Assembly: GCA_016218585.1 (NCBI GenBank)
Contig: JACRDK010000010.1
Coordinates: forward strand, 4,974-68,973
Source: Candidatus Doudnabacteria bacterium
Lineage (GTDB): Bacteria; Patescibacteriota; Doudnabacteria; UBA920
DNA length: 64,000 nucleotides
Direction: 5' to 3'
Both the position numbers and the translations under genes were made by a program. Numbering within the stretch: the stretch's first letter is position 1; each line of letters starts with the position of its first letter. The notes under the pieces were generated by a model. That model worked only from the letters and a program-made list of their open reading frames with translations. It did no database searches and had not been told where the DNA came from. This document shows positions 1 through 64,000 of the stretch, piece after piece.

Positions 1-195
1 CGCTGTTTGTTTTTAGCTATAGGGCTACCAATGCAAAAAATAAATTTCGGCAGTTTATAATTTCTAAAATCGCCCCGCCGGGTTTATTGGTTATGCGCTG
101 TTGATTTAAAAATTATAAGCCAAATACCTTATTAAATTTAAGCTCTTCGTTTATAGTTTTTAAGCTTATACGTAAGAGCATAGAAAAGGAAAATA

Positions 196-792
196 ATGTC
201 AGACGAAATAAAAGTAAACCGCGTTGCAACTCAAAGCCCAAGCCCTGCCGCTGCTCCAGTTATGTCGGCTCCGGCCAAAACTTCCAAAATGCCATGGGTA
301 ATTTTAGCGGTAATAGTTGTGGTGTTGGTTGTTGTCGGTGTTTTGTTCAGGGATAAGTTAATGCCAAAATCTAAAACCGATGCGGCAACAATGAAAGCTT
401 CGGATTATGACGCGGTGTTCTTAACCAACGGACAAGTTTACTTTGGTAAAATGACCGACGCAGAAGGGGAGTATGCCACCTTAAAAGATATTTATTATCT
501 ACAGGTTGTGCAACAGCCGGGTTTGCAGGGAAGCGGACAGACTCCGGAACAACAGCAGCAGCAAACCCAGCCGCAAATTTCTCTAGTCAAGTTGGGAAAT
601 GAATTGCATGGCCCGGTAGATGAAATGAAAATTTCCCGCAACCAGATTCTATTTTTTGAAAGTATGAAAGAAGACAGCCAGGTAGTTCAGGCTATTAAAA
701 ACTACAAGGCTAACCCGCAAGGTTCTGCTGCACCAGCTGGCCAGCAGCAACAACAACAGGTTCAACAACAGCCTGTCGCGCCCACAAAATAG
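196..792 (+). CDS. Hypothetical single-pass membrane protein with Gln-rich low-complexity tracts
   Basis: Complete ORF; N-terminal hydrophobic helix (WVILAVIVVVLVVVGVLF); poly-Q/QQQ runs; no recognisable family. Confidence 0.5.
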   Translation: MSDEIKVNRVATQSPSPAAAPVMSAPAKTSKMPWVILAVIVVVLVVVGVLFRDKLMPKSKTDAATMKASDYDAVFLTNGQVYFGKMTDAEGEYATLKDIYYLQVVQQPGLQGSGQTPEQQQQQTQPQISLVKLGNELHGPVDEMKISRNQILFFESMKEDSQVVQAIKNYKANPQGSAAPAGQQQQQQVQQQPVAPTK

Positions 793-1209
793 TCCAATCT
801 AAAATCAAAACAGGACAAAAAAATCCTCTTCCAAATTTGGGAGAGGATTTTTTAACCTCCGGTTTTTTTAAGACAACAATTTATTAAATTTAGTTTTGAA
901 AAATAATTTTGGTTGAACCTGCGCTTTAAAATATTTTGTTTTTATTACCGCTGCGGTTTATCTTAATAAATAAATTAATAAAGATTAAATTAGTTTGAGC
1001 AATATTTTTTTGTTCAAAGAGAATAAATAAGGATCCTTAAAAGAGGGGGAAAGAAAGTTTTTAATTTTATACTTTCAGCAGCAAAAAACACTTTTTTATT
1101 TAAAAAATTCCTACTGAATTTTACTTCAATTTGGCTTGTAAAATTATGTAATTTATGATATACTAAATATATAAAGTTTTACCAGTTAGAAACAAAAAGA
1201 CAAGGTGAT

Positions 1210-4200
1210 ATGAATAAGAATCTACTAATTGCAGTTGCACTGTTTATTTTAGGTTTAACCCTAATTAGCTATCAAACCCAGACAACTCTTACGTATATAG
1301 ACGTAAATACTATCCAGTTTCCAATAGGGCACGGGGATGTTTTGGGCGCAACAACTTTTACCGATTCTTTTACGGGAAACAATGGAACATCGCTATCTTC
1401 TCATGACTCAAATTGGGTTTCTCCCGATCCAGCATATTTAGTTTCCGGGCTTGAACTAAACAACAATCAAGTAAGAACAACAGCTGATTGGGCGATAACC
1501 GGGGCGATGTATAATAGTTCTAACTCAGACACATCGCAAATTGTTATAAAAAACACAGTTTTAAAGAGTCGTTATGTTTGTGCCAGAATGGGCCTGGGTT
1601 CCGGTAAAAAGACCGGCTATTGCGCAAATTTTGCCTCTATAAGCGGAAGCAATTGGACCAGCGTCTCAATAAGCAAAAATAAAAATTGGCTTACTTCCTT
1701 TTCTTTTAGCACCCCGCAAACAAGCGATCATACTTTAAAAATTGTTGTCTCCGGTACGTCCAGTGCTGCAATTTCAGTTTACTCTGATGAAACATTGGTT
1801 GGTTCTTTCACGGACAGCTCTTCACCTTTGGGGGCAGGCGGCCATCCTGGTTTTATTGTTGAGGGTGGGGGAGTTCAAGCTGATACTCTTTTTGACGACT
1901 GGTCCGATGGCGCTGGTGGAACAACTGCCTCTGATGCAACGGCTCCGATAATAAGCGGCATTGCTTCTTCTGCCATCACATCTTCCAGCGCAACGATTAC
2001 GTGGATTACAGATGAAAGCTCTGATACTCAAGTAGACTTTGATACGACTCTTAATTATGGACAGTCGACCACTTTAAATAGTTCTCAAACCACAACTCAT
2101 ACAGTTACTTTGTCTTCGCTGCTTGCGGGCACTTATTATCATTTCCGCGTAAAGAGCCGAGACCTATCTGGCAACCTGGCTATTTCTTCAGATAATACTT
2201 TTACCACCGCTTCGGCTTCAGGCTCTGGTGATACCACAGCGCCAACAGCCCCGGCTAATTTATCCAGTTCCGCAGTCACCGGCACTTCGGCTACTTTGTC
2301 ATGGTCTGTGGCTACGGACAATGTTGGGGTAAGCGGTTATAAAGTTTACCGAAACAACTTAATTATTGGAACTACAGCTTCTAATTCTTTTTCAGATTTA
2401 GGGCTATCTCTGGGGATAAGTTATGTCTATAAAGTTGCCGCTTTTGACGCAGCCGGAAATACTTCGGCTTTTTCAAATTCTCTTACAGTGACTACTTCGG
2501 GAACTTCAGTGCAAAATCCTTCGGACTCAATTGCTCCAACAGTGCCGAAACATTTATATGGTTTTAGAACTTCTGTTTCTGATGCGACAATAATTTGGGA
2601 CAGCTCTACTGACAACGTGGCAGTAACCTCGTACAACATTTACAGGTTTGGAATTAAAATTGGTTCGTCACTCACAACAAAATATGTAGACAGCGGTCTG
2701 GTTATGGGAGCCGGTTATGCTTATAGTGTTACCGCAGTGGACGCTGCCGGAAATGAATCAGCCCAAGCAGCGGCAGTAAATGTGGTTATGCCTTTTATGT
2801 CGTCAGCCCCAGGAGACGGAACTTGTTCTCCCGCAGGTTCAATAAGCGCGGCAGCTCAACAAAATCTGGATGCAATAAAACAAAACTTACCAGGCATCTT
2901 AGCCGACGCGGATAATTATGATAACTTAATTGCGCCATACAGAAATTCAGGTAACGGCTATATTAAGGACTCGGCTAATATGGTTGACTTAAGCGTTTAC
3001 TTACTAAGAACTTTACCGGTAGCAATTAATTGCAGCCCGGAAGATTTTGCTTACAATTTTACCTTGGCAAAAATTCAAGCTATCCAAGCCGCCTTGCCGT
3101 ATTTTTATGGCAAGGCTCAGGCAGGGCAGGATGCTTATGCCGGAATGAAAAAAGGAGTGGTCGCTATAAAGTCTGACATTGACGGACAAATTGATTATTA
3201 CTATTTTGCTTTGCCGACAAATTATAACCCGGCAACAAAATATCGTTTGCAGGTAATTTTACACTTTGCGGGAAGCTGCGCTTGGGAAGCGGCGGGCATA
3301 GGTTCGTTTAAACCTGTGAGCGCAGATTTAGCAGTTGGCGTTCCAAGCAGCGCTTCCGCTTTGGCCAGTACTATTACCGACACAGTTTACATTGTTCCTT
3401 GCGGCAGAGGCGCAACAACATCCTATACTTTAATGGCGCAAAAAACTATTCTGGATGAAATTGCTGATGCAATGTCCCGTTTTTCCATTGATCAAAATAA
3501 AATTACCGCAAATGGCGCCAGCATGGGCGGAACCGGCAGCGTAAATATGTCTACCCATATGCCGGATTTATTTGCAGGCATTGGAGCCCTTACTGCCAAT
3601 GCGGATTTTAAATTGCCGACGGGCGACTATCGTTATGACGGCTGGACTTTAGGCCAAAATGTTGGAAGCGTAAATTACATTATGTGGAATACGCCGGGGG
3701 ATACATCTAACTATGACGATGTAAATAATTTTGCCGCGAATTTGCAAACTTTAGCCAACGCCCACCCAGGCTATTATAAATATCAAAAATATACCGACCC
3801 TGCCGGCAGTCATGGAATTATCGATCCGAATCTTATAGCCCAAGGAGAAGCGTCCTTAAACCAAAGCGTCAAAAATCCTTATCCTGCCCGCGTCTCTTTT
3901 ATGACCGGCACCGAACAGTATGACGGCGCTTATTGGGTTCACGGCATAACCAGGAGCGATGTAAAACTTCCTGGCAGCATTGAGGCGGAAGTCTCCGGCT
4001 CAACAGTAAATGTCACAACGACAAATTTAAAGACTTTTAATTTTGACCTCAGTTCAGCAAACCCGTTATTTAGCGGAAAGTCCTCGGTGTCGGTAAATAT
4101 AAACGGCAAGGTGGTAACCGCTTCCACCGGCGGCACGGCTTACTTTACTGTTGCTTCCGGCTCTTGGGCATATGCCAGCGGGCCTGACTCCGGTTTGTAT

Positions 4201-7200
4201 AAGAAAAAAGGCGTGGCCGGTCCAATTGCGGATGTCTTTATGGATAAGCCGGTGTTGATGGTTTACGGCACCAAACAAGGCAACAACGCCACTAAAGGAA
4301 GAGTGTTAGTTGACCAGTTGGCTCAGGTTTATTTTGGCACTTCAATTTCCGGCGATAGTTTTATGCACTACGGCAAATTTGAAATGAAGGCCGATACCGA
4401 AGTTACCCAAAGCGATATTCAAACTAAAAATTTGGTTTTGTTTGGCGACTCCAGCCAAAATTCAATTGTCTCTAATATTGCCGGCAGCTTGCCGTTCCAA
4501 TTTTCAAGCAGCGGCGTTCAAATTAACGGACAAAATTATACCGGGGCAAAACTCGGCTGGTCTATTGTTTACCCAAATCCTTTGAACAATTCCCGCTATG
4601 TCCTGCTGGTTTCAGAAAATTATAATATGGGCCTGACCGGATTTATAAATGCGTATGTTTTGCAAAATGATTATGTAGTAGCTCAAGGGTTGGATTCGGG
4701 GCCAAACAGCAGAAAAGTTTTAGCGCAAGGTCTTTTTGACAGCCAATGGAAAACAGGCGGTGGTTCTACTGCCCCTGTTTCTAATGCGCCGGTAATAAAC
4801 TCTTTTACTTCCTCGGCCTCAAATGTTTCTTCCGGACAAGCCGTGACGCTTAACTGGTCGCTATCCGGCGGCGGCGCTACCGCAGTCAGCATCGACCAGG
4901 GGGTAGGGAGCGTGTTGTCATTAACTTCAAAGATTGTGAGTCCTTCAGCAAATGTAACTTATACTTTAACCGCTACAAACAGTTTTGGCAGCGTGTCTAA
5001 GCAGGTCACTGTTACTGTTGGGCAACAACAGACATCAGTGGGAGCACACCCAAGAGTTTTAGTTACTCCAAGCTTTATATCCGCAAAGAAAGCTAATTTA
5101 AGCAGCGTAGCTGACTGGCCTGCTTTAAAAGCCAAAGCGGACAAATTTGTTGCAATGGCGGTATTGCCGTACGATACAACATCTACAGCCGGAATAACTT
5201 CCGGTTATAGAGGTGAAAATTATTATGATGTTTTAACTACGCTTGCGCTGGCTTATCAGTTAAGCGGTAACACCGCCTATGCCGATAAGGGGGTAGAAAT
5301 AATGCAGGTTATGGATAATGCCGGGCTCTGTATTATTTTAAGTGAAAGCAAGGACGCAACTTTGTTTAAGAGTTTAAATTGTACTTCCGGCAAAGGTGAT
5401 TCGAGCAACGGTTACCCAATTCGCAATTATGGCGCTGGAATGGCATTGGGTTATGACTGGCTTTATGATCGGTTAAGCGCTGCGCAAAAAACCGCATTTT
5501 ACACCCAGATCAATGAATGGTTAGATTGGTATGCGGTAAATGGTTTTGAAGTTGAGGCGACCCCAACGGCCGGTAATTTTTTTGGCGGATATTTGGAAGC
5601 CTTGGCGTTAGGCGGTTTTGCTACAGAAGGAGAAAATCCAAAGGCGGCTGGTTATATTGCCAAAGCCAGGAGTTTAATTACCAGTACGGTTTATACCCAA
5701 TTCTCGCCAAATGGCTGGTTTTATGGCGGCAATGAACCGGAAGGTTTTGCTTATGGCAGCGACCACTTTATTAGACTGCTTAATTCGATTATGGTTTTTA
5801 AAACCGCTCAGAATGAAGATTTGTTTGGCGGCAAAAATATTCCGGAGCAAATGGCTAAGTTCCTGCTTCATGCCACTAAGCCAAATCTTTGGCAAATGAT
5901 AGACACCGGCGAGTGGGGAGGAACAGTTGGCGGAAACTTGTCTTTGGGTTTACCAATGTATTTGTCTCAGCTTTTAGCCGGAACAAACTTAGGCGCGGAA
6001 ATGCAGTATTTTTTGCAAATCACTTATCAGCCAGCTCCCGCCGGACTTTACTCAACCCTTTATGACGCCACGCCGGTAGAAAAAATTCTGCACCGCGACA
6101 CCGCCAGAACAGCGGTTGATTATCGCCTCCAGGAACCGCTTTACTACGAAGCAGAAGGCACTAAACAATTCTTTACCCGTTCCGCTTGGAGCAACGATGC
6201 TATTTGGGCGTCCTTCCACGGCGGCGCAAAAGTTTACTCTGTTGGGCATGAAAATAAAGACAACGGCACCTTTACCATTCAGCGCGGTAATGACTATTTG
6301 GTGGTAGACGGCAGCCAATATCGCCAGCCGGATGGCTGGTCAGGCTATGCTGTAACCGGCTATCAATCGTGCAATGAAAATACTTTGTTCTTTAATGACT
6401 TTGGCGATTACATTCCGGCCACGGCTGCTAATTGCGGCGGACAAACCGGAACTTCGGACGATGTGCCGACTACTTTTGAAAATACCGATAAATATTTTTA
6501 TTCGAAAATAGATCTTACCGGAGCCTATGACATTGCCGGATACTTTAAGGATCCGAATAAAAAAACCATGCTTCACTATGAAAGAAGCTTCCTACAGCTG
6601 CGCCCGGATATGTTTTTGGTTTTTGATTTAGTAAGCAGTAAAAAACCTAATTACGAAAAGAAATTCCGTTTGCATTTTGGCAACGAACCGCAAATTAACG
6701 GCGATACAATTACAGCCAGCAGCGGCGGTTCTAAAGTTTTTGTAAAAAGCTTGTTGCCGCAAACCCCAACAATTACCAAGAGAGGGGTAACTATTGACCG
6801 TTCTGGAATTCCTACCTTAACAACCTGGGAAACCGATTCTTACAACCCGGTTGCCGTAACAGACGACGCGTTGCTTAATGTAATTTATGTTGCTCCAAGC
6901 AGCGTTTCTACTATGGTGCCAACCAGTAAAGTTGCGGTGCAGAGCGGAAATATGCAAGGCGCGCAAATTCAAAACCAGGGCAATTATGTAGTGTTATTTA
7001 ATTCAAATATGACTGCGGCCCCGGTGCAAAGCGCTAGTTATCAAGTAAGTTCATTAACCGGCCAGGTGACTCATTATTTATTAGGCATGCAGGCCAATGC
7101 TTCCTTTAAAATAAAGAAAGATGGCGTTGACTTAGGCAACATCACATCTTCAGCAAACGGAGTTTTACAATTTACATCCAGCGGCTCCGGTTCCTTTACC

Positions 7201-8295
7201 GTGCAATCGCTTACTAATGCTCCGGTTGATGTAACTGCGCCGGTAATTTCCTCAGTCAGCACTTCTAACATTACATCTTCCGCGGTTACGGTAAATTGGG
7301 TTACAGATGAGTTGGCCGACGGGCAATTGGAATATGGTTTAACTACCAGCTACGGCACCAGCACCCAGGTGTTCCCAACTATGTATATTAGCCACTACAT
7401 TAACCTGCCCGGCCTGGCGCCAAGCACCACTTACCATTTCCGAATAAAGAGCAAAGACGCAGCAGGGAATTTGGGAGTTTCGGCTGATGGCACCTTTACC
7501 ACTGCGGTGTACGTTGCGCCGCTTACGCCGGATGTTACCGCGCCTTTGGTTGCCATTACTACCCCAACAAATAATTCTACTGTGTCCGGTACGGTGGCTA
7601 TTTCCGTTACCGCCAGCGACCCGGCAATTAACGGAGCTACAAATTCCGGCTTGGAGGTTCTTACTCTAATTATAGACGGCGCGCAGGTAAGCAGTACAAC
7701 GGCCGGCAGCTTGGGCTACCAATTAAACACTCAAACCTTAACAAACGGTGCGCATACTATTTCCGCCACGGCTAAAGACAAGGCCGGCAATACGGCAAAT
7801 TCCGCGGTTGTAAATATAACGGTTAACAATGGGCAGCTTCCGGTGGGAGGAGTTACAAGAATTATTCACTTAACTCCGGAAGGAAAGACTGTAAATAAAA
7901 GCGTGAGCGGGACTTTGGTATTTATTTCCGCGCTAACCAAAATTGTTATTGCCGGAACAAGCATTAACTTTAGCACTAACAGCAATGGCGATTACACCCT
8001 TACAGTCCCAACCGGCCTGCCGGCCGGAGCGGGTTTGCGGGTAACGGTAAATGGATATTTGCCGCAAATCTTTACCGGCGGAGATTTAACCAGCACCGCA
8101 ACCCAAACTTTTACTTTCCCAACTTTGCCGGCAGGAGACTTTAACAACGACGGGGCCATTAACACTTTGGATTTTTCCCAAATGAATTCGCATTGGAACC
8201 AGAATTATTCCTCAGCAGATATAAACGGGGATATGCTAATTAACACTTTTGACTTCTCAGTCTTAAAAAATAACTGGGGTAAAGTCGGTCAATAA
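1210..8295 (+). CDS. Giant secreted multidomain surface enzyme: repeated Fn3-like modules, alpha/beta-hydrolase esterase-like domain (GASMGG), heparinase II/III-like polysaccharide lyase-like region, Ig-like domain, C-terminal dockerin-like repeats
   Basis: 2361-aa uninterrupted ORF with signal peptide. Fn3-like repeats (TAPxISxIxxSxITSSSATITW...YHFRVKSxD); GASMGGTGS nucleophile-elbow-like motif; HGG..HENKDNG..QRGNDYLVVDG region reminiscent of heparinase II/III; C-terminal DFNNDGAINTLDFS / DINGDMLINTFDFS dockerin-type Ca-binding repeats; strong terminator follows. Confidence 0.85.
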   Translation: MNKNLLIAVALFILGLTLISYQTQTTLTYIDVNTIQFPIGHGDVLGATTFTDSFTGNNGTSLSSHDSNWVSPDPAYLVSGLELNNNQVRTTADWAITGAMYNSSNSDTSQIVIKNTVLKSRYVCARMGLGSGKKTGYCANFASISGSNWTSVSISKNKNWLTSFSFSTPQTSDHTLKIVVSGTSSAAISVYSDETLVGSFTDSSSPLGAGGHPGFIVEGGGVQADTLFDDWSDGAGGTTASDATAPIISGIASSAITSSSATITWITDESSDTQVDFDTTLNYGQSTTLNSSQTTTHTVTLSSLLAGTYYHFRVKSRDLSGNLAISSDNTFTTASASGSGDTTAPTAPANLSSSAVTGTSATLSWSVATDNVGVSGYKVYRNNLIIGTTASNSFSDLGLSLGISYVYKVAAFDAAGNTSAFSNSLTVTTSGTSVQNPSDSIAPTVPKHLYGFRTSVSDATIIWDSSTDNVAVTSYNIYRFGIKIGSSLTTKYVDSGLVMGAGYAYSVTAVDAAGNESAQAAAVNVVMPFMSSAPGDGTCSPAGSISAAAQQNLDAIKQNLPGILADADNYDNLIAPYRNSGNGYIKDSANMVDLSVYLLRTLPVAINCSPEDFAYNFTLAKIQAIQAALPYFYGKAQAGQDAYAGMKKGVVAIKSDIDGQIDYYYFALPTNYNPATKYRLQVILHFAGSCAWEAAGIGSFKPVSADLAVGVPSSASALASTITDTVYIVPCGRGATTSYTLMAQKTILDEIADAMSRFSIDQNKITANGASMGGTGSVNMSTHMPDLFAGIGALTANADFKLPTGDYRYDGWTLGQNVGSVNYIMWNTPGDTSNYDDVNNFAANLQTLANAHPGYYKYQKYTDPAGSHGIIDPNLIAQGEASLNQSVKNPYPARVSFMTGTEQYDGAYWVHGITRSDVKLPGSIEAEVSGSTVNVTTTNLKTFNFDLSSANPLFSGKSSVSVNINGKVVTASTGGTAYFTVASGSWAYASGPDSGLYKKKGVAGPIADVFMDKPVLMVYGTKQGNNATKGRVLVDQLAQVYFGTSISGDSFMHYGKFEMKADTEVTQSDIQTKNLVLFGDSSQNSIVSNIAGSLPFQFSSSGVQINGQNYTGAKLGWSIVYPNPLNNSRYVLLVSENYNMGLTGFINAYVLQNDYVVAQGLDSGPNSRKVLAQGLFDSQWKTGGGSTAPVSNAPVINSFTSSASNVSSGQAVTLNWSLSGGGATAVSIDQGVGSVLSLTSKIVSPSANVTYTLTATNSFGSVSKQVTVTVGQQQTSVGAHPRVLVTPSFISAKKANLSSVADWPALKAKADKFVAMAVLPYDTTSTAGITSGYRGENYYDVLTTLALAYQLSGNTAYADKGVEIMQVMDNAGLCIILSESKDATLFKSLNCTSGKGDSSNGYPIRNYGAGMALGYDWLYDRLSAAQKTAFYTQINEWLDWYAVNGFEVEATPTAGNFFGGYLEALALGGFATEGENPKAAGYIAKARSLITSTVYTQFSPNGWFYGGNEPEGFAYGSDHFIRLLNSIMVFKTAQNEDLFGGKNIPEQMAKFLLHATKPNLWQMIDTGEWGGTVGGNLSLGLPMYLSQLLAGTNLGAEMQYFLQITYQPAPAGLYSTLYDATPVEKILHRDTARTAVDYRLQEPLYYEAEGTKQFFTRSAWSNDAIWASFHGGAKVYSVGHENKDNGTFTIQRGNDYLVVDGSQYRQPDGWSGYAVTGYQSCNENTLFFNDFGDYIPATAANCGGQTGTSDDVPTTFENTDKYFYSKIDLTGAYDIAGYFKDPNKKTMLHYERSFLQLRPDMFLVFDLVSSKKPNYEKKFRLHFGNEPQINGDTITASSGGSKVFVKSLLPQTPTITKRGVTIDRSGIPTLTTWETDSYNPVAVTDDALLNVIYVAPSSVSTMVPTSKVAVQSGNMQGAQIQNQGNYVVLFNSNMTAAPVQSASYQVSSLTGQVTHYLLGMQANASFKIKKDGVDLGNITSSANGVLQFTSSGSGSFTVQSLTNAPVDVTAPVISSVSTSNITSSAVTVNWVTDELADGQLEYGLTTSYGTSTQVFPTMYISHYINLPGLAPSTTYHFRIKSKDAAGNLGVSADGTFTTAVYVAPLTPDVTAPLVAITTPTNNSTVSGTVAISVTASDPAINGATNSGLEVLTLIIDGAQVSSTTAGSLGYQLNTQTLTNGAHTISATAKDKAGNTANSAVVNITVNNGQLPVGGVTRIIHLTPEGKTVNKSVSGTLVFISALTKIVIAGTSINFSTNSNGDYTLTVPTGLPAGAGLRVTVNGYLPQIFTGGDLTSTATQTFTFPTLPAGDFNNDGAINTLDFSQMNSHWNQNYSSADINGDMLINTFDFSVLKNNWGKVGQ

Positions 8296-8303
8296 ATAAA
8301 ATA

Positions 8304-8336
8304 AAAAAACCTCTCCCAAAATGGGAGAGGTTTTTT
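8304..8336 (+). terminator. Rho-independent terminator of giant surface protein gene
   Basis: cctctccca/tgggagagg hairpin followed by TTTTTT. Confidence 0.8.
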
Positions 8337-8451
8337 AAAATTGAAACTATTCGCGACGTAGAGCGAGAGAAAGTAAAAAGTTTACTTTTTTCTTTCCGAG
8401 CCGAGGAGCTAATACAGGTTTAATACCCTGTCAGTTCTGCTGAGGGAACCT

Positions 8452-8796
8452 TTATTTAAAGCTTTGGGCCAATTTGTCAAAAACTTCCGGATGTCTTACC
8501 GCTAATTCAGAAAGCATTTTGCGGTTAATCTGTACGTTCTGTTTTTTTAACATACCGGCAAACTTGCTCCAGGTTAAACCGTTTTCACGCAAGGCAGCGT
8601 TGGTTCTAATTAGCCACAGGGCGCGGAAATCGCGCTTGCGGTTGCGGCGGTCGCGGTAAGCGTAAGAGTCCGCTTTAAGCAACGCCTGTCTGGCGGAGAC
8701 AAAGTTAGTGGAGCGGCGGTTATCAAAACCTTTGGCTCTTTTTAATACATTCTTTCTTCTTTTGCTGGCGGCTACGCCGCGTTTTATTCTGGCCAT
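8452..8796 (-). CDS. rplT: 50S ribosomal protein L20
   Basis: MARIKRGVAASKRRKNVLKRAKGF... typical L20; follows rpmI. Confidence 0.95.
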   Translation of the reverse strand: MARIKRGVAASKRRKNVLKRAKGFDNRRSTNFVSARQALLKADSYAYRDRRNRKRDFRALWLIRTNAALRENGLTWSKFAGMLKKQNVQINRKMLSELAVRHPEVFDKLAQSFK

Positions 8797-8845
8797 AAAA
8801 TCTTTACTAAATACTAATTATTACTAATATACTAATAAACAAAAC
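8797..8845 (-). promoter_or_regulatory. Recurrent upstream motif (TAGTATATTAGTA..AATTAGTATTTAGTAAAG + about 7 nt + ATG) preceding rplT; promoter giving a very short leader
   Basis: Near-identical motif also precedes the PLD-like gene (44167-44215) and rsmA (57480-57528); no Shine-Dalgarno between motif and ATG. Confidence 0.4.
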
Positions 8846-8908
8846 TGAAAAATAATTTTTATCAATACGAATTGGTATATTGGTACAAATTCGTATTTGG
8901 TAAAAGTT

Positions 8909-9103
8909 TTATTTGTAAGGGATTACTTGTTTTAACTTCTGGTGAACTCTTCCCAAGGAAAGGTCGCGGCGTTTGTTGGTGCCGGTCTTGCCGGATTCGC
9001 GGGAGTTGTAATGGTCCTGCCCGGTGGCTCTGGCCATTAATTTTCCGGATTTGGTCTTTCTAATTCTCTTGGAAGTTCCTTTGTGAGTTTTGACTTTAGG
9101 CAT
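8909..9103 (-). CDS. rpmI: 50S ribosomal protein L35
   Basis: MPKVKTHKGTSKRIRKTKSGK... typical L35. Confidence 0.9.
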   Translation of the reverse strand: MPKVKTHKGTSKRIRKTKSGKLMARATGQDHYNSRESGKTGTNKRRDLSLGRVHQKLKQVIPYK

Positions 9104-9197
9104 AATGCGATCCTAATCTACGAATAACATCCGAATGTTCCGAATGGGCCCAATTCGGGGCATTCGGATTTAATTCGTTGTATTCGAATCGGTTTAA
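9104..9197 (-). promoter_or_regulatory. Structured infC-rpmI spacer (CCGAATG/CATTCGG inverted repeats); candidate L20 autoregulatory RNA element
   Basis: Multiple hairpin-forming inverted repeats (ccgaatgggcccaattcgg etc.) at the position where L20-binding translational operators lie in other bacteria. Confidence 0.3.
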
Positions 9198-9704
9198 TTA
9201 TTTTGTGGGTGCTATTGTTAATGACCAGGTGCCGCCCATTCTTTTAATCGGCACTTCAATGCGGTAAGGGCTGGTAATATAAGTTAAAAAGTTTTGCAGT
9301 TGTTTATGGCCTAAATCCCCATGAGCCTGTTCGCGTCCGCGCATGCGCAGTTCAATGCGGACCAGGTCGCCATCGGTTAAGAATTCGCTAACCTTATTGG
9401 CCTTAATTTGCATATCGTGTTCGCTAATGCGGACACTCAGCCAAATAGTCTTTACTTCAGTCTTTTTGGCCTTCTTTTTCTGCAATTGCTCGATTTTCTT
9501 TTGCTGGTATTTAAACTTAGCAAAGTCAATGAGCTTAGCCACCGGCGGATTGGCCAGAGGGGAGACCTCTACCAAATCCAAGCCGTGTTCAAGAGCAAGA
9601 GCCAGCGCTTCCGAGGTCTTCATAACCCCTACCTGCTGCCCCTCTTCATTAACGACTCTTAAAGTCGGCGATTTAATTTGGTGATTTATCCTTGTTTTTA
9701 GCAA
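9198..9704 (-). CDS. infC: Translation initiation factor IF-3
   Basis: LIDFAKFKYQQKK, EVKTIWLSVRISEHDMQIK, GREQAHGDLG motifs; first gene of the infC-rpmI-rplT operon; true start may be an upstream non-ATG codon as is usual for infC. Confidence 0.9.
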   Translation of the reverse strand: MLKTRINHQIKSPTLRVVNEEGQQVGVMKTSEALALALEHGLDLVEVSPLANPPVAKLIDFAKFKYQQKKIEQLQKKKAKKTEVKTIWLSVRISEHDMQIKANKVSEFLTDGDLVRIELRMRGREQAHGDLGHKQLQNFLTYITSPYRIEVPIKRMGGTWSLTIAPTK

Positions 9705-9873
9705 AATTTTGTTCGTTTAAACTGATTAATATTCTAGCTTAATTGGGCTATTTTGTCAATAACTCATAATGATACCAATATACTGATTTATACAGATGAT
9801 ACTGATAATGCCCCCATCAGTATTATCGGTTTCATCTGTATTCAGATCTGTATATCAGTATCAAATACGAGTA

Positions 9874-11250
9874 TCATATAGGTGATATTAATATGGCAAT
9901 GGTTGCAACTCCTACTATAATCATTAGCCCGGTAATTATCCAGCCTAAAGTGCTGGCGGTGCGGCTGTTTACCCGATGATTCATAACTTTTTTGTTGCTG
10001 CTTAACTGAACAATAAGAACCAAAATAACCGGAGCAACCAGCCCATTTAATACGGCGGCGTAGATTAATCCCTTAATCGGATCCAGGCCTAAAAAGTTCA
10101 TTAGCATCCCTAATAGCATGGAGATAATAATCACGCCATAAAATGGATAGGCTTGTTTGAGTTTGCGGTACAAACCCTGCTTCCAGCCCATAGCTTCCGA
10201 CATAGCATAAGCGGTTGAACCGGCCAAAACCGGCACAGCAAGAAGTCCGACGCCGACAATTCCTAAAGTAAAGAGCAGGGAAGCAAAGGGGCCGGCAATG
10301 GGTTTTAAAGCCGCCGCCGCGTCTGCCGCGGTTTTAATGTCGGTAATGCCGTGCTGATAAAGCGCTGTGGCGCAGGTAACTATTATAAAGAACATAGTTA
10401 GGTTGGAAAAAAACATGCCGGACCAAACATCAATCCGCATTTTGGAGATTTCTTCATCTGTGGTTTCCGACTGCCTGAGCTTAATGGAAGTTTTGCCTTC
10501 CATAATTTGTTCTTCCACTTCCTGGGATGTTTGCCAGAAAAATAAATATGGCGAAATTGTAGTGCCCAAAATTCCGCAAATCAGAAAAATTTCATCGCGG
10601 TTAAAATTAATGTGCGGAATAAAGGTATGAAAAACTAAGCTCTTGCCGTTTAAATCAAGAAAAAATGCCGACAGAATATAGGCCAGTAAAACTAAGGCCA
10701 GCCATTTTAAATACTTAGCATATTGGGCGTAGCTGGTAAAAATTTGTAAGACTAAGCTTAAAACTGTAAAAAATATTACCAAAGCGTAAAAGCCCGTTTG
10801 CGGCAACAGCAGCTGGGTGGCTTTGGCCATAGCGCCTAAGTCCGCGCCAATGTTAAAGGTGTTGGCGATAAACAGCAGGGCAGTGCAGACATACAAAACC
10901 CAAGCCGGATAATGGCGGCGAATATTTCCGGCAAGCCCGCGGCCGGTAACCAGGCCAATGCGCGCGCACATTTCCTGGACAATAGCCATAAGCGGAAAAG
11001 AAAAAGCCGCCATCCAAAGAAGGTTAAAAGAATATTGAGCGCCGGTTTGGCTATAAGTGGCAATGCCGGACGGGTCGTCGTCGGCAGCTCCCGTGGTTAA
11101 ACCAGGTCCCAAAGTGGCCCAATAAGCCCCAGCTTTTTTTACCGGTTTATTGTTAACTAATTTTCCGGCCAGTTCTTCGGTTAGTTCCAAAGTTTTTTCT
11201 AAACTTTGAGCCGGAGCGCTGGCAATTTTTTCTATAATTTTAGATGGCAC
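9874..11250 (-). CDS. mntH: NRAMP-family divalent metal (Mn2+/Fe2+) transporter
   Basis: GPGLTTGAADDDPSGIATYSQTGAQYSFNLLW NRAMP signature; polytopic. Confidence 0.9.
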   Translation of the reverse strand: MPSKIIEKIASAPAQSLEKTLELTEELAGKLVNNKPVKKAGAYWATLGPGLTTGAADDDPSGIATYSQTGAQYSFNLLWMAAFSFPLMAIVQEMCARIGLVTGRGLAGNIRRHYPAWVLYVCTALLFIANTFNIGADLGAMAKATQLLLPQTGFYALVIFFTVLSLVLQIFTSYAQYAKYLKWLALVLLAYILSAFFLDLNGKSLVFHTFIPHINFNRDEIFLICGILGTTISPYLFFWQTSQEVEEQIMEGKTSIKLRQSETTDEEISKMRIDVWSGMFFSNLTMFFIIVTCATALYQHGITDIKTAADAAAALKPIAGPFASLLFTLGIVGVGLLAVPVLAGSTAYAMSEAMGWKQGLYRKLKQAYPFYGVIIISMLLGMLMNFLGLDPIKGLIYAAVLNGLVAPVILVLIVQLSSNKKVMNHRVNSRTASTLGWIITGLMIIVGVATIAILISPI

Positions 11251-11345
11251 TTTTTGTTTCGTTAATGAAACACTCTTACCCTAATAATAGCCTAAAATGG
11301 GTTATTTTTCAATCAAGCTACGCCCTACCACCTAACTCCTACTAA

Positions 11346-12077
11346 CTATTCAACATCTGTAAAGACCATTACTTCTTTAATATTTTGCCAGGCGCAGGCG
11401 GGGAGGACGCTAAATTCATTTTTTCCCGCTAGAGCCTGTTTTAACATTGCGGATTTTTCTTTGCCGCAGGCGTAAACAAAACCAAAGTCAATTAACTTAA
11501 AAAAAGTCGCGGTGGTGGTTAGTCGTTCTGGAAATTTATTTTTTCCCGCGGCGGAATAAGCCGCTACCCAGTTGTCATTTTCAAAAAGTTTATGGAATTT
11601 CCCGGCATCTTCCGGGAAAGGAAAAATTCCGGCGGTGTGGCCGTCCGCTCCCATGCCCAAAGTAGCCATAATTAAACCGTTAGGATTTTCTTCTTTCCAT
11701 TTTTTTAGGTTTGCCTCCCATCTTAAAGCAAGCTGGTCTATGGTTTCCGCCGGCCTGGGCAGGGTGCCAAAAAAACTTACGTCTACATTTAAAGCCAGCT
11801 GGTAAAAGTCATGCTTTTGCAATTGGGAGAAATTGTTTATGCTTGGATCTTCGGAAAAGCGTTCGTCTAAAACCGACACGGTTAAATTCTCGCCGAGAGA
11901 GGTTTGGCCAATATAATCCAAAACGGAGAGCGCGGAACCGCCGGACAGTAAAAGCAGAATCGGAGTTTTTTTATTTTCCGCCAAATAGTTGTTTAAATAT
12001 TCGCCGGCCTCAGCCGCCGCCGCTTCTTTGTCTGCCTGTTTAAATATTTGAAAGGTGTTATTCATAAGAGTTAACAA
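11346..12077 (-). CDS. 6-phosphogluconolactonase / glucosamine-6-phosphate deaminase family protein
   Basis: ILLLLSGGSALSV sugar-phosphate isomerase/lactonase motif; about 243 aa as in Pgl. Confidence 0.55.
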   Translation of the reverse strand: MLTLMNNTFQIFKQADKEAAAAEAGEYLNNYLAENKKTPILLLLSGGSALSVLDYIGQTSLGENLTVSVLDERFSEDPSINNFSQLQKHDFYQLALNVDVSFFGTLPRPAETIDQLALRWEANLKKWKEENPNGLIMATLGMGADGHTAGIFPFPEDAGKFHKLFENDNWVAAYSAAGKNKFPERLTTTATFFKLIDFGFVYACGKEKSAMLKQALAGKNEFSVLPACAWQNIKEVMVFTDVE

Positions 12078-12291
12078 TAAGGTTTTTTATGGCGTTATCC
12101 TAATTCCGATTTATCACGTGGTTCGCGAACTACGTGATTTATCGGAAGAAGGATTGCATAAAGTTATTTTTAGATATTCTTAAGCATTAGTAAATCCATT
12201 TTACCTAAAAGTCCTAAAAAATGCTAATATTAAAAAGCGCCCCAATAAGGGGCGCTCTACTATCTACAAACTACCGCCTACAAACTACAAA

Positions 12292-12942
12292 CTAGCTAAC
12301 CTGTTCCTTCCTGTAAGCCCAGTAGGAATAACCAAACGTGCCAATTACCATTATCGCGACTCCGAGCAGTAAAATTGAAAGTCCGAAAACTTTAGGCAAA
12401 AAAGGCGATAAGATAATCATCAGGCCATAGAAAATAAATGCATAGCCGCCAACCCGGTGAGTTTTGTTCCAAACATTTTCGGAGGACATTGTCCACGGAG
12501 TGCGAATGCCCATAAACCAGTTTGGTTTAATCTTTCCCATATAGTTGCCAATAACAATTAGCAGCAAGCCAACCAGAGTTGGGACAACGTATTGAATTTT
12601 TATGTTATATCCCAGGTTATAAAATCCGGCAGCTAACATAACTACAAAGAGCACTAACAAAATTAAATTTTTGAATTTGCGGTATACGCCTAAAAATTCT
12701 GGATAGCGGTCTTTGCGCGGATCTATTTGCGGCAAAAAAGTAAATAACAAATACATGCCGGTAAGCAAGCCTGGAATGCCCCAGGCGTTGGTGGATTTGC
12801 TGCCCCAGGCATCAGGAGTGCCGTTAAAGTTCCAGTGGGTAACTACCGTGGCCGGGAAGTGTTGGTAAAAGTACCATCCTGCGGCCCAAGCTAAGCCGAG
12901 GATTAATAAAGAGAAAAGCTCTTTTTTAAGTTCGTATTTCAT
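12292..12942 (-). CDS. SdpI/YhfL-family membrane protein (DUF1648 + SdpI immunity-like)
   Basis: THWNFNGTPDAWGSK and KPNWFMGIRTPWTMSSENVWNKTHRVGG motifs; 6 TM helices; downstream of an ArsR/SdpR-like regulator. Confidence 0.75.
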   Translation of the reverse strand: MKYELKKELFSLLILGLAWAAGWYFYQHFPATVVTHWNFNGTPDAWGSKSTNAWGIPGLLTGMYLLFTFLPQIDPRKDRYPEFLGVYRKFKNLILLVLFVVMLAAGFYNLGYNIKIQYVVPTLVGLLLIVIGNYMGKIKPNWFMGIRTPWTMSSENVWNKTHRVGGYAFIFYGLMIILSPFLPKVFGLSILLLGVAIMVIGTFGYSYWAYRKEQVS

Positions 12943-12960
12943 ATGTTTTCCACAAATTCA

Positions 12961-13030
12961 CTAATAGCACGAATAACACGAATAACACGAAATTATTATT
13001 AGTAAAATTAGCGATTATTCGTGAATTAGT
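12961..13030. promoter_or_regulatory. 9-mer CACGAATAA x2 direct plus one inverted copy (TTATTCGTG) between the ArsR-like and SdpI-like genes; candidate operator
   Basis: Seen directly; direct-plus-inverted arrangement of the 9-mer in the spacer between regulator and target. Confidence 0.35.
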
Positions 13031-13203
13031 GGGTTGTTAATTATTTTTTAATTGTTAAAACGTTAGTATGATAAAATGTTTAGATGCAGAATAACTTTCT
13101 TTCGGAGCATTTGGATTGCGTTCCATTCGTTGTTTTCGGATTAGCAGTTGTTAGTTTTTTAGGAGCATTCGGATTGTCCCAATCTGTAGTATTCGGATCG
13201 GTT

Positions 13204-13500
13204 CTACTTTTTAAGATTAAAGAACTTTATTATTTTTTCACTCACGTCTTCAAATACGCTCAAATTTAAGTTATAAATAATTCTTTGCCCGTCCCTGCGG
13301 GAAGAAACCAGTCCGGCGCGTTTTAAAATGTCTAAGTGGTGCGAGAGGGTAGGGAGGGTAATATTTAAATAGCTGGCGATTTCCGACACGGGCATTTCCC
13401 GTTTTTTTAACGCGTCCAGAATTTTTTGGCGGTTTGGGTCAGACAGCGCGGCAAAAGTTTGTGATAGAGACATAAAAAATGAATAATGTAGTCTGCCCAT
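13204..13500 (-). CDS. ArsR/SmtB-family transcriptional regulator (SdpR-like)
   Basis: LSDPNRQKILDAL...VSEIASYLNITLPTLSHHLDILKRAGLV winged HTH. Confidence 0.8.
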   Translation of the reverse strand: MGRLHYSFFMSLSQTFAALSDPNRQKILDALKKREMPVSEIASYLNITLPTLSHHLDILKRAGLVSSRRDGQRIIYNLNLSVFEDVSEKIIKFFNLKK

Positions 13501-13614
13501 TTATGGGCCGCATTAATATTTGTATATTTAGATGACTATCTAAATATTATACCTTTTTAAATAACTTGTCAAATGGCTTAAAAAGCAGTAGAATTCGGCC
13601 ATAAGGAGGCTAGT

Positions 13615-14163
13615 GTGAATCCCAAAGAATCTAATAGTGGTCTAAGGTTGGTGCCAGCCCGCACCTATGCGGAAAGCCGAATTGAACAGGCTGAGCAATG
13701 CGCGGACGCAAATGACTTTCTGGGCGCATTGAAAGCGTACCGCGACTATCTGCGGGTTAACCGGCGCAAGGCCGAAGTCTGGAGCAATATTGGCTGCTGT
13801 TTGATGTCGCTGGAGAGGTTGAACAGCGCCAAGCGTTGCCTTATGGTGGCTTGCAGGCTGGAGAAGCATAGTTTGTACTTCTCCTATCTGGGCTTCTGCT
13901 ATATGCAGATGAACGACATTAAGCGGGCAATTCAGTGCTATCGAATTTCCGTAAGGATATATGAAGGCAACACCGACTCGCTGAACATGTTGTTTCTGTT
14001 GTTAATTGGCGCGGGTCGTGAACAAGAAGCTGTTGCGGCAGCCGGAAAATTGCTGGAGCAGATGGACCCGAAGTCAGAGAAGTATAGCAACTTTCTCGCC
14101 GACCTCACGGCGTACGGGTTGAACCCGGTAATTTCTTTGGTCAGCAAGCAAGCAGCGCCTTAG
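13615..14163 (+). CDS. TPR-repeat protein
   Basis: GTG start with AGGAGG RBS; TPR-like helical repeats; GC-rich relative to neighbours. Confidence 0.55.
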   Translation: MNPKESNSGLRLVPARTYAESRIEQAEQCADANDFLGALKAYRDYLRVNRRKAEVWSNIGCCLMSLERLNSAKRCLMVACRLEKHSLYFSYLGFCYMQMNDIKRAIQCYRISVRIYEGNTDSLNMLFLLLIGAGREQEAVAAAGKLLEQMDPKSEKYSNFLADLTAYGLNPVISLVSKQAAP

Positions 14164-14187
14164 CCGGTAACGGCAAAGGCGCTGCTT

Positions 14188-14700
14188 TCAAATTAAAAAA
14201 GCGGCCCCGGGGTTAGCGGGGCCGAAAGTTGAGTTCATCGCGCAGGCGATTAACTTTGCAAAATAATTGCAGCGCGCAACCACAAGCCCATAAGGAGAGG
14301 TTAAGCGCTCTGAAAGTATTTCGCAAATTGCCACCAGCCTGTGGCTGTAGTTGAGGCTGAAGGCAAAAGTTATATCTGCCAATACGCTGCCTAAAGCTGC
14401 GCCTTGTCCGCGGTCTCCCAAAAGTCTCGGAAGAAGCCAGATTAGAAACAGGCGGATGGCGCTGTCCAGTCCTTCTACTATGACAAGCTGTTTTAAAGTC
14501 TCTCTGGACTCTTTAAAGATCTTGTCATTAGCAGGAAGATATCGGTCACAGAACTTCGCGGTTGCATAGTATCCGCCATTCTCAAACGCCCAGCACAGGG
14601 CGACCATGAGAATTTCGGATATTTGCCAGTATCTCTCCGCGCCAGCTGCCGCAAAAGCAGCCAGAGTGGAGACGCCGTAGGGTAAACCCCACTTGAGCAA
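14188..14700 (-). CDS. Hypothetical protein (GC-rich; TTG start uncertain)
   Basis: ORF converges on the TPR gene; its 3' end overlaps a cggcccc/ggggccg hairpin plus U-tract reading on the minus strand; start codon unclear (nearby ATG is out of frame). Confidence 0.35.
   Translation of the reverse strand: MLKWGLPYGVSTLAAFAAAGAERYWQISEILMVALCWAFENGGYYATAKFCDRYLPANDKIFKESRETLKQLVIVEGLDSAIRLFLIWLLPRLLGDRGQGAALGSVLADITFAFSLNYSHRLVAICEILSERLTSPYGLVVARCNYFAKLIACAMNSTFGPANPGAAFLI
14196..14228 (-). terminator. Hairpin plus U-tract terminator overlapping the stop codon of the 14188-14700 ORF
   Basis: cggcccc..ggggccg stem; CTTTTTTAATTTGA on the minus strand. Confidence 0.5.
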
Positions 14701-14932
14701 CCATCTAAAGGCGAGGCTAAATATACCCCCTCGCGGTTAGCGTAAAACGGCCCGCTCTTTGGGCCACAGGCATAAAAAATGCCTCCTTATTTCAGGATAG
14801 CTTTATTTTACCACAAAAATGACATCAATATCTAATATCTAATATCAAGTCACTAGCAACTCGCCACCTGCCACCCCGTACTATCTATAATCTACCAACT
14901 ACACCCTACACCCTACAAACTGCCCCCTATTG

Positions 14933-15805
14933 TTAGTGCTCATGCGGCGGGCAGATTTCCGTTTCCGCTTCAATGGTGCAATGGTTAATGTTATATTTTT
15001 GTTTCAATTGTTCTTTAATTTGTTTTATTAAAGAAACGTTCTGCTTAAAGTCGTAAACGTTAGGAATAATGTGGCAGTTTAAAGCGACTTTTTGCGAAGC
15101 AATGGACCATATGTGCAAATCGTGCACGCTTTGCACTCCCGGCATGGCGGCAATAAAAGCATTAACATCTTTAAAGTTTAAATTTTCCGGCACGCCCTCA
15201 AGCAATATATGCACGGCTTCATAAATAATTTGCCAGCTGCCGTAAATAAGCATGGCGGCAATAACCAAACTGATAATCGGATCCGCAACAGTTTTGCCGG
15301 TAAGCAGAATTACCAACCCTGCGGCCATGGCCCCAACGGACACGGCGGCGTCAAAAGCCATATTCAAAAACACGCCGCGCAAATTAAGGTTGTCGCGGTT
15401 TTTTAAAAACATTAAAGCCACAATGCCGTTTACCAGCACGCCAATGCCGGCAACTAAAATTACCACGCCGCCTTTAACCGGCTGTGGCTCAACAATTTTT
15501 AAGTAGGCTTCGTAAATAATGTAAGCGGCAACCAAAATTAAAATAATGCTGTTGGCCAAAGCGGTTAAAATTGTGGCTTTGCCGTAGCCAAAAGTATGTT
15601 CTTCGGTTGCCGGGCGTTTGGCAAATTTTTGTCCGGCCCAGGCAATTAAAATACTTAAAGAATCGGTAAGGTTATGCGCGGCATCGGACACTAAAGCCAA
15701 GCTGCCGGAAAATAATCCGACAAAAATTTCCAAAAAAGCAAACCCGGTATTTATTACAAAACTGAGCTTGAGCTTGTTGTTGGTTTGTTGGTCCGCGGAA
15801 TTCAT
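14933..15805 (-). CDS. Cation diffusion facilitator (CDF) family metal efflux transporter
   Basis: DAAHNLTDSLSILIAWAGQKFAKRPATEEHTFGYGKA signature; His-rich C-terminal domain. Confidence 0.9.
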   Translation of the reverse strand: MNSADQQTNNKLKLSFVINTGFAFLEIFVGLFSGSLALVSDAAHNLTDSLSILIAWAGQKFAKRPATEEHTFGYGKATILTALANSIILILVAAYIIYEAYLKIVEPQPVKGGVVILVAGIGVLVNGIVALMFLKNRDNLNLRGVFLNMAFDAAVSVGAMAAGLVILLTGKTVADPIISLVIAAMLIYGSWQIIYEAVHILLEGVPENLNFKDVNAFIAAMPGVQSVHDLHIWSIASQKVALNCHIIPNVYDFKQNVSLIKQIKEQLKQKYNINHCTIEAETEICPPHEH

Positions 15806-15838
15806 CGGCTTAATTATACCAAAAATAAAAAGTTTTTT

Positions 15839-16543
15839 CTAACGTTCAGAAACGGTAAACGGATTAAAGTTAGTATTTTTGTCGTAGTAATCTTCCTGCT
15901 CGGTTCGCTTTAAGAAGTTAATAACTTTGTAGGTAAGCGGCGTGGCTAAAATTTCATATAAAACTTTAAACACGTAAATCGTGCCGATTAAATTAAGCAG
16001 AGCGAGTAGCGGCATAGTGCCGTAAAAAGCGGCAAAGCTAAAGACTATAGAGTCTACGCCTTCGCCGACAATGGTTGAGCCAATGGTGCGGCTCCATAAC
16101 TGCCTGCCTTTGGTCCAGACTTTCATTTTGGCTAAAATGTAAGAGTTGGAAAATTCTCCGGCCCAGTAGGCGAGCATGCTGGCCAGCACCAGGCGCGGCA
16201 CAAAGCCTAATACGGCTTCGTAAGCCGATTGGTTGGGCCAATCTATCGCTGAGGGTAAATATTGCACCGCGGCCAAAGTTAAGGCCATTACAGCCAAACA
16301 TAAAAAGCCGGTCCAAATAATCCGTCTGGATTTTTTGTAGCCGTAAACCTCGGTTAATACGTCGCCAAAAATATAGGAAATGGGGAAAAGAATGGTGCCG
16401 CCGTCAAAGTTAAAACCGGCCACAGAAGCCACTTTGGCCGAAGCAATATTGGAAATAATCAGCACTGCCACAAACAGGGCGCCAATAACATCGTAATATT
16501 TAAAATTGGTTTTAGCTGGTATTTCGCCTAAAGAATCTTGCAT
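15839..16543 (-). CDS. yhhQ: Queuosine precursor transporter (YhhQ/VUT family)
   Basis: FDGGTILFPISYIFGDVLTEVYGYKKSRRIIW conserved block. Confidence 0.8.
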   Translation of the reverse strand: MQDSLGEIPAKTNFKYYDVIGALFVAVLIISNIASAKVASVAGFNFDGGTILFPISYIFGDVLTEVYGYKKSRRIIWTGFLCLAVMALTLAAVQYLPSAIDWPNQSAYEAVLGFVPRLVLASMLAYWAGEFSNSYILAKMKVWTKGRQLWSRTIGSTIVGEGVDSIVFSFAAFYGTMPLLALLNLIGTIYVFKVLYEILATPLTYKVINFLKRTEQEDYYDKNTNFNPFTVSER

Positions 16544-16656
16544 AGGTAATTTATGTTAATAAGATAATGCGATAATTATAGCATAAAAAACACCCCGCCC
16601 TTTCACAAGAAAGGGGTGGGGTGTTTGGCAGTTAATTATTAAATATTCTCTAAAGA

Positions 16657-17346
16657 TTAATTTTGGACTTTTCCAATTTGCGGCATTTGTCCGTCCATAA
16701 TATGTTTTGCGGTAATTTGGCTGCCATTCTTTTCGCCGGCAACCATTAGCGTATCGCCAACCGCAATATCAGAAACGGAAATTGTGGAAATTTTGTTAAC
16801 CGCCGCGGCGGAGGCTTCCACGGTGTAGGTTGCGCCGTCTTTTCCGGTTAGGGTAATAGTATTACCGCTAACAGAAGAGACAGTTCCTACGGTGCCCATA
16901 GCCCCATGCATTTGTCCACGGCCAAAGCCTTTACCCATTTGTCCGTCCGTAATTTTAGTGGCAACAATATTATTGCCGGAGACTGTTCCTTGGACCATTA
17001 CGTGGTCGCCGACTTTAATGTCGGCAATAGTAATAGTGGTCGGAGTCGGCGGGGTCAATTTGCCGGTTGAGATCGAGCTGCTTTCAAACTTTTCTAAAGC
17101 CGCGGCCGAAGCATCTACCGTAAAAGAAGTGTTAGTGCGACTGTCAGTTACGGTTAAAGTGCTTCCGGAAATGGCGGTAACTTGCCCGGCTGCCGCCGGT
17201 TTTACAAATTGCCTCATCCCATTTTGGCTGTTGTCATTAGTTGTTGAGCTGTTGTCCGCCTTGGTTTGCAGGGCAACGGTTCCGGCTGTGCCGGCGGCTA
17301 ACCCCAAAATGCTAAAAAGTACGGCTGTTTTTTTGGATATATTCAT
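16657..17346 (-). CDS. Secreted protein with two tandem homologous domains
   Basis: Signal peptide; internal duplication (TVTDSRTNTSFTVDASAAALEKF...DIKVGDHVMVQG vs TLTGKDGATYTVEASAAAVNKI...DIAVGDTLMVAG). Confidence 0.6.
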   Translation of the reverse strand: MNISKKTAVLFSILGLAAGTAGTVALQTKADNSSTTNDNSQNGMRQFVKPAAAGQVTAISGSTLTVTDSRTNTSFTVDASAAALEKFESSSISTGKLTPPTPTTITIADIKVGDHVMVQGTVSGNNIVATKITDGQMGKGFGRGQMHGAMGTVGTVSSVSGNTITLTGKDGATYTVEASAAAVNKISTISVSDIAVGDTLMVAGEKNGSQITAKHIMDGQMPQIGKVQN

Positions 17347-17629
17347 TCATTGTTCCTTTACGTAAAATAGTTAATTGTTAGTTGCGACCTTTTTCCCGGC
17401 CAAATATTTTTTGCTTTGTTGTTGCTTGCCCTTTAATTTTGTACAAAGGGGACGCGGCAACATTAATTTTTTTACTCCCTCCGTAAGTTTTGGCTGGGTG
17501 TATATAATACTGCATTGGGTTTGCAATTTGGTTCACAAAATTTTGCATTGCCCGTAACTAAGATAAAAAATAAAAAATTCCCCTTTGCCGGTAAACAAAC
17601 TTGTGGCTTAACTAATTTTTATAGGCAAA

Positions 17630-17677
17630 CAAAAAACCGCCCCGTTGTTTCTTGCGAAAGCAGGGCGGTTTTTTTAA
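17630..17677. terminator. Bidirectional intrinsic terminator downstream of csp
   Basis: ccgccc...gggcgg hairpin flanked by A-run and T-run. Confidence 0.75.
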
Positions 17678-17686
17678 AAGCAAAAA

Positions 17687-17884
17687 TTATGCTCTTTGTA
17701 CGTTGACGGCATTAGGACCTTTTGGAGAATCTTCAACTTCAAAGGAGACTTGGTCGCCTTCGTTGAGTTCGTCAAAAGTAACGCCGACAAGGGACTTGCT
17801 GTTGAAAAATAAATCTTTTTCCTGGCCAGCAACAGAAATAAAGCCGAAGCCTTTGTCTGTTTTCTTTTTGATTACACCTGTCAT
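17687..17884 (-). CDS. cspA: Cold-shock protein (CspA family)
   Basis: GVIKKKTDKGFGFISVAGQEKDLFFN RNP motifs. Confidence 0.9.
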   Translation of the reverse strand: MTGVIKKKTDKGFGFISVAGQEKDLFFNSKSLVGVTFDELNEGDQVSFEVEDSPKGPNAVNVQRA

Positions 17885-18191
17885 ATGTTTTTAGAATAGT
17901 TTAAGTTTGTAAGAAAATATATTTGTGAAATTCGACTACTTTTCTAAATGTATCTTATGTCATAAGTATGACACGGATGGCAAATAAAAGCAAACCCCCG
18001 GGGTGAATGTTTTTATATTAGTCAAATTAATGTTTTTTGCCTTAATTAAGGGTTATAATTTAGCCTAAGTTCATTGTGTTTATAGTTGTTTACTGCTAAG
18101 CTTAACCCATAGGCTTTCATATCCATTGAAGCCACTGACAATTTAATACTGTGCTTCTTTAGGATATAGGCAGTACAGCGAAGGGTAGTTT

Positions 18192-18299
18192 ATGTCAGAT
18201 CAACCAGATCCTACATCCACTCCAGTTACACCAGCGCCTACTGCGCCAGTTGAAACAAAGCCAGCAGAAGCCACGCCGGAAACTCCGGCCGCTATGTAA
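18192..18299 (+). CDS. 35-aa Pro/Thr-rich micro-protein (MSDQPDPTSTPVTPAPTAPVETKPAEATPETPAAM)
   Basis: ATG ORF followed 15 nt later by its own ccttcc/ggaagg + T7 terminator; paralog at 22675-22779. Confidence 0.35.
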   Translation: MSDQPDPTSTPVTPAPTAPVETKPAEATPETPAAM

Positions 18300-18312
18300 G
18301 CTTGCCGTTTTA

Positions 18313-18350
18313 AACCTTCCAGTCGAGGAATCGATAGGAAGGTTTTTTTA
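18313..18350 (+). terminator. Intrinsic terminator of micro-ORF
   Basis: ccttcc..ggaagg hairpin plus TTTTTTT. Confidence 0.7.
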
Positions 18351-18368
18351 ATGTCCGCGCCCCGCCTG

Positions 18369-18617
18369 TTACTTCCTTATAAATTTCACAATTGCAATTA
18401 AAACCACGGCGCCGAGTATGGCAACCAGGAAGCTATAAAGGTTAAAGCCGGTTACTCCGCTTTTGCCTAACTGGCTCATTATCCAGCCGCCAATAACCGC
18501 CCCGACTATGCCGACAATAATGTTAAGCAGCGCGCCCTGCTGGGCGTCGGTGTTCATTATCATAGAAGCAATCCAGCCTGCCAATGCTCCAAATACTATC
18601 CAAAGAATAATTCCCAT
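18369..18617 (-). CDS. GlsB/YeaQ/YmgE-family (transglycosylase-associated) small membrane protein
   Basis: GIILWIVFGALAGWIASMIM...IIVGIVGAVIGGWI typical family sequence. Confidence 0.8.
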   Translation of the reverse strand: MGIILWIVFGALAGWIASMIMNTDAQQGALLNIIVGIVGAVIGGWIMSQLGKSGVTGFNLYSFLVAILGAVVLIAIVKFIRK

Positions 18618-18657
18618 AAAGTTTTTGTTTAATTAATTAAGTCAGGCTAAAGTTAAT

Positions 18658-18801
18658 TTACTCCAGCTCCTCAGCTTTTTCTTTTTCTTCTTTTGCCAGC
18701 TCCTCGTGCTCTTCGACTGCTCGCTCATGCAGCCGTTCGTTATTTTCAGTAGACTCTCTGGCCTGTTCGTCAGAGGCGGCAATTTCTTCGTCCGAGATCA
18801 T
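18658..18801 (-). CDS. 47-aa acidic small protein (MISDEEIAASDEQARESTENNERLHERAVEEHEELAKEEKEKAEELE)
   Basis: Not in ORF track (<60 aa); GGAGGG 3 nt upstream of ATG; charged low-complexity. Confidence 0.3.
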   Translation of the reverse strand: MISDEEIAASDEQARESTENNERLHERAVEEHEELAKEEKEKAEELE

Positions 18802-18836
18802 AAACCCTCCATTTATAGTTTAATATTTAAATTAAA

Positions 18837-19124
18837 CTATTTAATAATTTTGCGTAAATATTTAACTTGCCGGTAAAGTTTTATTGAATAAATGGCAATT
18901 ATAGCTCCGGCTATGTCTACGCCAATGCTTAAGGCGCTTACCCCTACAATGTTGCGCCAGGGAAAATAATTCATTACGTACCCGTACGACATTAGCGAGC
19001 TCGCCAGCGCAGCGCCTGCAGCACCAACACCCGCGGTCTTCCAACTGCTAAAACCGGTTTTGCTGAAATTTGCGGCTATGAGCCCAATAACTCCGCCAAT
19101 CATTATAACCAAAATTAAACTCAT
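18837..19124 (-). CDS. Small membrane protein (GlsB/YeaQ-like, divergent)
   Basis: Three predicted TM helices, Gly/Ala-rich; adjacent to another family member. Confidence 0.5.
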   Translation of the reverse strand: MSLILVIMIGGVIGLIAANFSKTGFSSWKTAGVGAAGAALASSLMSYGYVMNYFPWRNIVGVSALSIGVDIAGAIIAIYSIKLYRQVKYLRKIIK

Positions 19125-19147
19125 AAATTTGCCCCTAAAATAATTGG

Positions 19148-19504
19148 TTACTTATCTTGGTTATCCAGTTTAACCGCGGCTTCCGGCGTGGACACTGTTT
19201 TGCCCATAACAAAAGCGCGAGCTATGGCCACGGCAATTAGCCAGTAGACCAGCATGGCCAGAATGGTTGTCCATTCAAACACGCTGCCTTCAATTTTGGA
19301 AATTTTGAATACGCTTAAAAATGGCGAGACAAAGGGCTGGGTAATGCCGTAAATTAAGTCGGTAAATCCGGCGTTAGGGTTGGCGCCAAGCAGCTTGAGA
19401 ATAAACCGAAAGGCCAAGATTGCCTCTAAGAAAGCTAAAATATACCAGACAATTTGCGTTCCCCGGTACAAAGGTTTGGTGCTGGGAGAGTTATATGAAT
19501 CCAT
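19148..19504 (-). CDS. YggT-like small membrane protein
   Basis: Likely start at MDSY (19504); WYILAFLEAILAFRFILKLLGANP resembles YggT/Ycf19 family. Confidence 0.45.
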   Translation of the reverse strand: MDSYNSPSTKPLYRGTQIVWYILAFLEAILAFRFILKLLGANPNAGFTDLIYGITQPFVSPFLSVFKISKIEGSVFEWTTILAMLVYWLIAVAIARAFVMGKTVSTPEAAVKLDNQDK

Positions 19505-19565
19505 AAATATTTTTCCTTTAATTAAGACCTTTATAATTTTTAGCCTGATTTTTAAGGGCATAAAA

Positions 19566-20243
19566 TTATTTTATCCTGCCAAAGACAATTAGGTTGTCGC
19601 TGTATCGTGCGGCTTTTTTGTTATAACTGCCGCTGCAGGTAATTAATCTTATCGCCGGGTAAGGCAACTGGCCATAGACTTCCGCGGTGGGAAAATTATC
19701 TTGAGAAAATTTTTCCACGCGCTCCACTGTATATACAACCACCGAGCCGTTGCTTCGTTCAATGCTTATTTCCGAACCCAAAGTTATTTTGTGTAAATCA
19801 GCAAACACGGCCGGCCCTTTGGCGGAATCTAAGTGCCCGACTATAACAGCAGTGCCAACTTCTCCGGGCTTGGCCCCATAAATAAACCAGCCTACCGCCA
19901 TGCTTTCAACCGGCACTTCAATGCCATGCTTTGCACCTAAGGCCAGCTGTTCAAATCCCGCATCAATGTTTAAGCTGGGAATATTTAGCCTTTCCGGATT
20001 CGGAATATTATATGGCTGAATTGTTGGGGCAGTGGAGCGTGGCAATACTGGCGCGGCTGCTTGGGGTTGTTTGCTGTTCGAAGATTTAATTGCGCCATTG
20101 GCAATTAAGGTGGAGCCAAACAGAGCCAGGCCAATAATTAACAGTTTTAGTATTGGCCTGGATTTTTTGTCGGTTTTTTCCTGCTCCAGAGCAGGGTTTA
20201 AAACAGGTTTAACAGTTTTGTTTTTATCATTAGTTTTTAACAT
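19566..20243 (-). CDS. Sortase-family transpeptidase
   Basis: N-terminal TM; VIVGHLD (His), RLITCSG (TLxTC Cys), R in C-terminal strand. Confidence 0.8.
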   Translation of the reverse strand: MLKTNDKNKTVKPVLNPALEQEKTDKKSRPILKLLIIGLALFGSTLIANGAIKSSNSKQPQAAAPVLPRSTAPTIQPYNIPNPERLNIPSLNIDAGFEQLALGAKHGIEVPVESMAVGWFIYGAKPGEVGTAVIVGHLDSAKGPAVFADLHKITLGSEISIERSNGSVVVYTVERVEKFSQDNFPTAEVYGQLPYPAIRLITCSGSYNKKAARYSDNLIVFGRIK

Positions 20244-21315
20244 ATGAGTTTTTACCCCTCACCGCAAACCAAGCAAGCATTCCCGCGGCCAATAAAGTTG
20301 TCAGGCCAAACAGGATGTTAGAGTTGCTGTTTGAGGGACCGGAACCGGCATTTACGCCGCCGACCGGAGTAGTGTTAACAGGATTGGTTACCGCAGTAGC
20401 CGCTCCAAGCATAACTACGTTAGAAAAAGTTGAGCCATTCGGGCAGGTAACAATTAAGGTGATTGGGTCGTTGCCCATAGAACCAGGTAAGAAGACTGTG
20501 GAACTAAAAGCGCCGTTGCTGTTGGTTTGGTTGTTGGAAGAAGTAAGCATAGTTGGGCCGCCGCTGCGCATATAACTGAAATTGACCGCGCCATTGGCGT
20601 TGCTGCTGACATTATTACAAACGCCGGAAATATAGGAATTGGCGTTGAGTAGGGGGTTGGCGCTAAATTCAAAAGAGTTAACAGCCACCGGGTCCAGGTT
20701 AACGCTGGAAGAAAAAGTATTGCCATTGGAACAGACGGCGTTAAAAGTCGCAGGTCCTGTGCTTATGCCGTTCGGAACAATTACACTGGCGGTAAAGTTG
20801 CCGGTGGAATTTAAATTCACATTGTTTAAAGAATAGTTGCTGCCGGCTTTGTTTAAATTAATTTGCACGCTGCCGCCGCCGTTGGAGTTGCCGCAAGCGC
20901 CGGACAGGTTATAGAGGCCGCCAACGGAAGGCGGGGAGCTTGGCAAATTAAATGACGAACTTACCGGAGAGGCAAAGGTTAAGACCGGTGAATTAATAAC
21001 ATCGCCGCTGCGGGAGCAGCTTGCTATTATAGTAGCTTGTCCGGCGTTGTAGGAACTCGGCAGGCTAATACTGCCGGAGAAGGCGCCGCTGGAATCGGTG
21101 GAAAGATTATTGCTAAGCTGAGTGTTGTTGCCGTTTTGCGACAGCGCAAAACTCACATTGCTGTTTGCTCCCAAACTGCCGCAGGTGCTGGTAACAGTCA
21201 CGGTGCTGCCCTGGCTGGGAAAATAGTTGCTAACGGTGAAGGTATTGTTTAATGTTGCCGCGGAAGCAAAAAAAGGCAGGAGAGCCACAGCGGACAATAG
21301 AAGAATTTTTTTCAT
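20230..21315 (-). CDS. Cell-surface protein with three Cys-pair repeats (about 90 aa each) and C-terminal TM + basic tail; putative sortase substrate
   Basis: Signal peptide; Ser/Asn-rich; repeats each with two Cys; C-terminal ...NILFGLTTLLAAGMLAWFAVRGKN (no canonical LPXTG); 14-nt overlap with sortase gene. Confidence 0.65.
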   Translation of the reverse strand: MKKILLLSAVALLPFFASAATLNNTFTVSNYFPSQGSTVTVTSTCGSLGANSNVSFALSQNGNNTQLSNNLSTDSSGAFSGSISLPSSYNAGQATIIASCSRSGDVINSPVLTFASPVSSSFNLPSSPPSVGGLYNLSGACGNSNGGGSVQINLNKAGSNYSLNNVNLNSTGNFTASVIVPNGISTGPATFNAVCSNGNTFSSSVNLDPVAVNSFEFSANPLLNANSYISGVCNNVSSNANGAVNFSYMRSGGPTMLTSSNNQTNSNGAFSSTVFLPGSMGNDPITLIVTCPNGSTFSNVVMLGAATAVTNPVNTTPVGGVNAGSGPSNSNSNILFGLTTLLAAGMLAWFAVRGKNSYVKN

Positions 21316-21499
21316 AAAATTCCTTTCTTTAAATTAGGATAAAACTGTATTTTTAGAGTTGCGGTTTGGCCGCTTTGAGTTAAGATTTCCGTTAATTTTT
21401 CTATTCGTCTTCAAGCCCATAAAAGAGTTGTCTGTTTTCGGCCGGCGCTATTGCTTGCAAGTGAGGGTTCTAACACCTGGGAGTTGGCGCTAAACAGAG

Positions 21500-21745
21500 T
21501 TAATCCGGGCTGGATAAATGTTGATAATTGTTATTGGTAATGTATTCCTCGCCCAATGCAATAATCAGTTCGGCTGTCCTTAAGGCCTCTTTGTACCATT
21601 TTTCCATTACTAAATCGTCGTAAAAGGGAATTGCTTTAACTTTTGCTTTGTGAATGCCGTCGTCTTCCGCCGGGCCTTCCCGCGCCGCGGAGATTCTAAT
21701 TTTCAGCAGTTCTTTGGCCAGAACCACCACATCTTCCTTTTTCAT
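21500..21745 (-). CDS. Hypothetical small protein coupled to ArsR-family regulator
   Basis: Start ATG directly follows the regulator's TAA (TAAATG). Confidence 0.4.
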   Translation of the reverse strand: MKKEDVVVLAKELLKIRISAAREGPAEDDGIHKAKVKAIPFYDDLVMEKWYKEALRTAELIIALGEEYITNNNYQHLSSPD

Positions 21746-22051
21746 TTAAACAATGTCATCTATTATAGACTGAGCTATGGCATTGTCGGCCCGCAGTTTA
21801 TAAAACACTTTTTGCCCCTGTTTGTCTTTTTCCAAAATCCCGCCTTGCTCTAAAATTTTTAAATGTTGGGAAGTGAGCGGAATGGAAACTTTAAGAATTT
21901 TGGCAATATCGCTTACGGCCAGTCTGTTGCTTTTGCCCAGCATTTCAAAAATCCGGTAGCGGTTTGTATCGCCAAGAATTTTAAAAATTAACCGTTGATT
22001 ATTGCCGTTGAAATTTTTTCTTATTTTGAGAATTTGTTTATTGGTAAGCAT
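21746..22051 (-). CDS. ArsR/SmtB-family transcriptional regulator
   Basis: RIFEMLGKSNRLAVSDIAKILKVSIPLTSQHLKILEQGGIL winged HTH. Confidence 0.8.
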   Translation of the reverse strand: MLTNKQILKIRKNFNGNNQRLIFKILGDTNRYRIFEMLGKSNRLAVSDIAKILKVSIPLTSQHLKILEQGGILEKDKQGQKVFYKLRADNAIAQSIIDDIV

Positions 22052-22674
22052 AACCGCTCCTTATATTTAATCAACCATTGGTCTTACGCTTTTTACCTTA
22101 AAATTTTGTTAAAAAATAAAAGGCGTAAGGTCAATAGCCAATTAAATACTTAATTAATAATTTAAGTATTTAGCTATCTATTTTAAGCCTACTCTCTATT
22201 ACCATTGGTGTATATAGCAAGCGCGCAAGTTATGCACTTGTTGTGAACTTTTGCGCGCTTTTTTACCCATTAATTTCATTTAAGTAGTTAATTAAACGTT
22301 TAACTGCACCACTAAATATTTCTTAAGGCTTAGTGCAGGCGGTTATGTTGTAATACGCGCATTTTGCTATATACAGGACAGGTAATAGAGCCTATGCTTA
22401 ATGAGCCAAGGAGAAAAACTTTTACATGAACATTAAAAACTGGATGCGTCTTCTAAAAACATTTCTGTTTCAATTGAGTAACTACAGGCGGCTAGCCTAT
22501 GTCAAAATAACTTAAGCTCAACATTGGAAAATAAATGGCAGCAAGACGCGTGTGTAGAAAGAGCAGGCAAAAAAATGGAGGGCGCTGCCTGCTCTGGAAA
22601 CTTTGGCCCAAGCTAACTTATAACTTAAGCCTGGCTTAAAAAAAGAAAAGCACGGGCAATAGAAAGGCAGAATT

Positions 22675-22779
22675 ATGTCAGACGACACAAAACCAGCAAC
22701 ACCTACGCCAACAACAACAGCTTCTGTAGAAACAAAACCAGAAGGCACTAAGCCAACAACTCCTCCTACAACTAAGTAG
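22675..22779 (+). CDS. 34-aa Pro/Thr-rich micro-protein (MSDDTKPATPTPTTTASVETKPEGTKPTTPPTTK), paralog of 18192-18299
   Basis: Same MSD.. start, ETKP motif and P/T composition; own GC hairpin terminator 22788-22822. Confidence 0.35.
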   Translation: MSDDTKPATPTPTTTASVETKPEGTKPTTPPTTK

Positions 22780-22787
22780 TGAAGAGC

Positions 22788-22822
22788 AAAAAGCCCCCGC
22801 AAGTTGCGGGGGCTTTTTGTAA
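22788..22822 (+). terminator. Intrinsic terminator of micro-ORF
   Basis: gcccccgcaagttgcgggggc hairpin plus TTTTT. Confidence 0.75.
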
Positions 22823-22886
22823 TTAATGCAACCTTTTTAAAAGTTTGTGGTTATACTATTATATAGAGAATAATAGTTTTCAGTTT

Positions 22887-23522
22887 ATGGATTTAGCCCA
22901 AGAACGGGAATTGGTGGAAAAATCAAGAAAAGATCCGGAAAGCTTTGGCAGGCTTTTTGATATTTACTATGGCAAAATTTTTGCCTATATTTTTAAGCGC
23001 ACCGGGCACACGCAGGCCAGCCAGGATATAACCTCGGAAGTATTTTTAAAAGCCTATAACAAACTATGGCAATTTCGCTGGATGAATTTAAGTTTTGGCT
23101 CGTGGCTTTATAAAATTGCGGGCAATGAAGTGAATAACTATTTTAAAAAAGGAAAAACAGCTCCCATTCCGGCGGAGTTTATAGAGGAACTGGAACACCT
23201 GGGAGTTTGCGCTCCCAGCGCGGAGCTGGAATTTTTAGGGCTAGAACAGCAGCAGGCATCCTTACAGGATTTGCATTTATTGCACCGGGAAATTTTAAAC
23301 CTGCCGCCAAAATACCAGGAAGTTATGGCTTTGCGCTATTTTGAAGATTATAGCTTAAAAGAAATTTGCAAAATTTTGGGGAAAAAAGAAGGAACCGTAA
23401 AATCCCTGCTGTCGCGCGGGGTGGATATGCTGGAAAAGAAATTGCAACCTAATTCTACGAATGAAGTTATATCTACGAAGACGATAATTAAAAGTACCAG
23501 CTATGAACAAACAGGAAATTGA
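22887..23522 (+). CDS. RNA polymerase ECF-type sigma-70 factor
   Basis: Region 2 (FGRLFDIYYGKIFAYIFKRTGHTQASQDITSEVFLKAY) and region 4 HTH (YQEVMALRYFEDYSLKEICKILGKKEGTVKSLLSRG); likely start at MDLAQ. Confidence 0.85.
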   Translation: MDLAQERELVEKSRKDPESFGRLFDIYYGKIFAYIFKRTGHTQASQDITSEVFLKAYNKLWQFRWMNLSFGSWLYKIAGNEVNNYFKKGKTAPIPAEFIEELEHLGVCAPSAELEFLGLEQQQASLQDLHLLHREILNLPPKYQEVMALRYFEDYSLKEICKILGKKEGTVKSLLSRGVDMLEKKLQPNSTNEVISTKTIIKSTSYEQTGN

Positions 23523-24369
23523 AAAAAGCTTAGGGGTTATGTCCCAGTGGCAACCCTTAGTCCCAACCGGACATAAACACCAGCTCAAACTGGCGCTGCT
23601 TCAATACGGATTAAAAAACCGTCCTGGCGTTTGGGCTTGGTTAAAGAAAGCGGGAAAACATATGCAACAGAATTTTAAAATAGCTTCATTTGTCGCCGGA
23701 ACTATGGTCGGCGTGTTAATGTTTAGCGGCGTGCAATACGCCAACAATTCGCCGGAGCTGGCAAAGTATAACCCGTTTGCCACGCCAACGGCGCAGGCCA
23801 AAGCCGAAGTGCGCAATGTAATGCACCGGGTGAGCTTGTTGTCGGAAGACCAGCGCGTGGAATTGGAAAAGAAATTTAAGTTAGATATGACTCAGTCTTT
23901 AAAGGAAGCTTATGAAGCAAAAGATTTGGTAATTTCCGACGCCTCCCAGTTTCAGCCGGTTGAAGGTATGCCAAATACCATTGCTTTAACGCAAAGTTCT
24001 AATGCCGGGTTTGTTACTACTTCTTCCGGAAATGCTTCCACAGCGCCTCTTAGCGTTAGCGGAGCAATGGGTTTTGCGGTTTCCAATGTGGGAACAGGGG
24101 AAGGGGCAGAAAATTCTTCCGTATCTTTGAATGCCGGAACTGTGACCGCGGTTGGCGGGATGAAGAAATTGTCTAAGCGCCTTACCTATACAGACCCTCA
24201 AGGAAATAAAACCGTACTGATGCTGGACGAAGACGGATTGCCGGTAATGAAAATGACAATGCTTTCCGATGAAGAATCTTTAAAACTGAAACAGCAAGCG
24301 GACAGGGGAGAAGTGCTAACCCTCCCGGCCACTGGAGCAACCTTTCATACGGAAGTTGAAGAAAAGTAA
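23503..24369 (+). CDS. Putative anti-sigma factor (cytoplasmic N-terminus, single TM, extracytoplasmic domain)
   Basis: Overlaps the sigma gene by 20 nt; topology typical of ECF anti-sigma factors. Confidence 0.5.
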   Translation: MNKQEIEKSLGVMSQWQPLVPTGHKHQLKLALLQYGLKNRPGVWAWLKKAGKHMQQNFKIASFVAGTMVGVLMFSGVQYANNSPELAKYNPFATPTAQAKAEVRNVMHRVSLLSEDQRVELEKKFKLDMTQSLKEAYEAKDLVISDASQFQPVEGMPNTIALTQSSNAGFVTTSSGNASTAPLSVSGAMGFAVSNVGTGEGAENSSVSLNAGTVTAVGGMKKLSKRLTYTDPQGNKTVLMLDEDGLPVMKMTMLSDEESLKLKQQADRGEVLTLPATGATFHTEVEEK

Positions 24370-24428
24370 AAAAGATAAAGTATAACTAAAAAAAACAGCA
24401 CAGGTCTAGAGCCTGTGCTGTTTTTTTG
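24334..24428. repeat. Direct repeat copy 1 (3' end of anti-sigma gene + bidirectional terminator)
   Basis: About 90% identical to 25263-25358. Confidence 0.85.
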
Positions 24429-24488
24429 ACTTGTAAATTAACCTTTAAATGTAGTATTATTAGCCCAGCCTGCGAAGGAGGCAGAATA

Positions 24489-25193
24489 GTGGAACGTTAC
24501 AAAATAAATACCGTATCGCGAGAAACCGAGCTGCAAATAGCTCAATGGGCAAAAGCGGGTTATGAACACCCGCTCACCGAGCAGTACAAGCATGGTCCGC
24601 ATTTAAATAAACTCCACAATGGCCGGTACTCGGCGAACATTGTCGGGTTTATACTCGTAGGGAAGTTCGGCGAGCCTGGCACGGCCCACGAGCGGCTTCG
24701 GAAAGTTCAGGGCCGGTATTGGGAACTGCTTGGGCTAACCGAAGACCAGTGTGCGCCCCTCGAAGATCTCGCTGCATTTCAAGACTGCAACGACATCGGC
24801 ACTGAAACCATCATCCACGATCTTTTCAACGTGTTACATCTGGAGGCGCACGTTTGCGGGGAAAACGAGTGGAGCCTCACCGGCGATTTCTTGGCTTCGG
24901 GGGCTGTTGTCATTCTGCCCGTTTCTGAACAGGCCAAAGAATGGCTCAAACTCGCTCTGGAACCTCGCAACTTCGAATTGCGGAACGTGCGCGTCAACAA
25001 TCTGTTAACAGGCATGGATGACTGCGTCGAAATGCGCGTATGCACCAACGGCGCCGGGGACTTGGCGGTCTTCGTCGACTATCAAGGTGTCAAACAGGAC
25101 GCCCTCGACCTGCGCCTCTGGTGGCTGACGAGGATGCTCAACCATTTCATGTCCAAGCGCATTGCCGCAATCAAACGTCGCGATGTGGCGTAA
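24489..25193 (+). CDS. Hypothetical protein, GC-rich single-gene insertion
   Basis: GTG start 7 nt after AAGGAGG; markedly higher GC than flanks; no recognisable family; bracketed by about 95-bp direct repeats. Confidence 0.5.
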   Translation: MERYKINTVSRETELQIAQWAKAGYEHPLTEQYKHGPHLNKLHNGRYSANIVGFILVGKFGEPGTAHERLRKVQGRYWELLGLTEDQCAPLEDLAAFQDCNDIGTETIIHDLFNVLHLEAHVCGENEWSLTGDFLASGAVVILPVSEQAKEWLKLALEPRNFELRNVRVNNLLTGMDDCVEMRVCTNGAGDLAVFVDYQGVKQDALDLRLWWLTRMLNHFMSKRIAAIKRRDVA

Positions 25194-25262
25194 CTTCCAA
25201 CATCAACCAAAAAAGCGGCCTGCGCGAAGTCTAAACTTCCGCCGGCCGCTTTGTCTATTACC

Positions 25263-25358
25263 GGAGCAATTTTTCATACAGAAGTTGAAGAAAAATAAAA
25301 AAAGATAAAGTATAACTAAATAAAAAAACAGCGCAGGTCTAGAACCTGTGCTGTTTTT
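25263..25358. repeat. Direct repeat copy 2 (pseudo 3' end of anti-sigma gene + terminator)
   Basis: ggagcaa(tt)tttcatac(a)gaagttgaagaaaa(a)taaaaaagataaagtataactaaa...acagcGcaggtctagaAcctgtgctgtttttt. Confidence 0.85.
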
Positions 25359-26070
25359 TATACTTTGGTAATACTAACTCGCCGTTATACCCATAGGAGT
25401 GCAGTATTGCTTGCCATGCCATTTGAAGTAGTTCTTGAACAGGCACATCGGACTTAATATGCAAAGGATCTTCTTTTGATCCCAATCCCTCTAACCAGCC
25501 CCACTCTAGACCTCTTGTTTCTATTCCTGCATCGTGGATAAAGCCAGACCTGACGCGAATCCATAAATGATCTATGACATCCGAAAATTTTAAAATACTT
25601 TTATTATACTTGAATAGTTCCTCGACTTTGTATCTTTTTGCAATGTCAACCTTTGTTGATTCTGGCAGATTTTCTTCAAGAAATTGAGTTATTTTCTTTT
25701 GTTTCTTATTCCAGAAACCAGCCTTTCCTTTTGCGGTAATTTCCAGCATACCGAACATTATAACAATCATAAATTGAGACCACGTAATTTCCGAATAAAA
25801 TTTATAAAGACCATTTTCTGATTCTGTATTTAAAAGAGTCTTAAGTGGCAGAGCATGTATCTCAAAATAGTTTATTGCATTTACTAGCAACTTCTTTTTA
25901 TCGTCAGCTAACTTTTACAGAGTAGGAAGAAATTCTTCTGATAGTTCGTACCCAATTTGTATGTACTTTTGCTGTTCTTGCCCCCAAGAGTGAACGCGTC
26001 CAAAATATCCTGATTCTGGGCTTAGTACTTCAATTAACTTTCGGTTGATTTTTTCGTTTTGTTCACTCAT
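25339..26070 (-). pseudogene. 243-codon ORF interrupted by one in-frame TAA (25915-25917); hypothetical protein, AT-rich
   Basis: The 51-aa N-terminal ORF (ATG 26070) and the 183-aa ORF (25890-25339) are in the same frame, separated only by TAA; ATG overlaps the upstream gene's TGA as ATGA. Confidence 0.5.
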
Positions 26071-26831
26071 AGAGCTAGATTATTCTGAGTTTTTATCTGG
26101 TGATATTCTTCAATGTTTTTACAAAGCTTGATTCCTAGATCTGTTAAACGATCAGCAGAACGTATTCCGCTCCTGTCACTATAAGTTCTATCGCTGATGA
26201 GCTTTTGGTCGATTAACATAACTTCATCATTTTCAACTAATCCTGCTGAGTTATGACCCGCTAGTCTCGCTATCGTACTTAGCCATCCACTAGCTTCTCC
26301 TGTCATAGCAAGAGTAGAATCTTCCTTCTTATAAACTTTATAAGCCGCCCTTAATGTCAAAAGTTGTGAAGATGTTAATTTTTTTGTTATTTGGAATACC
26401 TGATAATTAAGTATTTCTTCCCCGTCTTTTTCTTTGATAACTGCAAAAAACATCGCTTTTATTGCATCAAATCTGTCTTCATCAGGAGCTTCATTATCTA
26501 TAAAATTTAGCAACTCCGCAAAACTATCAACTGCATATTTTTTGTCCCCATAGTTCGGCTTAATTTTGCCTTTATCTAACAAGAATTGCAATTCTTGGCC
26601 TAGCTGCTGTTTCATCTTGCCAACCAAAGCACCTTGTAAAATTCTACCTCCTGCCAAAATTATTTCCTCTTTTCCCATAGCTAAACCCGCACTTATAATA
26701 GCAGCAATTTTTGTCTTCGGTTGATCCAAGAGTATTTCTAAATCTTTTGGATTACGGTAAGATAAAAGTTCCCCTTGAATCGCAGAGGGTTTAAATGAAT
26801 CCAACTTTTTTACTTTATTATCTTCGTTCAT
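26067..26831 (-). CDS. Hypothetical protein (AT-rich block)
   Basis: Complete ORF; translationally coupled to the downstream ORF (ATGA); no recognisable family. Confidence 0.55.
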   Translation of the reverse strand: MNEDNKVKKLDSFKPSAIQGELLSYRNPKDLEILLDQPKTKIAAIISAGLAMGKEEIILAGGRILQGALVGKMKQQLGQELQFLLDKGKIKPNYGDKKYAVDSFAELLNFIDNEAPDEDRFDAIKAMFFAVIKEKDGEEILNYQVFQITKKLTSSQLLTLRAAYKVYKKEDSTLAMTGEASGWLSTIARLAGHNSAGLVENDEVMLIDQKLISDRTYSDRSGIRSADRLTDLGIKLCKNIEEYHQIKTQNNLAL

Positions 26832-26896
26832 AATATTTTATGTGCAAATTTCATTAAATTTCAAAGTCGCAAGCTATGTAGCATATTTTTGTTAAT

Positions 26897-28024
26897 TTAT
26901 TTACCATAATTATTTAGGACAATTTTATATAGAGTTGATGTTGTCCTAGATTTTGTAAAAGTGCTTTCGTAGAGGGTTTCTCCATTATCAAGTATGTATG
27001 GGTTGTCTAAATAATATTCAGCAATAAAACCAAACATATTATGAGGAATTTCTCTATAACCTAATGCCTCAGCTAAACTTATTTTATCATTTACAATATA
27101 TGGGTTGCCATGATTCCATGAATTATCAAACAGCCAGTTTCCGTTATCGTATTGAAGGACCGTAATTGCCCATTTATGGTCACACCAATGGCATTCAAAA
27201 TCATCTTTTAAATTTATCTGAGGATGCCCTAAAATAAGACGATATGTATCATCCTCCCCTAATTTTGCCCATTTAATAAAGGTATCAGTATCGATAATAT
27301 TTATGGAGATTTTTTTGTCATTATTAATTAAATCTATGGGTTTGGTAAATTCTTCATCTGCAGGTTTTAAAACCAAACATGTCCTCGCGACGCATTCTTT
27401 ATTATATGATAAATTTGGGAGAAATACTTCTTTATAGTTTCCATTAATGTTGTCAATAACAAAATTTATAAGATTCGTTCCACTACCGCAAACATTCCCA
27501 AGCATAGTAAAAATTATTTGTTTTTTCCCCTCATTATTTAAGTCTAAAACCTGACTCTTGTATATCCATAAATCTGTATTATCATCTTTGAACTGCGGTC
27601 TAAATTCATATTTTTTATTATACGGAATAGAAAAGGCGGAAAATAGCAAATTTTGGTTTTTTCTTTCGTATATTTGAATTATTGGCGGTTTTAATGATGG
27701 TGATTTATTAGAACATTGAAGTTTAAAATTTTTATCATTTGCAATTACTAATAAAGAACCGTCTCCATAACCAGCTAAATCAACTTGTTGAATTTGGACA
27801 TCATAATCAGTACCGATTTTGTATTTAATAAATTGTGCAATCCTTTCATTGCTATAATTACTCGGTAATTTACCATAAATAAATACAGAAATAATTATTA
27901 TAAAAATATAGCTAAATAGTAGTTTTACGACATCCTTTCCTTGATCTTTTAAAATTGATAGAATAGATTTTTTTATACCTGGAAAGAAATCTTTAATTTT
28001 ATTAGTGTATTCTTTATATGACAT
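26897..28024 (-). CDS. Hypothetical N-terminally membrane-anchored protein (AT-rich block)
   Basis: TM helix near N-terminus (LLFSYIFIIIISVFIY); Cys/His cluster HWCDHKW; preceded by repeat A copy 1. Confidence 0.55.
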   Translation of the reverse strand: MSYKEYTNKIKDFFPGIKKSILSILKDQGKDVVKLLFSYIFIIIISVFIYGKLPSNYSNERIAQFIKYKIGTDYDVQIQQVDLAGYGDGSLLVIANDKNFKLQCSNKSPSLKPPIIQIYERKNQNLLFSAFSIPYNKKYEFRPQFKDDNTDLWIYKSQVLDLNNEGKKQIIFTMLGNVCGSGTNLINFVIDNINGNYKEVFLPNLSYNKECVARTCLVLKPADEEFTKPIDLINNDKKISINIIDTDTFIKWAKLGEDDTYRLILGHPQINLKDDFECHWCDHKWAITVLQYDNGNWLFDNSWNHGNPYIVNDKISLAEALGYREIPHNMFGFIAEYYLDNPYILDNGETLYESTFTKSRTTSTLYKIVLNNYGK

Positions 28025-28077
28025 AGCTTCGTTGTTGAAAAAAGCTCAGAATTATCCCGTCTCATTATAGACATTAT

Positions 28078-28135
28078 AAGTATGCTACTGTAATTTCCCT
28101 CTGTCAATTTGCTTAATTTGTCCGGGAAAGGGGAG
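28078..28135 (-). promoter_or_regulatory. Repeat A copy 1 (promoter-like: ...GGACAAATTAAGCAAATTGACAGAGGGAAATTACAGTAGCATACTTATAAT on minus strand)
   Basis: Contains TTGACA and TATAAT-like hexamers; located upstream of the 26897-28024 gene. Confidence 0.5.
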
Positions 28136-28139
28136 ATAA

Positions 28140-28169
28140 AAACAAAACACCGCTATAGGCGGTGCTAAG
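28140..28169 (-). terminator. Intrinsic terminator of 28170-28616 gene
   Basis: caccgc..gcggtg hairpin plus TTTTGTTTTT on minus strand. Confidence 0.6.
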
Positions 28170-28616
28170 TTAATTTTCGATGATTTGAATTTGGTTCTCG
28201 GAAAACAAGGGTTTGAGTCTGTTGTAGATTTCTAAATTTACCCCCAAAATTATAACATACAACTTGTTTTTTAAATTTATTTCAATACTTCTATAAGTTC
28301 CGTCGGGTCTGGAAAGAATGGTTCTTTTAATAACGACATTTTTAATGTCAGAATATTTGATTAATATAGGGGTTTGTGAAAATGGTGAAAAGTTTGTGTT
28401 TTTTAAAACAAAGCCATCTTTTTGTAATTTTATTGAATCTTTTGCGCCACCCCTGCCTATAGGGAAGAAATAAATTTTTGCGAAAATTGAACGTACGGGT
28501 ATTTCCTCGCCCTCTATTTTTTCCCAACCGGATACTAATTTATAATAATTGTAGTTTGTAATGCAAAAAAATGTCAAAATTCCTAAAGCAATAATTATAA
28601 ATAGATAATTAATCAT
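28170..28616 (-). CDS. Hypothetical membrane protein with bacterial PH-like C-terminal region
   Basis: Probable start at MINYLF (28616); the track's N-terminal extension is repeat A read as codons; two TM helices. Confidence 0.5.
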   Translation of the reverse strand: MINYLFIIIALGILTFFCITNYNYYKLVSGWEKIEGEEIPVRSIFAKIYFFPIGRGGAKDSIKLQKDGFVLKNTNFSPFSQTPILIKYSDIKNVVIKRTILSRPDGTYRSIEINLKNKLYVIILGVNLEIYNRLKPLFSENQIQIIEN

Positions 28617-28646
28617 TGAATTAAAATAGTTTAAATCACTTAAGTT

Positions 28647-28710
28647 AAGTATGCTACTGTAATTTCCCTCTGTCAATTTGCTTAATTTGTCCGGGAAAGG
28701 GGAGGGGAAA
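28647..28710 (-). promoter_or_regulatory. Repeat A copy 2
   Basis: 61/62 identical to copy 1; directly upstream of the 28170-28616 gene. Confidence 0.5.
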
Positions 28711-28784
28711 ATAGGAGAACCGCAAGCGGGGGCGCTTGCGGTTTCGTTGCTATTGTTGGTCGATGGCCGTTTGCCCCCAGGCCG
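28707..28784. repeat. Repeat B copy 1 (structured element: aaccgcaagc/gcttgcggtt hairpin + ggcc..ggcc hairpin)
   Basis: About 95% identical to 30765-30840; lies 3' of the 28798-29348 gene. Confidence 0.7.
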
Positions 28785-28797
28785 TTGGCGTCGGAAT

Positions 28798-29348
28798 TTA
28801 CTTGGGTTGGAAGAGCGTTATTTGGCTGAAGCACCCAACACCCTGAGTGCGGTCTTGGTCTCTTTCCTGATCTTTGGATAGCAGGGTTTGAGAGCCCAAG
28901 CAGGAGCCGCGAGGATGCCCAAACATCAGTCGGTAGAGCATCTCTTGAATATTGGCGACGCTGGTTGAAGAAATGGAAGCGTTGCACCAATAAGTCTTTC
29001 CCATTGTCGGTTCTCCCTCTTTCAGAGTGTTGCGATCATTCCCACAGGTGTCGATCAGCATGTATGTTGTCATGTCAGCGCTCCGATAGGATCCGAATGG
29101 TAAGTGCGAATCCCAGTGGTAATACACGCTGACAAGGTATATTTTCCCCTTGAAGGTCACTCGCTCGATGACCTCTTGGGGAATTTTCGGTATTTCCTCG
29201 GTGGGGTCAGTCAAGCTCACGCTGAGTTTGACATACTTTTTGCCTGTTGCTTGGTGCTCTTCGATTTGGAGATTCGCAAGAGTCCCAGCTTCCACGAGAC
29301 GATCAATTTCAGCCTCGCCGCCTTTTTTCAACCATATCCGGACTGACA
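28798..29348 (-). CDS. Hypothetical protein (GC-rich island)
   Basis: Best start MSVRIW at 29348 with GAAGGAGG RBS; the track's TTG start is the TTGACA of repeat A copy 3. Confidence 0.5.
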
Positions 29349-29446
29349 TAATACCTCCTTCACCGCTAAGGGGTTCTTGTGGCGAGTACAATTTCGCCAT
29401 CTGCCTATTAGACGGTTGCGGAGTATTTGTAGCAAATAAGCATAAT

Positions 29447-29488
29447 ATTGTCAATTTGCTTAATTTGTCCGGGAAAGGGGAGGGGAAA
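29447..29488 (-). promoter_or_regulatory. Repeat A copy 3 (5' half only, retains TTGACA)
   Basis: gtcaatttgcttaatttgtccgggaaaggggaggggaaa identical to copies 1 and 2. Confidence 0.5.
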
Positions 29489-29504
29489 TTGCTATTTTAA
29501 ATTT

Positions 29505-29541
29505 TGTTGACATCTTTCACATTTGTGAACTATATCAACAA
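29505..29541. promoter_or_regulatory. Operator-like nested palindrome O2 (TTGTTGA..TCACATTTGTGA..TCAACAA)
   Basis: 7-bp outer inverted arms around a TCACA/TGTGA core; followed by conserved AAATTGYYATTTTAAA. Confidence 0.5.
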
Positions 29542-29582
29542 GTTAATTTTATTTAGAAAAGGAAAAATTGTCATTTTAAAAC

Positions 29583-29620
29583 TTGTCTAAAACTCTCACA
29601 TTTGTGAATATTTTAGACAA
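29583..29620. promoter_or_regulatory. Operator-like nested palindrome O1 (TTGTCTAAAAC..TCACATTTGTGA..GTTTTAGACAA)
   Basis: 10-bp perfect outer arms plus the same core; near-identical to 30697-30734. Confidence 0.55.
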
Positions 29621-29659
29621 ATTGGTTTTATTTTATTTAAGGAAAGGGGAGGGAATTGG

Positions 29660-29702
29660 AAAAGCGCCGGAGCCCGTATGGTGTACGGGGCGGCGCTTTT
29701 GC
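29660..29702. terminator. Bidirectional terminator (agcgccg..cggcgct) downstream of 29708-30484 gene
   Basis: GC stem flanked by A4 and T4 runs. Confidence 0.65.
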
Positions 29703-29707
29703 GGCGG

Positions 29708-30484
29708 TCAGTAGGTTAAAACGGCTTGCTTGATGTCAGAGATGTTGGTAGCGTGTGGTACGGTAATTCCATCCAAAGTTGTTTCGGTAAACACTTTGTG
29801 TGGCCCAACATGCTTGATCACGCCATTCACGGGCGCCCCATTCTTTAGGGTCAGCGTAACCATCATGCCTTCGTTCCCTGCGAGACCCTTCTGTGACGGG
29901 AAGTCGATAACCTTCACAGGAGCAAACTTCTCGGCCACAAAGCCCGGCGCATAGCGTATGACCACGCGGAACAGCTCTTGGTTATCCTTCAAGAGCGCGC
30001 CCAGGGCTTCGATTATGGTCGAGCCGAAGGCAAACGGCAACGGGGAATCTTCTTCCCCGCGCTGTGAGGGTCTGGCATCTGGATTGTCCAGAATCTGGGC
30101 TCTGATGATGTTGTCCGCGTTGCTCAATTCAATTGGCACTCGGCGAGTCTCGGTCATGCCCTCGTCGCTGTACTGGAAGAATTGCTCGGGTTCGTACGAG
30201 CAGACTTCGCCGCTTTCATCGCAGTTGCCAATTCTGACCGAGCCGTGGGACCATCCTCGAGAGGTCTTGAACATGAAGCACTCGGCTGTAATGTCCAAGA
30301 AGTCCTGGCGCTGGACGCGGATGGACAGATGCCGGAAATTTCCGAGCGTGCCATCGGGGTTTACGGGGTTGTCGTCGGGGTAAGGCTCAACTTCGTGTTT
30401 GAGCCAAATCAAGTCTGGTTGGTCTGCCATTTGCACCATCTTGAGCGCAAATTTCAGAGAAAAACCTTCCGAATCTTTAGACAT
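29708..30484 (-). CDS. Hypothetical protein (GC-rich island)
   Basis: 258-aa ORF; long structured 5' leader containing operator O3 and repeat B copy 2. Confidence 0.55.
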   Translation of the reverse strand: MSKDSEGFSLKFALKMVQMADQPDLIWLKHEVEPYPDDNPVNPDGTLGNFRHLSIRVQRQDFLDITAECFMFKTSRGWSHGSVRIGNCDESGEVCSYEPEQFFQYSDEGMTETRRVPIELSNADNIIRAQILDNPDARPSQRGEEDSPLPFAFGSTIIEALGALLKDNQELFRVVIRYAPGFVAEKFAPVKVIDFPSQKGLAGNEGMMVTLTLKNGAPVNGVIKHVGPHKVFTETTLDGITVPHATNISDIKQAVLTY

Positions 30485-30696
30485 AGTTGTTCTCCATCAT
30501 CCGGATGCCTGTTTTACCAGGTACTGCCATCTCCGGCAGCGAACTACGCGTAAAATACGCACAGATCGCTGCCGAAGAATAAACTCCTCCTTTACGACAT
30601 TAAAGTATATCAAAAGGCTTAGAAATGTCCAGGTTAATTTATAAAAAATATTTATCTATTCTAGAAAGGGTAATTAAAAAATTGCCATTTTAAATC

Positions 30697-30734
30697 TTGT
30701 CTAAAACTCTCACATTTGTGAATATTTTAGACAA
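30697..30734. promoter_or_regulatory. Operator-like nested palindrome O3
   Basis: 37/38 identical to O1. Confidence 0.55.
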
Positions 30735-30764
30735 GTTGATTTTATTTTATTTAAGGAAAGGGGG

Positions 30765-30840
30765 AAAATAGGAGAACCGCAAGCGGGGGTGCTTGCGGTT
30801 TCGTTGCTATTGTTGGTCAATGGCCGTTTGCCCCCAGGCC
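30765..30840. repeat. Repeat B copy 2
   Basis: See copy 1. Confidence 0.7.
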
Positions 30841-30868
30841 ACTAGCGAGAATCAGGGTTCGTCGCGCT

Positions 30869-31159
30869 CTACTTGAATAGGAGCTCTTTGAATTCGCTGA
30901 AGGTGCACAGGGAATGCGGAATCAGGATCACGCAACCCGATTCGGGATCGTACGTCCCAGCGAAAGTGAATGCGGCTTCTTTGAGCCACTCGCTGTTCCG
31001 TAGGATTGCCCGCCGCAGAGCGCGAGCGGAGTGGATGTAGCACTCGTTGAAATGTTCGTGTTTAACCCATCTCGGCCTTCGGTTCCTGCCTCCTCGGCTC
31101 AAAGCGGTCACTCCTTCCGGAGTTTCCCCTTTAATGATGATATAACCAGAAAGGTACAT
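30869..31159 (-). CDS. Hypothetical small protein
   Basis: Likely ATG at 31159; GC-rich. Confidence 0.4.
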   Translation of the reverse strand: MYLSGYIIIKGETPEGVTALSRGGRNRRPRWVKHEHFNECYIHSARALRRAILRNSEWLKEAAFTFAGTYDPESGCVILIPHSLCTFSEFKELLFK

Positions 31160-31373
31160 CAATTCTTCATCCTTTGTAGATGTATTCTGCTCTGCCCGGG
31201 TAATTTACCAGGGTAAGTCAGTTTAGCAATTCTATCATAAATTAGAATAAGTTCAAGTACTGAATATTTTTTTAAACAAAATAAAAAACTCTAAAGTTGG
31301 GAGCAGAAATGATGCAGCGCGAGGAACTTTTGGTTCCCCGCGCTGTGTGCTGGTGGTTGTTGTTGGCCTGCAA

Positions 31374-31598
31374 TCAAACCGTCCTGGGTTCGGTTTGTGC
31401 GCCTTGGGAAGCGCAAGGGTTTTTTGCGGCGAGCCGCTTGGCCCTATCCTGGTCAATTAGCTCGTTAATCACATCGTACACAACCCTTTTGCTGAATGGG
31501 CATTCAGCGCCGTCAGCGGTGGTGTGGGTTTCAATGTGGTCTTCGAGCTCTGAAAATTGGATTCGGCTGTTGCAGCCCGGGCAAACTGAGATTATCAT
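31374..31598 (-). CDS. Small Cys/His protein (putative zinc ribbon)
   Basis: CPGC...H..H...C; ATG overlaps upstream gene stop (ATGA). Confidence 0.4.
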   Translation of the reverse strand: MIISVCPGCNSRIQFSELEDHIETHTTADGAECPFSKRVVYDVINELIDQDRAKRLAAKNPCASQGAQTEPRTV

Positions 31599-31888
31599 GC
31601 CTTTCCTTTCGAACGCCGAAATCTTCTTGGCTTCTTGAAAATGACTGGGCCGTCGGCGGCCTTGAAGCTGAGAGCTGGACGCCCGGGTTTGGGCACTTCC
31701 TGGACTCCGGGGACCCTGGTGGCCTGCTTTTGCTTCTTGCCCACGAAGTACAGAATGCCTCCTTGCCAGGCGAGTTTCCGGCCCGGATACTCGCGCATTG
31801 CCAGTTCTTTCAAGCGCTTTCTCATCTTCAGGTAAGGCGCCCGTCCGCCAGGGTTTTCTTCGCCATGAGTCGTGCGGGGGTTAGCCAT
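31595..31888 (-). CDS. Hypothetical basic small protein
   Basis: AAGGAGGAG RBS 5 nt before ATG; preceded by GC-hairpin module copy 1. Confidence 0.45.
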   Translation of the reverse strand: MANPRTTHGEENPGGRAPYLKMRKRLKELAMREYPGRKLAWQGGILYFVGKKQKQATRVPGVQEVPKPGRPALSFKAADGPVIFKKPRRFRRSKGKA

Positions 31889-31960
31889 ACAACTCCTCCT
31901 TGTTGAAGTATAATACTGTGAGGCATAGTAGCAAAAAGCAATAACAAAGTCCAGGTATGA

Positions 31961-32000
31961 ACAAGCGCCGGGTCCGCGGGGGTGCGGACTCGGCGCTTTG
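31961..32000. repeat. 40-nt GC hairpin repeat copy 1 (AACAAGCGCCGGGTCCGCGGGGGTGCGGACTCGGCGCTTT), terminator-like
   Basis: Near-identical copy at 33707-33745; both followed on minus strand by promoter-like ctggacttt..tata region and an RBS-bearing gene. Confidence 0.7.
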
Positions 32001-32020
32001 TGCTTGTTGACGTGAGTACG

Positions 32021-32539
32021 TTAACCGCTGGCCTTTTTCCAAATAAGGCTTAAGGCCAGAGCGGCTAAGCTGATCCAAAACCACCAGTTGTACAGCTTGG
32101 TGTGCGGATACGACTTGTGGTCCGGCGGCAGGATTAAAATGAATTTGTCTTTTCTCTTTATCATCAGCCTGTCCCTAATGAGAGAAATGAACAGCTGGTC
32201 GTCCGGCGGTTCATTCGACAAGTTGTATCTGATTGTCGCTTCCTGAATCTCCACCAGGTTGTTGAACCAGATTTGAAACGGAGGCGACGCCGGGTTAACC
32301 GCGAAATGAAGGTCGGTTTTCTTTAAGCCGTAACCTCTGAGGTGGGTGACGGCTGTGTCGATGTTTTTCTGGCAGTCCTTCATATTTTTGGCAAACACGG
32401 CTTGCCGCAAGGGCTGCTCTACCTTATTGGCGAAGTCGTAGCCGTGGTGCCACCTGAGAATCAGGCACAAAGCCAAAGCGGCGAAGGCCAGGGAAATCAT
32501 CGCTTCTTGCCACGGAAAGAATCTGTTATTCACGTTTTC
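32021..32539 (-). CDS. Single-pass membrane protein, paralog A (WFNNL motif)
   Basis: Best start GTG 32539 with AGGAGG RBS; TM ISLAFAALALCLIL; paralogous to 32563-33096. Confidence 0.5.
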   Translation of the reverse strand, partial: ENVNNRFFPWQEAMISLAFAALALCLILRWHHGYDFANKVEQPLRQAVFAKNMKDCQKNIDTAVTHLRGYGLKKTDLHFAVNPASPPFQIWFNNLVEIQEATIRYNLSNEPPDDQLFISLIRDRLMIKRKDKFILILPPDHKSYPHTKLYNWWFWISLAALALSLIWKKASG

Positions 32540-32562
32540 CTCCTGAATGCTGTGCGAGTGTC

Positions 32563-33096
32563 TTAATATCCGTTGTCGTCCTTTGCAACCCACCAGCCAA
32601 GACCGCCTACAAACATCATCGTGCTTACCAAAGCCCAACACAGGTAGAGGATGCCGTAGGGGTAGGTGGAGATGCCGGTAGGTGATTCAACCACCAGAAG
32701 TCCTCGCTCTTCCTTAAGAATTTTCTCGCGGACAGTTTCGAGCATTTCTTCGCCTGAGGGGAAGAAGCCCTCCTGTCCTTGCCTCTCTAGCGCTTCTTGA
32801 AGGTTGGCCAGGTTGTTAAACCACGCCTGCGTGTCGGAGATGTTTTGATTGCGCGGCGCATTGTTCGGAGTTTTCTGAAAACCCATCTCCTTCAGGTGCG
32901 AGATAGCTACGCTTAAGTGCTCAAGGCATTCCTTGGTGCTCTTGGAGTAAGCGGCACGACTCAAAGGTTCTTCGATGTTGCGGTTGAACGCTGTGAGGTT
33001 TGAAATAGACATCAGGACGCAGAACAGCATTAACAGCAATCCTATGCCCGCGATGTTCACGCTCAACGGTGTAGCTTCTTTGTTTTGCGTTTGCAT
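32563..33096 (-). CDS. Single-pass membrane protein, paralog B (WFNNL motif)
   Basis: Shared blocks: basic-Cys..H(L)xxxG..KT..AWFNNLANLQEA; N-terminal TM. Confidence 0.5.
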   Translation of the reverse strand: MQTQNKEATPLSVNIAGIGLLLMLFCVLMSISNLTAFNRNIEEPLSRAAYSKSTKECLEHLSVAISHLKEMGFQKTPNNAPRNQNISDTQAWFNNLANLQEALERQGQEGFFPSGEEMLETVREKILKEERGLLVVESPTGISTYPYGILYLCWALVSTMMFVGGLGWWVAKDDNGY

Positions 33097-33314
33097 TCAT
33101 ATCCTCCTGTATTTTCCACGAACAAATAAAAATACCACATTGCTGTGGTTGTGTCAATTGTGATTATAATTTACTGAGAAGTAAAATAAAAATTTTAATA
33201 GCGCAGGAGCCCCCACTTCCTGCGCTATTTCTGCTGGCATTGTTGCCGTTAGTTCAAGTACGATGCGTTCGGTTCGACGTTGTTGGTTATTCAGCCGACT
33301 CTCTTGCCGCCCTG

Positions 33315-33635
33315 CTACCGCTCGGTCACGAACTTCTTTTCGCAGTTGGGGCAATCGTTGGGCCCAAGCTTCACGTTGTTGATGAACCGTTTGCAATAAG
33401 GGCAGTCGGAGCTGCCATACATTGCACCTGTGTAGTAAGGGTACCACTGGGTCTTTTTGGCGCTTGGTTTCTTGTCCAAGGAGCGCAGGTATTCCCACCG
33501 GTTTTGCCGAGCCGCTTGAACTGCTTTTTTGGAAATAACCTCGCCATTCCAATTGCAGCGGAACCGGTTGCGGGCAAGGGGGGTAAACGTAATGCGTTTG
33601 TCCAGCTGGACTGTGCCTTGATTCGATATCGGCAT
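33315..33635 (-). CDS. Small zinc-ribbon protein (CPYC...CPNC)
   Basis: AAGGAGG RBS; preceded by GC-hairpin module copy 2. Confidence 0.45.
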   Translation of the reverse strand: MPISNQGTVQLDKRITFTPLARNRFRCNWNGEVISKKAVQAARQNRWEYLRSLDKKPSAKKTQWYPYYTGAMYGSSDCPYCKRFINNVKLGPNDCPNCEKKFVTER

Positions 33636-33706
33636 CGAGTCCTCCTTGCAGCAAACTATACCAAACTGTTCAAAAAAAGTCCAGATTTATAAAAAAGTAA
33701 AAATTA

Positions 33707-33745
33707 ACAAGCGCCGGGTCCGCGGGGTGCGGACTCGGCGCTTTT
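33707..33745. repeat. 40-nt GC hairpin repeat copy 2
   Basis: See copy 1. Confidence 0.7.
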
Positions 33746-33857
33746 ATATAGCTTGCCTGATTTCCGTTCAGGCGGACGGCTGGGTTACAATTGTGCTCAA
33801 TAAAAAAACAAATGAGTACGGTAAAATTAGAAGTCAGTTACTTTGGTGGTGTGACGG

Positions 33858-34058
33858 TTAGTTTTTTTCTTCTAGTTTTTTTCTCATTCCCTCCAAATGG
33901 TTTTGAAAGTCAATGCCAACAAAGTGCGCCTTAGCAACGCATTCCGCACAGTGGGACAGGTGGCTTACGGCTTGCGCATCGTCATCGGTTAATGGCCCCC
34001 CAGAACCAGCAAACAGGCGAGCAAGCTGCTCGTCTGACACGTGATCGTCTTTATCCAT
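33858..34058 (-). CDS. Small protein with anti-sigma-like zinc-finger motif (HxxxCxxC)
   Basis: AGGAGG RBS; SHLSHCAECVAKAH. Confidence 0.4.
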   Translation of the reverse strand: MDKDDHVSDEQLARLFAGSGGPLTDDDAQAVSHLSHCAECVAKAHFVGIDFQNHLEGMRKKLEEKN

Positions 34059-34238
34059 ACAGCCTCCTCTTGTTAAGAAAGACTATATTATATAGAAGAC
34101 AAGGTCAAGAAAAAAATAGCGAAAAGTAAAAACTCCCGCATGAAAATGAACAATAAAAATAAAGCCCTGTTATTTAAAGAAATGAAGATGCCGCCGACAG
34201 CCTTAATGGCATTGTCGGCGGCGGTTTGGAAGAGACAG

Positions 34239-34427
34239 TTAGTCCTTAGTGGGGGGAACTTTTTTCCCTGTTCCTCCGCACGAAGGGCACTTGGTAACTT
34301 CGGTGCTCCAGAGGCATGAGCATTCCATTAACCCTTGCGAGTCTTTGCCGTCCCCGCGGCAAAGTGGACACACGCCAATTCCTGTTCCACCACAATCGGG
34401 GCACAGTTCGTCAGTTTCGATAATCAT
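34239..34427 (-). CDS. 62-aa protein composed of DnaJ-type CXXCXGXG zinc-finger repeats
   Basis: CPDCGGTG, CPLCRGDG, CPSCGGTG; GGAGG RBS. Confidence 0.5.
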   Translation of the reverse strand: MIIETDELCPDCGGTGIGVCPLCRGDGKDSQGLMECSCLWSTEVTKCPSCGGTGKKVPPTKD

Positions 34428-34441
34428 AATTCCTCCATTGT

Positions 34442-34726
34442 TTACGGTCCGGCTACGGGCACGTCACATTTGCCCTCATAGGCAATGTTCATAACCGGTT
34501 CTCCTGCCCACTTTGTCCTTTCCAGCCAAAGAATTTTGGCCGACGGACAGGAATCATGGAAAACCTTGGCGGCCTCCGCAGCGCTCGCGGCATCAACAAA
34601 GACGCTGCTTGGTTTTGTGGCGGTGCTTCCTGCCCAAATGCGTGACGCTGCGACCTTCTTGTTTTTTGGCGGAGCCGTAAAGCCCACGCTTAAACAAATT
34701 AAAAACAACACTAGCAGCCTCCTCAT
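34442..34726 (-). CDS. Small secreted protein
   Basis: Signal peptide MRRLLVLFLICLSVGFTAPP; AGGAGG RBS; first gene of a 3-gene operon. Confidence 0.5.
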   Translation of the reverse strand: MRRLLVLFLICLSVGFTAPPKNKKVAASRIWAGSTATKPSSVFVDAASAAEAAKVFHDSCPSAKILWLERTKWAGEPVMNIAYEGKCDVPVAGP

Positions 34727-34819
34727 GGCTACCTCCTTTTTATTTCAATGCAATTATATCATTTTGGCTTTGAGTGTGGAAAGTTTAAAAAAGCGGAAAA
34801 ATTTGCATATAAATATTTA

Positions 34820-34848
34820 AAACCACCGCGTACTGCGGTGGTTTTAAA
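34820..34848 (-). terminator. Intrinsic terminator (accaccgcg..cgcggtggt)
   Basis: Hairpin plus T-run after the 34849-35253 gene. Confidence 0.6.
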
Positions 34849-35253
34849 TTATTGTACTTTAGGTTTATTCTTTTTTTGTTTTTTAGCAAATTCATCGCTC
34901 AGTCTATCTATGGATTCCTCGGAGCTTCCTTGTTCCATTAAAAACTTTTTCATAATTTTTTTGTCTCTGTCGGTTACTTCAATAGCTGGCTCCGGGTTTC
35001 TTGCATATATTTTTTCAGCAGCAGCAATTGCCTCGTCAGGGTTTATTTTTCCCTCTTTGTCCCATTTTTTGCAGAACAACCTAAACTCATCCATATTTTC
35101 AACCTCAACAAAAGCCGCAGCCGCGCCGTCAGCATCAAAAAGGTCAGTCTGTTTTAATAGTCCAAGTAAAATATTAACCATGGCTTCGTTATAGGCACGG
35201 GTTCCTCTAACTCTTTCCCAGTTTATGTAATTTGTATTTTCTTTTTCAGACAT
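34849..35253 (-). CDS. Hypothetical protein (AT-rich), between island and ssrA
   Basis: 134-aa ORF; no recognisable family. Confidence 0.5.
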   Translation of the reverse strand: MSEKENTNYINWERVRGTRAYNEAMVNILLGLLKQTDLFDADGAAAAFVEVENMDEFRLFCKKWDKEGKINPDEAIAAAEKIYARNPEPAIEVTDRDKKIMKKFLMEQGSSEESIDRLSDEFAKKQKKNKPKVQ

Positions 35254-35391
35254 ATATTTATTTAGTGGCCAAACAAGGCCGTTATTTATAAATCTTAATT
35301 AATTGTATCATTACAATGCTTTTGGACAAAATGCTAATCCCTAGTAATTAAATTTAAATATGACCTAAAAGGCGATAGGGAGTTTAAAAAC

Positions 35392-35424
35392 AATTAAAAA
35401 AACCGCTTTAGGCGGTTTTTTTAA
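35392..35424 (-). terminator. Terminator immediately 3' of tmRNA
   Basis: aaccgcctaaagcggtt hairpin flanked by A7/T7. Confidence 0.75.
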
Positions 35425-35431
35425 ATTCACT

Positions 35432-35821
35432 TGGTGGAGATGCCGGGAGTTAAACCCGGGTCCAAAACTAATTCACTTTCCAATTGTTCACAAGATTAGC
35501 TAAGTTTAATACCTCTATAACAATAACTTAGCAAATAGTTATAAAGGGCGATTTACGTGTCTTAAGCTTGCGGGTGCAAATCAAATCCGCAAACAGCAGT
35601 CCAAAATGAACCCGGCGATCTTAGGTTTGGACAAACTTAAGGCCGGGATCTCAGCTTAATAAATTAAGCTAAGACTGGTTGTAAGTCGGCGTTTTGAAAC
35701 GCGGCTACAACTTTATTCCATGCGTTAGCATTTGTTTGTGTCCGAGGGATTTACGAGTCTTCAGACTGGCTCGTCTTGCATATTAGAAAATGTCAAAGTC
35801 CTGTCAAAATCCGTCATCCCC
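35432..35821 (-). ncRNA. ssrA: Transfer-messenger RNA (tmRNA, SsrA)
   Basis: Minus strand 5' GGGGAUGACGGAUUUUGACAGG (compare GGGGACGUUACGGAUUCGACAGG). 7-bp acceptor stem pairing with 3' CAUCUCC-ACCA including the G3:U70 wobble. T-arm CCGGG-UUUAACU-CCCGG. Internal tag-like ORF ...DLQPVLA-TAA. -35/-10 promoter just upstream. smpB is present 9 kb away. Confidence 0.8.
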
Positions 35822-35849
35822 GTGGGCTATAGCATATCATTTTTTATAA

Positions 35850-36135
35850 GTATTGACAATACCGCAGAAATATGGTATTTTTATGTGTTACAAGCTTCCT
35901 CTTATGCTGATAAAGTCTATCAGTTTTAGCGGGAGCTGGTCTGGGTGGACATGGCAAGGACAGGTGTTGGTATGAGCTGATCATATCTTCACACCCTCTC
36001 TTGCAGCCTCCACTTGCTCGTTTGACCGAACAAACGCTCAGGCGACCTTCAGGGTCAGCTCCCATAATTTCCACGGAGGAATAAAAATTAAAAGCAACGG
36101 TAGGCGACGCAATCGCTATGCCGTTTTTTAATATA
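35850..36135 (+). ncRNA. Candidate structured non-coding transcript divergent from ssrA
   Basis: TTGACA-17nt-TGGTATTTT promoter sharing its palindromic -35 with the ssrA promoter; about 230 nt with long-range GGGAGCTGG/CAGCTCCC pairing; ends in hairpin plus TTTTTT at about 36100-36130; no ORF. Confidence 0.3.
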
Positions 36136-36208
36136 TAGGTTGTCTTTAGTATTCAAAAAGGCCAGCGCGTGCGTCGTCATTGACGTTTCGCGCTGGCCTT
36201 TGCTGTTG

Positions 36209-36694
36209 TTATTGGAGCTTCACGATTGCGTTGACCGCTTTTGGAGCGGTTGGTTTGGCGTTTTCCTGCCGCACGTACAACAGGGCGTGCAGCGTAGCCA
36301 TAACAGAAGTGACCTTATCCTCCGAGAGCGATCTGAAGCAGTCCCCAAATACCGCAACATCGAACGGACTGTTCATTTTCTTGGCGTTAAGGTACCCTGT
36401 AAGGAAAAACATCGTCTGCTCCAGGCTTTGACCCGATACGCCGGCCTTCTCCAGCTGGAGCTTTAGGGTCGGAACCGGTATATAGCCTCCAGCCGTTTTG
36501 AGCGTGTTGACCGCTTCGGCTGCGAGAACCGTAATCTTTTCCAGAGTTTGGGCAAACCCGCCGCTCAGATCGGGATCGTTGAACACCGGTGAGATGATGG
36601 TGTCCAGCTTGCGTTCCGGCATGTCATCATCTATTGGCTCAAAAGGAGGTGGAGTACGCCGTTTCCTAGTTTGCTTCTTTGATTTTGTGGTCAT
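36209..36694 (-). CDS. Hypothetical protein (GC-rich)
   Basis: 161-aa ORF, basic N-terminus; terminator hairpin ggccagcgcg..cgcgctggcc downstream. Confidence 0.5.
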   Translation of the reverse strand: MTTKSKKQTRKRRTPPPFEPIDDDMPERKLDTIISPVFNDPDLSGGFAQTLEKITVLAAEAVNTLKTAGGYIPVPTLKLQLEKAGVSGQSLEQTMFFLTGYLNAKKMNSPFDVAVFGDCFRSLSEDKVTSVMATLHALLYVRQENAKPTAPKAVNAIVKLQ

Positions 36695-36936
36695 CTTTTT
36701 TCTCCTTGTCTGAATTTAAAAACCGCGGTTTGTTACGCCGTACAAAAGTGAAGTCTAAAAGTCCTCCTTACAAGACTACTTATTTTATTTAATAATGATG
36801 AAAAAGTCAATAGTCTTGAAAAGATAAAAGAGAATAATAAACATTTTATTTAAATTTAAAATATGTATATGGCATAAGTTAAGCAATTTGGCATATTTTT
36901 GCTATAATATAGTAGAGCATTAAATATAAAAATAAT

Positions 36937-37146
36937 ATGTCCGAACAAACAAATTGTGATTGTCATAAAGCATATAAACACCATCACGGAGCGCTAGGCG
37001 GCGCTTATGGCTTGGCCGTGTTAGGCGCGGCCGTTTACTATATTCAGCATTCCGCAACTTTCTGGGCCGGGGTATTGGGAGTGCTAAAAGCCCTAATTTG
37101 GCCTGCGTTGGTAATCTACAAACTTTTGGACTTTCTAAAAATGTAA
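36937..37146 (+). CDS. Small membrane protein with Cys/His-rich N-terminus (CDCH..HHH)
   Basis: 69-aa ORF, two TM helices. Confidence 0.45.
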   Translation: MSEQTNCDCHKAYKHHHGALGGAYGLAVLGAAVYYIQHSATFWAGVLGVLKALIWPALVIYKLLDFLKM

Positions 37147-37166
37147 AATTAATTGAAAACATATCT

Positions 37167-37202
37167 TTGTTCAATTTCAGACGATCGTCTGAAATTGAAC
37201 AA
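37167..37202. promoter_or_regulatory. Perfect 36-bp palindrome TTGTTCAATTTCAGACGATCGTCTGAAATTGAACAA
   Basis: Core AGACGATCGTCT shared with the second nested palindrome at 38252-38283 on the other side of the AEC transporter gene. Confidence 0.5.
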
Positions 37203-37212
37203 ACTAAATATT

Positions 37213-37245
37213 TAAAATCCCTGGTTCTGGTCCAGGGATTTTAAA
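37213..37245. terminator. Bidirectional terminator (atccctgg..ccagggat)
   Basis: Hairpin flanked by A and T runs. Confidence 0.65.
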
Positions 37246-37268
37246 TTTATATATAATTTCCTTTATTT

Positions 37269-38186
37269 TTAAATTGCCGCGGTTAAGAGAGAGGAAATGG
37301 TAATCACTGAGGCGGCCGTAGAAAGCAGAATGGCATTTGCCACCAGTTTTTCATCCAGCTTGTAGCGTTCGGAAATTACAAAGCAGGTAACCGCCGAGGG
37401 CATAGCGGAAACTAAAACGGAAATATCCAACGCCGGCTGCTTAATTTTAAAAATAATTCCGCCTAGCCAAATTAACAGCGGCAAGGCCAGCAGCTTGAAG
37501 GCCGAAGCGAGCCCGGCGGTTTTTAAATGGCCGGACATAAATCTGCCGTGCAAAAATCCGCCCAAGGCAAACAGCGCCACCGGCGAAGCGGTAACGCTTA
37601 AAGCAGAGAGAGGGGATTTAAAAAATTCCGCCAAAGGTCCGCTGGCATTTAAAAGGCTTAAGCCAATACCCGCAAACAGCGCCAACACCAGCGGGTTAAT
37701 AAAAAAGTCCGCGGCATATTTTTTCCAATTTTTTGACTTCTGCACCAAAAACTCCACCGTCAGAATGGAAAAAGCCATTCCCAAAACCAGATGGACTGTG
37801 GCTGCGGCTACAACCAATTTATAATGCTCCGCGGCTACGGTTTTGCCAATTAAAGGGAAGCCCATATAAATGGTATTGCCAACCATTATTGTTAAAAACA
37901 CCGCTGCCCGGTCCTTTTGGGAAATAGGAATAAATTTTAAACCTATCAAGAGCAGGATGCTTAAAATTATTAGTATTACAATATTAAACACTAAAATTTT
38001 TTGAACTTCTGAATCAAGCCAATTAATGTTCCAAAAGCTCAGCAAAACCAGCGCCGGAAGAGCAATGTAATAAACATAACTATTTAGCGCGTGTACCCAG
38101 GCGGATTTTAAAATATTTATCCGCCTTAACACAAACCCGGCTAAAATAATTAAAAAAATTGGCAGAACAATATTAAGCAATTGCAT
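37269..38186 (-). CDS. Auxin efflux carrier (AEC) family transporter
   Basis: MQLLNIVLPIFLIILAGFVLRR... typical AEC/MleP N-terminus; 10 TM; likely start at MQLL (38186). Confidence 0.8.
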   Translation of the reverse strand: MQLLNIVLPIFLIILAGFVLRRINILKSAWVHALNSYVYYIALPALVLLSFWNINWLDSEVQKILVFNIVILIILSILLLIGLKFIPISQKDRAAVFLTIMVGNTIYMGFPLIGKTVAAEHYKLVVAAATVHLVLGMAFSILTVEFLVQKSKNWKKYAADFFINPLVLALFAGIGLSLLNASGPLAEFFKSPLSALSVTASPVALFALGGFLHGRFMSGHLKTAGLASAFKLLALPLLIWLGGIIFKIKQPALDISVLVSAMPSAVTCFVISERYKLDEKLVANAILLSTAASVITISSLLTAAI

Positions 38187-38251
38187 TAAAGGAGGATTAG
38201 TTAATAAATTAATTATAACATGCCAATAAAACCCTAAAAATAATCGTATTG

Positions 38252-38283
38252 AAATATTCTGGTCAAAATAGGACGATCGTCTA
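38252..38283. promoter_or_regulatory. Nested palindrome GGTCAAAATAGGACGATCGTCTAATTTTGACC
   Basis: Same AGACGATCGTCT-type core as 37167-37202. Confidence 0.45.
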
Positions 38284-38369
38284 ATTTTGACCGGTAGGTA
38301 ATTAACAAAAAGACCTGGACAAGTTCCTGGTCTTTTTGTTAAGATGTAAAACATCAATAAGGAGGGGAC

Positions 38370-38465
38370 GTGAGTAACGATGTTAAGAAGGCAATTTTCA
38401 TAGGAACCATACTTTTCGTGTTCCTGATTTCCATTGTTTTATACAACTTGCTTAGCGATTTGTAG
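38370..38465 (+). CDS. 31-aa hydrophobic micro-protein
   Basis: GTG start 4 nt after AAGGAGG; single TM (AIFIGTILFVFLISIVLY). Confidence 0.4.
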   Translation: MSNDVKKAIFIGTILFVFLISIVLYNLLSDL

Positions 38466-38489
38466 CCAGGCAACAGAAAGGAGGCTTGA

Positions 38490-38756
38490 GTGCCTAACGA
38501 CGATGCGGCATTTGAAAGAGCTCTGAGTCTGGCAAACAAGCTTCGTCTGCTTTGCCAAGATCACGAGCTACTTCCGTCTGCTGGCCAAAAATTCGGAGTT
38601 CAACCGTGGGATGAGCTAATTAAGAAGTATTGCTCACAGGGCCTTGTGGTCACCTGGGAAAACCGGGCTGTGGTCTGGGAGAACGTGTGGTTGAAATACG
38701 CGTTGGATCTGCTGGATGCAGTCAGAGCCGAAGAGGCGAAGTTTAGGAAAGGCTGA
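38490..38756 (+). CDS. 88-aa hypothetical protein (GC-rich)
   Basis: GTG start with AGGAGG RBS. Confidence 0.5.
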   Translation: MPNDDAAFERALSLANKLRLLCQDHELLPSAGQKFGVQPWDELIKKYCSQGLVVTWENRAVVWENVWLKYALDLLDAVRAEEAKFRKG

Positions 38757-38770
38757 GGAGCGGTGAAAAC

Positions 38771-38851
38771 ATGCAAAAATGTTTAACATGCGTATTACTA
38801 GTTGGCCTGGCCACCGTCATCGTCCTGATGATGTGGCACAACTTTGGCTAA
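38771..38851 (+). CDS. 26-aa hydrophobic micro-protein (MQKCLTCVLLVGLATVIVLMMWHNFG)
   Basis: GGAG RBS; single TM; terminator hairpin 38866-38918 follows. Confidence 0.4.
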   Translation: MQKCLTCVLLVGLATVIVLMMWHNFG

Positions 38852-38865
38852 CGTCAATCAGCAAC

Positions 38866-38918
38866 AACGGCGCGAGCAGACTTTGTCTGCCCGCGCCGTT
38901 CCACTTTCTTTATTTTTT
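38866..38918 (+). terminator. Intrinsic terminator of small-ORF cluster
   Basis: aacggcgcgagcag..ctgcccgcgccgtt hairpin plus T-run. Confidence 0.7.
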
Positions 38919-38953
38919 GACTCTCTCTATAATCTCTATCTAAAATCTCTAAT

Positions 38954-41185
38954 CTATTTAGCTACTTCAAAACTCTGCAACAAAGGTTGGAGTTTAGCAA
39001 AGATTGCATCTTTGCTAACTTGCTCGGTAATTTGTTCGTTTGCGCCAAAACCTTCGGTGCGCGCGCCCATATCAATTTCGTAACAAATATTATTGTTATA
39101 GCTATGGTAAATTTTATCCATAGCCTGGTGTCCCAATCCGGCGCTGCTGGCATCGGCTAAAGCAAAATCCGCGCCGTTGATGTTTAATTTTTGGCTGCTG
39201 GGAGTTGCTTGGTTGCCGAATTTGTAGCATTGAGCGGAGGTGGAGTTTTTTATAACGCTGACGGAAAGAAAGCCGCCGGCAAAATCTGTATTGCTGGGAA
39301 AAGTTTCTTTGGGCAGGAGCGCGGTAATAACTCTTTCTCCTTTTTTATTTTGATAGAAATAATTTTCTATTGGCAAGTAAAAGCCGTTGTTCAAATTTTC
39401 ACCGGCTTGCATTTGGTAGTTGCCGGGATAATTAAATTTAAATCCATAAATTTCATTGGTGTATTGCTTGTCCGCATCCGGCGTATAGTCGTAATAATTT
39501 TCATTGTCAGTTTCAAAGCTTTGCTTTATGCGGCTGGCGCCGGAGAGGTTTTGCTTAAGGCTCATAGTTTGCTGGTAGGTAACCGTGCTGGCGCCGGAAG
39601 CAATTACTTCTAAGCTGTTTAATTTGCCAAAAGAAGCTCGGGAAGCGCCGGAGAGATTAACATTTGCCGCGGCGAGCATAGCGTTTTGCGCATTAACACT
39701 GCTGGCGCCGGAAATTTCGGCGGTCAAAGCGGTAGATGTGCCGGACAGTTCCAGGCGGCTGGCGCCGGAAAGCTCTGCCGTTGTTTGTGTTGCTTGGACG
39801 CTTAAATTTGCCCGGGAAGCGCCGGAAAGGTTAACCTTAATATTGGCAGCTTTTAAATTGCCGGCATTAATGCGGCTGGCGCCGCTGGCCGATAAGGCGT
39901 TTATTGCCGGAGCATAAACCGTATATTTTACAGATTTAATATTGCAGAAAATGCAGAACTTTATTTTGTTGTCGCGGTCAAGTTTTAGTACGCCATTTTC
40001 CACAACCAACTTCGCGTTGCCTAAATCTTTTTCCGTGCCCGTGGCCATAACCTTAAAGCTGTCGCCCTGGTAAAAGTTCAGGCTGTCGGCTCCGGAAAGA
40101 TCAACGGCGGTAAAGTTTTTTAAGTCATAAGTTTTTCCAACTTCCCGGAAGTATGGGCTGGTTTGGGTAATCTGTTCAATTTGCGGAGCTAATTTAATGC
40201 CCATATTAACTAACACAATCAACGACAAAATCCATAAGCCCAAAAGGGAAAAGCCGCCCATTTTGCTCAAGCTCGGCCGCATAGACATTAAGCTGGTGCC
40301 GAGCAAAGACAAAAATACTGCGGGAACAAAAGCCGCAAAGAAAGCGCTGGCTAGCGCGGCGTAATAAATTGTGCCGTGCGCTAATTCTTTAAACGGAAAA
40401 TCTACGTAAGGGGAGTTGGCGTTAAACAGCAGGCTAAAGGCAACAAAGACCAAGACAGCTATGCCTAAAGAAGCGGCAACGGTTATGCACAAGCCGATTA
40501 ATTTAAACAGCAGCGGAAATATTTTTTTTATTAATCTCCCCAAAGCCTGAAATATTTGTCCCACAACCCGAAAAGGAGCGGCCAAAACTTTTTTTATTGG
40601 AGATTTATCTTTTTTTTTAAGTTCTTCCACGCGTTCCTTAACCATTGTTTCCAGGTTTTTTAAATTTACCGCCTCGCCGCGCATTTGCATTTTTTCGGTA
40701 TCGGTGGAAGCAAAAGGCACAATTATCCAGAGAATTAAATAGAGCAGAATGCCGAAGCCGCCAAAGAATATGGTCAGGGCAAAAATTAGCCTTACCCAAA
40801 CCGGATCTACGTCTAAGTAGGCCGCAATGCCGCTGCAAACGCCGGCTACCAAAACGTCGTCCGGGTTCCTAAATAATCTTTTGCCAAAAGCGGAAGAGGT
40901 TTTTCCGGGAGCGGTTTTTTCTTTGTCCTCGCCAAACTGTTCCGGCCGCCCCATAACGGAAATTAATTCTTCCACTAAGGCCAAAGTAATAATTTTATCG
41001 TTTTGGGTCTTGGTTGCAAATTGTTCGGCTATACGGTCTTCCATATCGCTTACAATTTCACTTGCATCCGGGTAGGCGGCAAATTTTTGCTTAATAGCGT
41101 TTAAATAGTTTTCCAGCGCCTGGTAGGCGTCTTCTTCAACCTGGAAACTCATTCCGCCAATCGAGATGTTAATTGTTTTTTTCAT
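38954..41185 (-). CDS. PspC-domain membrane protein with C-terminal DUF2807/DUF4097-like repeats
   Basis: PspC block LFRNPDDVLVAGVCSGIAAYLDVDPVWVRLIFAL; LSGASRxNL repeat array. Confidence 0.8.
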   Translation of the reverse strand: MKKTINISIGGMSFQVEEDAYQALENYLNAIKQKFAAYPDASEIVSDMEDRIAEQFATKTQNDKIITLALVEELISVMGRPEQFGEDKEKTAPGKTSSAFGKRLFRNPDDVLVAGVCSGIAAYLDVDPVWVRLIFALTIFFGGFGILLYLILWIIVPFASTDTEKMQMRGEAVNLKNLETMVKERVEELKKKDKSPIKKVLAAPFRVVGQIFQALGRLIKKIFPLLFKLIGLCITVAASLGIAVLVFVAFSLLFNANSPYVDFPFKELAHGTIYYAALASAFFAAFVPAVFLSLLGTSLMSMRPSLSKMGGFSLLGLWILSLIVLVNMGIKLAPQIEQITQTSPYFREVGKTYDLKNFTAVDLSGADSLNFYQGDSFKVMATGTEKDLGNAKLVVENGVLKLDRDNKIKFCIFCNIKSVKYTVYAPAINALSASGASRINAGNLKAANIKVNLSGASRANLSVQATQTTAELSGASRLELSGTSTALTAEISGASSVNAQNAMLAAANVNLSGASRASFGKLNSLEVIASGASTVTYQQTMSLKQNLSGASRIKQSFETDNENYYDYTPDADKQYTNEIYGFKFNYPGNYQMQAGENLNNGFYLPIENYFYQNKKGERVITALLPKETFPSNTDFAGGFLSVSVIKNSTSAQCYKFGNQATPSSQKLNINGADFALADASSAGLGHQAMDKIYHSYNNNICYEIDMGARTEGFGANEQITEQVSKDAIFAKLQPLLQSFEVAK

Positions 41186-41525
41186 ACTTTTTGATTAAAG
41201 AATTAATTGATAAAGATAGTTCGTGCCAAGTTTGATTCAGCTGTTCTAAGGCATCTTTGCCTTCTTTGGTGAGCCGATAGTACTTGCGGGGAGGTCCGGC
41301 TTTTGATTCCTTCCAGGTGTATTCCAGCAAATGGTCAGACTTAAGCCGGGACAGCAGGGGATAGAGCGTGCCTTCTACCACAATTAAGTTATCCGCTTTA
41401 AGCTCATTTAAAATATCGGAAGCATATAACTCGCCGCGGGCAATGGCTAAGAGCGTGCAATATTCTAAAAGGCCTTTGCGCATTTGCGAGCGGGAATTTT
41501 CCGTGTCAAAAACTGAGTTTTCCAT
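41169..41525 (-). CDS. PadR-family transcriptional regulator
   Basis: YCTLLAIARGELYASDILNEL...GTLYPLLSRLKSDHLLEYTW; overlaps the PspC-domain gene. Confidence 0.85.
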   Translation of the reverse strand: MENSVFDTENSRSQMRKGLLEYCTLLAIARGELYASDILNELKADNLIVVEGTLYPLLSRLKSDHLLEYTWKESKAGPPRKYYRLTKEGKDALEQLNQTWHELSLSINSLIKKYEKNN

Positions 41526-41661
41526 AGGGTTGTATTAATTACACATACAGTATAGCACCCACTACCTTTTTATGCAAGGTACTAGGTGTGGATAAACTAA
41601 AACCCGCCGAAGCTTAGGCTTGGCGGGTTTAATTACTCGAACTTATATATTTAGTTAAACT

Positions 41662-42291
41662 CTATTTTAATAAGCTTTTTAGGTTGGCTATGCGGCCTTC
41701 AGTTATTTCCCATTCGTAAATATCCGCATTGGTAATATCTTTTGAAGAGCCGTCCTTGCCGCGATAAATTCTGACAATAGACGGAAAATGGAATAATAAC
41801 AAACGAATAACTCCATTATGCGTAACAATGCCGACATTTGAGTGGTCGCAATTATCAATAATGTCTAAAATTGCGCTAACTGATCGCTGGCGGACGTCTT
41901 CCACGCTTTCGCCGCCAAACGGCCGGTAATCATATTCCTGCATTGCCTCCAGCTCTTTATGGTTTGGCAGGAGCTTGTCCCATTCTTCCATAGGCTTGCC
42001 GGTAAGGCTACCGAAGTCGCGTTCGGTGAGCCGGTAATCGTGAAAAATTTTTATTTTTTCCGGCAGCAGGTTGTTAATATAGACGGCGGTTTCTTCAGCG
42101 CGCCGCAGGTGCGACGTATAGAGCACGTCTAAATATAAAAACTTAACCAGCTTGGCTAAAGTTTGGGCCTGCAGGACGCCTTGAGTATCAAGGTAGTCGT
42201 CAATCTGTGAGCCTTGGCGGATATGTTGTTTGTTTTTTATGGTTTCGCCGTGGCGAATGAAATATAATGTAGTTTGAGTTTTTATATGCAC
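41662..42291 (-). CDS. Histidine phosphatase family protein (phosphoglycerate mutase-like)
   Basis: LYFIRHGET RHG motif. Confidence 0.8.
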   Translation of the reverse strand: MHIKTQTTLYFIRHGETIKNKQHIRQGSQIDDYLDTQGVLQAQTLAKLVKFLYLDVLYTSHLRRAEETAVYINNLLPEKIKIFHDYRLTERDFGSLTGKPMEEWDKLLPNHKELEAMQEYDYRPFGGESVEDVRQRSVSAILDIIDNCDHSNVGIVTHNGVIRLLLFHFPSIVRIYRGKDGSSKDITNADIYEWEITEGRIANLKSLLK

Positions 42292-42306
42292 GTGAGGAAA
42301 CGGAAA

Positions 42307-42693
42307 TTATTTTTTGGCTTTCTTTGCAACAGACTTTTTAACCGGCGCTTTAGCCTGGCCAACCTTAGCTAAATCTTTTGCTATTTTTTGCCAGTGCCCG
42401 GTTAATTCTTTTTTTAACTCTTCCACTTCTTTCGGGCTAATATTTTTTACCTGTTTGTATTTAGCCAGAACTTCTTTGGCCGCGGTTTCGTAAGTGCTTT
42501 TGCTTACGTTTTTCATTGTTTTAATTTTCTTGACCATTTCGTCCTTGGCTTTTTGGCTCCAGGCGCTTACGGCTTTGCGATGCTGTTTGCCGTCTTTGCC
42601 ATAAAAATAATAAGTTGCTGCGGCTGCTGCGGCTAACGCGGCCAAGCCTAACCCCTCAGCTACCTTTGTTCCGGTTGATGTTGTTTTTGGCAT
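42307..42693 (-). CDS. Hypothetical Lys/Ala-rich protein with N-terminal hydrophobic segment
   Basis: 128-aa ORF. Confidence 0.5.
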   Translation of the reverse strand: MPKTTSTGTKVAEGLGLAALAAAAAATYYFYGKDGKQHRKAVSAWSQKAKDEMVKKIKTMKNVSKSTYETAAKEVLAKYKQVKNISPKEVEELKKELTGHWQKIAKDLAKVGQAKAPVKKSVAKKAKK

Positions 42694-42762
42694 ATGTGTG
42701 TTCCTTTCTCTTAGAGCCGGTTTTAAAATTTCGTCTAAAAATTATTTTTAAACTGGCTCTTG

Positions 42763-43029
42763 TTAATCTTTTTTCGATCTCTTGTTCAGATTGCTAAAAA
42801 AACTGGCAAAGTATTTTAATTTAGCGCCGTGGTCTTTAACGTTTTGCCTCAGGTCGGATAAATCCTGGGAAATAAGTTCAGCTTCAGAGCGGGCTTTGTT
42901 GGTAATGTGTTTAATGTCCCGGGAAATTTTTATAATGTAAATTATTAACACGGCCAAAAGCACGGTCAGCACAGCTACGGCAATCGTGGTAACAAAAAAG
43001 AAAATGTCCATTTTGGCAAAATCACTCAT
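42763..43029 (-). CDS. Small single-TM protein
   Basis: FFFVTTIAVAVLTVLLAVLIIYII helix followed by a charged coiled region. Confidence 0.5.
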   Translation of the reverse strand: MSDFAKMDIFFFVTTIAVAVLTVLLAVLIIYIIKISRDIKHITNKARSEAELISQDLSDLRQNVKDHGAKLKYFASFFSNLNKRSKKD

Positions 43030-43073
43030 TTTTTTATTTCTTAATTTCTTAGTTACTATTAATTTCCAACAGG

Positions 43074-43553
43074 CTATTTATAGTATTCTTTAATCTGGAA
43101 CAAAAAGTACATGGAAATTATTAAACCGATTATGGCGCCAAAAATTTGCCCGCTGAGAATTTGCGCCACCGCGGAAAGCAGAGAAGCATAGTAAACCAAT
43201 TGCCAGCCTCTTTTTTGGCGGGCAAACAGTCCCGGCAAAGCGGAAGCTTCCAAAACCAAACTCGCAATATTAACAGCTGCAATTACGAAGCCAAAAAAAC
43301 CAACGTGATAGGCGCCGGACATCATGGCAAAAGGCGCGAGAAAAGTGCTTAACCCAAAAGCCACTAAAATTATCGGCAAAGCTAAGACCATAATAACTAA
43401 AGTTATCCACGGCCCAAATTTTACAATCATTTCCCGAACATTCGGCGGAAGATGAAACGGAGCTTTGTCAAACAAATAGGTCTTAAAAAAGTTTTCCATT
43501 TGTTGAAGAAAGCTCTGATTATTTTGATTTTGTGTTGTTTGTTGTGTTTCCAT
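43074..43553 (-). CDS. Hypothetical polytopic membrane protein
   Basis: Four predicted TM helices. Confidence 0.5.
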   Translation of the reverse strand: METQQTTQNQNNQSFLQQMENFFKTYLFDKAPFHLPPNVREMIVKFGPWITLVIMVLALPIILVAFGLSTFLAPFAMMSGAYHVGFFGFVIAAVNIASLVLEASALPGLFARQKRGWQLVYYASLLSAVAQILSGQIFGAIIGLIISMYFLFQIKEYYK

Positions 43554-43608
43554 AAAATAGTTTAATTCTTTATATAATTATACCATACTAGTGCGTAGTG
43601 TATAGTGC

Positions 43609-44166
43609 TTAGCGAGTAGTAGGCGAATATTTTGCAAACATTTCTTCCAGGATTTTTTGGAAAGTGGAACGCAAAGTTTCGTCGCGGCCAACCTCCAAAA
43701 CTTCGTCATTAATATTGGTGGCCGAAGCTGTCCAGTTATAGCTGCCGCTGGCGTAAGCTTTTTCCGTAACCACAACCTTTAAATGCATAATGCCGGAGTG
43801 GTCCTGGACATAAACCGGGATGCCGGATTTTTTTAACTCGTCAATAATTTTTTGCTGCGATTCAAGTTTTTGATATTGATCCCTGTCGGTAAGGCCAATT
43901 ACATTAAGGCCGCGGTATTTGGCCGCAAGCAGGGCGTCTTTAATGTCGCTGCGGGTAAAGGTATAAACGGCAAAGTAGACAAATTTGTCGGCGTCGCGAA
44001 TCTCATTAATTATTTCCTTATTCAATTCGCGCTCCTGATTATAGTAAACGCTAATTTCGCGCTGTTGTTTTGGCAGGTAGCGGTAAGAATAGTAAAATTG
44101 CCCGCACAGCGCAATTAGCAGGACGATAATTAGAAGATAGATTTTTTCTTTTGTTTGGGAAGACAT
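43609..44166 (-). CDS. Phospholipase D-like (PLD/Nuc family) protein
   Basis: HLKVVVT..GSYNWT resembles the HxK(x)4D/GSxN motif; N-terminal TM; preceded by the recurrent upstream motif. Confidence 0.65.
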   Translation of the reverse strand: MSSQTKEKIYLLIIVLLIALCGQFYYSYRYLPKQQREISVYYNQERELNKEIINEIRDADKFVYFAVYTFTRSDIKDALLAAKYRGLNVIGLTDRDQYQKLESQQKIIDELKKSGIPVYVQDHSGIMHLKVVVTEKAYASGSYNWTASATNINDEVLEVGRDETLRSTFQKILEEMFAKYSPTTR

Positions 44167-44265
44167 ATTTATCTGGCTTTACTAAATACTAATTTTTACT
44201 AATATACTAATGTCGGTTTGTTAGAATTAGTATATTAGTACCGATTGGTAGTTAGTAAATACAGC

Positions 44266-44697
44266 TTAAGTGTAGCTCTTGATTTCTTTCTGGGCGTCTC
44301 TTTTCTTTATGTATTCTCTTTTGTCGGTTTTTTTTCTTGCTTTGCCTAAAGCAATTCTCATTTTTACCAAGCCGCGTGGTCCCAAGAATATTTCCAGCGG
44401 AATAATAACCAAACCTTTTTCTTTTCCTAAAAGTTGGTTAATTTCTTCTTTTTTTAGCAAAAGCTTTCTGGTTTGCGTCGGATCATATTTTTCATTTGGC
44501 GCATATTTGTAAGGACCAATATGACAGTTAATTAAATTGGCGCCGTTTGCCGAAACTGTAACATAAGCGCCGGTTAAGGAAACATTGCCTTGTTTAACGG
44601 ATTTAACTTCCGCTCCGGTCAATACCAAACCCGCCACGAAATTTTCTTTAAGATCGTAGTCGAATCTGGCTTTGCGATTTTCGGCGAATGTTGGCAT
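44266..44697 (-). CDS. smpB: SsrA-binding protein
   Basis: ENRKARFDYDLKENFVAGLVLTGAEVKSVKQG...LLLKKEEINQL typical SmpB. Confidence 0.9.
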   Translation of the reverse strand: MPTFAENRKARFDYDLKENFVAGLVLTGAEVKSVKQGNVSLTGAYVTVSANGANLINCHIGPYKYAPNEKYDPTQTRKLLLKKEEINQLLGKEKGLVIIPLEIFLGPRGLVKMRIALGKARKKTDKREYIKKRDAQKEIKSYT

Positions 44698-45074
44698 TGA
44701 AGCGAATTTAATAAAATGCTAAAATAATTTACTTTGTCAGGAGGGCAGTATGAAACGGAAACTTTTTTGGTCAAAAATGGTCATCGCTGGATCCGATCTT
44801 CAAAAGAGGATGGGGAGCGGGCCATTTCAAGCGGAACTTCCCGCGGAAGGAGAGCCGGTAAAAACCGTGACTATCCAAATGCCGGGAGAGGAACTGAAAC
44901 ACTCAACGGTCACCTTGGCTGGCTTTTATTTCTCCCTCACCAAAGGTGGTGAGCCACTCAGATGATCCAACAGCAGTTCCCGCACGGGTCGGCGGCGCAA
45001 ATTCGCGCTGCTGACCCCTTTATTTTACCCTGTTTCACTAATTTTGTCATTTTGTGTTATAATAACGGCATCTT

Positions 45075-46826
45075 ATGAATAGTGAAACAGGAAAAAACTT
45101 AATAAATCATTTGTTGTCCAGCGCGCTTTCGGACTTAAAATTAACCTCCCATTTGGATAGTTTGGATATTAAGGTGCCAAATAGCGAGTTTGGGGATTAT
45201 TCTTCAAATGCGGCTTTGGTTTTGGCTAAAAAAGTTAAACAAAACCCGAAAGTTGTAGCAGCCAAGATTATTGAAGAAATAGCAAAAAACGAGTCTTTTA
45301 AAGACTTGGTAACAATGAAGGAACAGGGCGGGTTTATTAATTTTACTTTTACCCCAAAATATCTAACGGAAAATTTAAATAAAATTTTAGAACAAGGGGA
45401 TTTATACGGTTGTTCGGTTTCAGGCCAGGGTAAAACAGTGGTGGTGGAATATTTCCAGAATAATGTAGCAAAACCGCCGCATGTGGGGCATTTGCGCTCC
45501 GCGGTTATCGGCGACTGCTTGTTGCGAGTCTTAAAATCACAAGGATATAAGGCGGTTTCTGATACGCATATTGGCGATTGGGGGACGCAGTTTGGTATTT
45601 TGCTTTTTGCATATAAGGAATATTTAAAAAGCGGCGGAGATAAAAAACAAATTGAAGCTGATCCGATTTCCGAATTAAATAAGCTTTATGTCGGAATGTC
45701 TGCAAAAATTGAAAGCGAGCCGGAGCTGCGTGACCAAGGAAAAGAAGAATTCGCTAAATTGGAAAAAGGCGATACGGAAAATCGGGAATTGTGGCAGTGG
45801 TTTGTTCGCGTGTCTTTGGCGGACTTTGAAAATTATAGAAAAATTTTAGACATTTTACCGTTTGACCATAACTTGGGCGAGAGCTTTTACGAAGATAAAA
45901 TGCCGGCCATATTAGCCGACTTAAAGCAAAAAAATTTGCTTTCTGAGTCGGAAGGCGCTCAGGTGGTAAATTTAGAAGAACAAAAATTGGGAGTGGCTGT
46001 GCTGGTAAAGTCCGACGGGGCAACAACTTATTTGACCCGCGACGTCGCCACAATAAAATACAGAGTGGAAGAAATGAAACTGGAAAAAATGTTGTATGTG
46101 GTAGACAACCGACAGTCGCACCACTTTGATCAGTTGTTTGAAATTGCCAAACAGGCAAAATATGTGCCGGAAGCCCATACCGCTGAACATGTAGATTTTG
46201 GTTTTATGTCTTTGCCGGAAGGAGCAATTTCCACCCGCAAAGGAACAACCATTAGTTTAAAGAATTTAATAGAAGAAGCGCGCAAGCGGGCTGCGCAAAT
46301 TATTGAAGAAAAAAATCCGGGATTGGAAAATAAACAGGCAGTGGCGGAGCAAGTTGCACTGGCAGCAATAAAATATTTTGACTTGTCGCATAATCGGAAA
46401 ACGGAAATTATTTTTACTTGGGACAAGGCGCTTAGTTTTGAAGGAAACACCGGACCTTACTTGCAATATACTCACGCGAGAATTAATGGAATTCTACGCA
46501 AAGTTGTGAGTAGCGAATCCAGAGTTGAGAGCGAACTAGCAACTAGCAACTCGCAACTAGCAACTCCCGAGCTTGCTGTTTTGCGCAAACTGGTTTTATA
46601 TCCGGAGGTTGTGGCGCAGGTGGCAAAAGATTATTTGCCCAACGGTTTATGCAATTATTTGTTTGAACTTTCCCAAGAATTTAACTCATTCTACCAGGCG
46701 GTGCCGGTGGCGCAGGAACAAGATTTAAAGATTAGAGATTTTAGACTGCAGTTAATTACCGCCACGGCCCAGGTGTTAAGAAACGGCCTTTATCTTTTGG
46801 GAATTGAAGCTCCGGAAGAAATGTAA
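45075..46826 (+). CDS. argS: Arginine--tRNA ligase
   Basis: PPHVGHLRSAVIGDCLLRV HIGH region, C-terminal DALR domain; contains a short in-frame tandem repeat (ATSNSQLATPELA) at 46531-46567. Confidence 0.95.
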   Translation: MNSETGKNLINHLLSSALSDLKLTSHLDSLDIKVPNSEFGDYSSNAALVLAKKVKQNPKVVAAKIIEEIAKNESFKDLVTMKEQGGFINFTFTPKYLTENLNKILEQGDLYGCSVSGQGKTVVVEYFQNNVAKPPHVGHLRSAVIGDCLLRVLKSQGYKAVSDTHIGDWGTQFGILLFAYKEYLKSGGDKKQIEADPISELNKLYVGMSAKIESEPELRDQGKEEFAKLEKGDTENRELWQWFVRVSLADFENYRKILDILPFDHNLGESFYEDKMPAILADLKQKNLLSESEGAQVVNLEEQKLGVAVLVKSDGATTYLTRDVATIKYRVEEMKLEKMLYVVDNRQSHHFDQLFEIAKQAKYVPEAHTAEHVDFGFMSLPEGAISTRKGTTISLKNLIEEARKRAAQIIEEKNPGLENKQAVAEQVALAAIKYFDLSHNRKTEIIFTWDKALSFEGNTGPYLQYTHARINGILRKVVSSESRVESELATSNSQLATPELAVLRKLVLYPEVVAQVAKDYLPNGLCNYLFELSQEFNSFYQAVPVAQEQDLKIRDFRLQLITATAQVLRNGLYLLGIEAPEEM

Positions 46827-46942
46827 ATCGCGGATACGCAGATGGGGGCAGATAATACGGATAAAAAATCAAATTAGATATTATGTGCAGGCAAATTTAA
46901 AAACCCCTAAGGTTTAAACACATAACAGGTAAATTTAGGTTT

Positions 46943-47641
46943 ATGGAAAAATCGGTAAACGGAAGGGAGATTGAGCGTCCGCAGTTTTCTCTTAAGGATT
47001 TATTTAAATCTTTAAAAAAAGAAACACCATACGGTAGCTTGATTTCAGATCAAATAGAGAATGATGGCAATAAAATTTCCACCCCTTATAGTTTTAAAAC
47101 AACAGAATGGCTACAGGATCAACATTTGTTGCAGCAATTTCCAGAAATTCAAAAAGATCGGGATTATATAAAAGGCAGGCTATCTAGTTCTGTATTAGTA
47201 GACTTAGGTGGGGGTAGGTCGTTAATGAAAACAGTTGCTAAGTCTTACGGCAGCTTGGGGTATATAAACACCGACCTAAATTCTGAGAGCGATGAAGTTG
47301 TTGATCCATTTAGTAAGGAGGGTCAAGAAATTTTACTAAATGGTACTGACGAGTTTCGAAGTGTTTTAGTAAAAATGGATATGCTAGATTTCGTTTCGCG
47401 ATTGCCAGACAATTCTGTAAACTTTACCGCCAATGGCATTGACAATTTCATTATAGGAAGAGGAAAGTACAATAATGCGTTAGCAAAAGAAATTACTCGC
47501 ACTTTGAAGCCCGGAGGAATTATTTTTGGAAATGATATGAGTGCGATCGAAGATGAATTATGTGAGCTTTTAAACGAAGTTCCTAACTCCTTTCCTAGAA
47601 GAGTTCAAAGGCCCTATTTAAAAATTTTTGAGAAATTATAG
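46943..47641 (+). CDS. Putative class I SAM-dependent methyltransferase
   Basis: VLVDLGGGRS (motif I-like), GYINTD, LKPGGIIF; overlaps ileS start by 14 nt. Confidence 0.45.
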   Translation: MEKSVNGREIERPQFSLKDLFKSLKKETPYGSLISDQIENDGNKISTPYSFKTTEWLQDQHLLQQFPEIQKDRDYIKGRLSSSVLVDLGGGRSLMKTVAKSYGSLGYINTDLNSESDEVVDPFSKEGQEILLNGTDEFRSVLVKMDMLDFVSRLPDNSVNFTANGIDNFIIGRGKYNNALAKEITRTLKPGGIIFGNDMSAIEDELCELLNEVPNSFPRRVQRPYLKIFEKL

Positions 47642-50600
47642 TAATTTTATGAATATCGAAGAAAAAAAACTACCTACGCCGCCGGCTGGCGGGCCGCCGA
47701 ATTTTAACGAACTGGAAAAAACAGTTTTAAAATTTTGGGACGACAATAAAATTTTTGAAAAATCTTTAGAGGCGACTAAGAATAATGAGCCGTACATTTT
47801 TTATGACGGGCCGCCTTTTGCTACTGGCTTGCCGCACTACGGGCATATTTTAGCTTCTACTATAAAAGACGCCATTCCGCGCTATCAGACAATGAAAGGG
47901 CATTTTGTCCGCCGCCGCTGGGGCTGGGATTGCCACGGTTTGCCCATTGAAAATATTGTTGAGCAGAATTTAAAAATTTCCGGAAAAAAACAAATTGAAG
48001 AATTGGGCGTGGAGCGCTTTAACAAAGTTTGCCGCGACAATGTTTTAAAGTTTGTGGAAGAATGGGGCAAGACCGTACACCGCATGGGCCGCTGGGTAAA
48101 TTTTGAAGATTCCTACAAAACCATGGATACCAGCTATATGGAATCGGTCTGGTGGGCCTTAAAACAAATTTGGGACAAGGGGTTGGTTTATGAAGACCGC
48201 AAGGTTTTGCTTTATTGCTCCCGCTGCGAAACCCCTATTTCCAATTTTGAAGTAGCAATGGACAACAGCTATAGAGACGTAACCGAAGAATCGGTTTACG
48301 CCAAGTTTAAGCTGCTCCCGCGCCAAAGAATTGTAAACGATTTAACCAACGACAAAACTTACTGCTTAGCCTGGACTACCACGCCCTGGACGCTGCCCGG
48401 CAACACCTCCTTGAATATTGGCCCGCAAATTACTTACGTAATGATAGAACAGGAAAATGGAGAGCGCTATATTTTGGCTAAAGACCGCCTTTCGGTAATT
48501 GACGGCGCGTATGAAAGCATTGCGGAATTTCCGGCCCGCGCTTTGGAAGGGTTGTCTTATGAACCTCTTTATCCCGGAGTAATTACCGATCCGAACAATA
48601 AAGCCCACAGAATTTATTCCGCGGAGTTTGTTACTACTGAAGATGGAACCGGAATCGTCCATAACGCCGCTATGTACGGCGAGGACGACTATAAACTCGC
48701 TAAAGACAAAGGGCTTCCCCGGGTAGATATGCTTGACCATAAGGGCCAGTACTTAGAAATAGCGCCGGAAAATTTGCGCGGCGTGTTCTTTAAGGACGCG
48801 GACAAAATTATTTTAAAGGAACTCGCGGAAGCCGGAAAAATTTATAAAACTCAGAGTTATATGCACTCTTACCCGCATTGCTATCGCTGCGGGACGCCGT
48901 TGTTTTATAATGCTTTGCCGGCCTGGTTTATTAATATTCAAAAAGTAAAAGGCGATTTAATAAAGAACAACCAAAATATTAATTGGTACCCGGAGCACTT
49001 AAAAGAAGGGCGTTTTGGCAAGAGTATGGAGCAGGCGCCGGACTGGAATATTTCTCGCAATCGCTATTGGGCTACGGCTTTGCCGTTTTGGAAATGTGAA
49101 TCGTCCGAATGTGGTCATGTTACTTGTATTGGCTCAATTAAAGAGCTGCGTGATAATTCAACAAATTTTGCGGAAGTATACCCGGACGCTGAATCAAGAA
49201 TCAAGAATCAAGAATCAAGCGATGCAAACCTTAATTCTCAATTCATAATTCATAATTCCGATCCTGATCTTCATCGCCCATACATTGACCGCATAAAATT
49301 AAAATGCGAAAAGTGCGGCTCGGCTATGAACCGCGTGCCGGAAGTGGTGGATTGCTGGGTAGAATCCGCTTCTATGCCTTTTGCCGAACTTCACTATCCA
49401 TTTGAACATAACGCGGAAGGACGCGGAACTACTGCAATCGCGGAAGGGCCCGGAAAGGATCCGGAAGATTTCAAAAATCGTTTTCCTGCGGATTTTGTGG
49501 CGGAATACATTGCCCAGACCCGCGCTTGGTTTTACGTTATGCACGTAGTCTCCACCACTATATTCGAAACAGCGCCGTTTAAAAATGTTGTTACAACCGG
49601 AAATATTTTGGCCGAGGACGGCAGCAAAATGTCCAAGAGCAAAAATAATTTCCCCGACCCATGGATACTAATTGAAAAATATGGCATAGATGCCATCCGT
49701 TTTTATTTGCTAACCACGCCGGTTATGAACGGCGATGATTTAAGTTTTTCGGAAAAAGGAGTTTCTGAAACTAGCCGCAAAGTTAACTTGCTGTTCTACA
49801 ATGTCTGGAGTTTTTACCGCATGTACACGAAAGAGACGATTGGTTCTCAAATTCCAAGCTCTGAAAACATTTTAGACAGATGGATCCTTTCGGCGCTGGC
49901 CGGTTTGCAGGCGGAAGTTACAAAGCAAATGGATGCTTACAACACCGTTCGCGCAGGGAAGGCGATGGTAGATTTTATCAATGACCTGTCTACCTGGTAT
50001 TTGCGCCGCAGCCGCGACCGAATAAAGCAGCCTGAAACCGCCAAAGAAGCTTTAAATACTTTGGGTTTTGTTTTGGCGGAAACCGCAAAACTGCTCGCTC
50101 CGTTTATGCCATTTTTGTCCGACTTTATTTATAAAGATATAACCGGCCAAGAATCGGTGCATTTAGCGCAATGGTCTGGCGGTTATAATCAGCTAGTAAA
50201 TCCGGCTATTGAAGCGGGGATGCAGACCGTAAGAGAAATTGTTTCTTTGGGTCTTGCCGTAAGAAAAGATAAAGCTATGCCTGTAAGGCAGCCTTTGCGC
50301 GCCGCCGCTTTTAAGCTAAAAAGCGGGTCGGTTGAATTGGCTCCTGAATTTATGCAGCTGATTTTAGAAGAGTTGAATGTTAAAAAAATTGATATTGAAT
50401 TATTAGATAAAGATTTGCGCCCCCAAGGCACGGTAGTGGTGCCAGGCAGCAATGCTATTGATAATTTCTATTTAGATTTAAATTTAAATGCCGAACTTAA
50501 AGCGGAAGGAGTTGCCAGAGAACTGGAACGCCAGGTGCAGGATTTAAGGAAAAAAAGCGGGCTAAAAGTAGGCGAGCTGGTGGATTTATATTACAACACC

Positions 50601-50756
50601 CAGGATTCAAAGCTGGAAGAACCGCTGTTAAAATTACTTGACCGCAAGAAAACTTTTGTAAACCAAATTGCCAAGAGCTTTGAAATAGAAGTGGACTTTG
50701 AAGTGCAGGCTAAGGTTGAGGGCCAGGCGCTGTGGCTCGGGATAATCAAAATATAA
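47628..50756 (+). CDS. ileS: Isoleucine--tRNA ligase
   Basis: PPFATGLPHYGHIL (HIGH), KMSKSKNN (KMSKS), Zn-binding C-terminus; low-complexity insertion from gaatcaa x3 repeat at 49191-49260. Confidence 0.95.
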   Translation: MRNYSNFMNIEEKKLPTPPAGGPPNFNELEKTVLKFWDDNKIFEKSLEATKNNEPYIFYDGPPFATGLPHYGHILASTIKDAIPRYQTMKGHFVRRRWGWDCHGLPIENIVEQNLKISGKKQIEELGVERFNKVCRDNVLKFVEEWGKTVHRMGRWVNFEDSYKTMDTSYMESVWWALKQIWDKGLVYEDRKVLLYCSRCETPISNFEVAMDNSYRDVTEESVYAKFKLLPRQRIVNDLTNDKTYCLAWTTTPWTLPGNTSLNIGPQITYVMIEQENGERYILAKDRLSVIDGAYESIAEFPARALEGLSYEPLYPGVITDPNNKAHRIYSAEFVTTEDGTGIVHNAAMYGEDDYKLAKDKGLPRVDMLDHKGQYLEIAPENLRGVFFKDADKIILKELAEAGKIYKTQSYMHSYPHCYRCGTPLFYNALPAWFINIQKVKGDLIKNNQNINWYPEHLKEGRFGKSMEQAPDWNISRNRYWATALPFWKCESSECGHVTCIGSIKELRDNSTNFAEVYPDAESRIKNQESSDANLNSQFIIHNSDPDLHRPYIDRIKLKCEKCGSAMNRVPEVVDCWVESASMPFAELHYPFEHNAEGRGTTAIAEGPGKDPEDFKNRFPADFVAEYIAQTRAWFYVMHVVSTTIFETAPFKNVVTTGNILAEDGSKMSKSKNNFPDPWILIEKYGIDAIRFYLLTTPVMNGDDLSFSEKGVSETSRKVNLLFYNVWSFYRMYTKETIGSQIPSSENILDRWILSALAGLQAEVTKQMDAYNTVRAGKAMVDFINDLSTWYLRRSRDRIKQPETAKEALNTLGFVLAETAKLLAPFMPFLSDFIYKDITGQESVHLAQWSGGYNQLVNPAIEAGMQTVREIVSLGLAVRKDKAMPVRQPLRAAAFKLKSGSVELAPEFMQLILEELNVKKIDIELLDKDLRPQGTVVVPGSNAIDNFYLDLNLNAELKAEGVARELERQVQDLRKKSGLKVGELVDLYYNTQDSKLEEPLLKLLDRKKTFVNQIAKSFEIEVDFEVQAKVEGQALWLGIIKI

Positions 50757-50852
50757 TCCGAATGCTACGAATATTGCAATCCTAATTATCCAAAAAAGGG
50801 CTGCAGTTAAATTTCGGAGTATTTTGATAATAATTCGGAGCATTAGGATTAT

Positions 50853-51581
50853 ATGTCCAGAGAAATAAAATACAAAGCTATTATTTTAAAAAAACAGCCG
50901 CTCGGCGAAGGCGATGAAATAATAACTTTTTACAGCAAAGAACAGGGAAAAATTCGAGGCTTGGCCAAATCGGTTAAGTCTGCAAAGTCTAAGTTGCAAC
51001 AGAGTTTGCAGGCTTTGTTTTTGGTTGATTTGGAACTTGCCGGGCGCGGCGGTTTGCCAAAAATTATCGGCGCCCAGCCGGTGAAGGTTTTTATGAATTT
51101 GCGGGAAAATCTGGAAGCTTTAAAAACCGCTTTTGTGGCCGCCGAACTTATTTTAAAGTTTGCTCCCGATGAAGAAAAAAATGAGCGGTTATTTGAAATG
51201 CTTGAGATTTTTTTGGAATTTTTAAACTCCGCCCCAACTAATGAGCAAATGAACTTAGGCTTGGCTAAATTTAAGCTGGCTATTTTAACAGTTTCCGGTT
51301 TTTCCATAATTGCCCCAAAAACAGTTTCAGAGAGCGCCGGGTTATTTTTTTCCGCTGAGAACGGCGGTTTTGTTTCCGGTTTTTCCGGGCGGCCGGTTAA
51401 ACCTTCGGTCTTGCAGCTCTATTTAAATTTAAAACAAATTAGTTTGAAAAATTTGCCTGAAGTAAGTTTTCAACCTTTGGATTTAGCCGAGCTTCAGCAT
51501 ATGCTTTCGGAATTTATTGAATATCAACTGGAACGCCATTTGAAATCGGAAAAGTATTTAAACGCTAAAGACGTGGTATAA
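50853..51581 (+). CDS. recO: DNA repair protein RecO
   Basis: N-terminal OB fold KAIILKKQPLGEGDEIITFYSKEQGKIRGLAKS. Confidence 0.85.
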   Translation: MSREIKYKAIILKKQPLGEGDEIITFYSKEQGKIRGLAKSVKSAKSKLQQSLQALFLVDLELAGRGGLPKIIGAQPVKVFMNLRENLEALKTAFVAAELILKFAPDEEKNERLFEMLEIFLEFLNSAPTNEQMNLGLAKFKLAILTVSGFSIIAPKTVSESAGLFFSAENGGFVSGFSGRPVKPSVLQLYLNLKQISLKNLPEVSFQPLDLAELQHMLSEFIEYQLERHLKSEKYLNAKDVV

Positions 51582-51639
51582 TTTAATAGAAAGCATTTAG
51601 TAGATAGCATATAGAATTTAGAATTAAGAAAGTTTATTT

Positions 51640-53487
51640 ATGGATAACGAACAAATTCCCGGAGACAAACCGCAGGCTGATAATGCGGGTTTTGTAAAAA
51701 AGGCCGTGGAGACGCCAATTTTTGACTCTGCCTTAAGGCAGAAAATTAACAGTTCGCCGGCTGAGACCGGTGGCTGGTCAGGGTTCTACCGGTCAAATAA
51801 ATATTATTTTCTGGCAATTATTGTGGGTTCCATTACTATTGCCGTTCTTGCCTATTTTGCTTTTAAAAAACCTGCCGCAGTTGTTCCAAAAGAGGCAAAT
51901 GTTGCAATAAATATTAGCGTTCCGGATACAGTGCCAAGCGGCAGCGAGGCAATTTACAATATAACCGTACAGAATAATGACAGCCAAAAACTGGTTAATG
52001 CGGAGTTGGAGCTGGTTTATCCGGAAGGAATTACTTATGTTAGCAGCGTGCCGGAAGCGGAAGGCATAACCGGCACAAGATTTGTGGTTCCGGATTTAGT
52101 GCCCGGGCAAAATGCCGCGTTAATAATCAAAACAAAACTTAGCGGCAGCGTTAATGAAAACAAGACTTTGGATGTTAAATTGCATTATCGTTTAGGCAAT
52201 TTTAATTCCGATTTTGTAAAAGACCAAACTGTCACAGTTCGCACGGTTGCGGCCGAAGTATTGGTGGAATTGCAGGGGCCGAAAGATGCCAATAATGCCC
52301 AGCTTATTGTGTATACGGTAAAGTATCAAAATAATTCAGAGAACGACATTAGCAACGCCAGGATAAAATTAACTTATCCGGACGGTTATGCTTTTGCCTC
52401 CGGCAACCCGGCTCCGGATATCGGTTCCGACACCTGGAATATTGGAACTCTGGCCAAAGGGGCGAGCGGGCAGATTCAAATTCAGGGCAGTTTTAATTCG
52501 GTTAATTCAGGCGAATCTAAAACAGCCACAGCCGACTTTTTAGTGTTAGACAGCAATGGCCAGCCGCAAATTCAAAATTCTTCCACTTTCACCACGGCAA
52601 TTGCTAATTTGCCTTTATTAGTTACCCAGGAAATCCAGCCAAATAATAATTCCATTATTAAACCGGGCAGTACAGTTACTTTTAATATTCGTTATCAGAA
52701 TAATGCCAGCACTGCGGCTACCGGTGTTAATGTTGTGGTAACTTTAGATTCCAAAGTTCTTAATTTAGCCAGCCTCAAAGCAGAAAGCGGGCAAATTAAC
52801 AATAATACAATTGTTTGGAACGCCGCCAATGTTCCTAATTTGGAGAATTTGGCTCCAAATGAATCCGGACAGCTGTCATTTAGCGTTCAGGTAAACAGCC
52901 CCGCGGTAAAAGATTCCTCCAAAAATTTAACGGTTGTTTCTAATATTAAAATTAAATCCAACGAATACGAAAACTTTTTCCCCGGCGGCACGCTTACTTT
53001 AAAAGTCTCCAGTCCGTCCAGTATTTCTTCGGATTTGTCTTTTGTCTCCGGACAATTGCCGCCGCAAGTAGGCAAAACCAGCATTTATAAAGTTAAGCTA
53101 TCACTGCTTAACTCTACTAACGATTATTCCAATGGCGTTTTAACAGCCTTTTTGCCGCTTGGCCCGGGAGCTATGGTTTCCGGCAGCGTTACCCCCGGCG
53201 AAGCCAATAATGTGCAGTATGACTCCAGTACCGGCAAGCTAACCTGGAATGTTGGGGCGCTGCCTGCTAACACCGGCAGATTCAGCCAGCCAAAATCTTT
53301 GGAGTTTCAAATAAAGCTGGCTCCGGCTGCGGCTCAGGCCAGCTCTGCTCCGACCCTGGTTAAAACCATAAACTATACCGCAACCGACACCTTTACCGGA
53401 GAAAATATTTCTTTGTCCACTGACAATATTACCACTAATGACTTGTCGGGCAGCGACAACTACGGCAAGGGGATAGTACAGCAGTAG
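51640..53487 (+). CDS. Surface protein with N-terminal TM and repeated DUF11-like beta domains
   Basis: TM YFLAIIVGSITIAVLAYF; repeated Ser/Asn/Thr-rich domains. Confidence 0.6.
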   Translation: MDNEQIPGDKPQADNAGFVKKAVETPIFDSALRQKINSSPAETGGWSGFYRSNKYYFLAIIVGSITIAVLAYFAFKKPAAVVPKEANVAINISVPDTVPSGSEAIYNITVQNNDSQKLVNAELELVYPEGITYVSSVPEAEGITGTRFVVPDLVPGQNAALIIKTKLSGSVNENKTLDVKLHYRLGNFNSDFVKDQTVTVRTVAAEVLVELQGPKDANNAQLIVYTVKYQNNSENDISNARIKLTYPDGYAFASGNPAPDIGSDTWNIGTLAKGASGQIQIQGSFNSVNSGESKTATADFLVLDSNGQPQIQNSSTFTTAIANLPLLVTQEIQPNNNSIIKPGSTVTFNIRYQNNASTAATGVNVVVTLDSKVLNLASLKAESGQINNNTIVWNAANVPNLENLAPNESGQLSFSVQVNSPAVKDSSKNLTVVSNIKIKSNEYENFFPGGTLTLKVSSPSSISSDLSFVSGQLPPQVGKTSIYKVKLSLLNSTNDYSNGVLTAFLPLGPGAMVSGSVTPGEANNVQYDSSTGKLTWNVGALPANTGRFSQPKSLEFQIKLAPAAAQASSAPTLVKTINYTATDTFTGENISLSTDNITTNDLSGSDNYGKGIVQQ

Positions 53488-53615
53488 GGAACTAGGGAGT
53501 TGTTGGTAGTGAGTAGTTTGTAGTTAGTATAGTAGTCTAGCCTTATTAAAATACCCGCTCCGATTCATCGGAGCGGGTATTTGTTTTGCGTAATTCTTGA
53601 TTCGTCGTATGAGTT

Positions 53616-54965
53616 CTATTGATAAATATATCCACGGATGCTGGCATCGTGAATGGAGAGCCAGCGCTGGCTGGTTTTATTAAAGCCAACATAGTTCATT
53701 TCTGAAATTAAGATCTTGCCGTCTTCCACTTTTTCAACATAAGCCACGTGGCCGTAAAGCCTCATGCTGCGGGAGGCATTGCCGGTCATAACTACCGCTG
53801 TTCGCGGGGCTGCTTCCTGGCTTACTACATAGCCGGAGGCTTTAGCATTGGCCAGCCAGTTTTTGGCGTTGCCGCCAAAAGTAATTTTCATTCTTGAGGC
53901 AACATAGTAAGTGCAATATCCTTTAGGGAAAATGTGGTTAACGCCGTCGTAGCCGTCGCCCAGGCTGGTAACCTGGTCTATGCCTGCATTTGGGTTGACT
54001 GTGGTGTTGTTTTTTGGCTTTGTCGGGGTAACTTTGGGCGCCGGAGGAAGGACGATTTGTCCGCCGGGGACAATTATTACGTCTCCCGGGTTAATGTCTT
54101 CCGCGCCGTCTAAAGCGTTATAAGAAATAATTTTTTGCAAAAGGGCGTCTGCCGAATTTTCGCGGATTGTGGCATTGGTGTTGTATTTTTCCGGGTTGTA
54201 AGCGTGAGCAATGTCCGGCAGGGTGTCGTTAGCGGTGGCTTTAACCAAAACGCCGTCTGTGGGCAAAATAATAAGCTGCCAGCCCGGTTTAATTTCCGGG
54301 GCGGTCAGCTTGTTGGCGGACATTATGGTTTGTTGGCTAATGCCAAAATTTTGCGCAATGTTTTTTAAGGTATCACCCTTTTGAGTTTGATAAATTTTAA
54401 CCTGTTTGGCAATTAAGCTCTGGACGCTGTCCGGGTTTGGCGCCAAAATTGTAGACTCGTCGCCTAAGACAATGTCCTGGTGATCGGTAGAAGTTGTTTG
54501 GTTGGAAAGACCCTGGCTGTCCAGTCCCGAGAAATCTTCAGCCATAGCCTGGGGGACAAAACCATTTTTAGAGACCACAGTAACAATGCTGCTGTTTTTA
54601 GCGGCAAGTTTTTGGTTCAAATGAGTATGATGGCTTAAAAAAGTGCTGGCCAGGCTCTGGTCCTGGAAGTTTTTGCCGCTGTTGCTGGAAAAGAACATTA
54701 AATTCATGCCGGCAACTAAAAGACCCAGCAGTAAAACCATGATTTCACTGGAAAATTTCAACACAAAATCCATCCAATCCATTCTTTTTATATGGATGGC
54801 CGGAAAGCTGTCTAAATGTATTTTTTTTAAGCCCGGAGCTCTTTTTTTAATTTGGAAAAAAAGTCTCCTAGAATAATATTGGGCTATGAAGGCTAAGCGG
54901 GAATAGGTGGTTTTTATTCTCTCTAGCCAGGATTTGATGTCTTGAATATTAGTCCCTTTTATCAT
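53616..54965 (-). CDS. LysM + CHAP-domain peptidoglycan hydrolase
   Basis: LysM (YQTQKGDTLKNIAQNFGISQQTIMSANKL); C-terminal CHAP (C in YCTYYVASR, H in YGHVAYV). Confidence 0.8.
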   Translation of the reverse strand: MIKGTNIQDIKSWLERIKTTYSRLAFIAQYYSRRLFFQIKKRAPGLKKIHLDSFPAIHIKRMDWMDFVLKFSSEIMVLLLGLLVAGMNLMFFSSNSGKNFQDQSLASTFLSHHTHLNQKLAAKNSSIVTVVSKNGFVPQAMAEDFSGLDSQGLSNQTTSTDHQDIVLGDESTILAPNPDSVQSLIAKQVKIYQTQKGDTLKNIAQNFGISQQTIMSANKLTAPEIKPGWQLIILPTDGVLVKATANDTLPDIAHAYNPEKYNTNATIRENSADALLQKIISYNALDGAEDINPGDVIIVPGGQIVLPPAPKVTPTKPKNNTTVNPNAGIDQVTSLGDGYDGVNHIFPKGYCTYYVASRMKITFGGNAKNWLANAKASGYVVSQEAAPRTAVVMTGNASRSMRLYGHVAYVEKVEDGKILISEMNYVGFNKTSQRWLSIHDASIRGYIYQ

Positions 54966-55296
54966 TGCCAGGGTCAGAATTTAGCCGACAAGCCCTAGAA
55001 ATGATAATAAATATTTACAGAATTTTGGAGTTGCCGGAAGAGGGGAAAAAGTTTAGCGCCGGAGAAAACAGCTACTGTCTTTTGGGCTAAAAATTTAAAA
55101 TTGCTATAAATATTCTTAATTTGTTAACACTAATTTCCTATCGCTAATTTTACCATTGCAGGGGTCAGGTAGCAAGGTTTTAATCCACAACCAGCCAATT
55201 TAGCTCTTATTTAAGAGGGCTTAAAATCTTTATGGCTTAAATAAGGATAAACTTAGCCATTAGATAGGACAATGCATTTCGTGGTAAAATTAGTTA

Positions 55297-57444
55297 ATGG
55301 ATTTATCATCTTTAAATGAAAAACAAAAAGAAGCAGTCACTGCGCCAATGGGCGCAGTATTGTTGCTAGCCGGTCCCGGCAGCGGCAAAACCAAGACTTT
55401 AACCAACCGCATTGCTTATATTATAGAGAAGAAAATGGTGAAGCCGGAAAACATTTTGGCTTTAACCTTTACCAACAAAGCGGCCAAAGAAATGCGTGAA
55501 CGGGTAGGCAAACTTTTGGTTGGCCACAAGGCCGCATCGGACAGCCTGACCATGGGCACCTTTCACGCGGTTTGCGCCAAAATTTTGCGGCACGAAATCC
55601 AGGCTTTGGGTTACGGCAATAATTTTGTAATTTTTGATTCCGACGATCAGCAAAAAACAATAAAGGAAATTTTGGAAGACTTGCGCATAGACAGCAAAAA
55701 GCTGCCGGCCCAGATGTTTGGGGCGCTAATTTCCCGCGGCAAAAATTTATTGCAGACTCCGGGAGAGCTAAATTTGGGGCTGGATTCGCCGCTAAAGGAA
55801 CATGTGGCCGAGGTTTACGCCCGTTATCAGGACGCGCTGTTTAAACAGAATGCCCTGGATTTTGACGATTTGCTAATGCTCACGGTAAAGATTTTTGAAA
55901 ATTATCCGAAAATTTTAACCAAGTACCAGAAAAAGTTCACCTATATATTAGTGGACGAATATCAGGACACTAACCAGGCGCAGTATTTGCTGCTGTCTAT
56001 GCTTGCTACTTCGCGCAATATTTTTGTGGTGGGCGACGATGCCCAGAGCATTTATAAGTTCCGCGGTTCGGACATTACCAATATTTTGAATTTTGAGAAA
56101 GATTATCCGGAAGCCTTGGTAATTAAGCTTGAGCAAAACTATCGCAGCACCAAAAATATTCTGGAAGCGGCGCAAAAAGTCATTGAGCTAAATCCGGAAC
56201 AAAAGCCAAAAACTTTATGGACGGAGAATCCCCAGGGGGAAAAAATTATTTTAACCTGCGAACAAGACGAGCGCGGCGAGGCTGAATTTGTGGCTAAAAC
56301 CATTGTCCAGCTGGCCGGGCACGAGGAGAAAGAGTTGGAGTACAAGGCCGAAGAGGCTCCAAAAAAAGGCTATAGCATTTTGGACCGGTTTATTATGGCC
56401 AAGAGAATGCAGGCGAAATATTCGGAAAACTTTACCTTAGGGCGCGGTGTTTTGCCGCAATTGCCAAAACAACACGATCCGCTAACCGAGTATTGCATAC
56501 TTTATCGCACGCACGCGCAAAGCCGAAGCATAGAAGAAGCGTTAATTGAAGCCTCTATTCCGTATCAAATTGTCGGCGGCTTAAAGTTTTATGACCGCAA
56601 AGAAATAAAAGATATGCTTGCCTATTTGCGCCTGGTGGTGAATTATCGAGATTTAGTTTCTTTAAAGCGCGTAATTAACGAGCCGCCAAGGGGTTTGGGC
56701 GACAAATCTTACGCTGTTATCCGCGATTTTATTTTAAATTTGAATTCCGGAGGTAAAGAGTTTGGCTTAAAAGATTTTCGCACGGCTTTTGCCGAAGTTA
56801 AATTGCAGCCAAAAGCTTACAACTCAGCCATTGAGTTTTTTGCCGTGCTGGAAGAATTGGCCGATTTTAATGACCAGTTCGGTTTGCCGGAATTAATGCG
56901 CCTAATTACGCGCCGGACCGGCTATGAGCGTTATGTAAAAGATGGCAGCGAGAAAGGGGATTCGCGCTGGGAGAACGTGGAAGAATTAATTAATGTTGCT
57001 CACAAGTTTAAAAACCTGCCGTGGCGGCAGGCGCTGCAGGATTTTTTGGAAGAGGTGGCGCTGCTTGCGGAAATTGACCAGAAGGACGACGCGCGGGACG
57101 TGGTGACTTTAATGACCCTGCACTCAGCAAAGGGTTTGGAATTTGATAACGTTTTTTTTGTCGGGCTGGAAGAGGGAATTTTGCCGCACTCCCGCAGCCT
57201 TATAAATCCGGACGAGCTCTCCGAAGAGGTTCGCCTGGCTTATGTTGGGCTCACCCGCGCGCGCAAACGCCTGTTTTTAATTTATACGCAAAACCGCCGC
57301 GTCTTTGGCAACTTGCAAATAAACCAGCCTTCGCGTATTTTAAAGGTGCTGCCAAAAACTGCGGTAGAGTTTAAAGGTTTGGCCAAAGACCACTTTAAGG
57401 AAGTTGAACAAGGAGAACTTACGGTAGAGCCAATGGAATTTTAA
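55297..57444 (+). CDS. pcrA: ATP-dependent DNA helicase PcrA/UvrD
   Basis: AGPGSGKTKTLTNRIAYII Walker A, VDEYQDTNQAQY motif II, helicase motifs IV-VI. Confidence 0.9.
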   Translation: MDLSSLNEKQKEAVTAPMGAVLLLAGPGSGKTKTLTNRIAYIIEKKMVKPENILALTFTNKAAKEMRERVGKLLVGHKAASDSLTMGTFHAVCAKILRHEIQALGYGNNFVIFDSDDQQKTIKEILEDLRIDSKKLPAQMFGALISRGKNLLQTPGELNLGLDSPLKEHVAEVYARYQDALFKQNALDFDDLLMLTVKIFENYPKILTKYQKKFTYILVDEYQDTNQAQYLLLSMLATSRNIFVVGDDAQSIYKFRGSDITNILNFEKDYPEALVIKLEQNYRSTKNILEAAQKVIELNPEQKPKTLWTENPQGEKIILTCEQDERGEAEFVAKTIVQLAGHEEKELEYKAEEAPKKGYSILDRFIMAKRMQAKYSENFTLGRGVLPQLPKQHDPLTEYCILYRTHAQSRSIEEALIEASIPYQIVGGLKFYDRKEIKDMLAYLRLVVNYRDLVSLKRVINEPPRGLGDKSYAVIRDFILNLNSGGKEFGLKDFRTAFAEVKLQPKAYNSAIEFFAVLEELADFNDQFGLPELMRLITRRTGYERYVKDGSEKGDSRWENVEELINVAHKFKNLPWRQALQDFLEEVALLAEIDQKDDARDVVTLMTLHSAKGLEFDNVFFVGLEEGILPHSRSLINPDELSEEVRLAYVGLTRARKRLFLIYTQNRRVFGNLQINQPSRILKVLPKTAVEFKGLAKDHFKEVEQGELTVEPMEF

Positions 57445-57479
57445 TATTTTTACCAATATACTAATCTTATTACCTTCTA

Positions 57480-57528
57480 AATTGGTATATTAGTATAAAT
57501 TCGTATTTAGTAAATACAGAAAGATTTT
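57480..57528 (+). promoter_or_regulatory. Recurrent upstream motif preceding rsmA (TTGGTATATTAGTATAAATTCGTATTTAGTAAATACAG + 10 nt + ATG)
   Basis: Same family as 8797-8845 and 44167-44215. Confidence 0.4.
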
Positions 57529-58362
57529 ATGAATGTAGAACAATTAAAAAATTTATTAAGAAGCAACGGACTTAAACCCAACTTTACCTATGGGCAGAAT
57601 TTTTTAATTGATGAAATTGCTTTGCAGGACATTGTTGACTCCGCCGGGATTACAAATAAAACCGCGGTTCTGGAAATTGGCCCCGGCATCGGCAATATGA
57701 CTAAGCTGCTATGCGAGCGCGCGGGGTTTGTTTTGGCAATTGAAAAAGATCCTAAGTTTGTTCAGATCCTCCATAACATAAAAAAAGATTTCCGCAAAAA
57801 TTTTCGTTTTGAAATCGCCGATGCGCTGGAATTTAATTTTCAGGATTTTTTTAAAGACGAAGGCTTTGACTCTTACATTGTGGTGGCAAATATCCCATAC
57901 TACATTACCGGAAAAATTTTGCAGATGCTGATGACCGCAAAATTTAAACCCGACAGCATTACTGTGCTCACGCAAAAAGAAGTGGCGCAGAACGTCTGCG
58001 CCAAAGCAGGGGACTTGTCCGTGCTGGCAATTTCCGTTCAGCTCTTTGGCACGCCGGAGTTGGTGCAGGTTGTGCCGGCCAGAAGTTTTTATCCGGCGCC
58101 AAAAGTTGACAGCGCGGTTTTAAAAATTACTTTGGACAAAAAACAGAGGTATGATATTGCCGACGAAAAAAGATTTTTTAAAATTGTCAAAGCCTGTTTC
58201 TCCGGAAAGAGAAAACAAATCCATAACACGCTGGCAAATAATTTGGGGATAGAAAAAACCCGAGCGATGGAAATTTTAAGTGAACTTAGAATTAAACCAG
58301 CTAGCAGGCCGCAGGAGCTAACGATTGAAGATTGGATCCGATTAGTCGAAAAAATTAAATAA
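57529..58362 (+). CDS. rsmA: 16S rRNA (adenine1518/1519-N6)-dimethyltransferase
   Basis: YGQNFLIDEIALQDIV...VLEIGPGIGNMT KsgA signature. Confidence 0.9.
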   Translation: MNVEQLKNLLRSNGLKPNFTYGQNFLIDEIALQDIVDSAGITNKTAVLEIGPGIGNMTKLLCERAGFVLAIEKDPKFVQILHNIKKDFRKNFRFEIADALEFNFQDFFKDEGFDSYIVVANIPYYITGKILQMLMTAKFKPDSITVLTQKEVAQNVCAKAGDLSVLAISVQLFGTPELVQVVPARSFYPAPKVDSAVLKITLDKKQRYDIADEKRFFKIVKACFSGKRKQIHNTLANNLGIEKTRAMEILSELRIKPASRPQELTIEDWIRLVEKIK

Positions 58363-58448
58363 AGTTTTTATTTCCAAAACAAAATAAACCCCAATGTTGA
58401 AATTCGACATTGGGGTTTATTAATTATTTAGAAATTAGAATAATTAGG

Positions 58449-58994
58449 TTAATTAGAATAATTTACCAGAGAGACATCGTCGCCGGTTTTTATTTCGTGT
58501 TTATTGCTCCAGCCGGAGTTGACTTCTAAAACCTGAGTTATAGGAGCGGGAGGGGAGTATAATGGAAAATTTCCAATTTCCAATTTCCAATTTCCAATTG
58601 GCGCATGCACATTCGGTGTAATGCCAATTATTTTTTTGTCCGCAATCCAAATTAAATCCAAGTCAAACTTCATATCTTTCATCCAAAAAGTCGGCGCGGT
58701 TTTTTCTTTGCCGAAGTCAAAAAGCATTCCGTTGTTTTCCGCCAAGGATTCCCGGTTAGACAATCCGTCCTGCATTTTTTTTGAGTCGCTAACTACTTCT
58801 ACAAATAAAATTTCTTTGCCAACTTGCAGCTTGTGCGAATAATCGTAAGCCGGCTTGATGTTATTTGCAGGGGACAGGTTGCCGCTGGAACAGGAAACAG
58901 CAAAAAATACTAAACAGAAAAAAATACCAATTTTTTTAATTATTAACTCCATAATTCTTGATTTAAAATTCTTTATTCTAAATTTATAATACAT
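58449..58994 (-). CDS. DUF192-family secreted/membrane-anchored protein
   Basis: FWMKDMKFDLDLIWIADKKIIGI DUF192 block; in-frame ggaaat x4 repeat (PIGNWKLEIGNF). Confidence 0.6.
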   Translation of the reverse strand: MYYKFRIKNFKSRIMELIIKKIGIFFCLVFFAVSCSSGNLSPANNIKPAYDYSHKLQVGKEILFVEVVSDSKKMQDGLSNRESLAENNGMLFDFGKEKTAPTFWMKDMKFDLDLIWIADKKIIGITPNVHAPIGNWKLEIGNFPLYSPPAPITQVLEVNSGWSNKHEIKTGDDVSLVNYSN

Positions 58995-59189
58995 TATTCC
59001 GGTTGGGCTTGCAAAATTAGTTTAGATGTGCTATAATAAGTATAGTTAAGTGAGAAAACAGCGAGAAACCAAAAGAAAAATACAATTTAATCAAAGGGTT
59101 TTAAACGCAGCTAATTCCGTTTTGGAATTTTTTGTCATGTCTAAAACAGAGCGTTTGGAAAATAAAATCCTTGAAAAAAATTTAGGAAA

Positions 59190-59549
59190 ATGAATCAAAA
59201 TAAATTCAAAATTTCTGTATTTAGTTTAGCAGCTACTTTAGTTGTAGCGGTTTCATTGTTTTCGCCAATGCCGGCAAGGGCTGCCGCGGTAGGCGGTAGA
59301 TTTATGCCAGGCTTATTTGATATTTTTACTCCTAACATTCTGCTCCCAAGTTGCGGTTTAACTGTCGGTGTTATTGGCACAAACGGAATTCCAAAACTAT
59401 ATTCTTGGATTCCAACAATGATTTACGATTTTTTTCCATACACCATAAGCCATATTGGCAATAGCATGCTGGGTTTGGCAACAGATTTCCCGGTTGCCGG
59501 ATGTCCCTACCCAACCTTATATTTAACCGGCTCTAGCATCGCACCATAA
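59190..59549 (+). CDS. Small secreted hypothetical protein
   Basis: Signal peptide. Confidence 0.5.
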   Translation: MNQNKFKISVFSLAATLVVAVSLFSPMPARAAAVGGRFMPGLFDIFTPNILLPSCGLTVGVIGTNGIPKLYSWIPTMIYDFFPYTISHIGNSMLGLATDFPVAGCPYPTLYLTGSSIAP

Positions 59550-59579
59550 ATAACTTACAAAATTGTAAACAAAAATAAA

Positions 59580-60335
59580 ATGGAAAACATAAATTCAAAT
59601 TATCAAGAAGCAATTCCAAACCAAGGTTTAACCCTTGGCCATTTGGGAATAGTTTTTGCCACCATACTTTTGTTGCTGGGAATTTCCTGGATGAAAAATC
59701 CGGCGTTGTTTGCTTTTCATAAAAATCAACAGCCGCAAAATTTTGCGGACGTTCCCCGCTACTATGCTTATGTCTCGCCAGCCGAAGATGCGCAGCCTCT
59801 TGTAGCCGGAGCTAACACTAACGACGTCGCCAGTTTAATAAATGAAGACGGCAGTGTTTCGCCGGTTGATATGGGACAGGTTTTAGGAGCGAGTACCGAA
59901 GATGTTGTGTTGTCGCTTGATGATGTTAAAGTAAAAACTTTTAAAGATTCGCCGGAGGCTATTCAAAAATATTTTGCCGACACGCAGAGCATTGAAAATG
60001 GTCCCATTGACGGAACAGAATTTGAAGCTGCTTTGTCTTCCGGAAACCAATCAAGAATAGACAGCCAGGTTAAAACTATGGAAGCAATAAAAAATAATTT
60101 GCAGAGCTTAAGCGTCCCGGAGAGTTTGGCCAAGCTGCACAAATTAAAAATAATTCAATTTGCTTCGGCAATAGGCGTGCTGCAGAATTTTACCAAAGCA
60201 GATGAGAGCCCGGAATTGGTAGGGAAGTACTTGCAGGAGTTTTTAAAAAGCCAACAAGATTTGGATACCGAAAGCGCGGCGGTCCAACAAAAATATAATT
60301 TAACCGACGCCCAACTTTTCAATGCACAACAATAA
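59580..60335 (+). CDS. Hypothetical single-TM protein
   Basis: N-terminal TM. Confidence 0.5.
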   Translation: MENINSNYQEAIPNQGLTLGHLGIVFATILLLLGISWMKNPALFAFHKNQQPQNFADVPRYYAYVSPAEDAQPLVAGANTNDVASLINEDGSVSPVDMGQVLGASTEDVVLSLDDVKVKTFKDSPEAIQKYFADTQSIENGPIDGTEFEAALSSGNQSRIDSQVKTMEAIKNNLQSLSVPESLAKLHKLKIIQFASAIGVLQNFTKADESPELVGKYLQEFLKSQQDLDTESAAVQQKYNLTDAQLFNAQQ

Positions 60336-62214
60336 AACAAAAATCTTTGTAGCCGCTGTTTTACTTTTTGTCGAACTGGCAGTTTTTCCATTGTCGGCTC
60401 TGGCGCAAATTCCTTCTATAAATCCGGTGCCGACTTCAGACTCGGCTTTGGGAAGCGGGGGAATTACCGGTACTGCTGCTAACACCGCGGCAGCTTCGGC
60501 TTTATCCGGTGTTGATGTGGCCAACAAAAGCTGTGCAACGGCTGAGGCTGCGTACGAAACAACAGACAACGCGGCGCAGTTAGGTTTTTCCGGTTTGAGT
60601 ATAATTGGCGGCGACTCAGTTTTGCTCGGACAGCTTACCGCTAAAATAAATGCTTACAAAGGATTTATAACTTGCAGGCAGGGCGTTTTGGATTCGGTTA
60701 GAGCCGTTGTATCGCCAAATATTTATACCAGCAATTTAAAACAAAGAATGGAAGATCAGCAAATCGCTGCAATTGCGGCGTGGCGCGTGAAAATGGAAAA
60801 TGCGCAGGCGCGTTACAACAATGCCAAGCAGGGTTTTTGGAAAACTTTGGTTTTTAATATTTTAATTAAAACTAGCAAAGCGGTTGCCACATCTTTAGTG
60901 CAAAAGTTGGTTAGCAATTACAAAGTGCGCAACATAATGCAATACACGGATTCGGTTGCCACGTTAATGTACGACAACCAGTTTATCCGCCAGAATTTTC
61001 CGAATGCCGAAGGCCAGTTTATGGCCAGAGCAATTTTGGAGAATCCGCTTGTTAGAAATAAAGTGCCGTCCGCGGTATTTATAGCGGCCGACAACGCTTT
61101 AGGCTTTGATCCAAGCACTGTAAACGTGAACGATCCAAATTTTTATACTAAAATGTCGGCAGTGGGCAGCACGGTTGCTAATCCATATTTTCAGCATACT
61201 ACTAATATTGGCGGCGTAGACCAGGCCAGAGCCGCTTCTTTGGCTTATGCTCAGCAACAGGTAGCCCAAAGCAGTGGGCTTAAGACGCCGGTGACTTGCG
61301 CCGGCAGCATGGCTAATCAACAGTCAGTTGATGCCAGATACAAAGCAGCCAGCAATAAATTTGATGACCGCTGGGCGCTGCTAAGGAATTTACAGCAGGC
61401 AAAAGAACTTGGGCAGCCGGTTTCCGATTCCGACTTAGCTAAAGCTCAGGCGGATTTTGACCAAGCCAGAACAGCATTACAAGTTTTGCCGCAGGCCGTT
61501 AACACTCCCGCTACAACAATTTGTGAAGCGATAGTTTCTCCGCCAAGCTTAATTAATAAAGGCATAGACCAGGCGTTTGAAGCTATTGGCATAAATATGA
61601 AGCAGTATAATGACAATAATTTACCGGGCTTTATGAGCATGATTGGCGACGTAGCTTCACAAATTGGTTCCAGCTTAATATTTGGCGGAGTTGATGGAGC
61701 CAAGAGCGCGGCGTTAATTAATGAAGAAAGAGTTGCCAAAGGAGCGGTACAGGCAGGGACAGAAGCGCTGTACAGCAACGCTTCGGAAAATTTGGCTAAA
61801 GGAATTGAACTTTCCGCTTACTCCAACGATGCCGGAACTTGGTATGATTTGTATTGGGATATTGTTCCTCTTTCGGTTTTAGATGGAAAAGTGAGCTTTG
61901 TTACCATTGCTGGCGAGGGTGTGTCTGCTACAAAAATTGATCCAACTACCAAAGCATCAGTGCCAAATAAGCAACCGCCTTCGGGTTCGGTTAGAGTTTA
62001 TCCAACCAAGAGTGGTCCTTACATTATTACAGTTTTTGACGCCAACGGCAGAGCTATAACCTCAGCGACAATGAATTTAACAGTAACTGGAACGCAGCCT
62101 CAGGCATATAACAACAATTCGCAAACAGCGGTACTCGGAGCTTTTACCGACAAGCCAAGCTTAAATATTCGCGGCGGCAATGAGTCCATACACCCAAGAG
62201 GCCTAATGCCGTAG
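60322..62214 (+). CDS. Large secreted hypothetical protein
   Basis: Signal peptide; overlaps upstream gene by 14 nt; terminator hairpin at 62231-62264. Confidence 0.6.
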   Translation: MHNNKTKIFVAAVLLFVELAVFPLSALAQIPSINPVPTSDSALGSGGITGTAANTAAASALSGVDVANKSCATAEAAYETTDNAAQLGFSGLSIIGGDSVLLGQLTAKINAYKGFITCRQGVLDSVRAVVSPNIYTSNLKQRMEDQQIAAIAAWRVKMENAQARYNNAKQGFWKTLVFNILIKTSKAVATSLVQKLVSNYKVRNIMQYTDSVATLMYDNQFIRQNFPNAEGQFMARAILENPLVRNKVPSAVFIAADNALGFDPSTVNVNDPNFYTKMSAVGSTVANPYFQHTTNIGGVDQARAASLAYAQQQVAQSSGLKTPVTCAGSMANQQSVDARYKAASNKFDDRWALLRNLQQAKELGQPVSDSDLAKAQADFDQARTALQVLPQAVNTPATTICEAIVSPPSLINKGIDQAFEAIGINMKQYNDNNLPGFMSMIGDVASQIGSSLIFGGVDGAKSAALINEERVAKGAVQAGTEALYSNASENLAKGIELSAYSNDAGTWYDLYWDIVPLSVLDGKVSFVTIAGEGVSATKIDPTTKASVPNKQPPSGSVRVYPTKSGPYIITVFDANGRAITSATMNLTVTGTQPQAYNNNSQTAVLGAFTDKPSLNIRGGNESIHPRGLMP

Positions 62215-62412
62215 TCTATAATCAATTTAAAAACCCATCCCGATAAACCGGGATGGGTTTTTAAATTTGGGCCTGTGGAAGAGCGGAAAAAGTTGCGTTA
62301 AATGTCCCAAAATCGGCATAGTTGCAAAATTTTGTGTTTTAAAAAAGTTTATGGTATAATTTTAAGGTAATTTGGAAGCAAAAAGCAACAATCTTTAAGC
62401 TTTTTTAATACC

Positions 62413-64000
62413 TTGTTAAAGAAATTAAAAATAAACAATAAATTTTACGGCAAAGATATTCAAGGCAACATTCGCGCATTAAAGGCCTGGCTTTCTAAGC
62501 TTGCTTTTACTGGACTGGTTGCTTTGTTTATAATTGGTCCGGTTTTGTATTTTACAAAACCGGCTCTTGCCGCTAATTGTACGACTTCTACTATTGGAAC
62601 TGATCAGCACACTATTTGCGATGGATTAAGTGTTTCTTTTACAGATTCCGTAGGCGGTTCGATAACCGAGGCTCATCTTGGAGATACAATTTATGTTAAA
62701 CTGACAAGCCCTTCTTCAGTTGCTGGACAGCCTCAATTTTATGTAGGATTATGTTCCGGCCTTAATGATTTTACTAATTGCGCAACAGCTTCGGGCAAAA
62801 TAGCATCAGTAAATGGTTCAGTAAATCAAAGCTCGGCTACTATAGCTGTAAGCCTTGGTTCAGGGGGCAAATTAAACTCGGCACAAAAGTATTCAATTGG
62901 CGGATTAATGCAGTTGGCAACTATTAACAGCGGAGGCACATTCTCAACCGTTACCTATAAAGATACTGTTGGGGTAGCAACGTTAACGGTATTGCCGGCG
63001 CAAAACACAGGAGTTGCAACTCTTAAGGCAGTTGAATCTTCCCGCACTTATGATTCCACAATAACATCTGCTTATACATCCGGTTCAGTAAACTTAAATA
63101 TGGCGGCTACGTATTCAAATGGCGGCACCACCAAAACCCTTTCCTCGTATACATATGATTGTGGAAATAATTCCGGTGTTCAGACTTCCAGTGCAGGTAG
63201 TACAATGAGCTTTAAGTGTACATACCCATCTACGTCGACCAGTAGTCCAAAAACTTATCAAGTTACTGTGGTTGGAAGCTTGAGTGATGGCACTAAAACT
63301 CAGCCCGGGGTAACGTCAATTACCATTACAGGAAATGAAGCTGGTCAGAGCCCCGGCCAAGCGGCGGCGCAAAATACAAATAAATCGACTCCTGGAATCG
63401 CGGCGATTATAAATGAGATTTTAGGAACATTAATTGGTCTGGTACAAGAATTTGTATACGCGGTGTTCTTTTACTTAATTGCACCGCTTATCCAGGCGAT
63501 GCTGTCTATTCATGTTTATACTGATACATTTGCAGCTGTAATTTATCCGGGCTGGGAAGTTGTTAGAAATATTTGCAACATATTTTTCGTTATTGCGCTT
63601 ATTATAATTGCAATGGCAACCTTGTTTAGAGTGGACAGCTATCAGTTTAGGTCTTTGCTGGTTCAGTTAATTTTGGCGGCTTTAATGGTTAATTTTAGCT
63701 TGGTAATTGCCCAGGCGATTTTAGGTTTGGCAGACACTATCCAAGCACAATTTTTACCAAGCAATGTGGAGGTTATTAGGTCGCTCGCTAAAGATTTAAT
63801 GGTAAATACTTATAGAGATATCTATTATCAAAATCCATTTGGTGATTCATCTTTTTCAGGTATTGTTAAGCCGTTGTTCTTTTTAGCATTGGCCCTAGGC
63901 AGTTTTACAGTATTTGCAGCTATTGCCGCGTTTTTGGTTATTAGAATTGTGGCTTTGTGGGTTTTGCTTTTAATTTCTCCAATAGCATATGCGGCAGGCG
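62413..64000 (+). CDS. Large envelope protein, partial (runs off window end): signal peptide + extracytoplasmic domain + polytopic C-terminal region reminiscent of TrbL/VirB6-type proteins
   Basis: TTG-start ORF open to the end of the window; signal peptide (LAFTGLVALFIIGPVLYFTKPALA); after about 330 aa a series of TM helices. Confidence 0.5.
   Translation, partial: MLKKLKINNKFYGKDIQGNIRALKAWLSKLAFTGLVALFIIGPVLYFTKPALAANCTTSTIGTDQHTICDGLSVSFTDSVGGSITEAHLGDTIYVKLTSPSSVAGQPQFYVGLCSGLNDFTNCATASGKIASVNGSVNQSSATIAVSLGSGGKLNSAQKYSIGGLMQLATINSGGTFSTVTYKDTVGVATLTVLPAQNTGVATLKAVESSRTYDSTITSAYTSGSVNLNMAATYSNGGTTKTLSSYTYDCGNNSGVQTSSAGSTMSFKCTYPSTSTSSPKTYQVTVVGSLSDGTKTQPGVTSITITGNEAGQSPGQAAAQNTNKSTPGIAAIINEILGTLIGLVQEFVYAVFFYLIAPLIQAMLSIHVYTDTFAAVIYPGWEVVRNICNIFFVIALIIIAMATLFRVDSYQFRSLLVQLILAALMVNFSLVIAQAILGLADTIQAQFLPSNVEVIRSLAKDLMVNTYRDIYYQNPFGDSSFSGIVKPLFFLALALGSFTVFAAIAAFLVIRIVALWVLLLISPIAYAAG

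Follow-up and report, generated by a model that had tools for sequence, protein, structure and literature searches.

Regions of variable gene content and foreign composition have been described beside the tmRNA gene of Dehalococcoides, where the ssrA-GIs (High Plasticity Region 2) lie downstream of the single-copy ssrA, DsiB is found directly at ssrA and some islands lack integration modules (PMC3146451). Putative mobile promoters, highly similar promoter segments located upstream of unrelated genes, were reported in 'Promoter propagation in prokaryotes' (PMC3488235), and abortive infection by Abi-alpha (EF2833 from prophage 6 of Enterococcus faecalis V583; PF14337) has been shown experimentally (PMC6356687). 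Here we analysed a region of ~11 kb, running from an anti-sigma gene to ssrA, on the chromosome of an uncultured Candidatus Doudnabacteria (CPR), together with its surroundings in a 64-kb stretch of DNA, the window. Like the Dehalococcoides islands, the window contains a foreign, variable region, and in its relatives serine recombinases of ~530-540 aa, sometimes with ParB-type cargo, abut ssrA. Unlike them, it has no recombinase, 20-bp ssrA direct repeat or integration module, and its ssrA has its own terminator. On balance, we think that gene units have accreted on either side of ssrA to form a plasticity zone, shuffled via common non-coding modules, and that the region is not a single mobile element. 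The patchwork of mostly orphan genes is real and the hot spot is of a known type; novelty as a genetic system is not shown.

The composition of the genes changes abruptly along the region (coordinates of all features are given in Table 1). Third-position G+C (GC3) is 0.460 +/- 0.057 in 36 host genes of the window, whereas between the anti-sigma gene and ssrA it ranges from 0.21 up to 0.70. The GC-rich genes (24489-25193, 28798-34726 and 36209-36694) have values of 0.48-0.70, with z up to +4.1, the AT-rich genes at 25339-28676 have values of 0.21-0.33, with z down to -4.3, and the gene at 34849-35253 has 0.33. The alternation described in the earlier note is confirmed. Its view of the locus as foreign and mosaic is supported as well, and none of the relatives examined has the region in the same form. 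ssrA does not mark a change in composition, because there is a GC-rich orphan (GC3 0.61) beyond it, and the break in gene order relative to the relatives extends over ~19.6-41.6 kb, wider than the island first proposed. In each relative the gene order around ssrA is different, next to a conserved HisPhos/PLD/ArgS/IleS flank. No sibling was found that is near enough for an empty site to be recognised; the most similar tmRNA shows 85% identity. A cassette architecture had also been proposed, and we found that both promoter-like sites (42 vs 22.9 +/- 4.3 in shuffles) and terminator-like sites (34 vs 15.5 +/- 4.0) are about twice as frequent between 24000 and 37300 as expected. Most ORFs are preceded by an AGGAGG-type ribosome-binding site.

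Table 1. Features of the region around ssrA, with positions counted from the first nucleotide of the window
Feature	Position	Strand	Remarks
Anti-sigma 3' end and bidirectional terminator hairpin, duplication copy 1	24331..24432	+	
234-aa GC-rich gene	24489..25193	+	GC3 0.64, z +3.2; duplication on both sides
Anti-sigma 3' end and terminator, diverged duplication copy 2	25260..25365	+	
Two same-frame ORFs, 51 and 183 aa	25339..26070	-	Nonsense-interrupted ~243-aa gene
254-aa protein	26067..26831	-	Helical N-terminal domain and C-terminal winged helix
375-aa AT-rich protein	26897..28024	-	N-terminal membrane helix; GC3 0.21, z -4.3
Repeat A copy 1	28077..28142	-	Promoter module CCCCTTTCC-CGGACAAATTAAGCAAA-TTGACA-17 nt-CATACT
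AT-rich membrane-protein gene (168 aa)	28170..28676	-	Between two 100%-identical repeat A copies
Repeat A copy 2	28646..28711	-	59 nt at 100% to copy 1
Repeat B copy 1	28704..28790	-	3' UTR and intrinsic terminator of gene 28798-29349
183-aa GC-rich gene	28798..29349	-	Start MSVRIW after GGGGAGGGGGG
Partial repeat A	29424..29489	-	40 nt at 100% (29449-29488)
Palindromic module, two tandem copies	29484..29570 and 29563..29649	-	18-bp-arm hairpin, TCACAAATGTGA centre
258-aa GC-rich orphan	29708..30484	-	HY918_01930, Candidatus Doudnabacteria
Structured 5' leader of 258-aa gene	30486..30600	-	Long hairpin, z -4.8
Palindromic module, third copy	30677..30763	-	Directly follows repeat B
Repeat B copy 2	30761..30847	-	Terminator of gene 30869-31162
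Three small GC-rich ORFs, 97, 74 and 97 aa	30869..31888	-	
T1-like terminator hairpin	31315..31345	-	CAGCGCGGGGAACC...GGTTCCTCGCGCTG
GC hairpin terminator copy 1	31957..31999	-	95% to copy 2
WFNNL-motif protein pair, 170 and 177 aa	32021..33096	-	Membrane helix at both ends
P1 promoter	33118..33161	-	TTGACA-N2-ACCAC-N6-GTGGTATTTT, upstream of 177-aa WFNNL gene
106-aa Cys-rich zinc-ribbon-like protein	33315..33635	-	E 0.009 to L032 neighbour
GC hairpin terminator copy 2	33703..33744	-	95% to copy 1
Three small ORFs, 66, 62 and 94 aa	33858..34726	-	
134-aa AT-rich gene adjoining ssrA	34849..35253	-	Own promoter, no Shine-Dalgarno sequence
Terminator hairpin directly 3' of ssrA	35394..35424	-	Expected state of unoccupied site
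ssrA (tmRNA), complete	35432..35821	-	
Second P1 copy	35852..35889	+	Divergent from ssrA, -35 region common to both
161-aa GC-rich gene, 5' side of ssrA	36209..36694	-	Beyond the island first proposed

All four families of repeats which had been reported for the locus exist and are local to these genes: further copies of repeat A, the palindrome, repeat B and the GC hairpin, as well as of the anti-sigma duplication, were found nowhere else in the 64 kb. The partial repeat A is 100% identical in its upstream part, -35 hexamer included, and deviates in the spacer and the -10. The copies of repeat B are 97.5% identical over 80 nt (28704-28790 vs 30761-30840), the terminator of the first consisting of AACCGCAAGC-N6-GCTTGCGGTT plus a T-run. 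P1 occurs in nine copies across six genomes. The T1-like hairpin resembles T1 of the relatives L002 and L032 by eye; blastn with the T1 segment of L032 gave no match in the window. The anti-sigma duplication (~100 bp; 24331-24432 vs 25260-25365) aligns over 106 nt with 88% identity, and its first copy includes the last 13 codons of the anti-sigma gene. Because the coding differences of the second copy are mainly at synonymous positions (three codons with synonymous-type changes and one that is replaced, TGA[T/I]FHTEVEEK*), they suggest that this copy was derived from a diverged homologue and not by decay in place. A terminator hairpin of the same type in L002 is 93% identical.

What can be seen directly is that non-coding modules with 88-100% identity adjoin unrelated ORFs, the only paralogues being the WFNNL pair (~24% mutual identity), and that direct repeats enclose two units: 106 nt at 88% identity around the 234-aa gene, and 59 nt at 100% around the 168-aa gene. 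Judging from this arrangement, the modules may have spread by duplication and recombination and could act as 40-100-bp patches of homology for the insertion, duplication and loss of units. The zone would then consist of three parts: GC-rich units of one gene each, encoding small proteins (membrane, secreted or Cys-rich), with P1, T1 and the palindrome also present in relatives; an AT-rich operon of different origin, now probably under the local promoter module repeat A; and a single GC-rich gene which may have been inserted at the anti-sigma terminator. Every unit would be transcribed separately, with its own sigma-70-type promoter, Shine-Dalgarno sequence, ORF and intrinsic terminator. The locus is similar to mobile promoters in the 100% identity of repeat A within the window and in the occurrence of P1 in six genomes, but here the units also have terminators and a palindromic module in common, with copies that cluster at a single locus.

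The ~85-nt palindromic module was originally regarded as an operator. Its core, TCACAAATGTGA, occurs three times where 0.24 occurrences are expected, and the best pair of modules is 90% identical over 105 nt. The predicted hairpins have dG values of -17 to -28 kcal/mol, with z of -5 to -8.7 (-16.8 and -19.4 kcal/mol, z -5.1 and -7.5, for the tandem copies). Five copies are known, from two genomes, each beside these orphan genes; compensatory changes affect 5 of the 18 arm pairs, 92% of the cells are paired, and the covariation score of these five sequences was reached in none of 500 shuffles. Both modules of L002 lie between convergent genes, just 3' of a terminator, with no promoter downstream. 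A simple operator is thus unlikely, since the module follows terminators even where there is no downstream gene and its arms covary, and the most plausible reading is a small repeat element which forms a hairpin, resembles a MITE and is lodged just 3' of terminators. Correia, ERIC and BIME are examples of MITE- or REP-like palindromic intergenic repeats. Like these, the element in the window is non-coding, hairpin-forming and intergenic, and adjoins terminators; unlike them, it is known in five copies in two genomes only, beside orphan genes, and a target duplication is no more than suggestive. A CCCTTTC-like sequence flanks all three modules of the window on either side.

None of the island proteins matched a family at threshold in Pfam, PHROGs, PADLOC or NCBIfam. 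The 234-aa gene begins with GTG after GAAGGAGG and has its own terminator and its own promoter, which overlaps the terminator T-run; its product had no match in family, PDB, phage or plasmid searches, and the 183-, 134- and 161-aa proteins had none in family or PDB searches. Very large protein collections were searched with the 258-aa, WFNNL and 254-aa proteins: among 5.8 billion proteins the first matched only itself and the WFNNL family has four members. Because the 254-aa protein proved not to be an orphan, the other 'orphans' may have distant relatives too. NCBI locus-tag numbering leaves space for one annotated gene at 30869-31888, where the 74-aa ORF is Cys/His-rich. The 66-aa ORF, once called anti-sigma-like, indeed contains HxxxCxxC (HLSHCAEC), but it matches no family. 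In the 62-aa ORF the three CxxCxGxG motifs of the supposed DnaJ-type finger are visible, but the Pfam match is below threshold (E 2.5e-4; 21.7 vs a cut-off of 32.7 bits). The 94-aa ORF has a signal-peptide-like N-terminus. We infer that the cargo probably comprises accessory envelope, interaction or anti-phage proteins.

The GC-rich genes are not peculiar to this spot. In L032 a zinc-ribbon gene is followed by a WFNNL gene with the order, promoter and terminator of the window in another context, and T1 and P1 lie between consecutive small genes. L002 has, in yet other surroundings, a WFNNL gene with a promoter and a terminator of the window type, and also a P1 copy, the two palindromic modules and the anti-sigma-type terminator; its homologous cassettes are far from ssrA. 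The GC-rich part can be counted among a rare set of single-gene units, specific to the lineage, whose promoter, terminator and ~85-nt palindrome are common to relatives. The GC-rich bias of the cassette genes recurs in the relatives and could be a property of the gene family and not a sign of recent transfer.

The AT-rich operon starts with the 375-aa gene, which is probably transcribed from repeat A and whose product has no family or PDB match. For the 168-aa gene, the true start is probably a downstream ATG (MINYLF...), because the listed TTG is the -35 hexamer of repeat A. The nonsense-interrupted gene of the earlier note was found as described, with ORFs 25915-26070 and 25339-25890 in one frame and a lone TAA between them. 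It contains an RSGFIH (Rx4H) motif; no family was matched by the parts or the fused sequence, and the single-sequence AF2 model was unusable (pLDDT 40.6). The 254-aa protein is a member of a widespread uncharacterised family, encoded by solitary accessory genes in varied contexts, mostly beside a small membrane protein. Could the locus be a defence island, with an operon that works as an abortive-infection-type module, made up of a membrane protein and a sensor like Abi-alpha, and with small proteins from further conflict genes? Such gene neighbourhoods and the mobile-element hot spot would fit, weak matches to Pfam Abi_alpha occur in 7 of the 79 family members, and the window protein is, like Abi-alpha, largely helical (254 vs 272 aa) and encoded by a solitary accessory gene. 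However, the window protein itself misses the Abi_alpha model, its family was not found in IMG/VR or on phage contigs, PADLOC detected nothing among ten island proteins or in the 254-aa family, the structure comparison gave nothing beyond a generic winged helix, and the TAA breaks one gene of the operon. We regard a defence island as unlikely, and this possible likeness, at the level of sequence, is the single weak lead left of the novel conflict system which had been suggested.

That ssrA is an integration hot spot, another early suggestion, holds for the lineage, because a large serine recombinase gene overlaps its 3' end in 13 of 26 loci from related metagenomic genomes, with PrimPol, HsdM, Rep or ParB as cargo. 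In L025 a decayed recombinase copy lies at ssrA, and L010 has an IS transposase. Could the entire 11 kb be what is left of ssrA-targeting integrative elements or prophages, one or several, in which the recombinase and the att sites decayed? The use of ssrA by such elements, the in-place decay in L025 and the foreign composition would agree with this, and the autonomous promoter-gene-terminator units resemble phage morons in that single genes carry a promoter and a terminator of their own and differ from the surroundings in composition. Unlike morons, they have no prophage context or phage homology: there was no credible match in PHROGs, none by tblastn among 50,697 phage and 72,556 plasmid records, and no copy of the modules in IMG/VR. 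Moreover, tblastn of the window with recombinases from five relatives found only 22-24 codons overlapping ssrA, and ssrA is at once followed by its terminator, exactly as in the unoccupied relative L021, so that it is currently without an element. The window has no credible att duplicate, the sole copy of the ssrA 3' end being a 14-mer within an intact, family-conserved ORF which aligns with its paralogues across that point, and a similar GC-rich orphan lies beyond ssrA. A decayed element is accordingly quite improbable, and both a decayed prophage and a single island integrated at ssrA, as first envisaged, lack support.

We consider it very unlikely that the region is an integron-like gene-capture platform, with mobile cassettes as its units and with the palindromes, perhaps also the hairpin terminators, serving as sites for a recombinase whose gene is located elsewhere. 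As in integron arrays and CALINs, unrelated and mostly co-oriented small ORFs form an array with palindromes at some junctions. The 18-bp-arm palindrome, with a short spacer in the middle, is reminiscent of serine-recombinase or attC-type sites, its arms covary, in two genomes it is located at the 3' end of units, and direct repeats surround two units. But IntI is absent, the ORFs tested across the 64 kb include no recombinase of any kind, palindromes occupy only 2 of ~17 junctions and have no GTTRRRY/RYYYAAC core, and each gene has its own promoter. The anti-sigma direct repeat reaches about 60 nt into coding sequence, which is more in keeping with exchange driven by homology than with a site-specific one.

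All support for the sequence comes from one sample, and how the blocks are ordered across the repeats depends on the MAG assembly. Composition changes coincide with the repeats, and Logan contigs L001, L004 and L005, from an independent assembly of the same run, end at exactly these repeats, yet a chimera of blocks from different organisms joined at common short repeats is highly improbable, as L001 covers the sigma and anti-sigma genes, the GC-rich gene and the AT-rich operon in one contig, L005 runs from the 161-aa gene through ssrA and genes 34849-35253 and 34442-34726 to ~33.8 kb, the repeats (40-106 nt) are shorter than typical reads, and the same modules are present to the left and right of each junction as well as in relatives. 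On the far side of ssrA, the second copy of P1 is followed by a structured, apparently non-coding stretch.

The island between the anti-sigma gene and ssrA is a mosaic, and the earlier note's observation is confirmed with two corrections: a GC-rich orphan of 161 aa lies on the opposite side of ssrA from the island, and the break in gene order is wider than the interval first described. Third-position G+C (GC3) of the island genes reaches 0.70 (z +4.1) and falls to 0.21 (z -4.3), compared with 0.460 +/- 0.057 for the 36 host genes of the window, and the genes form two classes, GC-rich and AT-rich. The four repeat families and the duplication of the anti-sigma 3' end are all present, with no further copy within the 64 kb. 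The proposed cassette architecture also holds, as there are 42 promoter-like sites where 22.9 +/- 4.3 are expected and 34 terminator-like sites where 15.5 +/- 4.0 are expected; AGGAGG-type ribosome-binding sites precede most ORFs. The nonsense-interrupted gene was found again as two ORFs in one frame (25915-26070 and 25339-25890) with a single TAA between them. The flanks carry ordinary chromosomal functions (ArgS, IleS, PcrA, IF-3, KsgA, NRAMP and CDF transporters, sortase, PspC).

Among the island proteins, those with the NCBI entries HY918_01930, _01940 and _01945 (from a Candidatus Doudnabacteria MAG, contig of 191,920 bp) are recorded as hypothetical, and no protein of the island reached the threshold in Pfam, PHROGs, PADLOC or NCBIfam. 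The suggested DnaJ-type mini-protein does show three CxxCxGxG motifs, but its match to PF00684 (E 2.5e-4, 21.7 bits) is under the 32.7-bit cut-off; similarly, the anti-sigma-like protein has the HLSHCAEC (HxxxCxxC) motif but no Pfam match at E<=0.1, and does not fit the zf-HC2 model. PDB sequence searches were negative for eight island proteins and for the 254-aa family profile. Family searches gave no support for the 183-aa ORF as a HEPN protein on the strength of its RSGFIH motif, and its single-sequence AF2 model was unusable (pLDDT 40.6). With Rfam at a relaxed threshold, the tmRNA was the only credible match in 24-37.3 kb.

Features of the island, its surroundings and related loci (positions are those of the window unless a contig is named)
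Feature	Location	Size and identity
Repeat A		59 nt and 40 nt at 100% identity
Palindromic module, three window copies		best pair 90% over 105 nt
Repeat B		97.5% over 80 nt
GC hairpin		95% identity
Anti-sigma 3' end and terminator duplication		106 nt, 88% identity
tmRNA gene (ssrA)	35432-35821 (-)	
GC-rich orphan beyond ssrA	36209-36694	161 aa
Additional DNA, ssrA to histidine phosphatase gene	35822-41661	~5.8 kb
ssrA-abutting large serine recombinase	L012:1427-3025	
ssrA-abutting large serine recombinase	L014:349-1935	
ssrA-abutting large serine recombinase	L029:11182-12798	
ssrA-abutting large serine recombinase	L030:3600-5216	
ssrA-abutting large serine recombinase	L019:9515-11131	
Second perfect palindrome	L002:733-757	
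5' leader of the 258-aa gene	30486-30600 (-)	
P1 pointing away from ssrA, with the stretch after it	35852-36110 (+)	
Structured stretch downstream of this P1	35890-36030	
TTAGTA/TTGGTA-rich repeats	8802-8909, 44177-44264, 57480-57519	35-40 nt, 85-97% identical
Long ORF at the window start	1210-8295 (+)	2361 aa

Could the GC-rich genes be a single foreign import? The largest protein collections were searched with three families, the 258-aa orphan, the WFNNL membrane proteins and the 254-aa protein of the AT-rich operon. Among 5.8 billion proteins the 258-aa protein matched only itself, and the WFNNL proteins number four: two paralogues in the window (~24% identical), one on a contig of a GTDB relative (L002) and one on a Logan contig (L032). 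On L032 a Cys-rich zinc-ribbon gene is followed by the WFNNL gene, the same order as in the window (33315-33635, then 32563-33096), and the same junction, a T1 terminator hairpin and then the promoter module P1, recurs between three small genes in a row. P1 (TTGACA-N2-ACCAC-N6-GTGGTATTTT) was counted nine times in six genomes, with hardly any variation across the promoter spacer. Both in the window and in the distant contig L019, one copy is divergent from ssrA and has its -35 region in common with it; in L019 it drives small GC-rich ORFs which do not match the window island proteins. The counterpart genes on L002 have a higher G+C than their neighbors. Since the WFNNL family, P1, T1 and the GC bias recur in relatives, the GC-rich part is a set of rare, fast-evolving, lineage-specific single-gene units with common regulatory modules and not a one-off import.

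The tmRNA gene is on the minus strand, so the island occupies the interval on its 3' side. When metagenomes were scanned for the final 26 nt of the window tmRNA, 26 loci came up; for those that align over the full gene, tmRNA identity is 69-85%. Several relatives share, 5' of ssrA, the order HisPhos-(two small genes)-PLD-(one gene)-ArgS-IleS, and the HisPhos, PLD, ArgS and IleS genes lie in the window at 41.7-50.8 kb. Compared with L023 and L030, the window has extra DNA before the histidine phosphatase gene, consisting of the 161-aa orphan, a 69-aa ORF, an AEC transporter, an 88-aa ORF, a PspC-domain protein and a 118-aa ORF. This extra DNA, together with the position of the AEC gene in L010 on the opposite side of ssrA, indicates that both ssrA flanks have been rearranged. 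The 3' side differs in every relative compared; no close sibling genome was found, and the relatives, at up to 85% tmRNA identity, are too distant to show an empty anti-sigma/ssrA junction.

The earlier note's suggestion that ssrA is an integration hot spot has proved well founded. At 13 of the 26 loci an ORF of ~530 aa lies antisense to ssrA and directly against it, and its final 22 codons (...MVEMPGVKPGSKT...SQD) overlap the terminal 68 nt of the tmRNA gene. All three tested by Pfam (L029, L012 and L014) are large serine recombinases with Resolvase and Zn_ribbon_recom domains, two of them also with a Recombinase domain. Given the overlap with ssrA, one stretch of the element's DNA seems to provide both the 3' end of ssrA and the C-terminus of the recombinase. 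The cargo beside the relatives' recombinases includes PrimPol, HsdM, a Rep protein and ParB; L025 has recombinase fragments only, and L010 a DDE transposase. These loci resemble the ssrA genomic islands of Dehalococcoides, where a 540-aa serine recombinase, DsiB, is found at ssrA and where islands accumulate in tandem, some without integration modules (PMC3146451). With this parallel, the relatives' recombinases demonstrate that ssrA is a hot spot in this lineage. The sortase, the S/N-rich surface protein, the ArsR regulator and the ECF sigma/anti-sigma pair (19566-24369) are absent from the L025 interval which runs from ssrA to the homologue of the conserved 19148-19561 region, and these genes may be part of one variable zone with the island.

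How, then, did the mosaic arise? Modules that are 88-100% identical stand beside unrelated ORFs. The 234-aa gene is bracketed by two copies of the anti-sigma 3' end, and the 168-aa gene by two identical copies of repeat A. Most differences between the two anti-sigma copies are at synonymous codon positions, a pattern which would be expected if the second came from a diverged homologue and did not decay in place. Units bracketed by direct repeats would be the expected outcome of single-crossover insertion or of unequal crossing-over at short homologies. The presence of the same promoters upstream of unrelated genes also agrees with the published idea of mobile promoters (PMC3488235). On balance we favor, with some reserve, the view that the island is a plasticity zone built up by accretion next to an integration hot spot, in which mostly orphan genes of mixed origin, each expressed on its own, have been shuffled via common non-coding modules.

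Perhaps the island serves defense, an unlikely reading although it is compatible with accretion. In its favor, seven of 79 homologues of the 254-aa protein weakly match Abi_alpha (PF14337, best E 6.5e-5), a family for which EF2833 offers an abortive-infection precedent (PMC6356687); the window protein itself has no match at E<=0.1. Against PADLOC-DB 2.0, ten island proteins gave no match at E<=1 and the 79 family members two chance-level matches, and the 254-aa model had no significant Foldseek match among PDB and viral structures. The homologue genes in L033, L034, L039, L040 and L041 repeatedly adjoin a gene whose small product (60-108 aa, but 260 aa in L041) has one or two membrane helices, which hints at a two-gene module; in L040 an IS200/IS605 Y1 transposase is also close.

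It is slightly less probable still that the window holds a decayed ssrA-integrated element, despite the use of ssrA in relatives. We used as a yardstick the Islander-type definition of a tRNA/tmRNA-integrated genomic island (PMC4383910), and found no recombinase, no displaced ssrA fragment and no replacement of the ssrA 3' end. Pfam detected no recombinase domain in the ORFs tested, whether of the island or of its flanks, and tblastn of five relatives' serine recombinases against the window returned only the codons coinciding with ssrA itself. A simple terminator hairpin lies directly 3' of the window ssrA, as in the recombinase-free L021, whereas in occupied relatives recombinase coding sequence takes its place. 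A displaced ssrA fragment was sought in the window and seven relatives, and only a 14-mer (CCGGCATCTCCACC, 32665-32678) was found, an exact match to the tmRNA 3' end in the same orientation with the terminal A excluded. It lies inside the intact 177-aa WFNNL ORF. As this ORF is homologous to its paralogues across the site and still aligns beyond the match, we judge the 14-mer to be probably coincidental, though improbable a priori. The island is thus not an ssrA-integrated element now. The idea of a decayed prophage fared no better: PHROGs gave two marginal short-Cys-motif matches only, tblastn found zero in 50,697 phage records, the AT-rich and GC-rich proteins, concatenated by set, matched nothing in phage and plasmid records by tblastn, and IMG/VR viral contigs contained no repeat A, P1, palindrome, 258-aa protein or 254-aa family.

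Five copies of the palindromic module are known, three in the window and two on the 6.5-kb contig L002, and each lies directly 3' of an orphan gene's terminator. The module had been called an operator. Since both L002 copies are between convergent genes with no promoter downstream, we consider a simple operator doubtful. The 18-bp arms keep their symmetry via two-sided changes (CTA/TAG, TGA/TCA, TCA/TGA), with compensatory changes in five of 18 arm pairs and 92% of cells paired. Slid controls were 33-56% paired, and none of 500 shuffles reached the observed covariation score or paired percentage. The predicted hairpins have dG of -17 to -28 kcal/mol (z -5 to -8.7). With five sequences the covariation evidence is modest. 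CCCTTTC-like sequence on both sides of the window copies is suggestive of a target duplication, and we read the module as a small hairpin-forming repeat resembling a MITE. A genome-wide REP- or MITE-type repeat would have many dispersed copies; within the 64-kb window no copies lie outside 28-31 kb, and two sit on L002. A second perfect palindrome, GTATACAAAGAT-G-ATCTTTGTATAC, lies on L002 between the palindromic module and the terminator of the CDF gene.

Taken further, P1/repeat A, T1/repeat B and the ~85-nt covarying palindrome could be the parts of a lineage-specific cassette-exchange system in these CPR bacteria, a proposal which we regard as quite improbable. Orphan genes would be packaged as promoter-gene-terminator-hairpin units; these would move between genomes and into the ssrA-flanking hot spot; and a trans-acting recombinase, possibly one of the relatives' ssrA serine recombinases, would use the palindrome as its recombination site. 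A site-specific cassette platform is very unlikely. An integron or CALIN would have R''/R' cores (RYYYAAC...GTTRRRY) at every cassette boundary, and the palindromes are at two junctions only; the attC reading was rejected because by inspection the arms (TTGT-NNN-A[AT]A...ACAA) have no GTTRRRY core, and Pfam found no tyrosine recombinase in the ORFs tested. Least probable of all is an assembly chimera. All the sequence support is from a single sample. Outside the MAG, the three proteins that were looked up have exact copies only on short Logan contigs, all from run SRR12113407, and these contigs end at the island repeats.

CPR bacteria have small genomes, and little is known of how they gain and regulate accessory genes. 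The locus and its relatives show that ssrA is heavily used by serine-recombinase elements in this lineage, that the DNA flanking it accumulates mostly orphan genes of mixed origin, and that the same few promoter, terminator and hairpin modules recur beside unrelated genes and in several genomes. For the present, the locus is a well-documented case of something already known, and has one testable defense lead, the Abi-alpha-like family. If the modules were shown to drive gene exchange or co-regulation, they would offer a handle on accessory-gene turnover in as-yet uncultured organisms.

Some smaller features of the window may be mentioned. The 258-aa gene has a 5' leader that folds into a long hairpin (z -4.8), with AAGGAGG on its 5' side and no obvious start codon downstream; this could be a regulatory leader. 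The P1 copy that points away from ssrA shares its -35 hexamer, and the stretch downstream is strongly structured (z -4.4), with no ribosome-binding site or ORF; it is perhaps a small RNA, or what is left of a lost gene. Elsewhere there is a long ORF at the window start, and a family of TTAGTA/TTGGTA-rich intergenic repeats, unrelated to those of the island, recurs along the window.

Follow-up and report, generated by a model that had tools for sequence, protein, structure and literature searches.

In a 64,000-nt stretch of the metagenome-assembled genome of Candidatus Doudnabacteria, an uncultured groundwater bacterium (GCA_016218585.1, contig JACRDK010000010.1; hereafter the window), the end of one gene and the bidirectional terminator behind it occur twice, on either side of a single orphan gene. 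Our preferred explanation, which we hold with modest confidence, is that an autonomous single-gene unit was inserted and that a target of about 102 bp became duplicated around it, through host recombination or repair and preferably by way of a circle. This would mean that the compact genome of an uncultured bacterium can acquire a foreign gene that is ready for expression while leaving the neighbouring genes unbroken. As a single case with no empty site, the locus is a well-documented one-off insertion scar and not a new mechanism.

The direct repeat and its flanking genes

Copy 1 of the repeat (24331-24432, 102 nt, unstranded) contains the last 12 codons and the stop of a 288-aa gene, an A-rich spacer and a bidirectional terminator hairpin at about 24389-24427. 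Copy 2 (25260-25365, 106 nt, unstranded) contains a non-coding relic of the same 12 codons, the spacer and the hairpin, here at about 25322-25360. A preliminary description had reported a duplication of about 95 bp with some 90% identity, each copy carrying the last 12 or so anti-sigma codons, an AT-rich spacer and a two-way terminator hairpin. All of these elements are indeed seen in both copies, and the repeat turned out to be slightly longer. In a global alignment 93 of 106 columns are identical (88% with gaps, 91% ungapped), and the copies differ by nine substitutions and by two indels, of 1 and 3 nt. Whereas the 288-aa reading frame terminates in copy 1 with TGATFHTEVEEK and a stop codon, copy 2 reads TGAIFHTEVEEK and a stop, and this sequence is part of no listed ORF of at least 50 aa. 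The repeat includes 39 nt of unique coding sequence, and two thirds of it is non-coding terminator. Four of the five substitutions in the coding part fall at third codon positions, three being synonymous. Copy-2 adenines account for four of the nine substitutions, the others being C/T, TT/CC, G/A and T/G. The longest identical stretch, 23 nt, lies in the A-rich spacer.

The hairpin has 14-17 bp in both copies, with A and U runs flanking it on either strand, folding energies of -22 to -27 kcal/mol and z-scores of -5 to -7.5. Its 20-nt core occurs exactly twice in the window at up to three mismatches, where shuffled sequences give an expectation of 0.00. Similarity extends leftwards of copy 1 to 24296 with a score reached by 7 of 2000 shuffles; this extension was dropped as part of the repeat, as the segment aligns equally well with the terminator of a metagenomic relative of the inserted unit (L002, see below; 3 of 2000 shuffles). 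Microhomology at the right junction, between the start of copy 2 and the flank of L002, was not significant (433 of 2000 shuffles).

Upstream of the repeat lies an ECF-type sigma factor gene (22887-23522, + strand), which encodes 211 aa as called on an independent contig, the longest ORF starting at 22845. Its product matches Pfam Sigma70_r2, Sigma70_r4 and r4_2, and scores 83.6 bits with the NCBIfam sigma70-ECF superfamily model (cut-off 42.9). The listed ORF for the 288-aa orphan gene (23503-24369, + strand) overlaps the end of the sigma gene, and it is by this position only that we call its product a putative anti-sigma factor. The 288-aa protein gave no match in Pfam, PHROG, PADLOC or NCBIfam, and its sole match among 5.8 billion proteins was itself. 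No close relative of the sigma factor was found in the genome collection, and the sigma factor, the putative anti-sigma factor and a 254-aa protein were each recovered from one contig of one sample only.

On the other side a convergent gene of about 240 aa (25339-26070, - strand) belongs to a family that is widespread in Patescibacteria. An in-frame TAA at 25915-25917 splits it into 51-aa and 183-aa ORFs in one frame, and 80 homologues of 230-260 aa align across both parts. The ORF at 25339-25890 stops in the hairpin loop, which agrees with the earlier observation that the stop of this minus-strand gene lies inside copy 2. On the minus strand of copy 1 the final nine codons of the same gene survive in frame as a relic (KSKKQHRL and a stop, against KYKKQHRF and a stop in copy 2). 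The family homologues end in ..LPKYK, a C-terminus native to the family, and the relic indicates that the convergent gene was already a neighbour when the duplication arose. The ancestral state proposed in the preliminary description, an anti-sigma gene and a convergent gene meeting at a shared terminator that was duplicated when a cassette was inserted, thus gains support.

Because the genome was assembled from a metagenome and the locus of this organism is known from a single sample, a mis-join or a collapsed repeat might be suspected. A Logan contig, obtained by independent assembly of run SRR12113407, is 100% identical over 22048-28131, including both repeat copies and the insert. It breaks at a 59-nt perfect repeat near 28.1 kb and not at the 24331-25365 repeat. 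Since no exact word longer than 23 nt is common to the copies, assemblers using longer words would separate them, and the reading frames, promoter and terminators of the region are all coherent. An assembly error, which had been named earlier as a way in which the observation could fail, is therefore very improbable.

The unit between the repeats and its relatives

The 827 bp between the repeat copies (24433-25259) hold one ORF, a 234-aa orphan gene at 24489-25193 (+ strand) with a GTG start and an AGGAGG sequence 7 nt upstream. A consensus scan placed a promoter at 24431-24460 (+ strand; TTGTAA, 18 nt, TATTAT), with the -35 box at the junction of repeat and insert. Behind the gene is an intrinsic terminator of its own (25212-25259, + strand), consisting of a hairpin at 25212-25252 (-27.3 kcal/mol) and a T-rich tail that ends at 25259. 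With its promoter, AGGAGG, orphan gene and terminator, the segment is predicted to be an autonomous transcription unit. The GC content of the gene is 54%, and its GC3 is 64% as compared with 48% for the anti-sigma gene, 33% for the downstream gene and 41-47% for housekeeping genes. Judged by these values, the unit is foreign by composition, and its predicted anatomy is moron-like.

The 234-aa protein had no match in Pfam (E <=0.1), PHROGs, PADLOC, NCBIfam or a PDB sequence search, nor in phage, plasmid and IMG/VR collections. A first structure model was poor (pLDDT 47) and a second, made with AlphaFold2, was good (pLDDT 88); the latter found no Foldseek neighbour in PDB or BFVD. An inverted-repeat search found none that pairs the unit ends (24433.. 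with ..25259). A Pfam scan of the unit and of the window ORFs in 9.8-21.3 kb, 22.8-35.3 kb and most of 36-58 kb detected no transposase, integrase or reverse transcriptase domain.

Only three relatives of the 234-aa protein were present among 5.8 billion proteins, in unrelated contexts (loci L002, L003 and L004). None of them has sigma or anti-sigma genes nearby, which argues against the view, raised earlier as a possible refutation, that the gene is a conserved partner of the anti-sigma factor. Synteny with L002 by way of an ArsR-like neighbour was considered and rejected, as there was no detectable homology. The unit is the sole sequence that the window has in common with these three loci. 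In L002, which comes from another metagenome, DNA homology runs from 24431, in the -35 box, to 25259, in the T-run of the terminator. These ends coincide with the inner edges of the repeat, so that the limits of the unit are set independently of the repeat; this backs the earlier claim that a single foreign gene was inserted and the convergent terminator region duplicated. The promoter shows conservation in L002 (its local alignment score of 33 was attained in none of 2000 shuffles), the unit terminator aligns with that of L002 (score reached by 3 of 2000 shuffles), and the -10 box and ribosome-binding site are conserved with L003. The four copies of the unit are only about 70% identical in DNA.

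The surroundings of the relatives do not repeat the pattern seen in the window. In L002 no repeat flanks the unit, and L003 has only a weak flanking repeat in AT-rich DNA (6 of 500 shuffles). In L004 the unit lies between two copies of a short REP-like hairpin of about 35 nt, GGTCGAGG-N5-CCTCGACC. This palindrome is short and dispersed and has a flipped loop, and it is not a 100-bp duplication. Recurrent duplication of a terminator at the other copies of the gene was rejected on these grounds, and this gene does not recurrently show the terminator-targeted insertion suggested in the preliminary description.

Possible origins of the duplication

From these features we infer an order of events and a molecular route. 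The entry point of the unit would be the far edge of the two-way terminator that the convergent anti-sigma and 240-aa-family genes share, and the duplicated target (24331-24432) would take in this terminator together with the 3' ends of both genes. As the DNA ending both flanking genes was copied, each gene kept its stop and terminator, so that all three transcription units retain an intact 3' end and terminator. Because the unit encodes no mobility enzyme, host recombination or repair would have carried out the event. In the favoured route a small circular intermediate would integrate by a single crossover within the segment of about 100 bp, as proposed for the promoter/stem-loop 'mini-circles' of T4-type phages (PMC2839356). 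Alternatively, insertion at a staggered break, or template switching, could have been followed by fill-in. Replication slippage or unequal recombination, suggested in the preliminary description, may likewise be conjectured.

Several points weigh against insertion with duplication. No empty site or polymorphic variant was present in any collection searched, and the insertion is deduced from one genome. A search with the terminator pattern gave no match in the genome collection, and the pattern of the coding end gave two unrelated chance matches in the metagenome collection, with no donor or empty site. If the duplication arose in place, the divergence of about 10% between the copies implies long survival of a deletion-prone structure. 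The relatives of the unit elsewhere lack comparable flanking duplications. A circle, for its part, would have had to carry the locus-specific segment beforehand, which needs an earlier event.

It is possible, though rather doubtful, that the copies are instead alleles, brought together when diverged strains recombined in two steps. First, in one lineage, whatever lay to the right of the terminator would have given way to the unit; DNA of a relative diverged by about 10%, starting within its anti-sigma 3' end and carrying AT-rich genes, would then have been joined illegitimately just after the unit terminator, with a homology anchor further right. The divergence between the copies fits that between strains, the many repeats of the region could be homologous anchors, and the AT-rich genes to the right of copy 2 are foreign by composition (GC3 21-33%), and their families occur in variable contexts. 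The bias of the coding substitutions (4 of 5 at third positions, 3 synonymous) is also in line with alleles, but it is expected as well from duplication in place with copy 1 under coding constraint. The scheme needs more events than a single insertion-duplication, and no collection searched yielded a donor-like sequence. Furthermore, since copy 1 already bears the relic of the convergent gene, this gene must have been lost and then regained.

The occurrence of the unit in four unrelated loci, the paired short hairpins of L004 (GGTCGAGG-N5-CCTCGACC) and the repeats of 59-130 bp around several nearby single genes would also be compatible with a non-autonomous cassette mobilised in trans by an unrecognised enzyme, site-specific or staggered-cutting, that targets terminator hairpins; the copies would then be attachment sites or a very long target-site duplication. 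A purine-rich motif, GGAAAGGGGAGGGGAAA, that recurs at repeat-family junctions in 28.1-29.7 kb could be taken in the same sense. We consider such a cassette improbable, as the scanned ORFs contain no recombinase, transposase or Cas1-like gene, the unit ends lack terminal inverted repeats, and the 70% identity of the unit copies gives no sign of recent transposition. The absence of a flanking repeat at L002, its weakness at L003 and the dispersed, loop-flipped nature of the L004 palindrome point in the same direction. Two imperfect repeats of about 100 bp, one of them at the 3' end of a gene, further recall a diversity-generating retroelement, in which copy 2 would be the template repeat and copy 1 the variable repeat of the target gene; these elements are common in this bacterial radiation. 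This is practically ruled out by the substitution pattern, with only four of nine substitutions at copy-2 adenines, and by the lack of a reverse transcriptase in the intervening and neighbouring ORFs, the intervening protein having no Pfam match at E <=0.1. That two thirds of the repeat is non-coding terminator also speaks against it.

Insertion with duplication, the preferred reading, can also be viewed against the adjacent DNA. The next 10 kb contain further orphan genes bracketed by direct repeats of 59-130 bp made of promoter or terminator DNA, with repeat pairs at 28077/28646, 29563/30677 and 28704/30761, and a tmRNA gene 10 kb away bounds this repeat-rich stretch. An island integrated at the tmRNA gene was rejected, as the window has no second tmRNA 3' end and no integrase was detected in the scanned ORFs. 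There were no convincing PHROG matches and no phage signal around the unit. Speculatively, the 11 kb from the anti-sigma gene to the tmRNA could form a chromosomal 'orphan-gene nursery', in which autonomous single-gene units are gained, lost and shuffled through terminator/promoter repeats of 60-130 bp and small circles, without a dedicated recombinase; we consider this unlikely. If it were true, the 24331-25365 duplication would be the oldest visible event there, and an ultra-small episymbiotic bacterium would have its own, cellular version of the shuffling by promoter/stem-loop elements known from T4-type phages. The Candidate Phyla Radiation has many orphan genes, the origin of which is poorly understood. 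If the process at the 234-aa gene also built the adjacent stretch, it would offer this radiation a simple, enzyme-independent route of gene gain.

Comparison with known systems

As with the target-site duplications of insertion sequences and transposons, duplicated target DNA abuts the insert, but the duplication of 102 bp exceeds the usual few to about 15 bp, and neither a transposase nor terminal inverted repeats are present. Integron attC sites have RYYYAAC ... GTTRRRY ends and their cassettes are usually promoterless; the repeat ends, as read from the sequence, do not match them. The unit, in addition, carries a promoter, and the scanned ORFs contain no integrase domain. The arrangement recalls the attL and attR sites of integrase-borne islands in that the 3' end of the target gene is part of the repeats, with copy 1 completing the 288-aa ORF and copy 2 displaced. 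The tmRNA gene is a classic island target and lies 10 kb away. In contrast to such islands, however, no tyrosine or serine recombinase was found in the insert or the Pfam-scanned ORFs, the 'element' measures 827 bp and carries a single orphan gene, and the tmRNA 3' end has no further copy in the window.

Campbell-type integration by a single crossover likewise leaves an insert between direct copies of the homologous segment with both neighbouring genes intact. Here, a natural circle with a locus-specific 100-bp segment would be hypothetical, and the copies are about 90% identical. The 'morons' of phages, described by Hendrix and colleagues, are reportedly autonomous promoter-gene-terminator units inserted between genes. 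The unit resembles them as a single gene of deviant composition, with its own promoter and factor-independent terminator, between two genes. To our knowledge morons have not been described with 100-bp flanking duplications, which distinguish the present unit, as do its surroundings, in which no phage signal was detected.

The promoter/stem-loop (PeSL) cassettes and mini-circles of T4-type phages offer a further parallel (Arbiol et al. 2010, PMC2839356; Comeau et al. 2014, PMC4122927). PeSL are conserved intergenic elements of about 100 bp that flank orphan genes, start at the upstream stop codon and contain an AT-rich stretch, a terminator stem-loop and a sigma-70 promoter; it has been proposed that recombination between flanking copies releases the gene as a small circle or brings it in (PMC2839356, PMC4122927). 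The window has a partly comparable segment of about 100 bp, in which an upstream stop codon, an AT-rich stretch and a terminator stem-loop are repeated on either side of an orphan gene, and the insertion occupies a harmless intergenic site and brings its own expression signals. The setting differs, being the chromosome of an uncultured bacterium and not a recognisable phage, and mini-circles would be hypothetical at this locus. The 24331-25365 repeat is present in two copies only and includes 39 nt of unique coding sequence; as the stem-loop is duplicated and the promoter is not, the analogy is a partial one. The repeats at 28.1-30.8 kb, in which a terminator hairpin is combined with a sigma-70-like promoter and which flank orphan genes, resemble PeSL elements closely.

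Duplicated terminator and its putatively inserted unit

A 102-nt segment at 24331-24432 (copy 1) recurs as a 106-nt direct repeat at 25260-25365 (copy 2), with 93 identical columns, nine substitutions, one 1-nt indel and one 3-nt indel. Its 20-nt core occurs exactly twice in 64 kb when up to three mismatches are allowed, whereas no occurrence is expected by chance. Both copies carry the last 12 codons and stop of the 288-aa anti-sigma ORF (23503-24369, plus strand), whose reading frame ends in TGATFHTEVEEK in copy 1 and TGAIFHTEVEEK in copy 2, followed by an A-rich spacer and a hairpin with a stem of 14-17 bp between A and T runs. The hairpin has a folding energy of -22 to -27 kcal/mol on either strand (z-scores -5 to -7.5) and is plausibly a bidirectional intrinsic terminator. 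In copy 2, the stop codon of a minus-strand ORF (25339-25890) lies in the hairpin loop. The duplication claimed in the preliminary description, comprising the anti-sigma 3' end, the spacer, the hairpin and the stop of the minus-strand gene, is thus borne out. The name anti-sigma itself is a positional guess: the 288-aa gene overlaps the end of a clear ECF sigma gene and contains one hydrophobic segment, its product matched no family, and among 5.8 billion proteins it had no homologue except itself.

The window comes from a metagenome-assembled genome of Candidatus Doudnabacteria bacterium (locus tags HY918_01890 and HY918_01895). An assembly artefact is made very unlikely by a 6084-bp Logan contig from run SRR12113407, which is 100% identical to 22048-28131 and spans copy 1, insert and copy 2, and by the longest exact word common to both copies, which is 23 nt, so that assemblers using longer words would separate them. 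The Logan contig ends within a perfect 59-nt repeat (28077-28135), which locates the true assembly ambiguity there.

The 827 bp between the copies (24433-25259) form a complete transcription unit according to predicted signals. A predicted sigma-70-like promoter (24431-24460, plus strand, TTGTAA-18-TATTAT) and an AGGAGG ribosome-binding site, 7 nt upstream of the start codon, precede a 234-aa ORF running from GTG 24489 to 25193, which is followed by a predicted hairpin terminator (25212-25252, -27.3 kcal/mol) with a T-rich tail. GC at third positions is 64% in this gene versus 41-47% in housekeeping genes of the window, 48% in the anti-sigma gene and 33% in the downstream gene; mean GC of the window is 42.8%. 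The insert terminator (25213-25247) also resembles the anti-sigma codons left of copy 1 (24296-24330; 27/37, a score that 7 of 2000 shuffles attain). In copy 2, the relic anti-sigma codons share the frame of the 234-aa gene (25191-25298), with no stop between the gene's TAA and the relic TAA, and read-through would append 34 residues; this shared frame is probably due to chance.

The 234-aa protein belongs to a very rare family, with three relatives among 5.8 billion proteins (56-68% identity). It had no match in Pfam, PHROGs, PADLOC, NCBIfam or PDB sequences, nor in phage, plasmid and IMG/VR collections. AlphaFold2 run on nine sequences gave a confident two-domain model (pLDDT 88), for which Foldseek searches of PDB and BFVD returned no neighbour. 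When 1.8 billion cluster representatives were searched with a profile, a few further proteins turned up that stand alone at 92-135 aa and match residues 10-114 only (P0006-P0009 and P0011). The N-terminal domain of about 100 residues that they share with the 234-aa protein (..HP..EQYKHG..LN..GR[YF][ST]A..FGF.L.GKFGDP..) corresponds to no Pfam family and has no structural neighbour.

Occurrence of the unit at other loci

The relatives lie beside an ArsR-type regulator (locus L002), beside an unrelated 243-aa gene (L003), and downstream of a CHASE2/guanylate cyclase gene with about 400 bp of non-coding DNA between (L004, in a genome of 55% GC). In translated comparison, the unit is the sole segment common to the 64-kb window and these three loci, and it appears from sequence to be a portable module lying in unrelated contexts. 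The gene has 59% GC in L002 and 52% in L003, in both cases within AT-richer flanks.

At the DNA level, homology between the window and L002 begins at 24431, in the -35 box, takes in the coding region and the terminator, and stops with the T-run that ends at 25259. The promoter alignment score was reached by none of 2000 shuffles; for the terminator, which aligns in both loci, three of 2000 did so. Both limits fall within 1-2 bases of where the repeats end on the insert side (24432 and 25260), and no other evidence speaks as strongly for the unit as the inserted entity and the repeat as duplicated target.

In L004 (GCA_041890195.1), a short palindrome, GGTCGAGG-N5-CCTCGACC, flanks the homologous gene on both sides, at 7691-7730 and 8622-8661, the loop being flipped between the two. 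The palindrome is also found at 7422-7445 and looks like a dispersed REP-like element.

Proposed ancestral arrangement and possible routes of insertion

The 183-aa ORF beside copy 2 (25339-25890) is a member of a family of about 240 aa that is widespread in Patescibacteria (80 matches). The family gene is interrupted here, since its uninterrupted homologues cover both this ORF and a 51-aa ORF (25915-26070) in the same minus-strand frame, split by a TAA at 25915-25917. This codon could reflect a pseudogene, a sequencing error or read-through. In other Patescibacteria (L010 and L011, 1420-6720), the family gene directly follows a HindVP-type restriction-modification system, Vsr and an AAA_15/AAA_21 ATPase, which hints at an association with defence islands.

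Family members end in ..LPKYK, so the codons in the copy-2 hairpin arm are native to this gene. Copy 2 reads KYKKQHRF-stop on the minus strand, and copy 1 retains an in-frame relic, KSKKQHRL-stop. From both gene-end relics, the duplicated segment begins at codon -12 of the anti-sigma gene and reaches about codon -9 of the convergent gene. The order proposed earlier, with anti-sigma and convergent genes facing a shared terminator, is thereby supported. After the event, all three units had an intact end and a terminator.

No gene for a transposase, an integrase, a Cas1-like enzyme or a reverse transcriptase was seen in the unit or among the nearby ORFs scanned with Pfam, and the repeat search found no terminal inverted repeats of the unit. 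A diversity-generating retroelement is excluded, as copy-2 adenines occur at only four of the nine substitutions and there is no reverse transcriptase. A dispersed element is likewise ruled out: the repeat occurs twice in the window and nowhere in the genome collection, and its matches in metagenomes are due to chance. With these excluded and no mobility enzyme, host recombination or repair remains.

A small circle bearing the duplicated segment would produce the observed topology by one crossover; insertion at a staggered break, or through template switching, and subsequent fill-in would do the same. Alternatively, in a two-step history, copy 2 and the AT-rich genes would derive from a strain with a divergence of about 10%. 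Such a history is consistent with the 10% divergence of the copies and the third-position bias of their coding differences, which also fit divergence in place because copy 1 remains under coding constraint. The collections searched yielded neither an empty site nor a variant of the locus, and the circle, staggered-break or template-switch and two-step routes are therefore inseparable here. Internal and comparative evidence gives good support to the insertion of a foreign single-gene unit accompanied by duplication of the shared terminator. The initial interpretation is to that extent supported, but the data do not establish that the unit as such targets terminators, nor by which molecular route it was inserted.

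Neighbouring orphan genes and known systems

The 11 kb from the anti-sigma gene to the tmRNA gene (35432-35821, minus strand) contain small minus-strand orphan genes of alternating low and high GC, kept apart by repeated intergenic DNA. An island integrated at the tmRNA gene was rejected: the scanned ORFs include no integrase, and the tmRNA 3' end is not repeated anywhere in the window. At least two repeat pairs bracket one gene each, like copies 1 and 2. A promoter-like element (minus strand, TTGACA-17-CATACT) at 28077-28135 and 28646-28704 (59/59 identical), with a 40-nt part again at 29449-29488 (40/40), precedes three successive unrelated minus-strand genes; between its two full copies lies one AT-rich gene for a membrane protein. 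An 87-nt AT-rich, palindrome-containing element (29563-29649 and 30677-30763, 95% identity) and a terminator element of 87-90 nt (28704-28790 and 30761-30847, about 94%) combine differently at 29484-29649, 30677-30847 and 28704-28790, and one such pair brackets a GC-rich 258-aa gene.

The purine-rich motif GGAAAGGGGAGGGGAAA occurs where repeat families change partners (28125-28141, 28694-28710, 29472-29488 and 29641-29657; four matches versus 0.2 expected) and could be a preferred crossover point. Near-identical GC-rich terminator hairpins (AAGCGCCGGGTCCGCGGGG..) lie 1.7 kb apart at 31957-31998 and 33703-33745, in intergenic surroundings 72% alike over about 105 nt. Two adjacent minus-strand ORFs for small membrane proteins (32021-32641 and 32563-33096) share a 33-nt stretch of 79% identity and similar ..QxWFNNLxxxQEA.. 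motifs, and are likely tandem paralogues judging from these similarities.

In T4-type phages, terminator/promoter elements of about 100 bp flank orphan genes, and recombination between the elements yields mini-circles able to re-insert (PMC2839356; PMC4122927). No phage signal was found here; the repeat-separated orphan genes of the 11-kb stretch closely resemble these promoter/stem-loop cassettes. In an unusual host, which belongs to the Candidate Phyla Radiation and is uncultured, the finding represents a variant of known gene acquisition that combines features of a moron-like unit, insertion-duplication and PeSL-like shuffling.

Follow-up and report, generated by a model that had tools for sequence, protein, structure and literature searches.

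The window analysed here, a 64-kb stretch of DNA from Candidatus Doudnabacteria, is chromosomal in context (IF-3, ArgRS, IleRS, RecO, SmpB, tmRNA and KsgA), and no phage genes were found among the window proteins scanned. Between an anti-sigma-like gene and the tmRNA gene lies an island of ~11 kb made up of single-gene units, mostly without homologues. Four minus-strand genes of this island are central to the analysis. The 375-aa gene (HY918_01915, 26897-28024) has 28% GC, an N-terminal membrane anchor, no Shine-Dalgarno sequence and no homologues. The 148-aa gene (28170-28616) has 29% GC and encodes an N-terminal membrane segment, and its product gave weak matches to bacterial PH domains (E 0.02-0.035, below the Pfam cut-off). 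The 183-aa gene (28798-29349; 50% GC) has the Shine-Dalgarno sequence GAAGGAGG and belongs to a small homologue family, and the 258-aa gene (HY918_01930, 29708-30484; 53% GC) has no homologues. The starts originally predicted at 28024 and 28616 held, while that at 29348 was off by one, the ATG lying at 29349. Two gene classes could be distinguished, one of 28-29% GC lacking a Shine-Dalgarno sequence versus one of 50-58% GC with GGAGG, and on sequence grounds the island genes of the two classes are considered to differ in origin.

Database searches returned little. The 375-aa and 258-aa proteins matched only themselves among 5.8 billion proteins, and 10 island proteins gave no Pfam match above the curated cut-off and no match to PHROGs or PADLOC. 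Rfam at gathering thresholds detected the tmRNA only; a ylbH match was rejected, being sub-threshold (23.8 versus 50 bits) and on the wrong strand. A classic tmRNA-targeting integrative island was also rejected, as the 3' end of the tmRNA is unduplicated and no integrase was found. In the ORFs searched with Pfam, which make up most of the 64 kb but do not include the 2361-aa ORF or a number of those between 110 and 200 aa, no recombinase, integrase or transposase was detected. At the island edge there is a separate 836-nt single-gene insertion between 97-nt direct repeats. The neighbouring AEC transporter gene, used as a synteny anchor, led only to a 39%-identical Paceibacterota locus from which tmRNA is absent, and Logan contigs retrieved by exact protein match were short, ending at the repeats.

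Repeat A and the intergenic modules

Three copies of Repeat A were located on the minus strand, each upstream of a minus-strand gene, and their positions agree to within one base with those originally given. Copies 1 (28077-28142) and 2 (28646-28711) extend from a junction box through the -10, and copy 3 (29447-29489) comprises the upstream half only, from the junction box through TTGACA. Read on the minus strand, the layout is a CCCC(T)CCCCTTTCC box, an A/T-rich segment CGGACAAATTAAGCAAA, TTGACA, a 17-nt spacer and CATACT; the upstream half, CGGACAAATTAAGCAAAT, contains the direct repeat CAAATT-N3-CAAATT. Copies 1 (28077-28135) and 2 (28646-28704) are identical at 59/59 nt, with 95% identity over the full 66 nt, and copy 3 (29449-29488) matches copy 2 (28671-28710) at 40/40 nt. 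The 100% identity of the upstream half in the three copies may reflect recent duplication instead of selection. When the window was searched with a Repeat A 35-mer at no more than 3 mismatches, exactly three sites were returned, against none in 100 shuffles, and nhmmer profiles found no further copies in the 64 kb. The distances from Repeat A to the ATG are 52 nt (28024), 29 nt (28616) and 97 nt (29349), with all three copies and genes co-oriented on the minus strand. The three genes behind it are unrelated and look foreign, and the repeat links AT-rich and GC-rich genes, as had been noted.

It had also been proposed that the N-terminal extensions of two ORFs are simply the repeat read as codons, and this was upheld, since ORFs 28170-28676 and 28798-29454 both start at the TTG of TTGACA. 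Repeat A as a genuine coding leader was rejected: the shared residues are 'MT' only, the copy 1 frame is not open, the homologues begin MSVRIWL, and a consistent reading frame is absent across copies. Nor is there a sign of RNA structure, the folding of Repeat A being similar to that of shuffled controls (z +0.4 to +0.6).

The intergenic regions of the island consist of four interleaved module families, namely Repeat A, D1, D3 and the junction box. The junction box CCCCTTTCC is 9 nt long and occurs at 28125-28133, 28694-28702, 29472-29480, 29641-29649 and 30755-30763, five times against 0.72 expected and on the minus strand every time. It is the first element of all three A copies and of two D1 copies, and is present at each of the five module junctions. 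The D1 sequence folds into a stable hairpin, in contrast to the unstructured Repeat A. Tandem D1 units occupy 29484-29649 (minus strand), comprising 29563-29649 and the 66%-identical 29484-29570, each with an imperfect hairpin. D1 copy 3 (30677-30763, minus strand) is 95% identical to 29563-29649 and lies upstream of the 258-aa gene's own predicted promoter (TGGACA-16-TATACT, 30631->30604, minus strand); this gene has D1 copies on both sides. Downstream of the 183-aa gene, D3 copy 1 (28704-28790, minus strand) supplies the 3'UTR and a terminator hairpin (28718-28743), and it adjoins Repeat A copy 2. D3 copy 2 (30761-30847, minus strand; 80 nt at 97.5%) carries a terminator at 30775-30800 after a 96-aa ORF and adjoins D1 copy 3. 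Another reused terminator/promoter module was observed at 31960-31999 and 33706-33744. Two G-rich sequences at 29641-29653 and 30755-30773 had been described as fragments of Repeat A; they exist, but each is the 9-nt junction box heading a D1 copy rather than a degenerate Repeat A. Since these fragments belong to the junction box and to other repeat families, the locus is better seen as a patchwork of several intergenic modules, each used more than once.

We considered whether A, D1 and D3 might be small dispersed intergenic repeats of the BOX, Correia or MITE kind that occur genome-wide and are clustered here by chance. Their modular composition resembles that of pneumococcal BOX elements, and the D1 hairpin is stable. 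However, the copies are confined to 28.0-30.9 kb of the window, the remaining ~61 kb containing none, and neither terminal inverted repeats nor target duplications were found. Exact 21-23-mers were absent from 185,579 GTDB species genomes and from IMG/VR. Exact Repeat A words had one match in the JGI metagenomes (L001), common only over a ~23-nt core that could be chance, with no other likeness to the window. This explanation is very unlikely. Repeat A is a genuine but fairly ordinary, small local feature.

Predicted promoter features of Repeat A

Each copy of Repeat A contains or abuts a predicted promoter on the minus strand. For the 375-aa gene this is TTGACA-17-CATACT at 28079-28107 (predicted start ~28072), for the 148-aa gene TTGACA-17-CATACT at 28648-28676 (predicted start ~28641), and for the 183-aa gene TTGACA-17-(TGc)TACAAA at 29426-29454 (predicted start ~29418). 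TTGACA is exact in 3/3 copies, and in copies 1 and 2 the two hexamers match the sigma-70 consensus at 10 of 12 positions, the CATACT -10 being imperfect (4/6). In copy 3 the TACAAA -10 lacks the final T and the TG of an extended -10 is present. Sigma-70 promoters are expected to have a TTGACA-like -35, a 16-18 nt spacer, a -10 with A at position 2 and T at position 6, and orientation toward a nearby gene start; the three copies agree with this pattern apart from the missing final T in copy 3. The hexamers also resemble those in front of this genome's tmRNA gene (TTGTCA-17-TATGCT). A TATAAT had been pointed out in copy 1; it is present but lies outside the shared block, 23 nt from TTGACA. The correctly spaced -10 is CATACT.

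The identity between copies 1 and 2 breaks off sharply 2 nt beyond the -10 hexamer, which marks the common stretch as promoter sequence rather than leader or coding sequence. The block corresponds to about -72 to -5, so nothing predicted to be transcribed falls within it. Terminator hairpins are found directly upstream of copies 1 and 2: the unique terminator of the 148-aa gene (28146-28166, minus strand) directly precedes copy 1, and the D3 terminator adjoins copy 2. Copy 3 adjoins D1 hairpins without a strong terminator. Almost all genes of the island have a sigma-70-like site and a terminator of their own; promoter-like sites numbered 38 against 22.8 expected and terminator-like sites 29 against 14.5. 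The hexamers and their spacing, the identity edge after the -10, the upstream terminators and, for copy 3, the homologous loci described below all uphold the original prediction of a promoter-like module before three genes.

Judged from these features, Repeat A is probably a portable sigma-70-type promoter module, which would have been spread by inter-module recombination as foreign single-gene units accumulated. Placed directly 3' of the preceding gene's terminator, it would drive the single-gene unit that follows. Complete promoters would be present in copies 1 and 2, and all three copies may fire, with the upstream half possibly serving as an UP-like or insulating element. The promoters of CPR bacteria (Patescibacteria) are almost uncharacterised, and the locus offers three testable housekeeping-type predictions, one with comparative backing.

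Copy 3 and the proposed co-regulation of the three genes

The comparative backing concerns copy 3 only, since the genes behind copies 1 (375 aa) and 2 (148 aa) are without homologues. Homologues of the 183-aa gene were found in four other metagenomic loci (L005, L009, L010 and L011), and Repeat A is absent from all of them. The family was not found in viral contigs, either by the leader-RNA motif or by protein, and neither was the D1 motif. The L011 sequence begins downstream of the promoter, so the promoter comparison comprised L005, L009 and L010. In L005 and L009, T[TG]GACA, a 17-nt spacer of variable sequence and TGnTACAAA are kept, and the upstream half of Repeat A is absent. In L010, the TG-extended -10 is kept as TATAAA and the -35 position reads TATACT. 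Of the loci long enough to include the promoter, 3/3 thus keep the -10 and 2/3 the -35 position. The gene also has a structured 5' leader (29350-29419, minus strand) that lies outside Repeat A and is conserved with the gene elsewhere, being retained in 4/4 loci; its covarying helix starts at about the predicted transcription start. Copy 3 meets the gene's native promoter exactly at the common TTGACA. These observations suggest that copy 3 is an upstream half fused at TTGACA to an imported gene's native promoter, leader and coding sequence.

The original prediction went further, proposing that the repeat implies co-regulation and that the neighbouring ECF sigma factor is a candidate regulator. 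The gene in question (22887-23522) does code for a genuine sigma factor of group 4, in which regions 2 and 4 are both present, and it lies about 4.5 kb from Repeat A, this proximity being the sole point in favour of the copies being promoters read by it. However, three further genes and the inserted gene lie in between, and the Repeat A hexamers fit the housekeeping consensus. ECF promoters have an AAC-type -35 and a CGT-type -10, and no such motif could be read in the Repeat A sequence. ECF sigma factors usually autoregulate, but the region upstream of this sigma gene (22780-22890) has no similarity to Repeat A. In addition, the 183-aa gene keeps the same -10 in L005, L009 and L010, on contigs that are short around the gene. 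Control by this sigma factor is therefore scarcely credible, and that part of the prediction was not sustained.

Co-regulation itself was over-read, in that copy 3 is common only upstream through the -35 and the 183-aa gene uses its own -10 and leader. It might still be argued that the upstream half CGGACAAATTAAGCAAAT is the site of a dedicated transcription factor co-regulating the three genes, as it is the sole segment common to all three copies and sits at about -36 to -66, within the range in which class I activators and UP elements exert their effect. Against this, Pfam detected no DNA-binding protein in the island, CGGACAAATTAAGCAAAT lacks dyad symmetry and has no additional sites within the window, and the 100% identity leaves no variation that could show selection on particular bases. 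We regard a dedicated factor as improbable.

Possible recombination and related systems

A further alternative is that the repeats are mainly substrates or scars of cassette capture, with the likeness to promoters being secondary. Capture could be site-specific (integron-like) or homology-driven, the latter by PeSL-like mini-circles, Campbell-type insertion or homology-facilitated illegitimate recombination after natural transformation. Consistent with this, sharp-bordered, co-oriented direct repeats surround single genes of very different GC, the 9-nt box recurs at each of the module junctions, the 836-nt single-gene insertion at the island edge has a direct repeat on either side, copy 3 is joined to a native promoter precisely at TTGACA, and PeSL cassettes are reported to behave in this way (PMC2839356). 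On the other side, neither integrases nor transposases nor any further recombinase turned up in the Pfam-scanned ORFs, which span most of the 64 kb, and exact-word scans of GTDB species genomes, IMG/VR and JGI metagenomes found no related array elsewhere. An attC reading was rejected, as Repeat A lacks an attC-like fold and the arms of the D1 palindrome are without the AAC...GTT core arrangement. Capture as the main role of the repeats is rather unlikely, but it overlaps with the promoter-module explanation and does not exclude it.

Under that preferred explanation, the A copies together with D1, D3 and the junction box would most likely have arisen or spread by recombination between short common intergenic sequences, and recombination between modules may have shuffled the genes. 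Foreign units of two compositional classes would in this way have gathered between the anti-sigma-like gene and tmRNA on the Candidatus Doudnabacteria chromosome. The module mosaic and the two foreign compositions of the genes within it give a hint of how a reduced-genome episymbiont may take up ready-to-express units. A stronger version, which we consider unlikely, is that the junction box, A, D1 and D3 together act beside tmRNA as a platform for cassette capture that is recombinase-independent (or trans-acting), a chromosomal counterpart of PeSL in a CPR bacterium. If true, single genes of foreign origin would enter and leave via short, shared terminator/promoter modules and arrive wired for expression, giving tiny-genome episymbionts one route to acquire and test homologue-less genes.

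The closest analogues, by resemblance of architecture, would be the PeSL cassettes of T4-type phages and phage morons. PeSL (promoter-early stem-loop) cassettes were described in the T4-type phages RB49 and phi1 (Arbiol et al. 2010, PMC2839356) as repeated elements of up to ~100 nt in which a sigma-70-like promoter with an A/T-rich region before it occurs together with a terminator stem-loop; present in ~50 copies, they were proposed to travel with and shuffle flanking genes (PMC2839356). Repeat A and PeSL are alike in being repeated intergenic modules placed directly before genes that lack homologues, within a hyperplastic region; the comparison is one of architecture, sequence likeness not being expected. 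In contrast to PeSL, the present locus lies on a CPR chromosome without phage genes rather than in a T4-type genome and has 3 copies rather than ~50, terminators come as separate modules that can be interchanged (D3 or a unique hairpin), and a C-rich junction box is present. Phage morons (PMC3594210) are independent promoter-gene-terminator units of atypical composition. The island units likewise consist of one gene each, equipped with a promoter and a terminator, and differ in GC content from their surroundings, but here there is no prophage context and several units carry identical promoter modules. Inter-module recombination, if shown, would extend the PeSL/moron principle to a bacterial chromosome.

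Other systems are more distant. Integron arrays share co-oriented single-gene units of varied GC with related repeats in between, but here no IntI was found in the ORFs scanned, Repeat A is unstructured, D1 is without AAC/GTT and each gene has its own promoter. The recombinase-associated immunity gene arrays of Bacteroidales (rAID-1; Ross et al., bioRxiv 10.1101/471110) likewise have co-directional genes, skewed GC and repetitive intergenic sequences, but belong to another phylum, and neither a XerD-like recombinase nor an immunity-family match was found at the present locus. The intergenic repeats of halovirus HF2 were shown to be promoters (PMC8707807). In both cases intergenic repeats of the 29-58-nt class are located before genes, but the promoter elements of this archaeal virus are of the archaeal type and its repeats are scattered over the whole genome.

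Anatomy of Repeat A

Repeat A, a minus-strand module, had been proposed to be a promoter-like element placed upstream of three genes encoding proteins of 375, 148 and 183 aa. Copies 1 and 2 (28077-28135 and 28646-28704) agreed at 59/59 positions, with 95% identity across 66 nt, and copy 3 (29449-29488) matched copy 2 at 40/40 positions. A search with a 35-mer, allowing up to 3 mismatches, recovered these three sites only and none in 100 shuffles, confirming the existence of the repeat, and nhmmer profiles found no further copy across the 64-kb window; membership of a dispersed repeat family is considered quite improbable. All copies are on the minus strand, at distances of 52, 29 and 97 nt from the ATGs at 28024, 28616 and 29349, respectively. 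The long ORF versions at 28170-28676 and 28798-29454 begin at the TTG inside the repeat's own TTGACA, so that their N-terminal extensions are artefacts, the repeat read as codons, as had been correctly predicted.

On the minus strand, Repeat A reads CCCC(T)CCCCTTTCC - CGGACAAATTAAGCAAA - TTGACA - GAGGGAAATTACAGTAG - CATACT - TA. A consensus scan identified TTGACA-17-CATACT in copies 1 and 2 (10/12 positions matching) and TTGTCA-17-TATGCT as the promoter of the host's tmRNA gene, indicating that its housekeeping promoters look canonical. The block of identity between copies 1 and 2 starts directly after a terminator belonging to the gene before it (28146-28166 and 28718-28743, the latter within D3, a 3'UTR-plus-terminator repeat) and ends 2 nt past the -10 hexamer. 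From these limits, the common part corresponds to about -72 to -5 of the promoter and would include nothing transcribed, which counts against a role as leader, small RNA or coding element; these candidates were disfavoured. Repeat A also folded no better than shuffled sequence (z of +0.4 to +0.6), which counts against an attC-like or RNA element, likewise disfavoured. The hexamers, their 17-nt spacing and the end of the block just after the -10 bear out the proposed promoter-like module. The TATAAT noticed in copy 1 is present but is not part of the block common to copies 1 and 2, and 23 nt separate it from the -35 hexamer. Judging from the sequence, Repeat A is probably a portable housekeeping promoter module reused before three unrelated acquired genes, as part of a mosaic of interchangeable modules (terminators, promoters and hairpins).

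Copy 3 and the 183-aa gene

Copy 3 contains only the portion of Repeat A from the junction box, a C-rich 9-mer, through TTGACA. Homologues of the 183-aa gene form a small family, those used here being 34 to 55% identical, and four homologue loci from metagenomes (L005/L006, L009, L010 and L011) were compared. Their similarity to the window extends upstream of the ATG. In the alignments, L005 and L009 retain T[TG]GACA and TGnTACAAA, separated by 17 nt that vary in sequence; L010 retains the TG-extended -10 as TATAAA, with TATACT at the -35 position, and L011 starts downstream of the promoter. The portion of Repeat A upstream of TTGACA was absent from all four loci. Since the -10, and in L005 and L009 also the -35, was retained without this upstream half, the predicted copy-3 promoter is the 183-aa gene's own and passes a phylogenetic footprint test in part; the upstream half of Repeat A joins it exactly at the common -35 hexamer. 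That half could be the site for a dedicated regulator, a reading we regard as improbable.

The original prediction had also named the ECF sigma factor encoded at 22887-23522, upstream of an anti-sigma-like gene, as a candidate regulator of all three copies. Against ECF-sigma promoters, the hexamers of Repeat A are of the housekeeping type, there is no similarity between Repeat A and the sigma gene's own upstream region, and, within the short contigs L005, L009 and L010, the same -10 precedes the 183-aa gene. Such promoters are thus very improbable, and while the promoter module in the earlier interpretation was supported, ECF-driven co-regulation was not.

The leader of the 183-aa gene, of ~70 nt (29350-29419, minus strand; ~636-716 in L005, ~225-304 in L009, ~527-613 in L010 and 1-81 in L011), was retained in 4/4 loci, with conservation about equal to that of the coding sequence. 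Its 18 pairs make up two nested helices, with 94% of cells paired and compensatory changes at 9 pairs, a degree of pairing reached by 0/500 shuffles, and slid controls were 28 to 56% paired. Neither of the loop sequences, GGCAGAU and ACAAGAACC, varies, and the 3' arm stops just before the Shine-Dalgarno sequence. The leader matched no Rfam family and may be a new cis-regulatory RNA. The 183-aa protein has a confident predicted fold (pLDDT of 87) for which no PDB match was found. In L005, from another metagenome, the homologue lies between two GIY-YIG nuclease genes of 79 to 80 aa (305-544 and 1490-1732), which form a 73%-identical direct repeat with a similar hairpin before each; the 183-aa gene is therefore again located between direct repeats.

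Other reused modules

D1, an 87-nt hairpin repeat, occurs at 29563-29649 and 30677-30763 (95% identical), with a tandem copy at 29484-29570 (66% identical). Its imperfect hairpin, with outer arms TTGTCTAAAA/TTTTAGACAA and inner arms TCACA/TGTGA, gains stability from G-U pairs on the sense (minus) strand (z of -5.5, versus -2.5 on the plus strand), and in the diverged tandem copy pairing is retained although the outer arm differs (TTGTTGA/TCAACAA). D1 may act as an RNA hairpin, as an insulator or as an operator. D3 (80 to 87 nt, 97.5% identical) provides the 3'UTR and terminator after two unrelated genes. A 40-nt GC-rich terminator hairpin is also reused after two different genes (31960-31999 and 33706-33744, 97.5% identical), each time followed by the -35-like element CTGGACTTT, beyond which the -10 and leader differ, the same pattern of sharing up to the -35 as in copy 3.

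The junction box, CCCCTTTCC, heads every Repeat A copy and two D1 copies. It was found 5 times versus 0.72 expected, and every occurrence is on the minus strand where two modules join; the G-rich sequences previously taken for fragments of Repeat A are this box, the first element of both repeats. Entire intergenic regions are put together from such parts: 28617-28797, for example, is made up of a 5'UTR of 29 nt followed by Repeat A, D3 and a further 8 nt. Nearly all island genes have their own sigma-70-like site and terminator, with 38 promoter-like sites versus 22.8 expected and 29 terminator-like sites versus 14.5 expected. We consider module-mediated recombination, the main rival or complement to the promoter reading, unlikely, and the regulator-site, dispersed-repeat and ECF readings less likely still. 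The chance that the modules form a cassette-capture platform is also small; if true, this would be of greater interest than a promoter module.

An independent assembly of the same run (Logan contig L002, SRR12113407) corresponds to 29591-30725 and contains the 258-aa unit at 100% identity, which confirms the repeats as genuine features of the data. It ends at both D1 copies, so the genomic context could not be walked, and the Logan contigs matched by this genome's own proteins were short and ended at repeats. No close relative was found, species genomes giving one locus at 39% protein identity and metagenomes one short chance-level match only. Three host loci (8802-8909, 44177-44264 and 57480-57519) carry another, different dispersed intergenic element, in which the inverted pair TTACTAATATACTAAT ... 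ATTRGTATATTRGTA precedes AAATTCGTATTTAGTAAATACAG; smpB (44266-44697) adjoins one of them.

The island and comparable systems

The island lies in chromosomal DNA of a metagenome-assembled genome annotated as Candidatus Doudnabacteria, a CPR lineage (191,920-nt contig; locus tags HY918_01915 to HY918_01930), among housekeeping genes for IF-3, ArgRS, IleRS, RecO, SmpB, UvrD and KsgA. It spans ~11 kb, starting where the anti-sigma-like gene ends (stop at 24369) and reaching the 3' end of the tmRNA gene (35432-35821), which it adjoins. Such tmRNA 3' ends are classic hot spots of integration. In the window, however, no duplicate of this 3' end was found, and no integrase or transposase among the ORFs scanned across it. 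Within 25339-35253, AT-rich genes (28 to 36% GC) are without a Shine-Dalgarno sequence and GC-rich genes (48 to 58% GC) have a strong GGAGG, the window mean being 43% GC; these two foreign compositional classes, lying side by side, suggest that two or more lineages were donors.

No tested island protein matched Pfam above the curated cutoff. The sole matches, all weak, linked the 148-aa protein to bacterial PH domains (E of 0.02 to 0.035), the 177-aa protein to VPS13_M (E of 0.09) and the 106-aa protein to Zn_ribbon_6 and Thioredoxin_2 (E of about 0.06). PHROGs and PADLOC gave no match for ten island proteins, and among 5.8 billion proteins the 375-aa and 258-aa proteins matched only themselves.

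The closest described analogue is the PeSL cassettes of T4-type phages, in which repeated modules of a sigma-70 promoter and a stem-loop precede genes without homologues in hyperplastic regions, and whose copies are reported to recombine, shuffling the genes that they precede (PMC2839356). PeSLs belong to T4-type phages, whereas the Repeat A locus is on a bacterial chromosome, and has few copies, and any recombination there is putative. Each unit of the island also fits the phage moron pattern. The locus is not a member of either family, although by analogy it plausibly works like them.

At the island edge, a single gene is inserted (836 nt, 24427-25262) between direct repeats at 24334-24426 and 25263-25359. 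The repeat (97 nt, 90% identical) is the 3' end and terminator of the anti-sigma-like gene, and the insertion carries one gene of 54% GC with the Shine-Dalgarno sequence GAAGGAGG, a GTG start at 24489 and a terminator of its own. The arrangement resembles the insertion of one gene in Campbell fashion, with no recombinase. Elsewhere, adjacent paralogous membrane proteins (32021-32548 and 32563-33096) have common motifs such as (Q/I)WFNNL..(L/I)QEA, and their paralogy accounts for the DNA repeat at 32237-32269 and 32791-32823.
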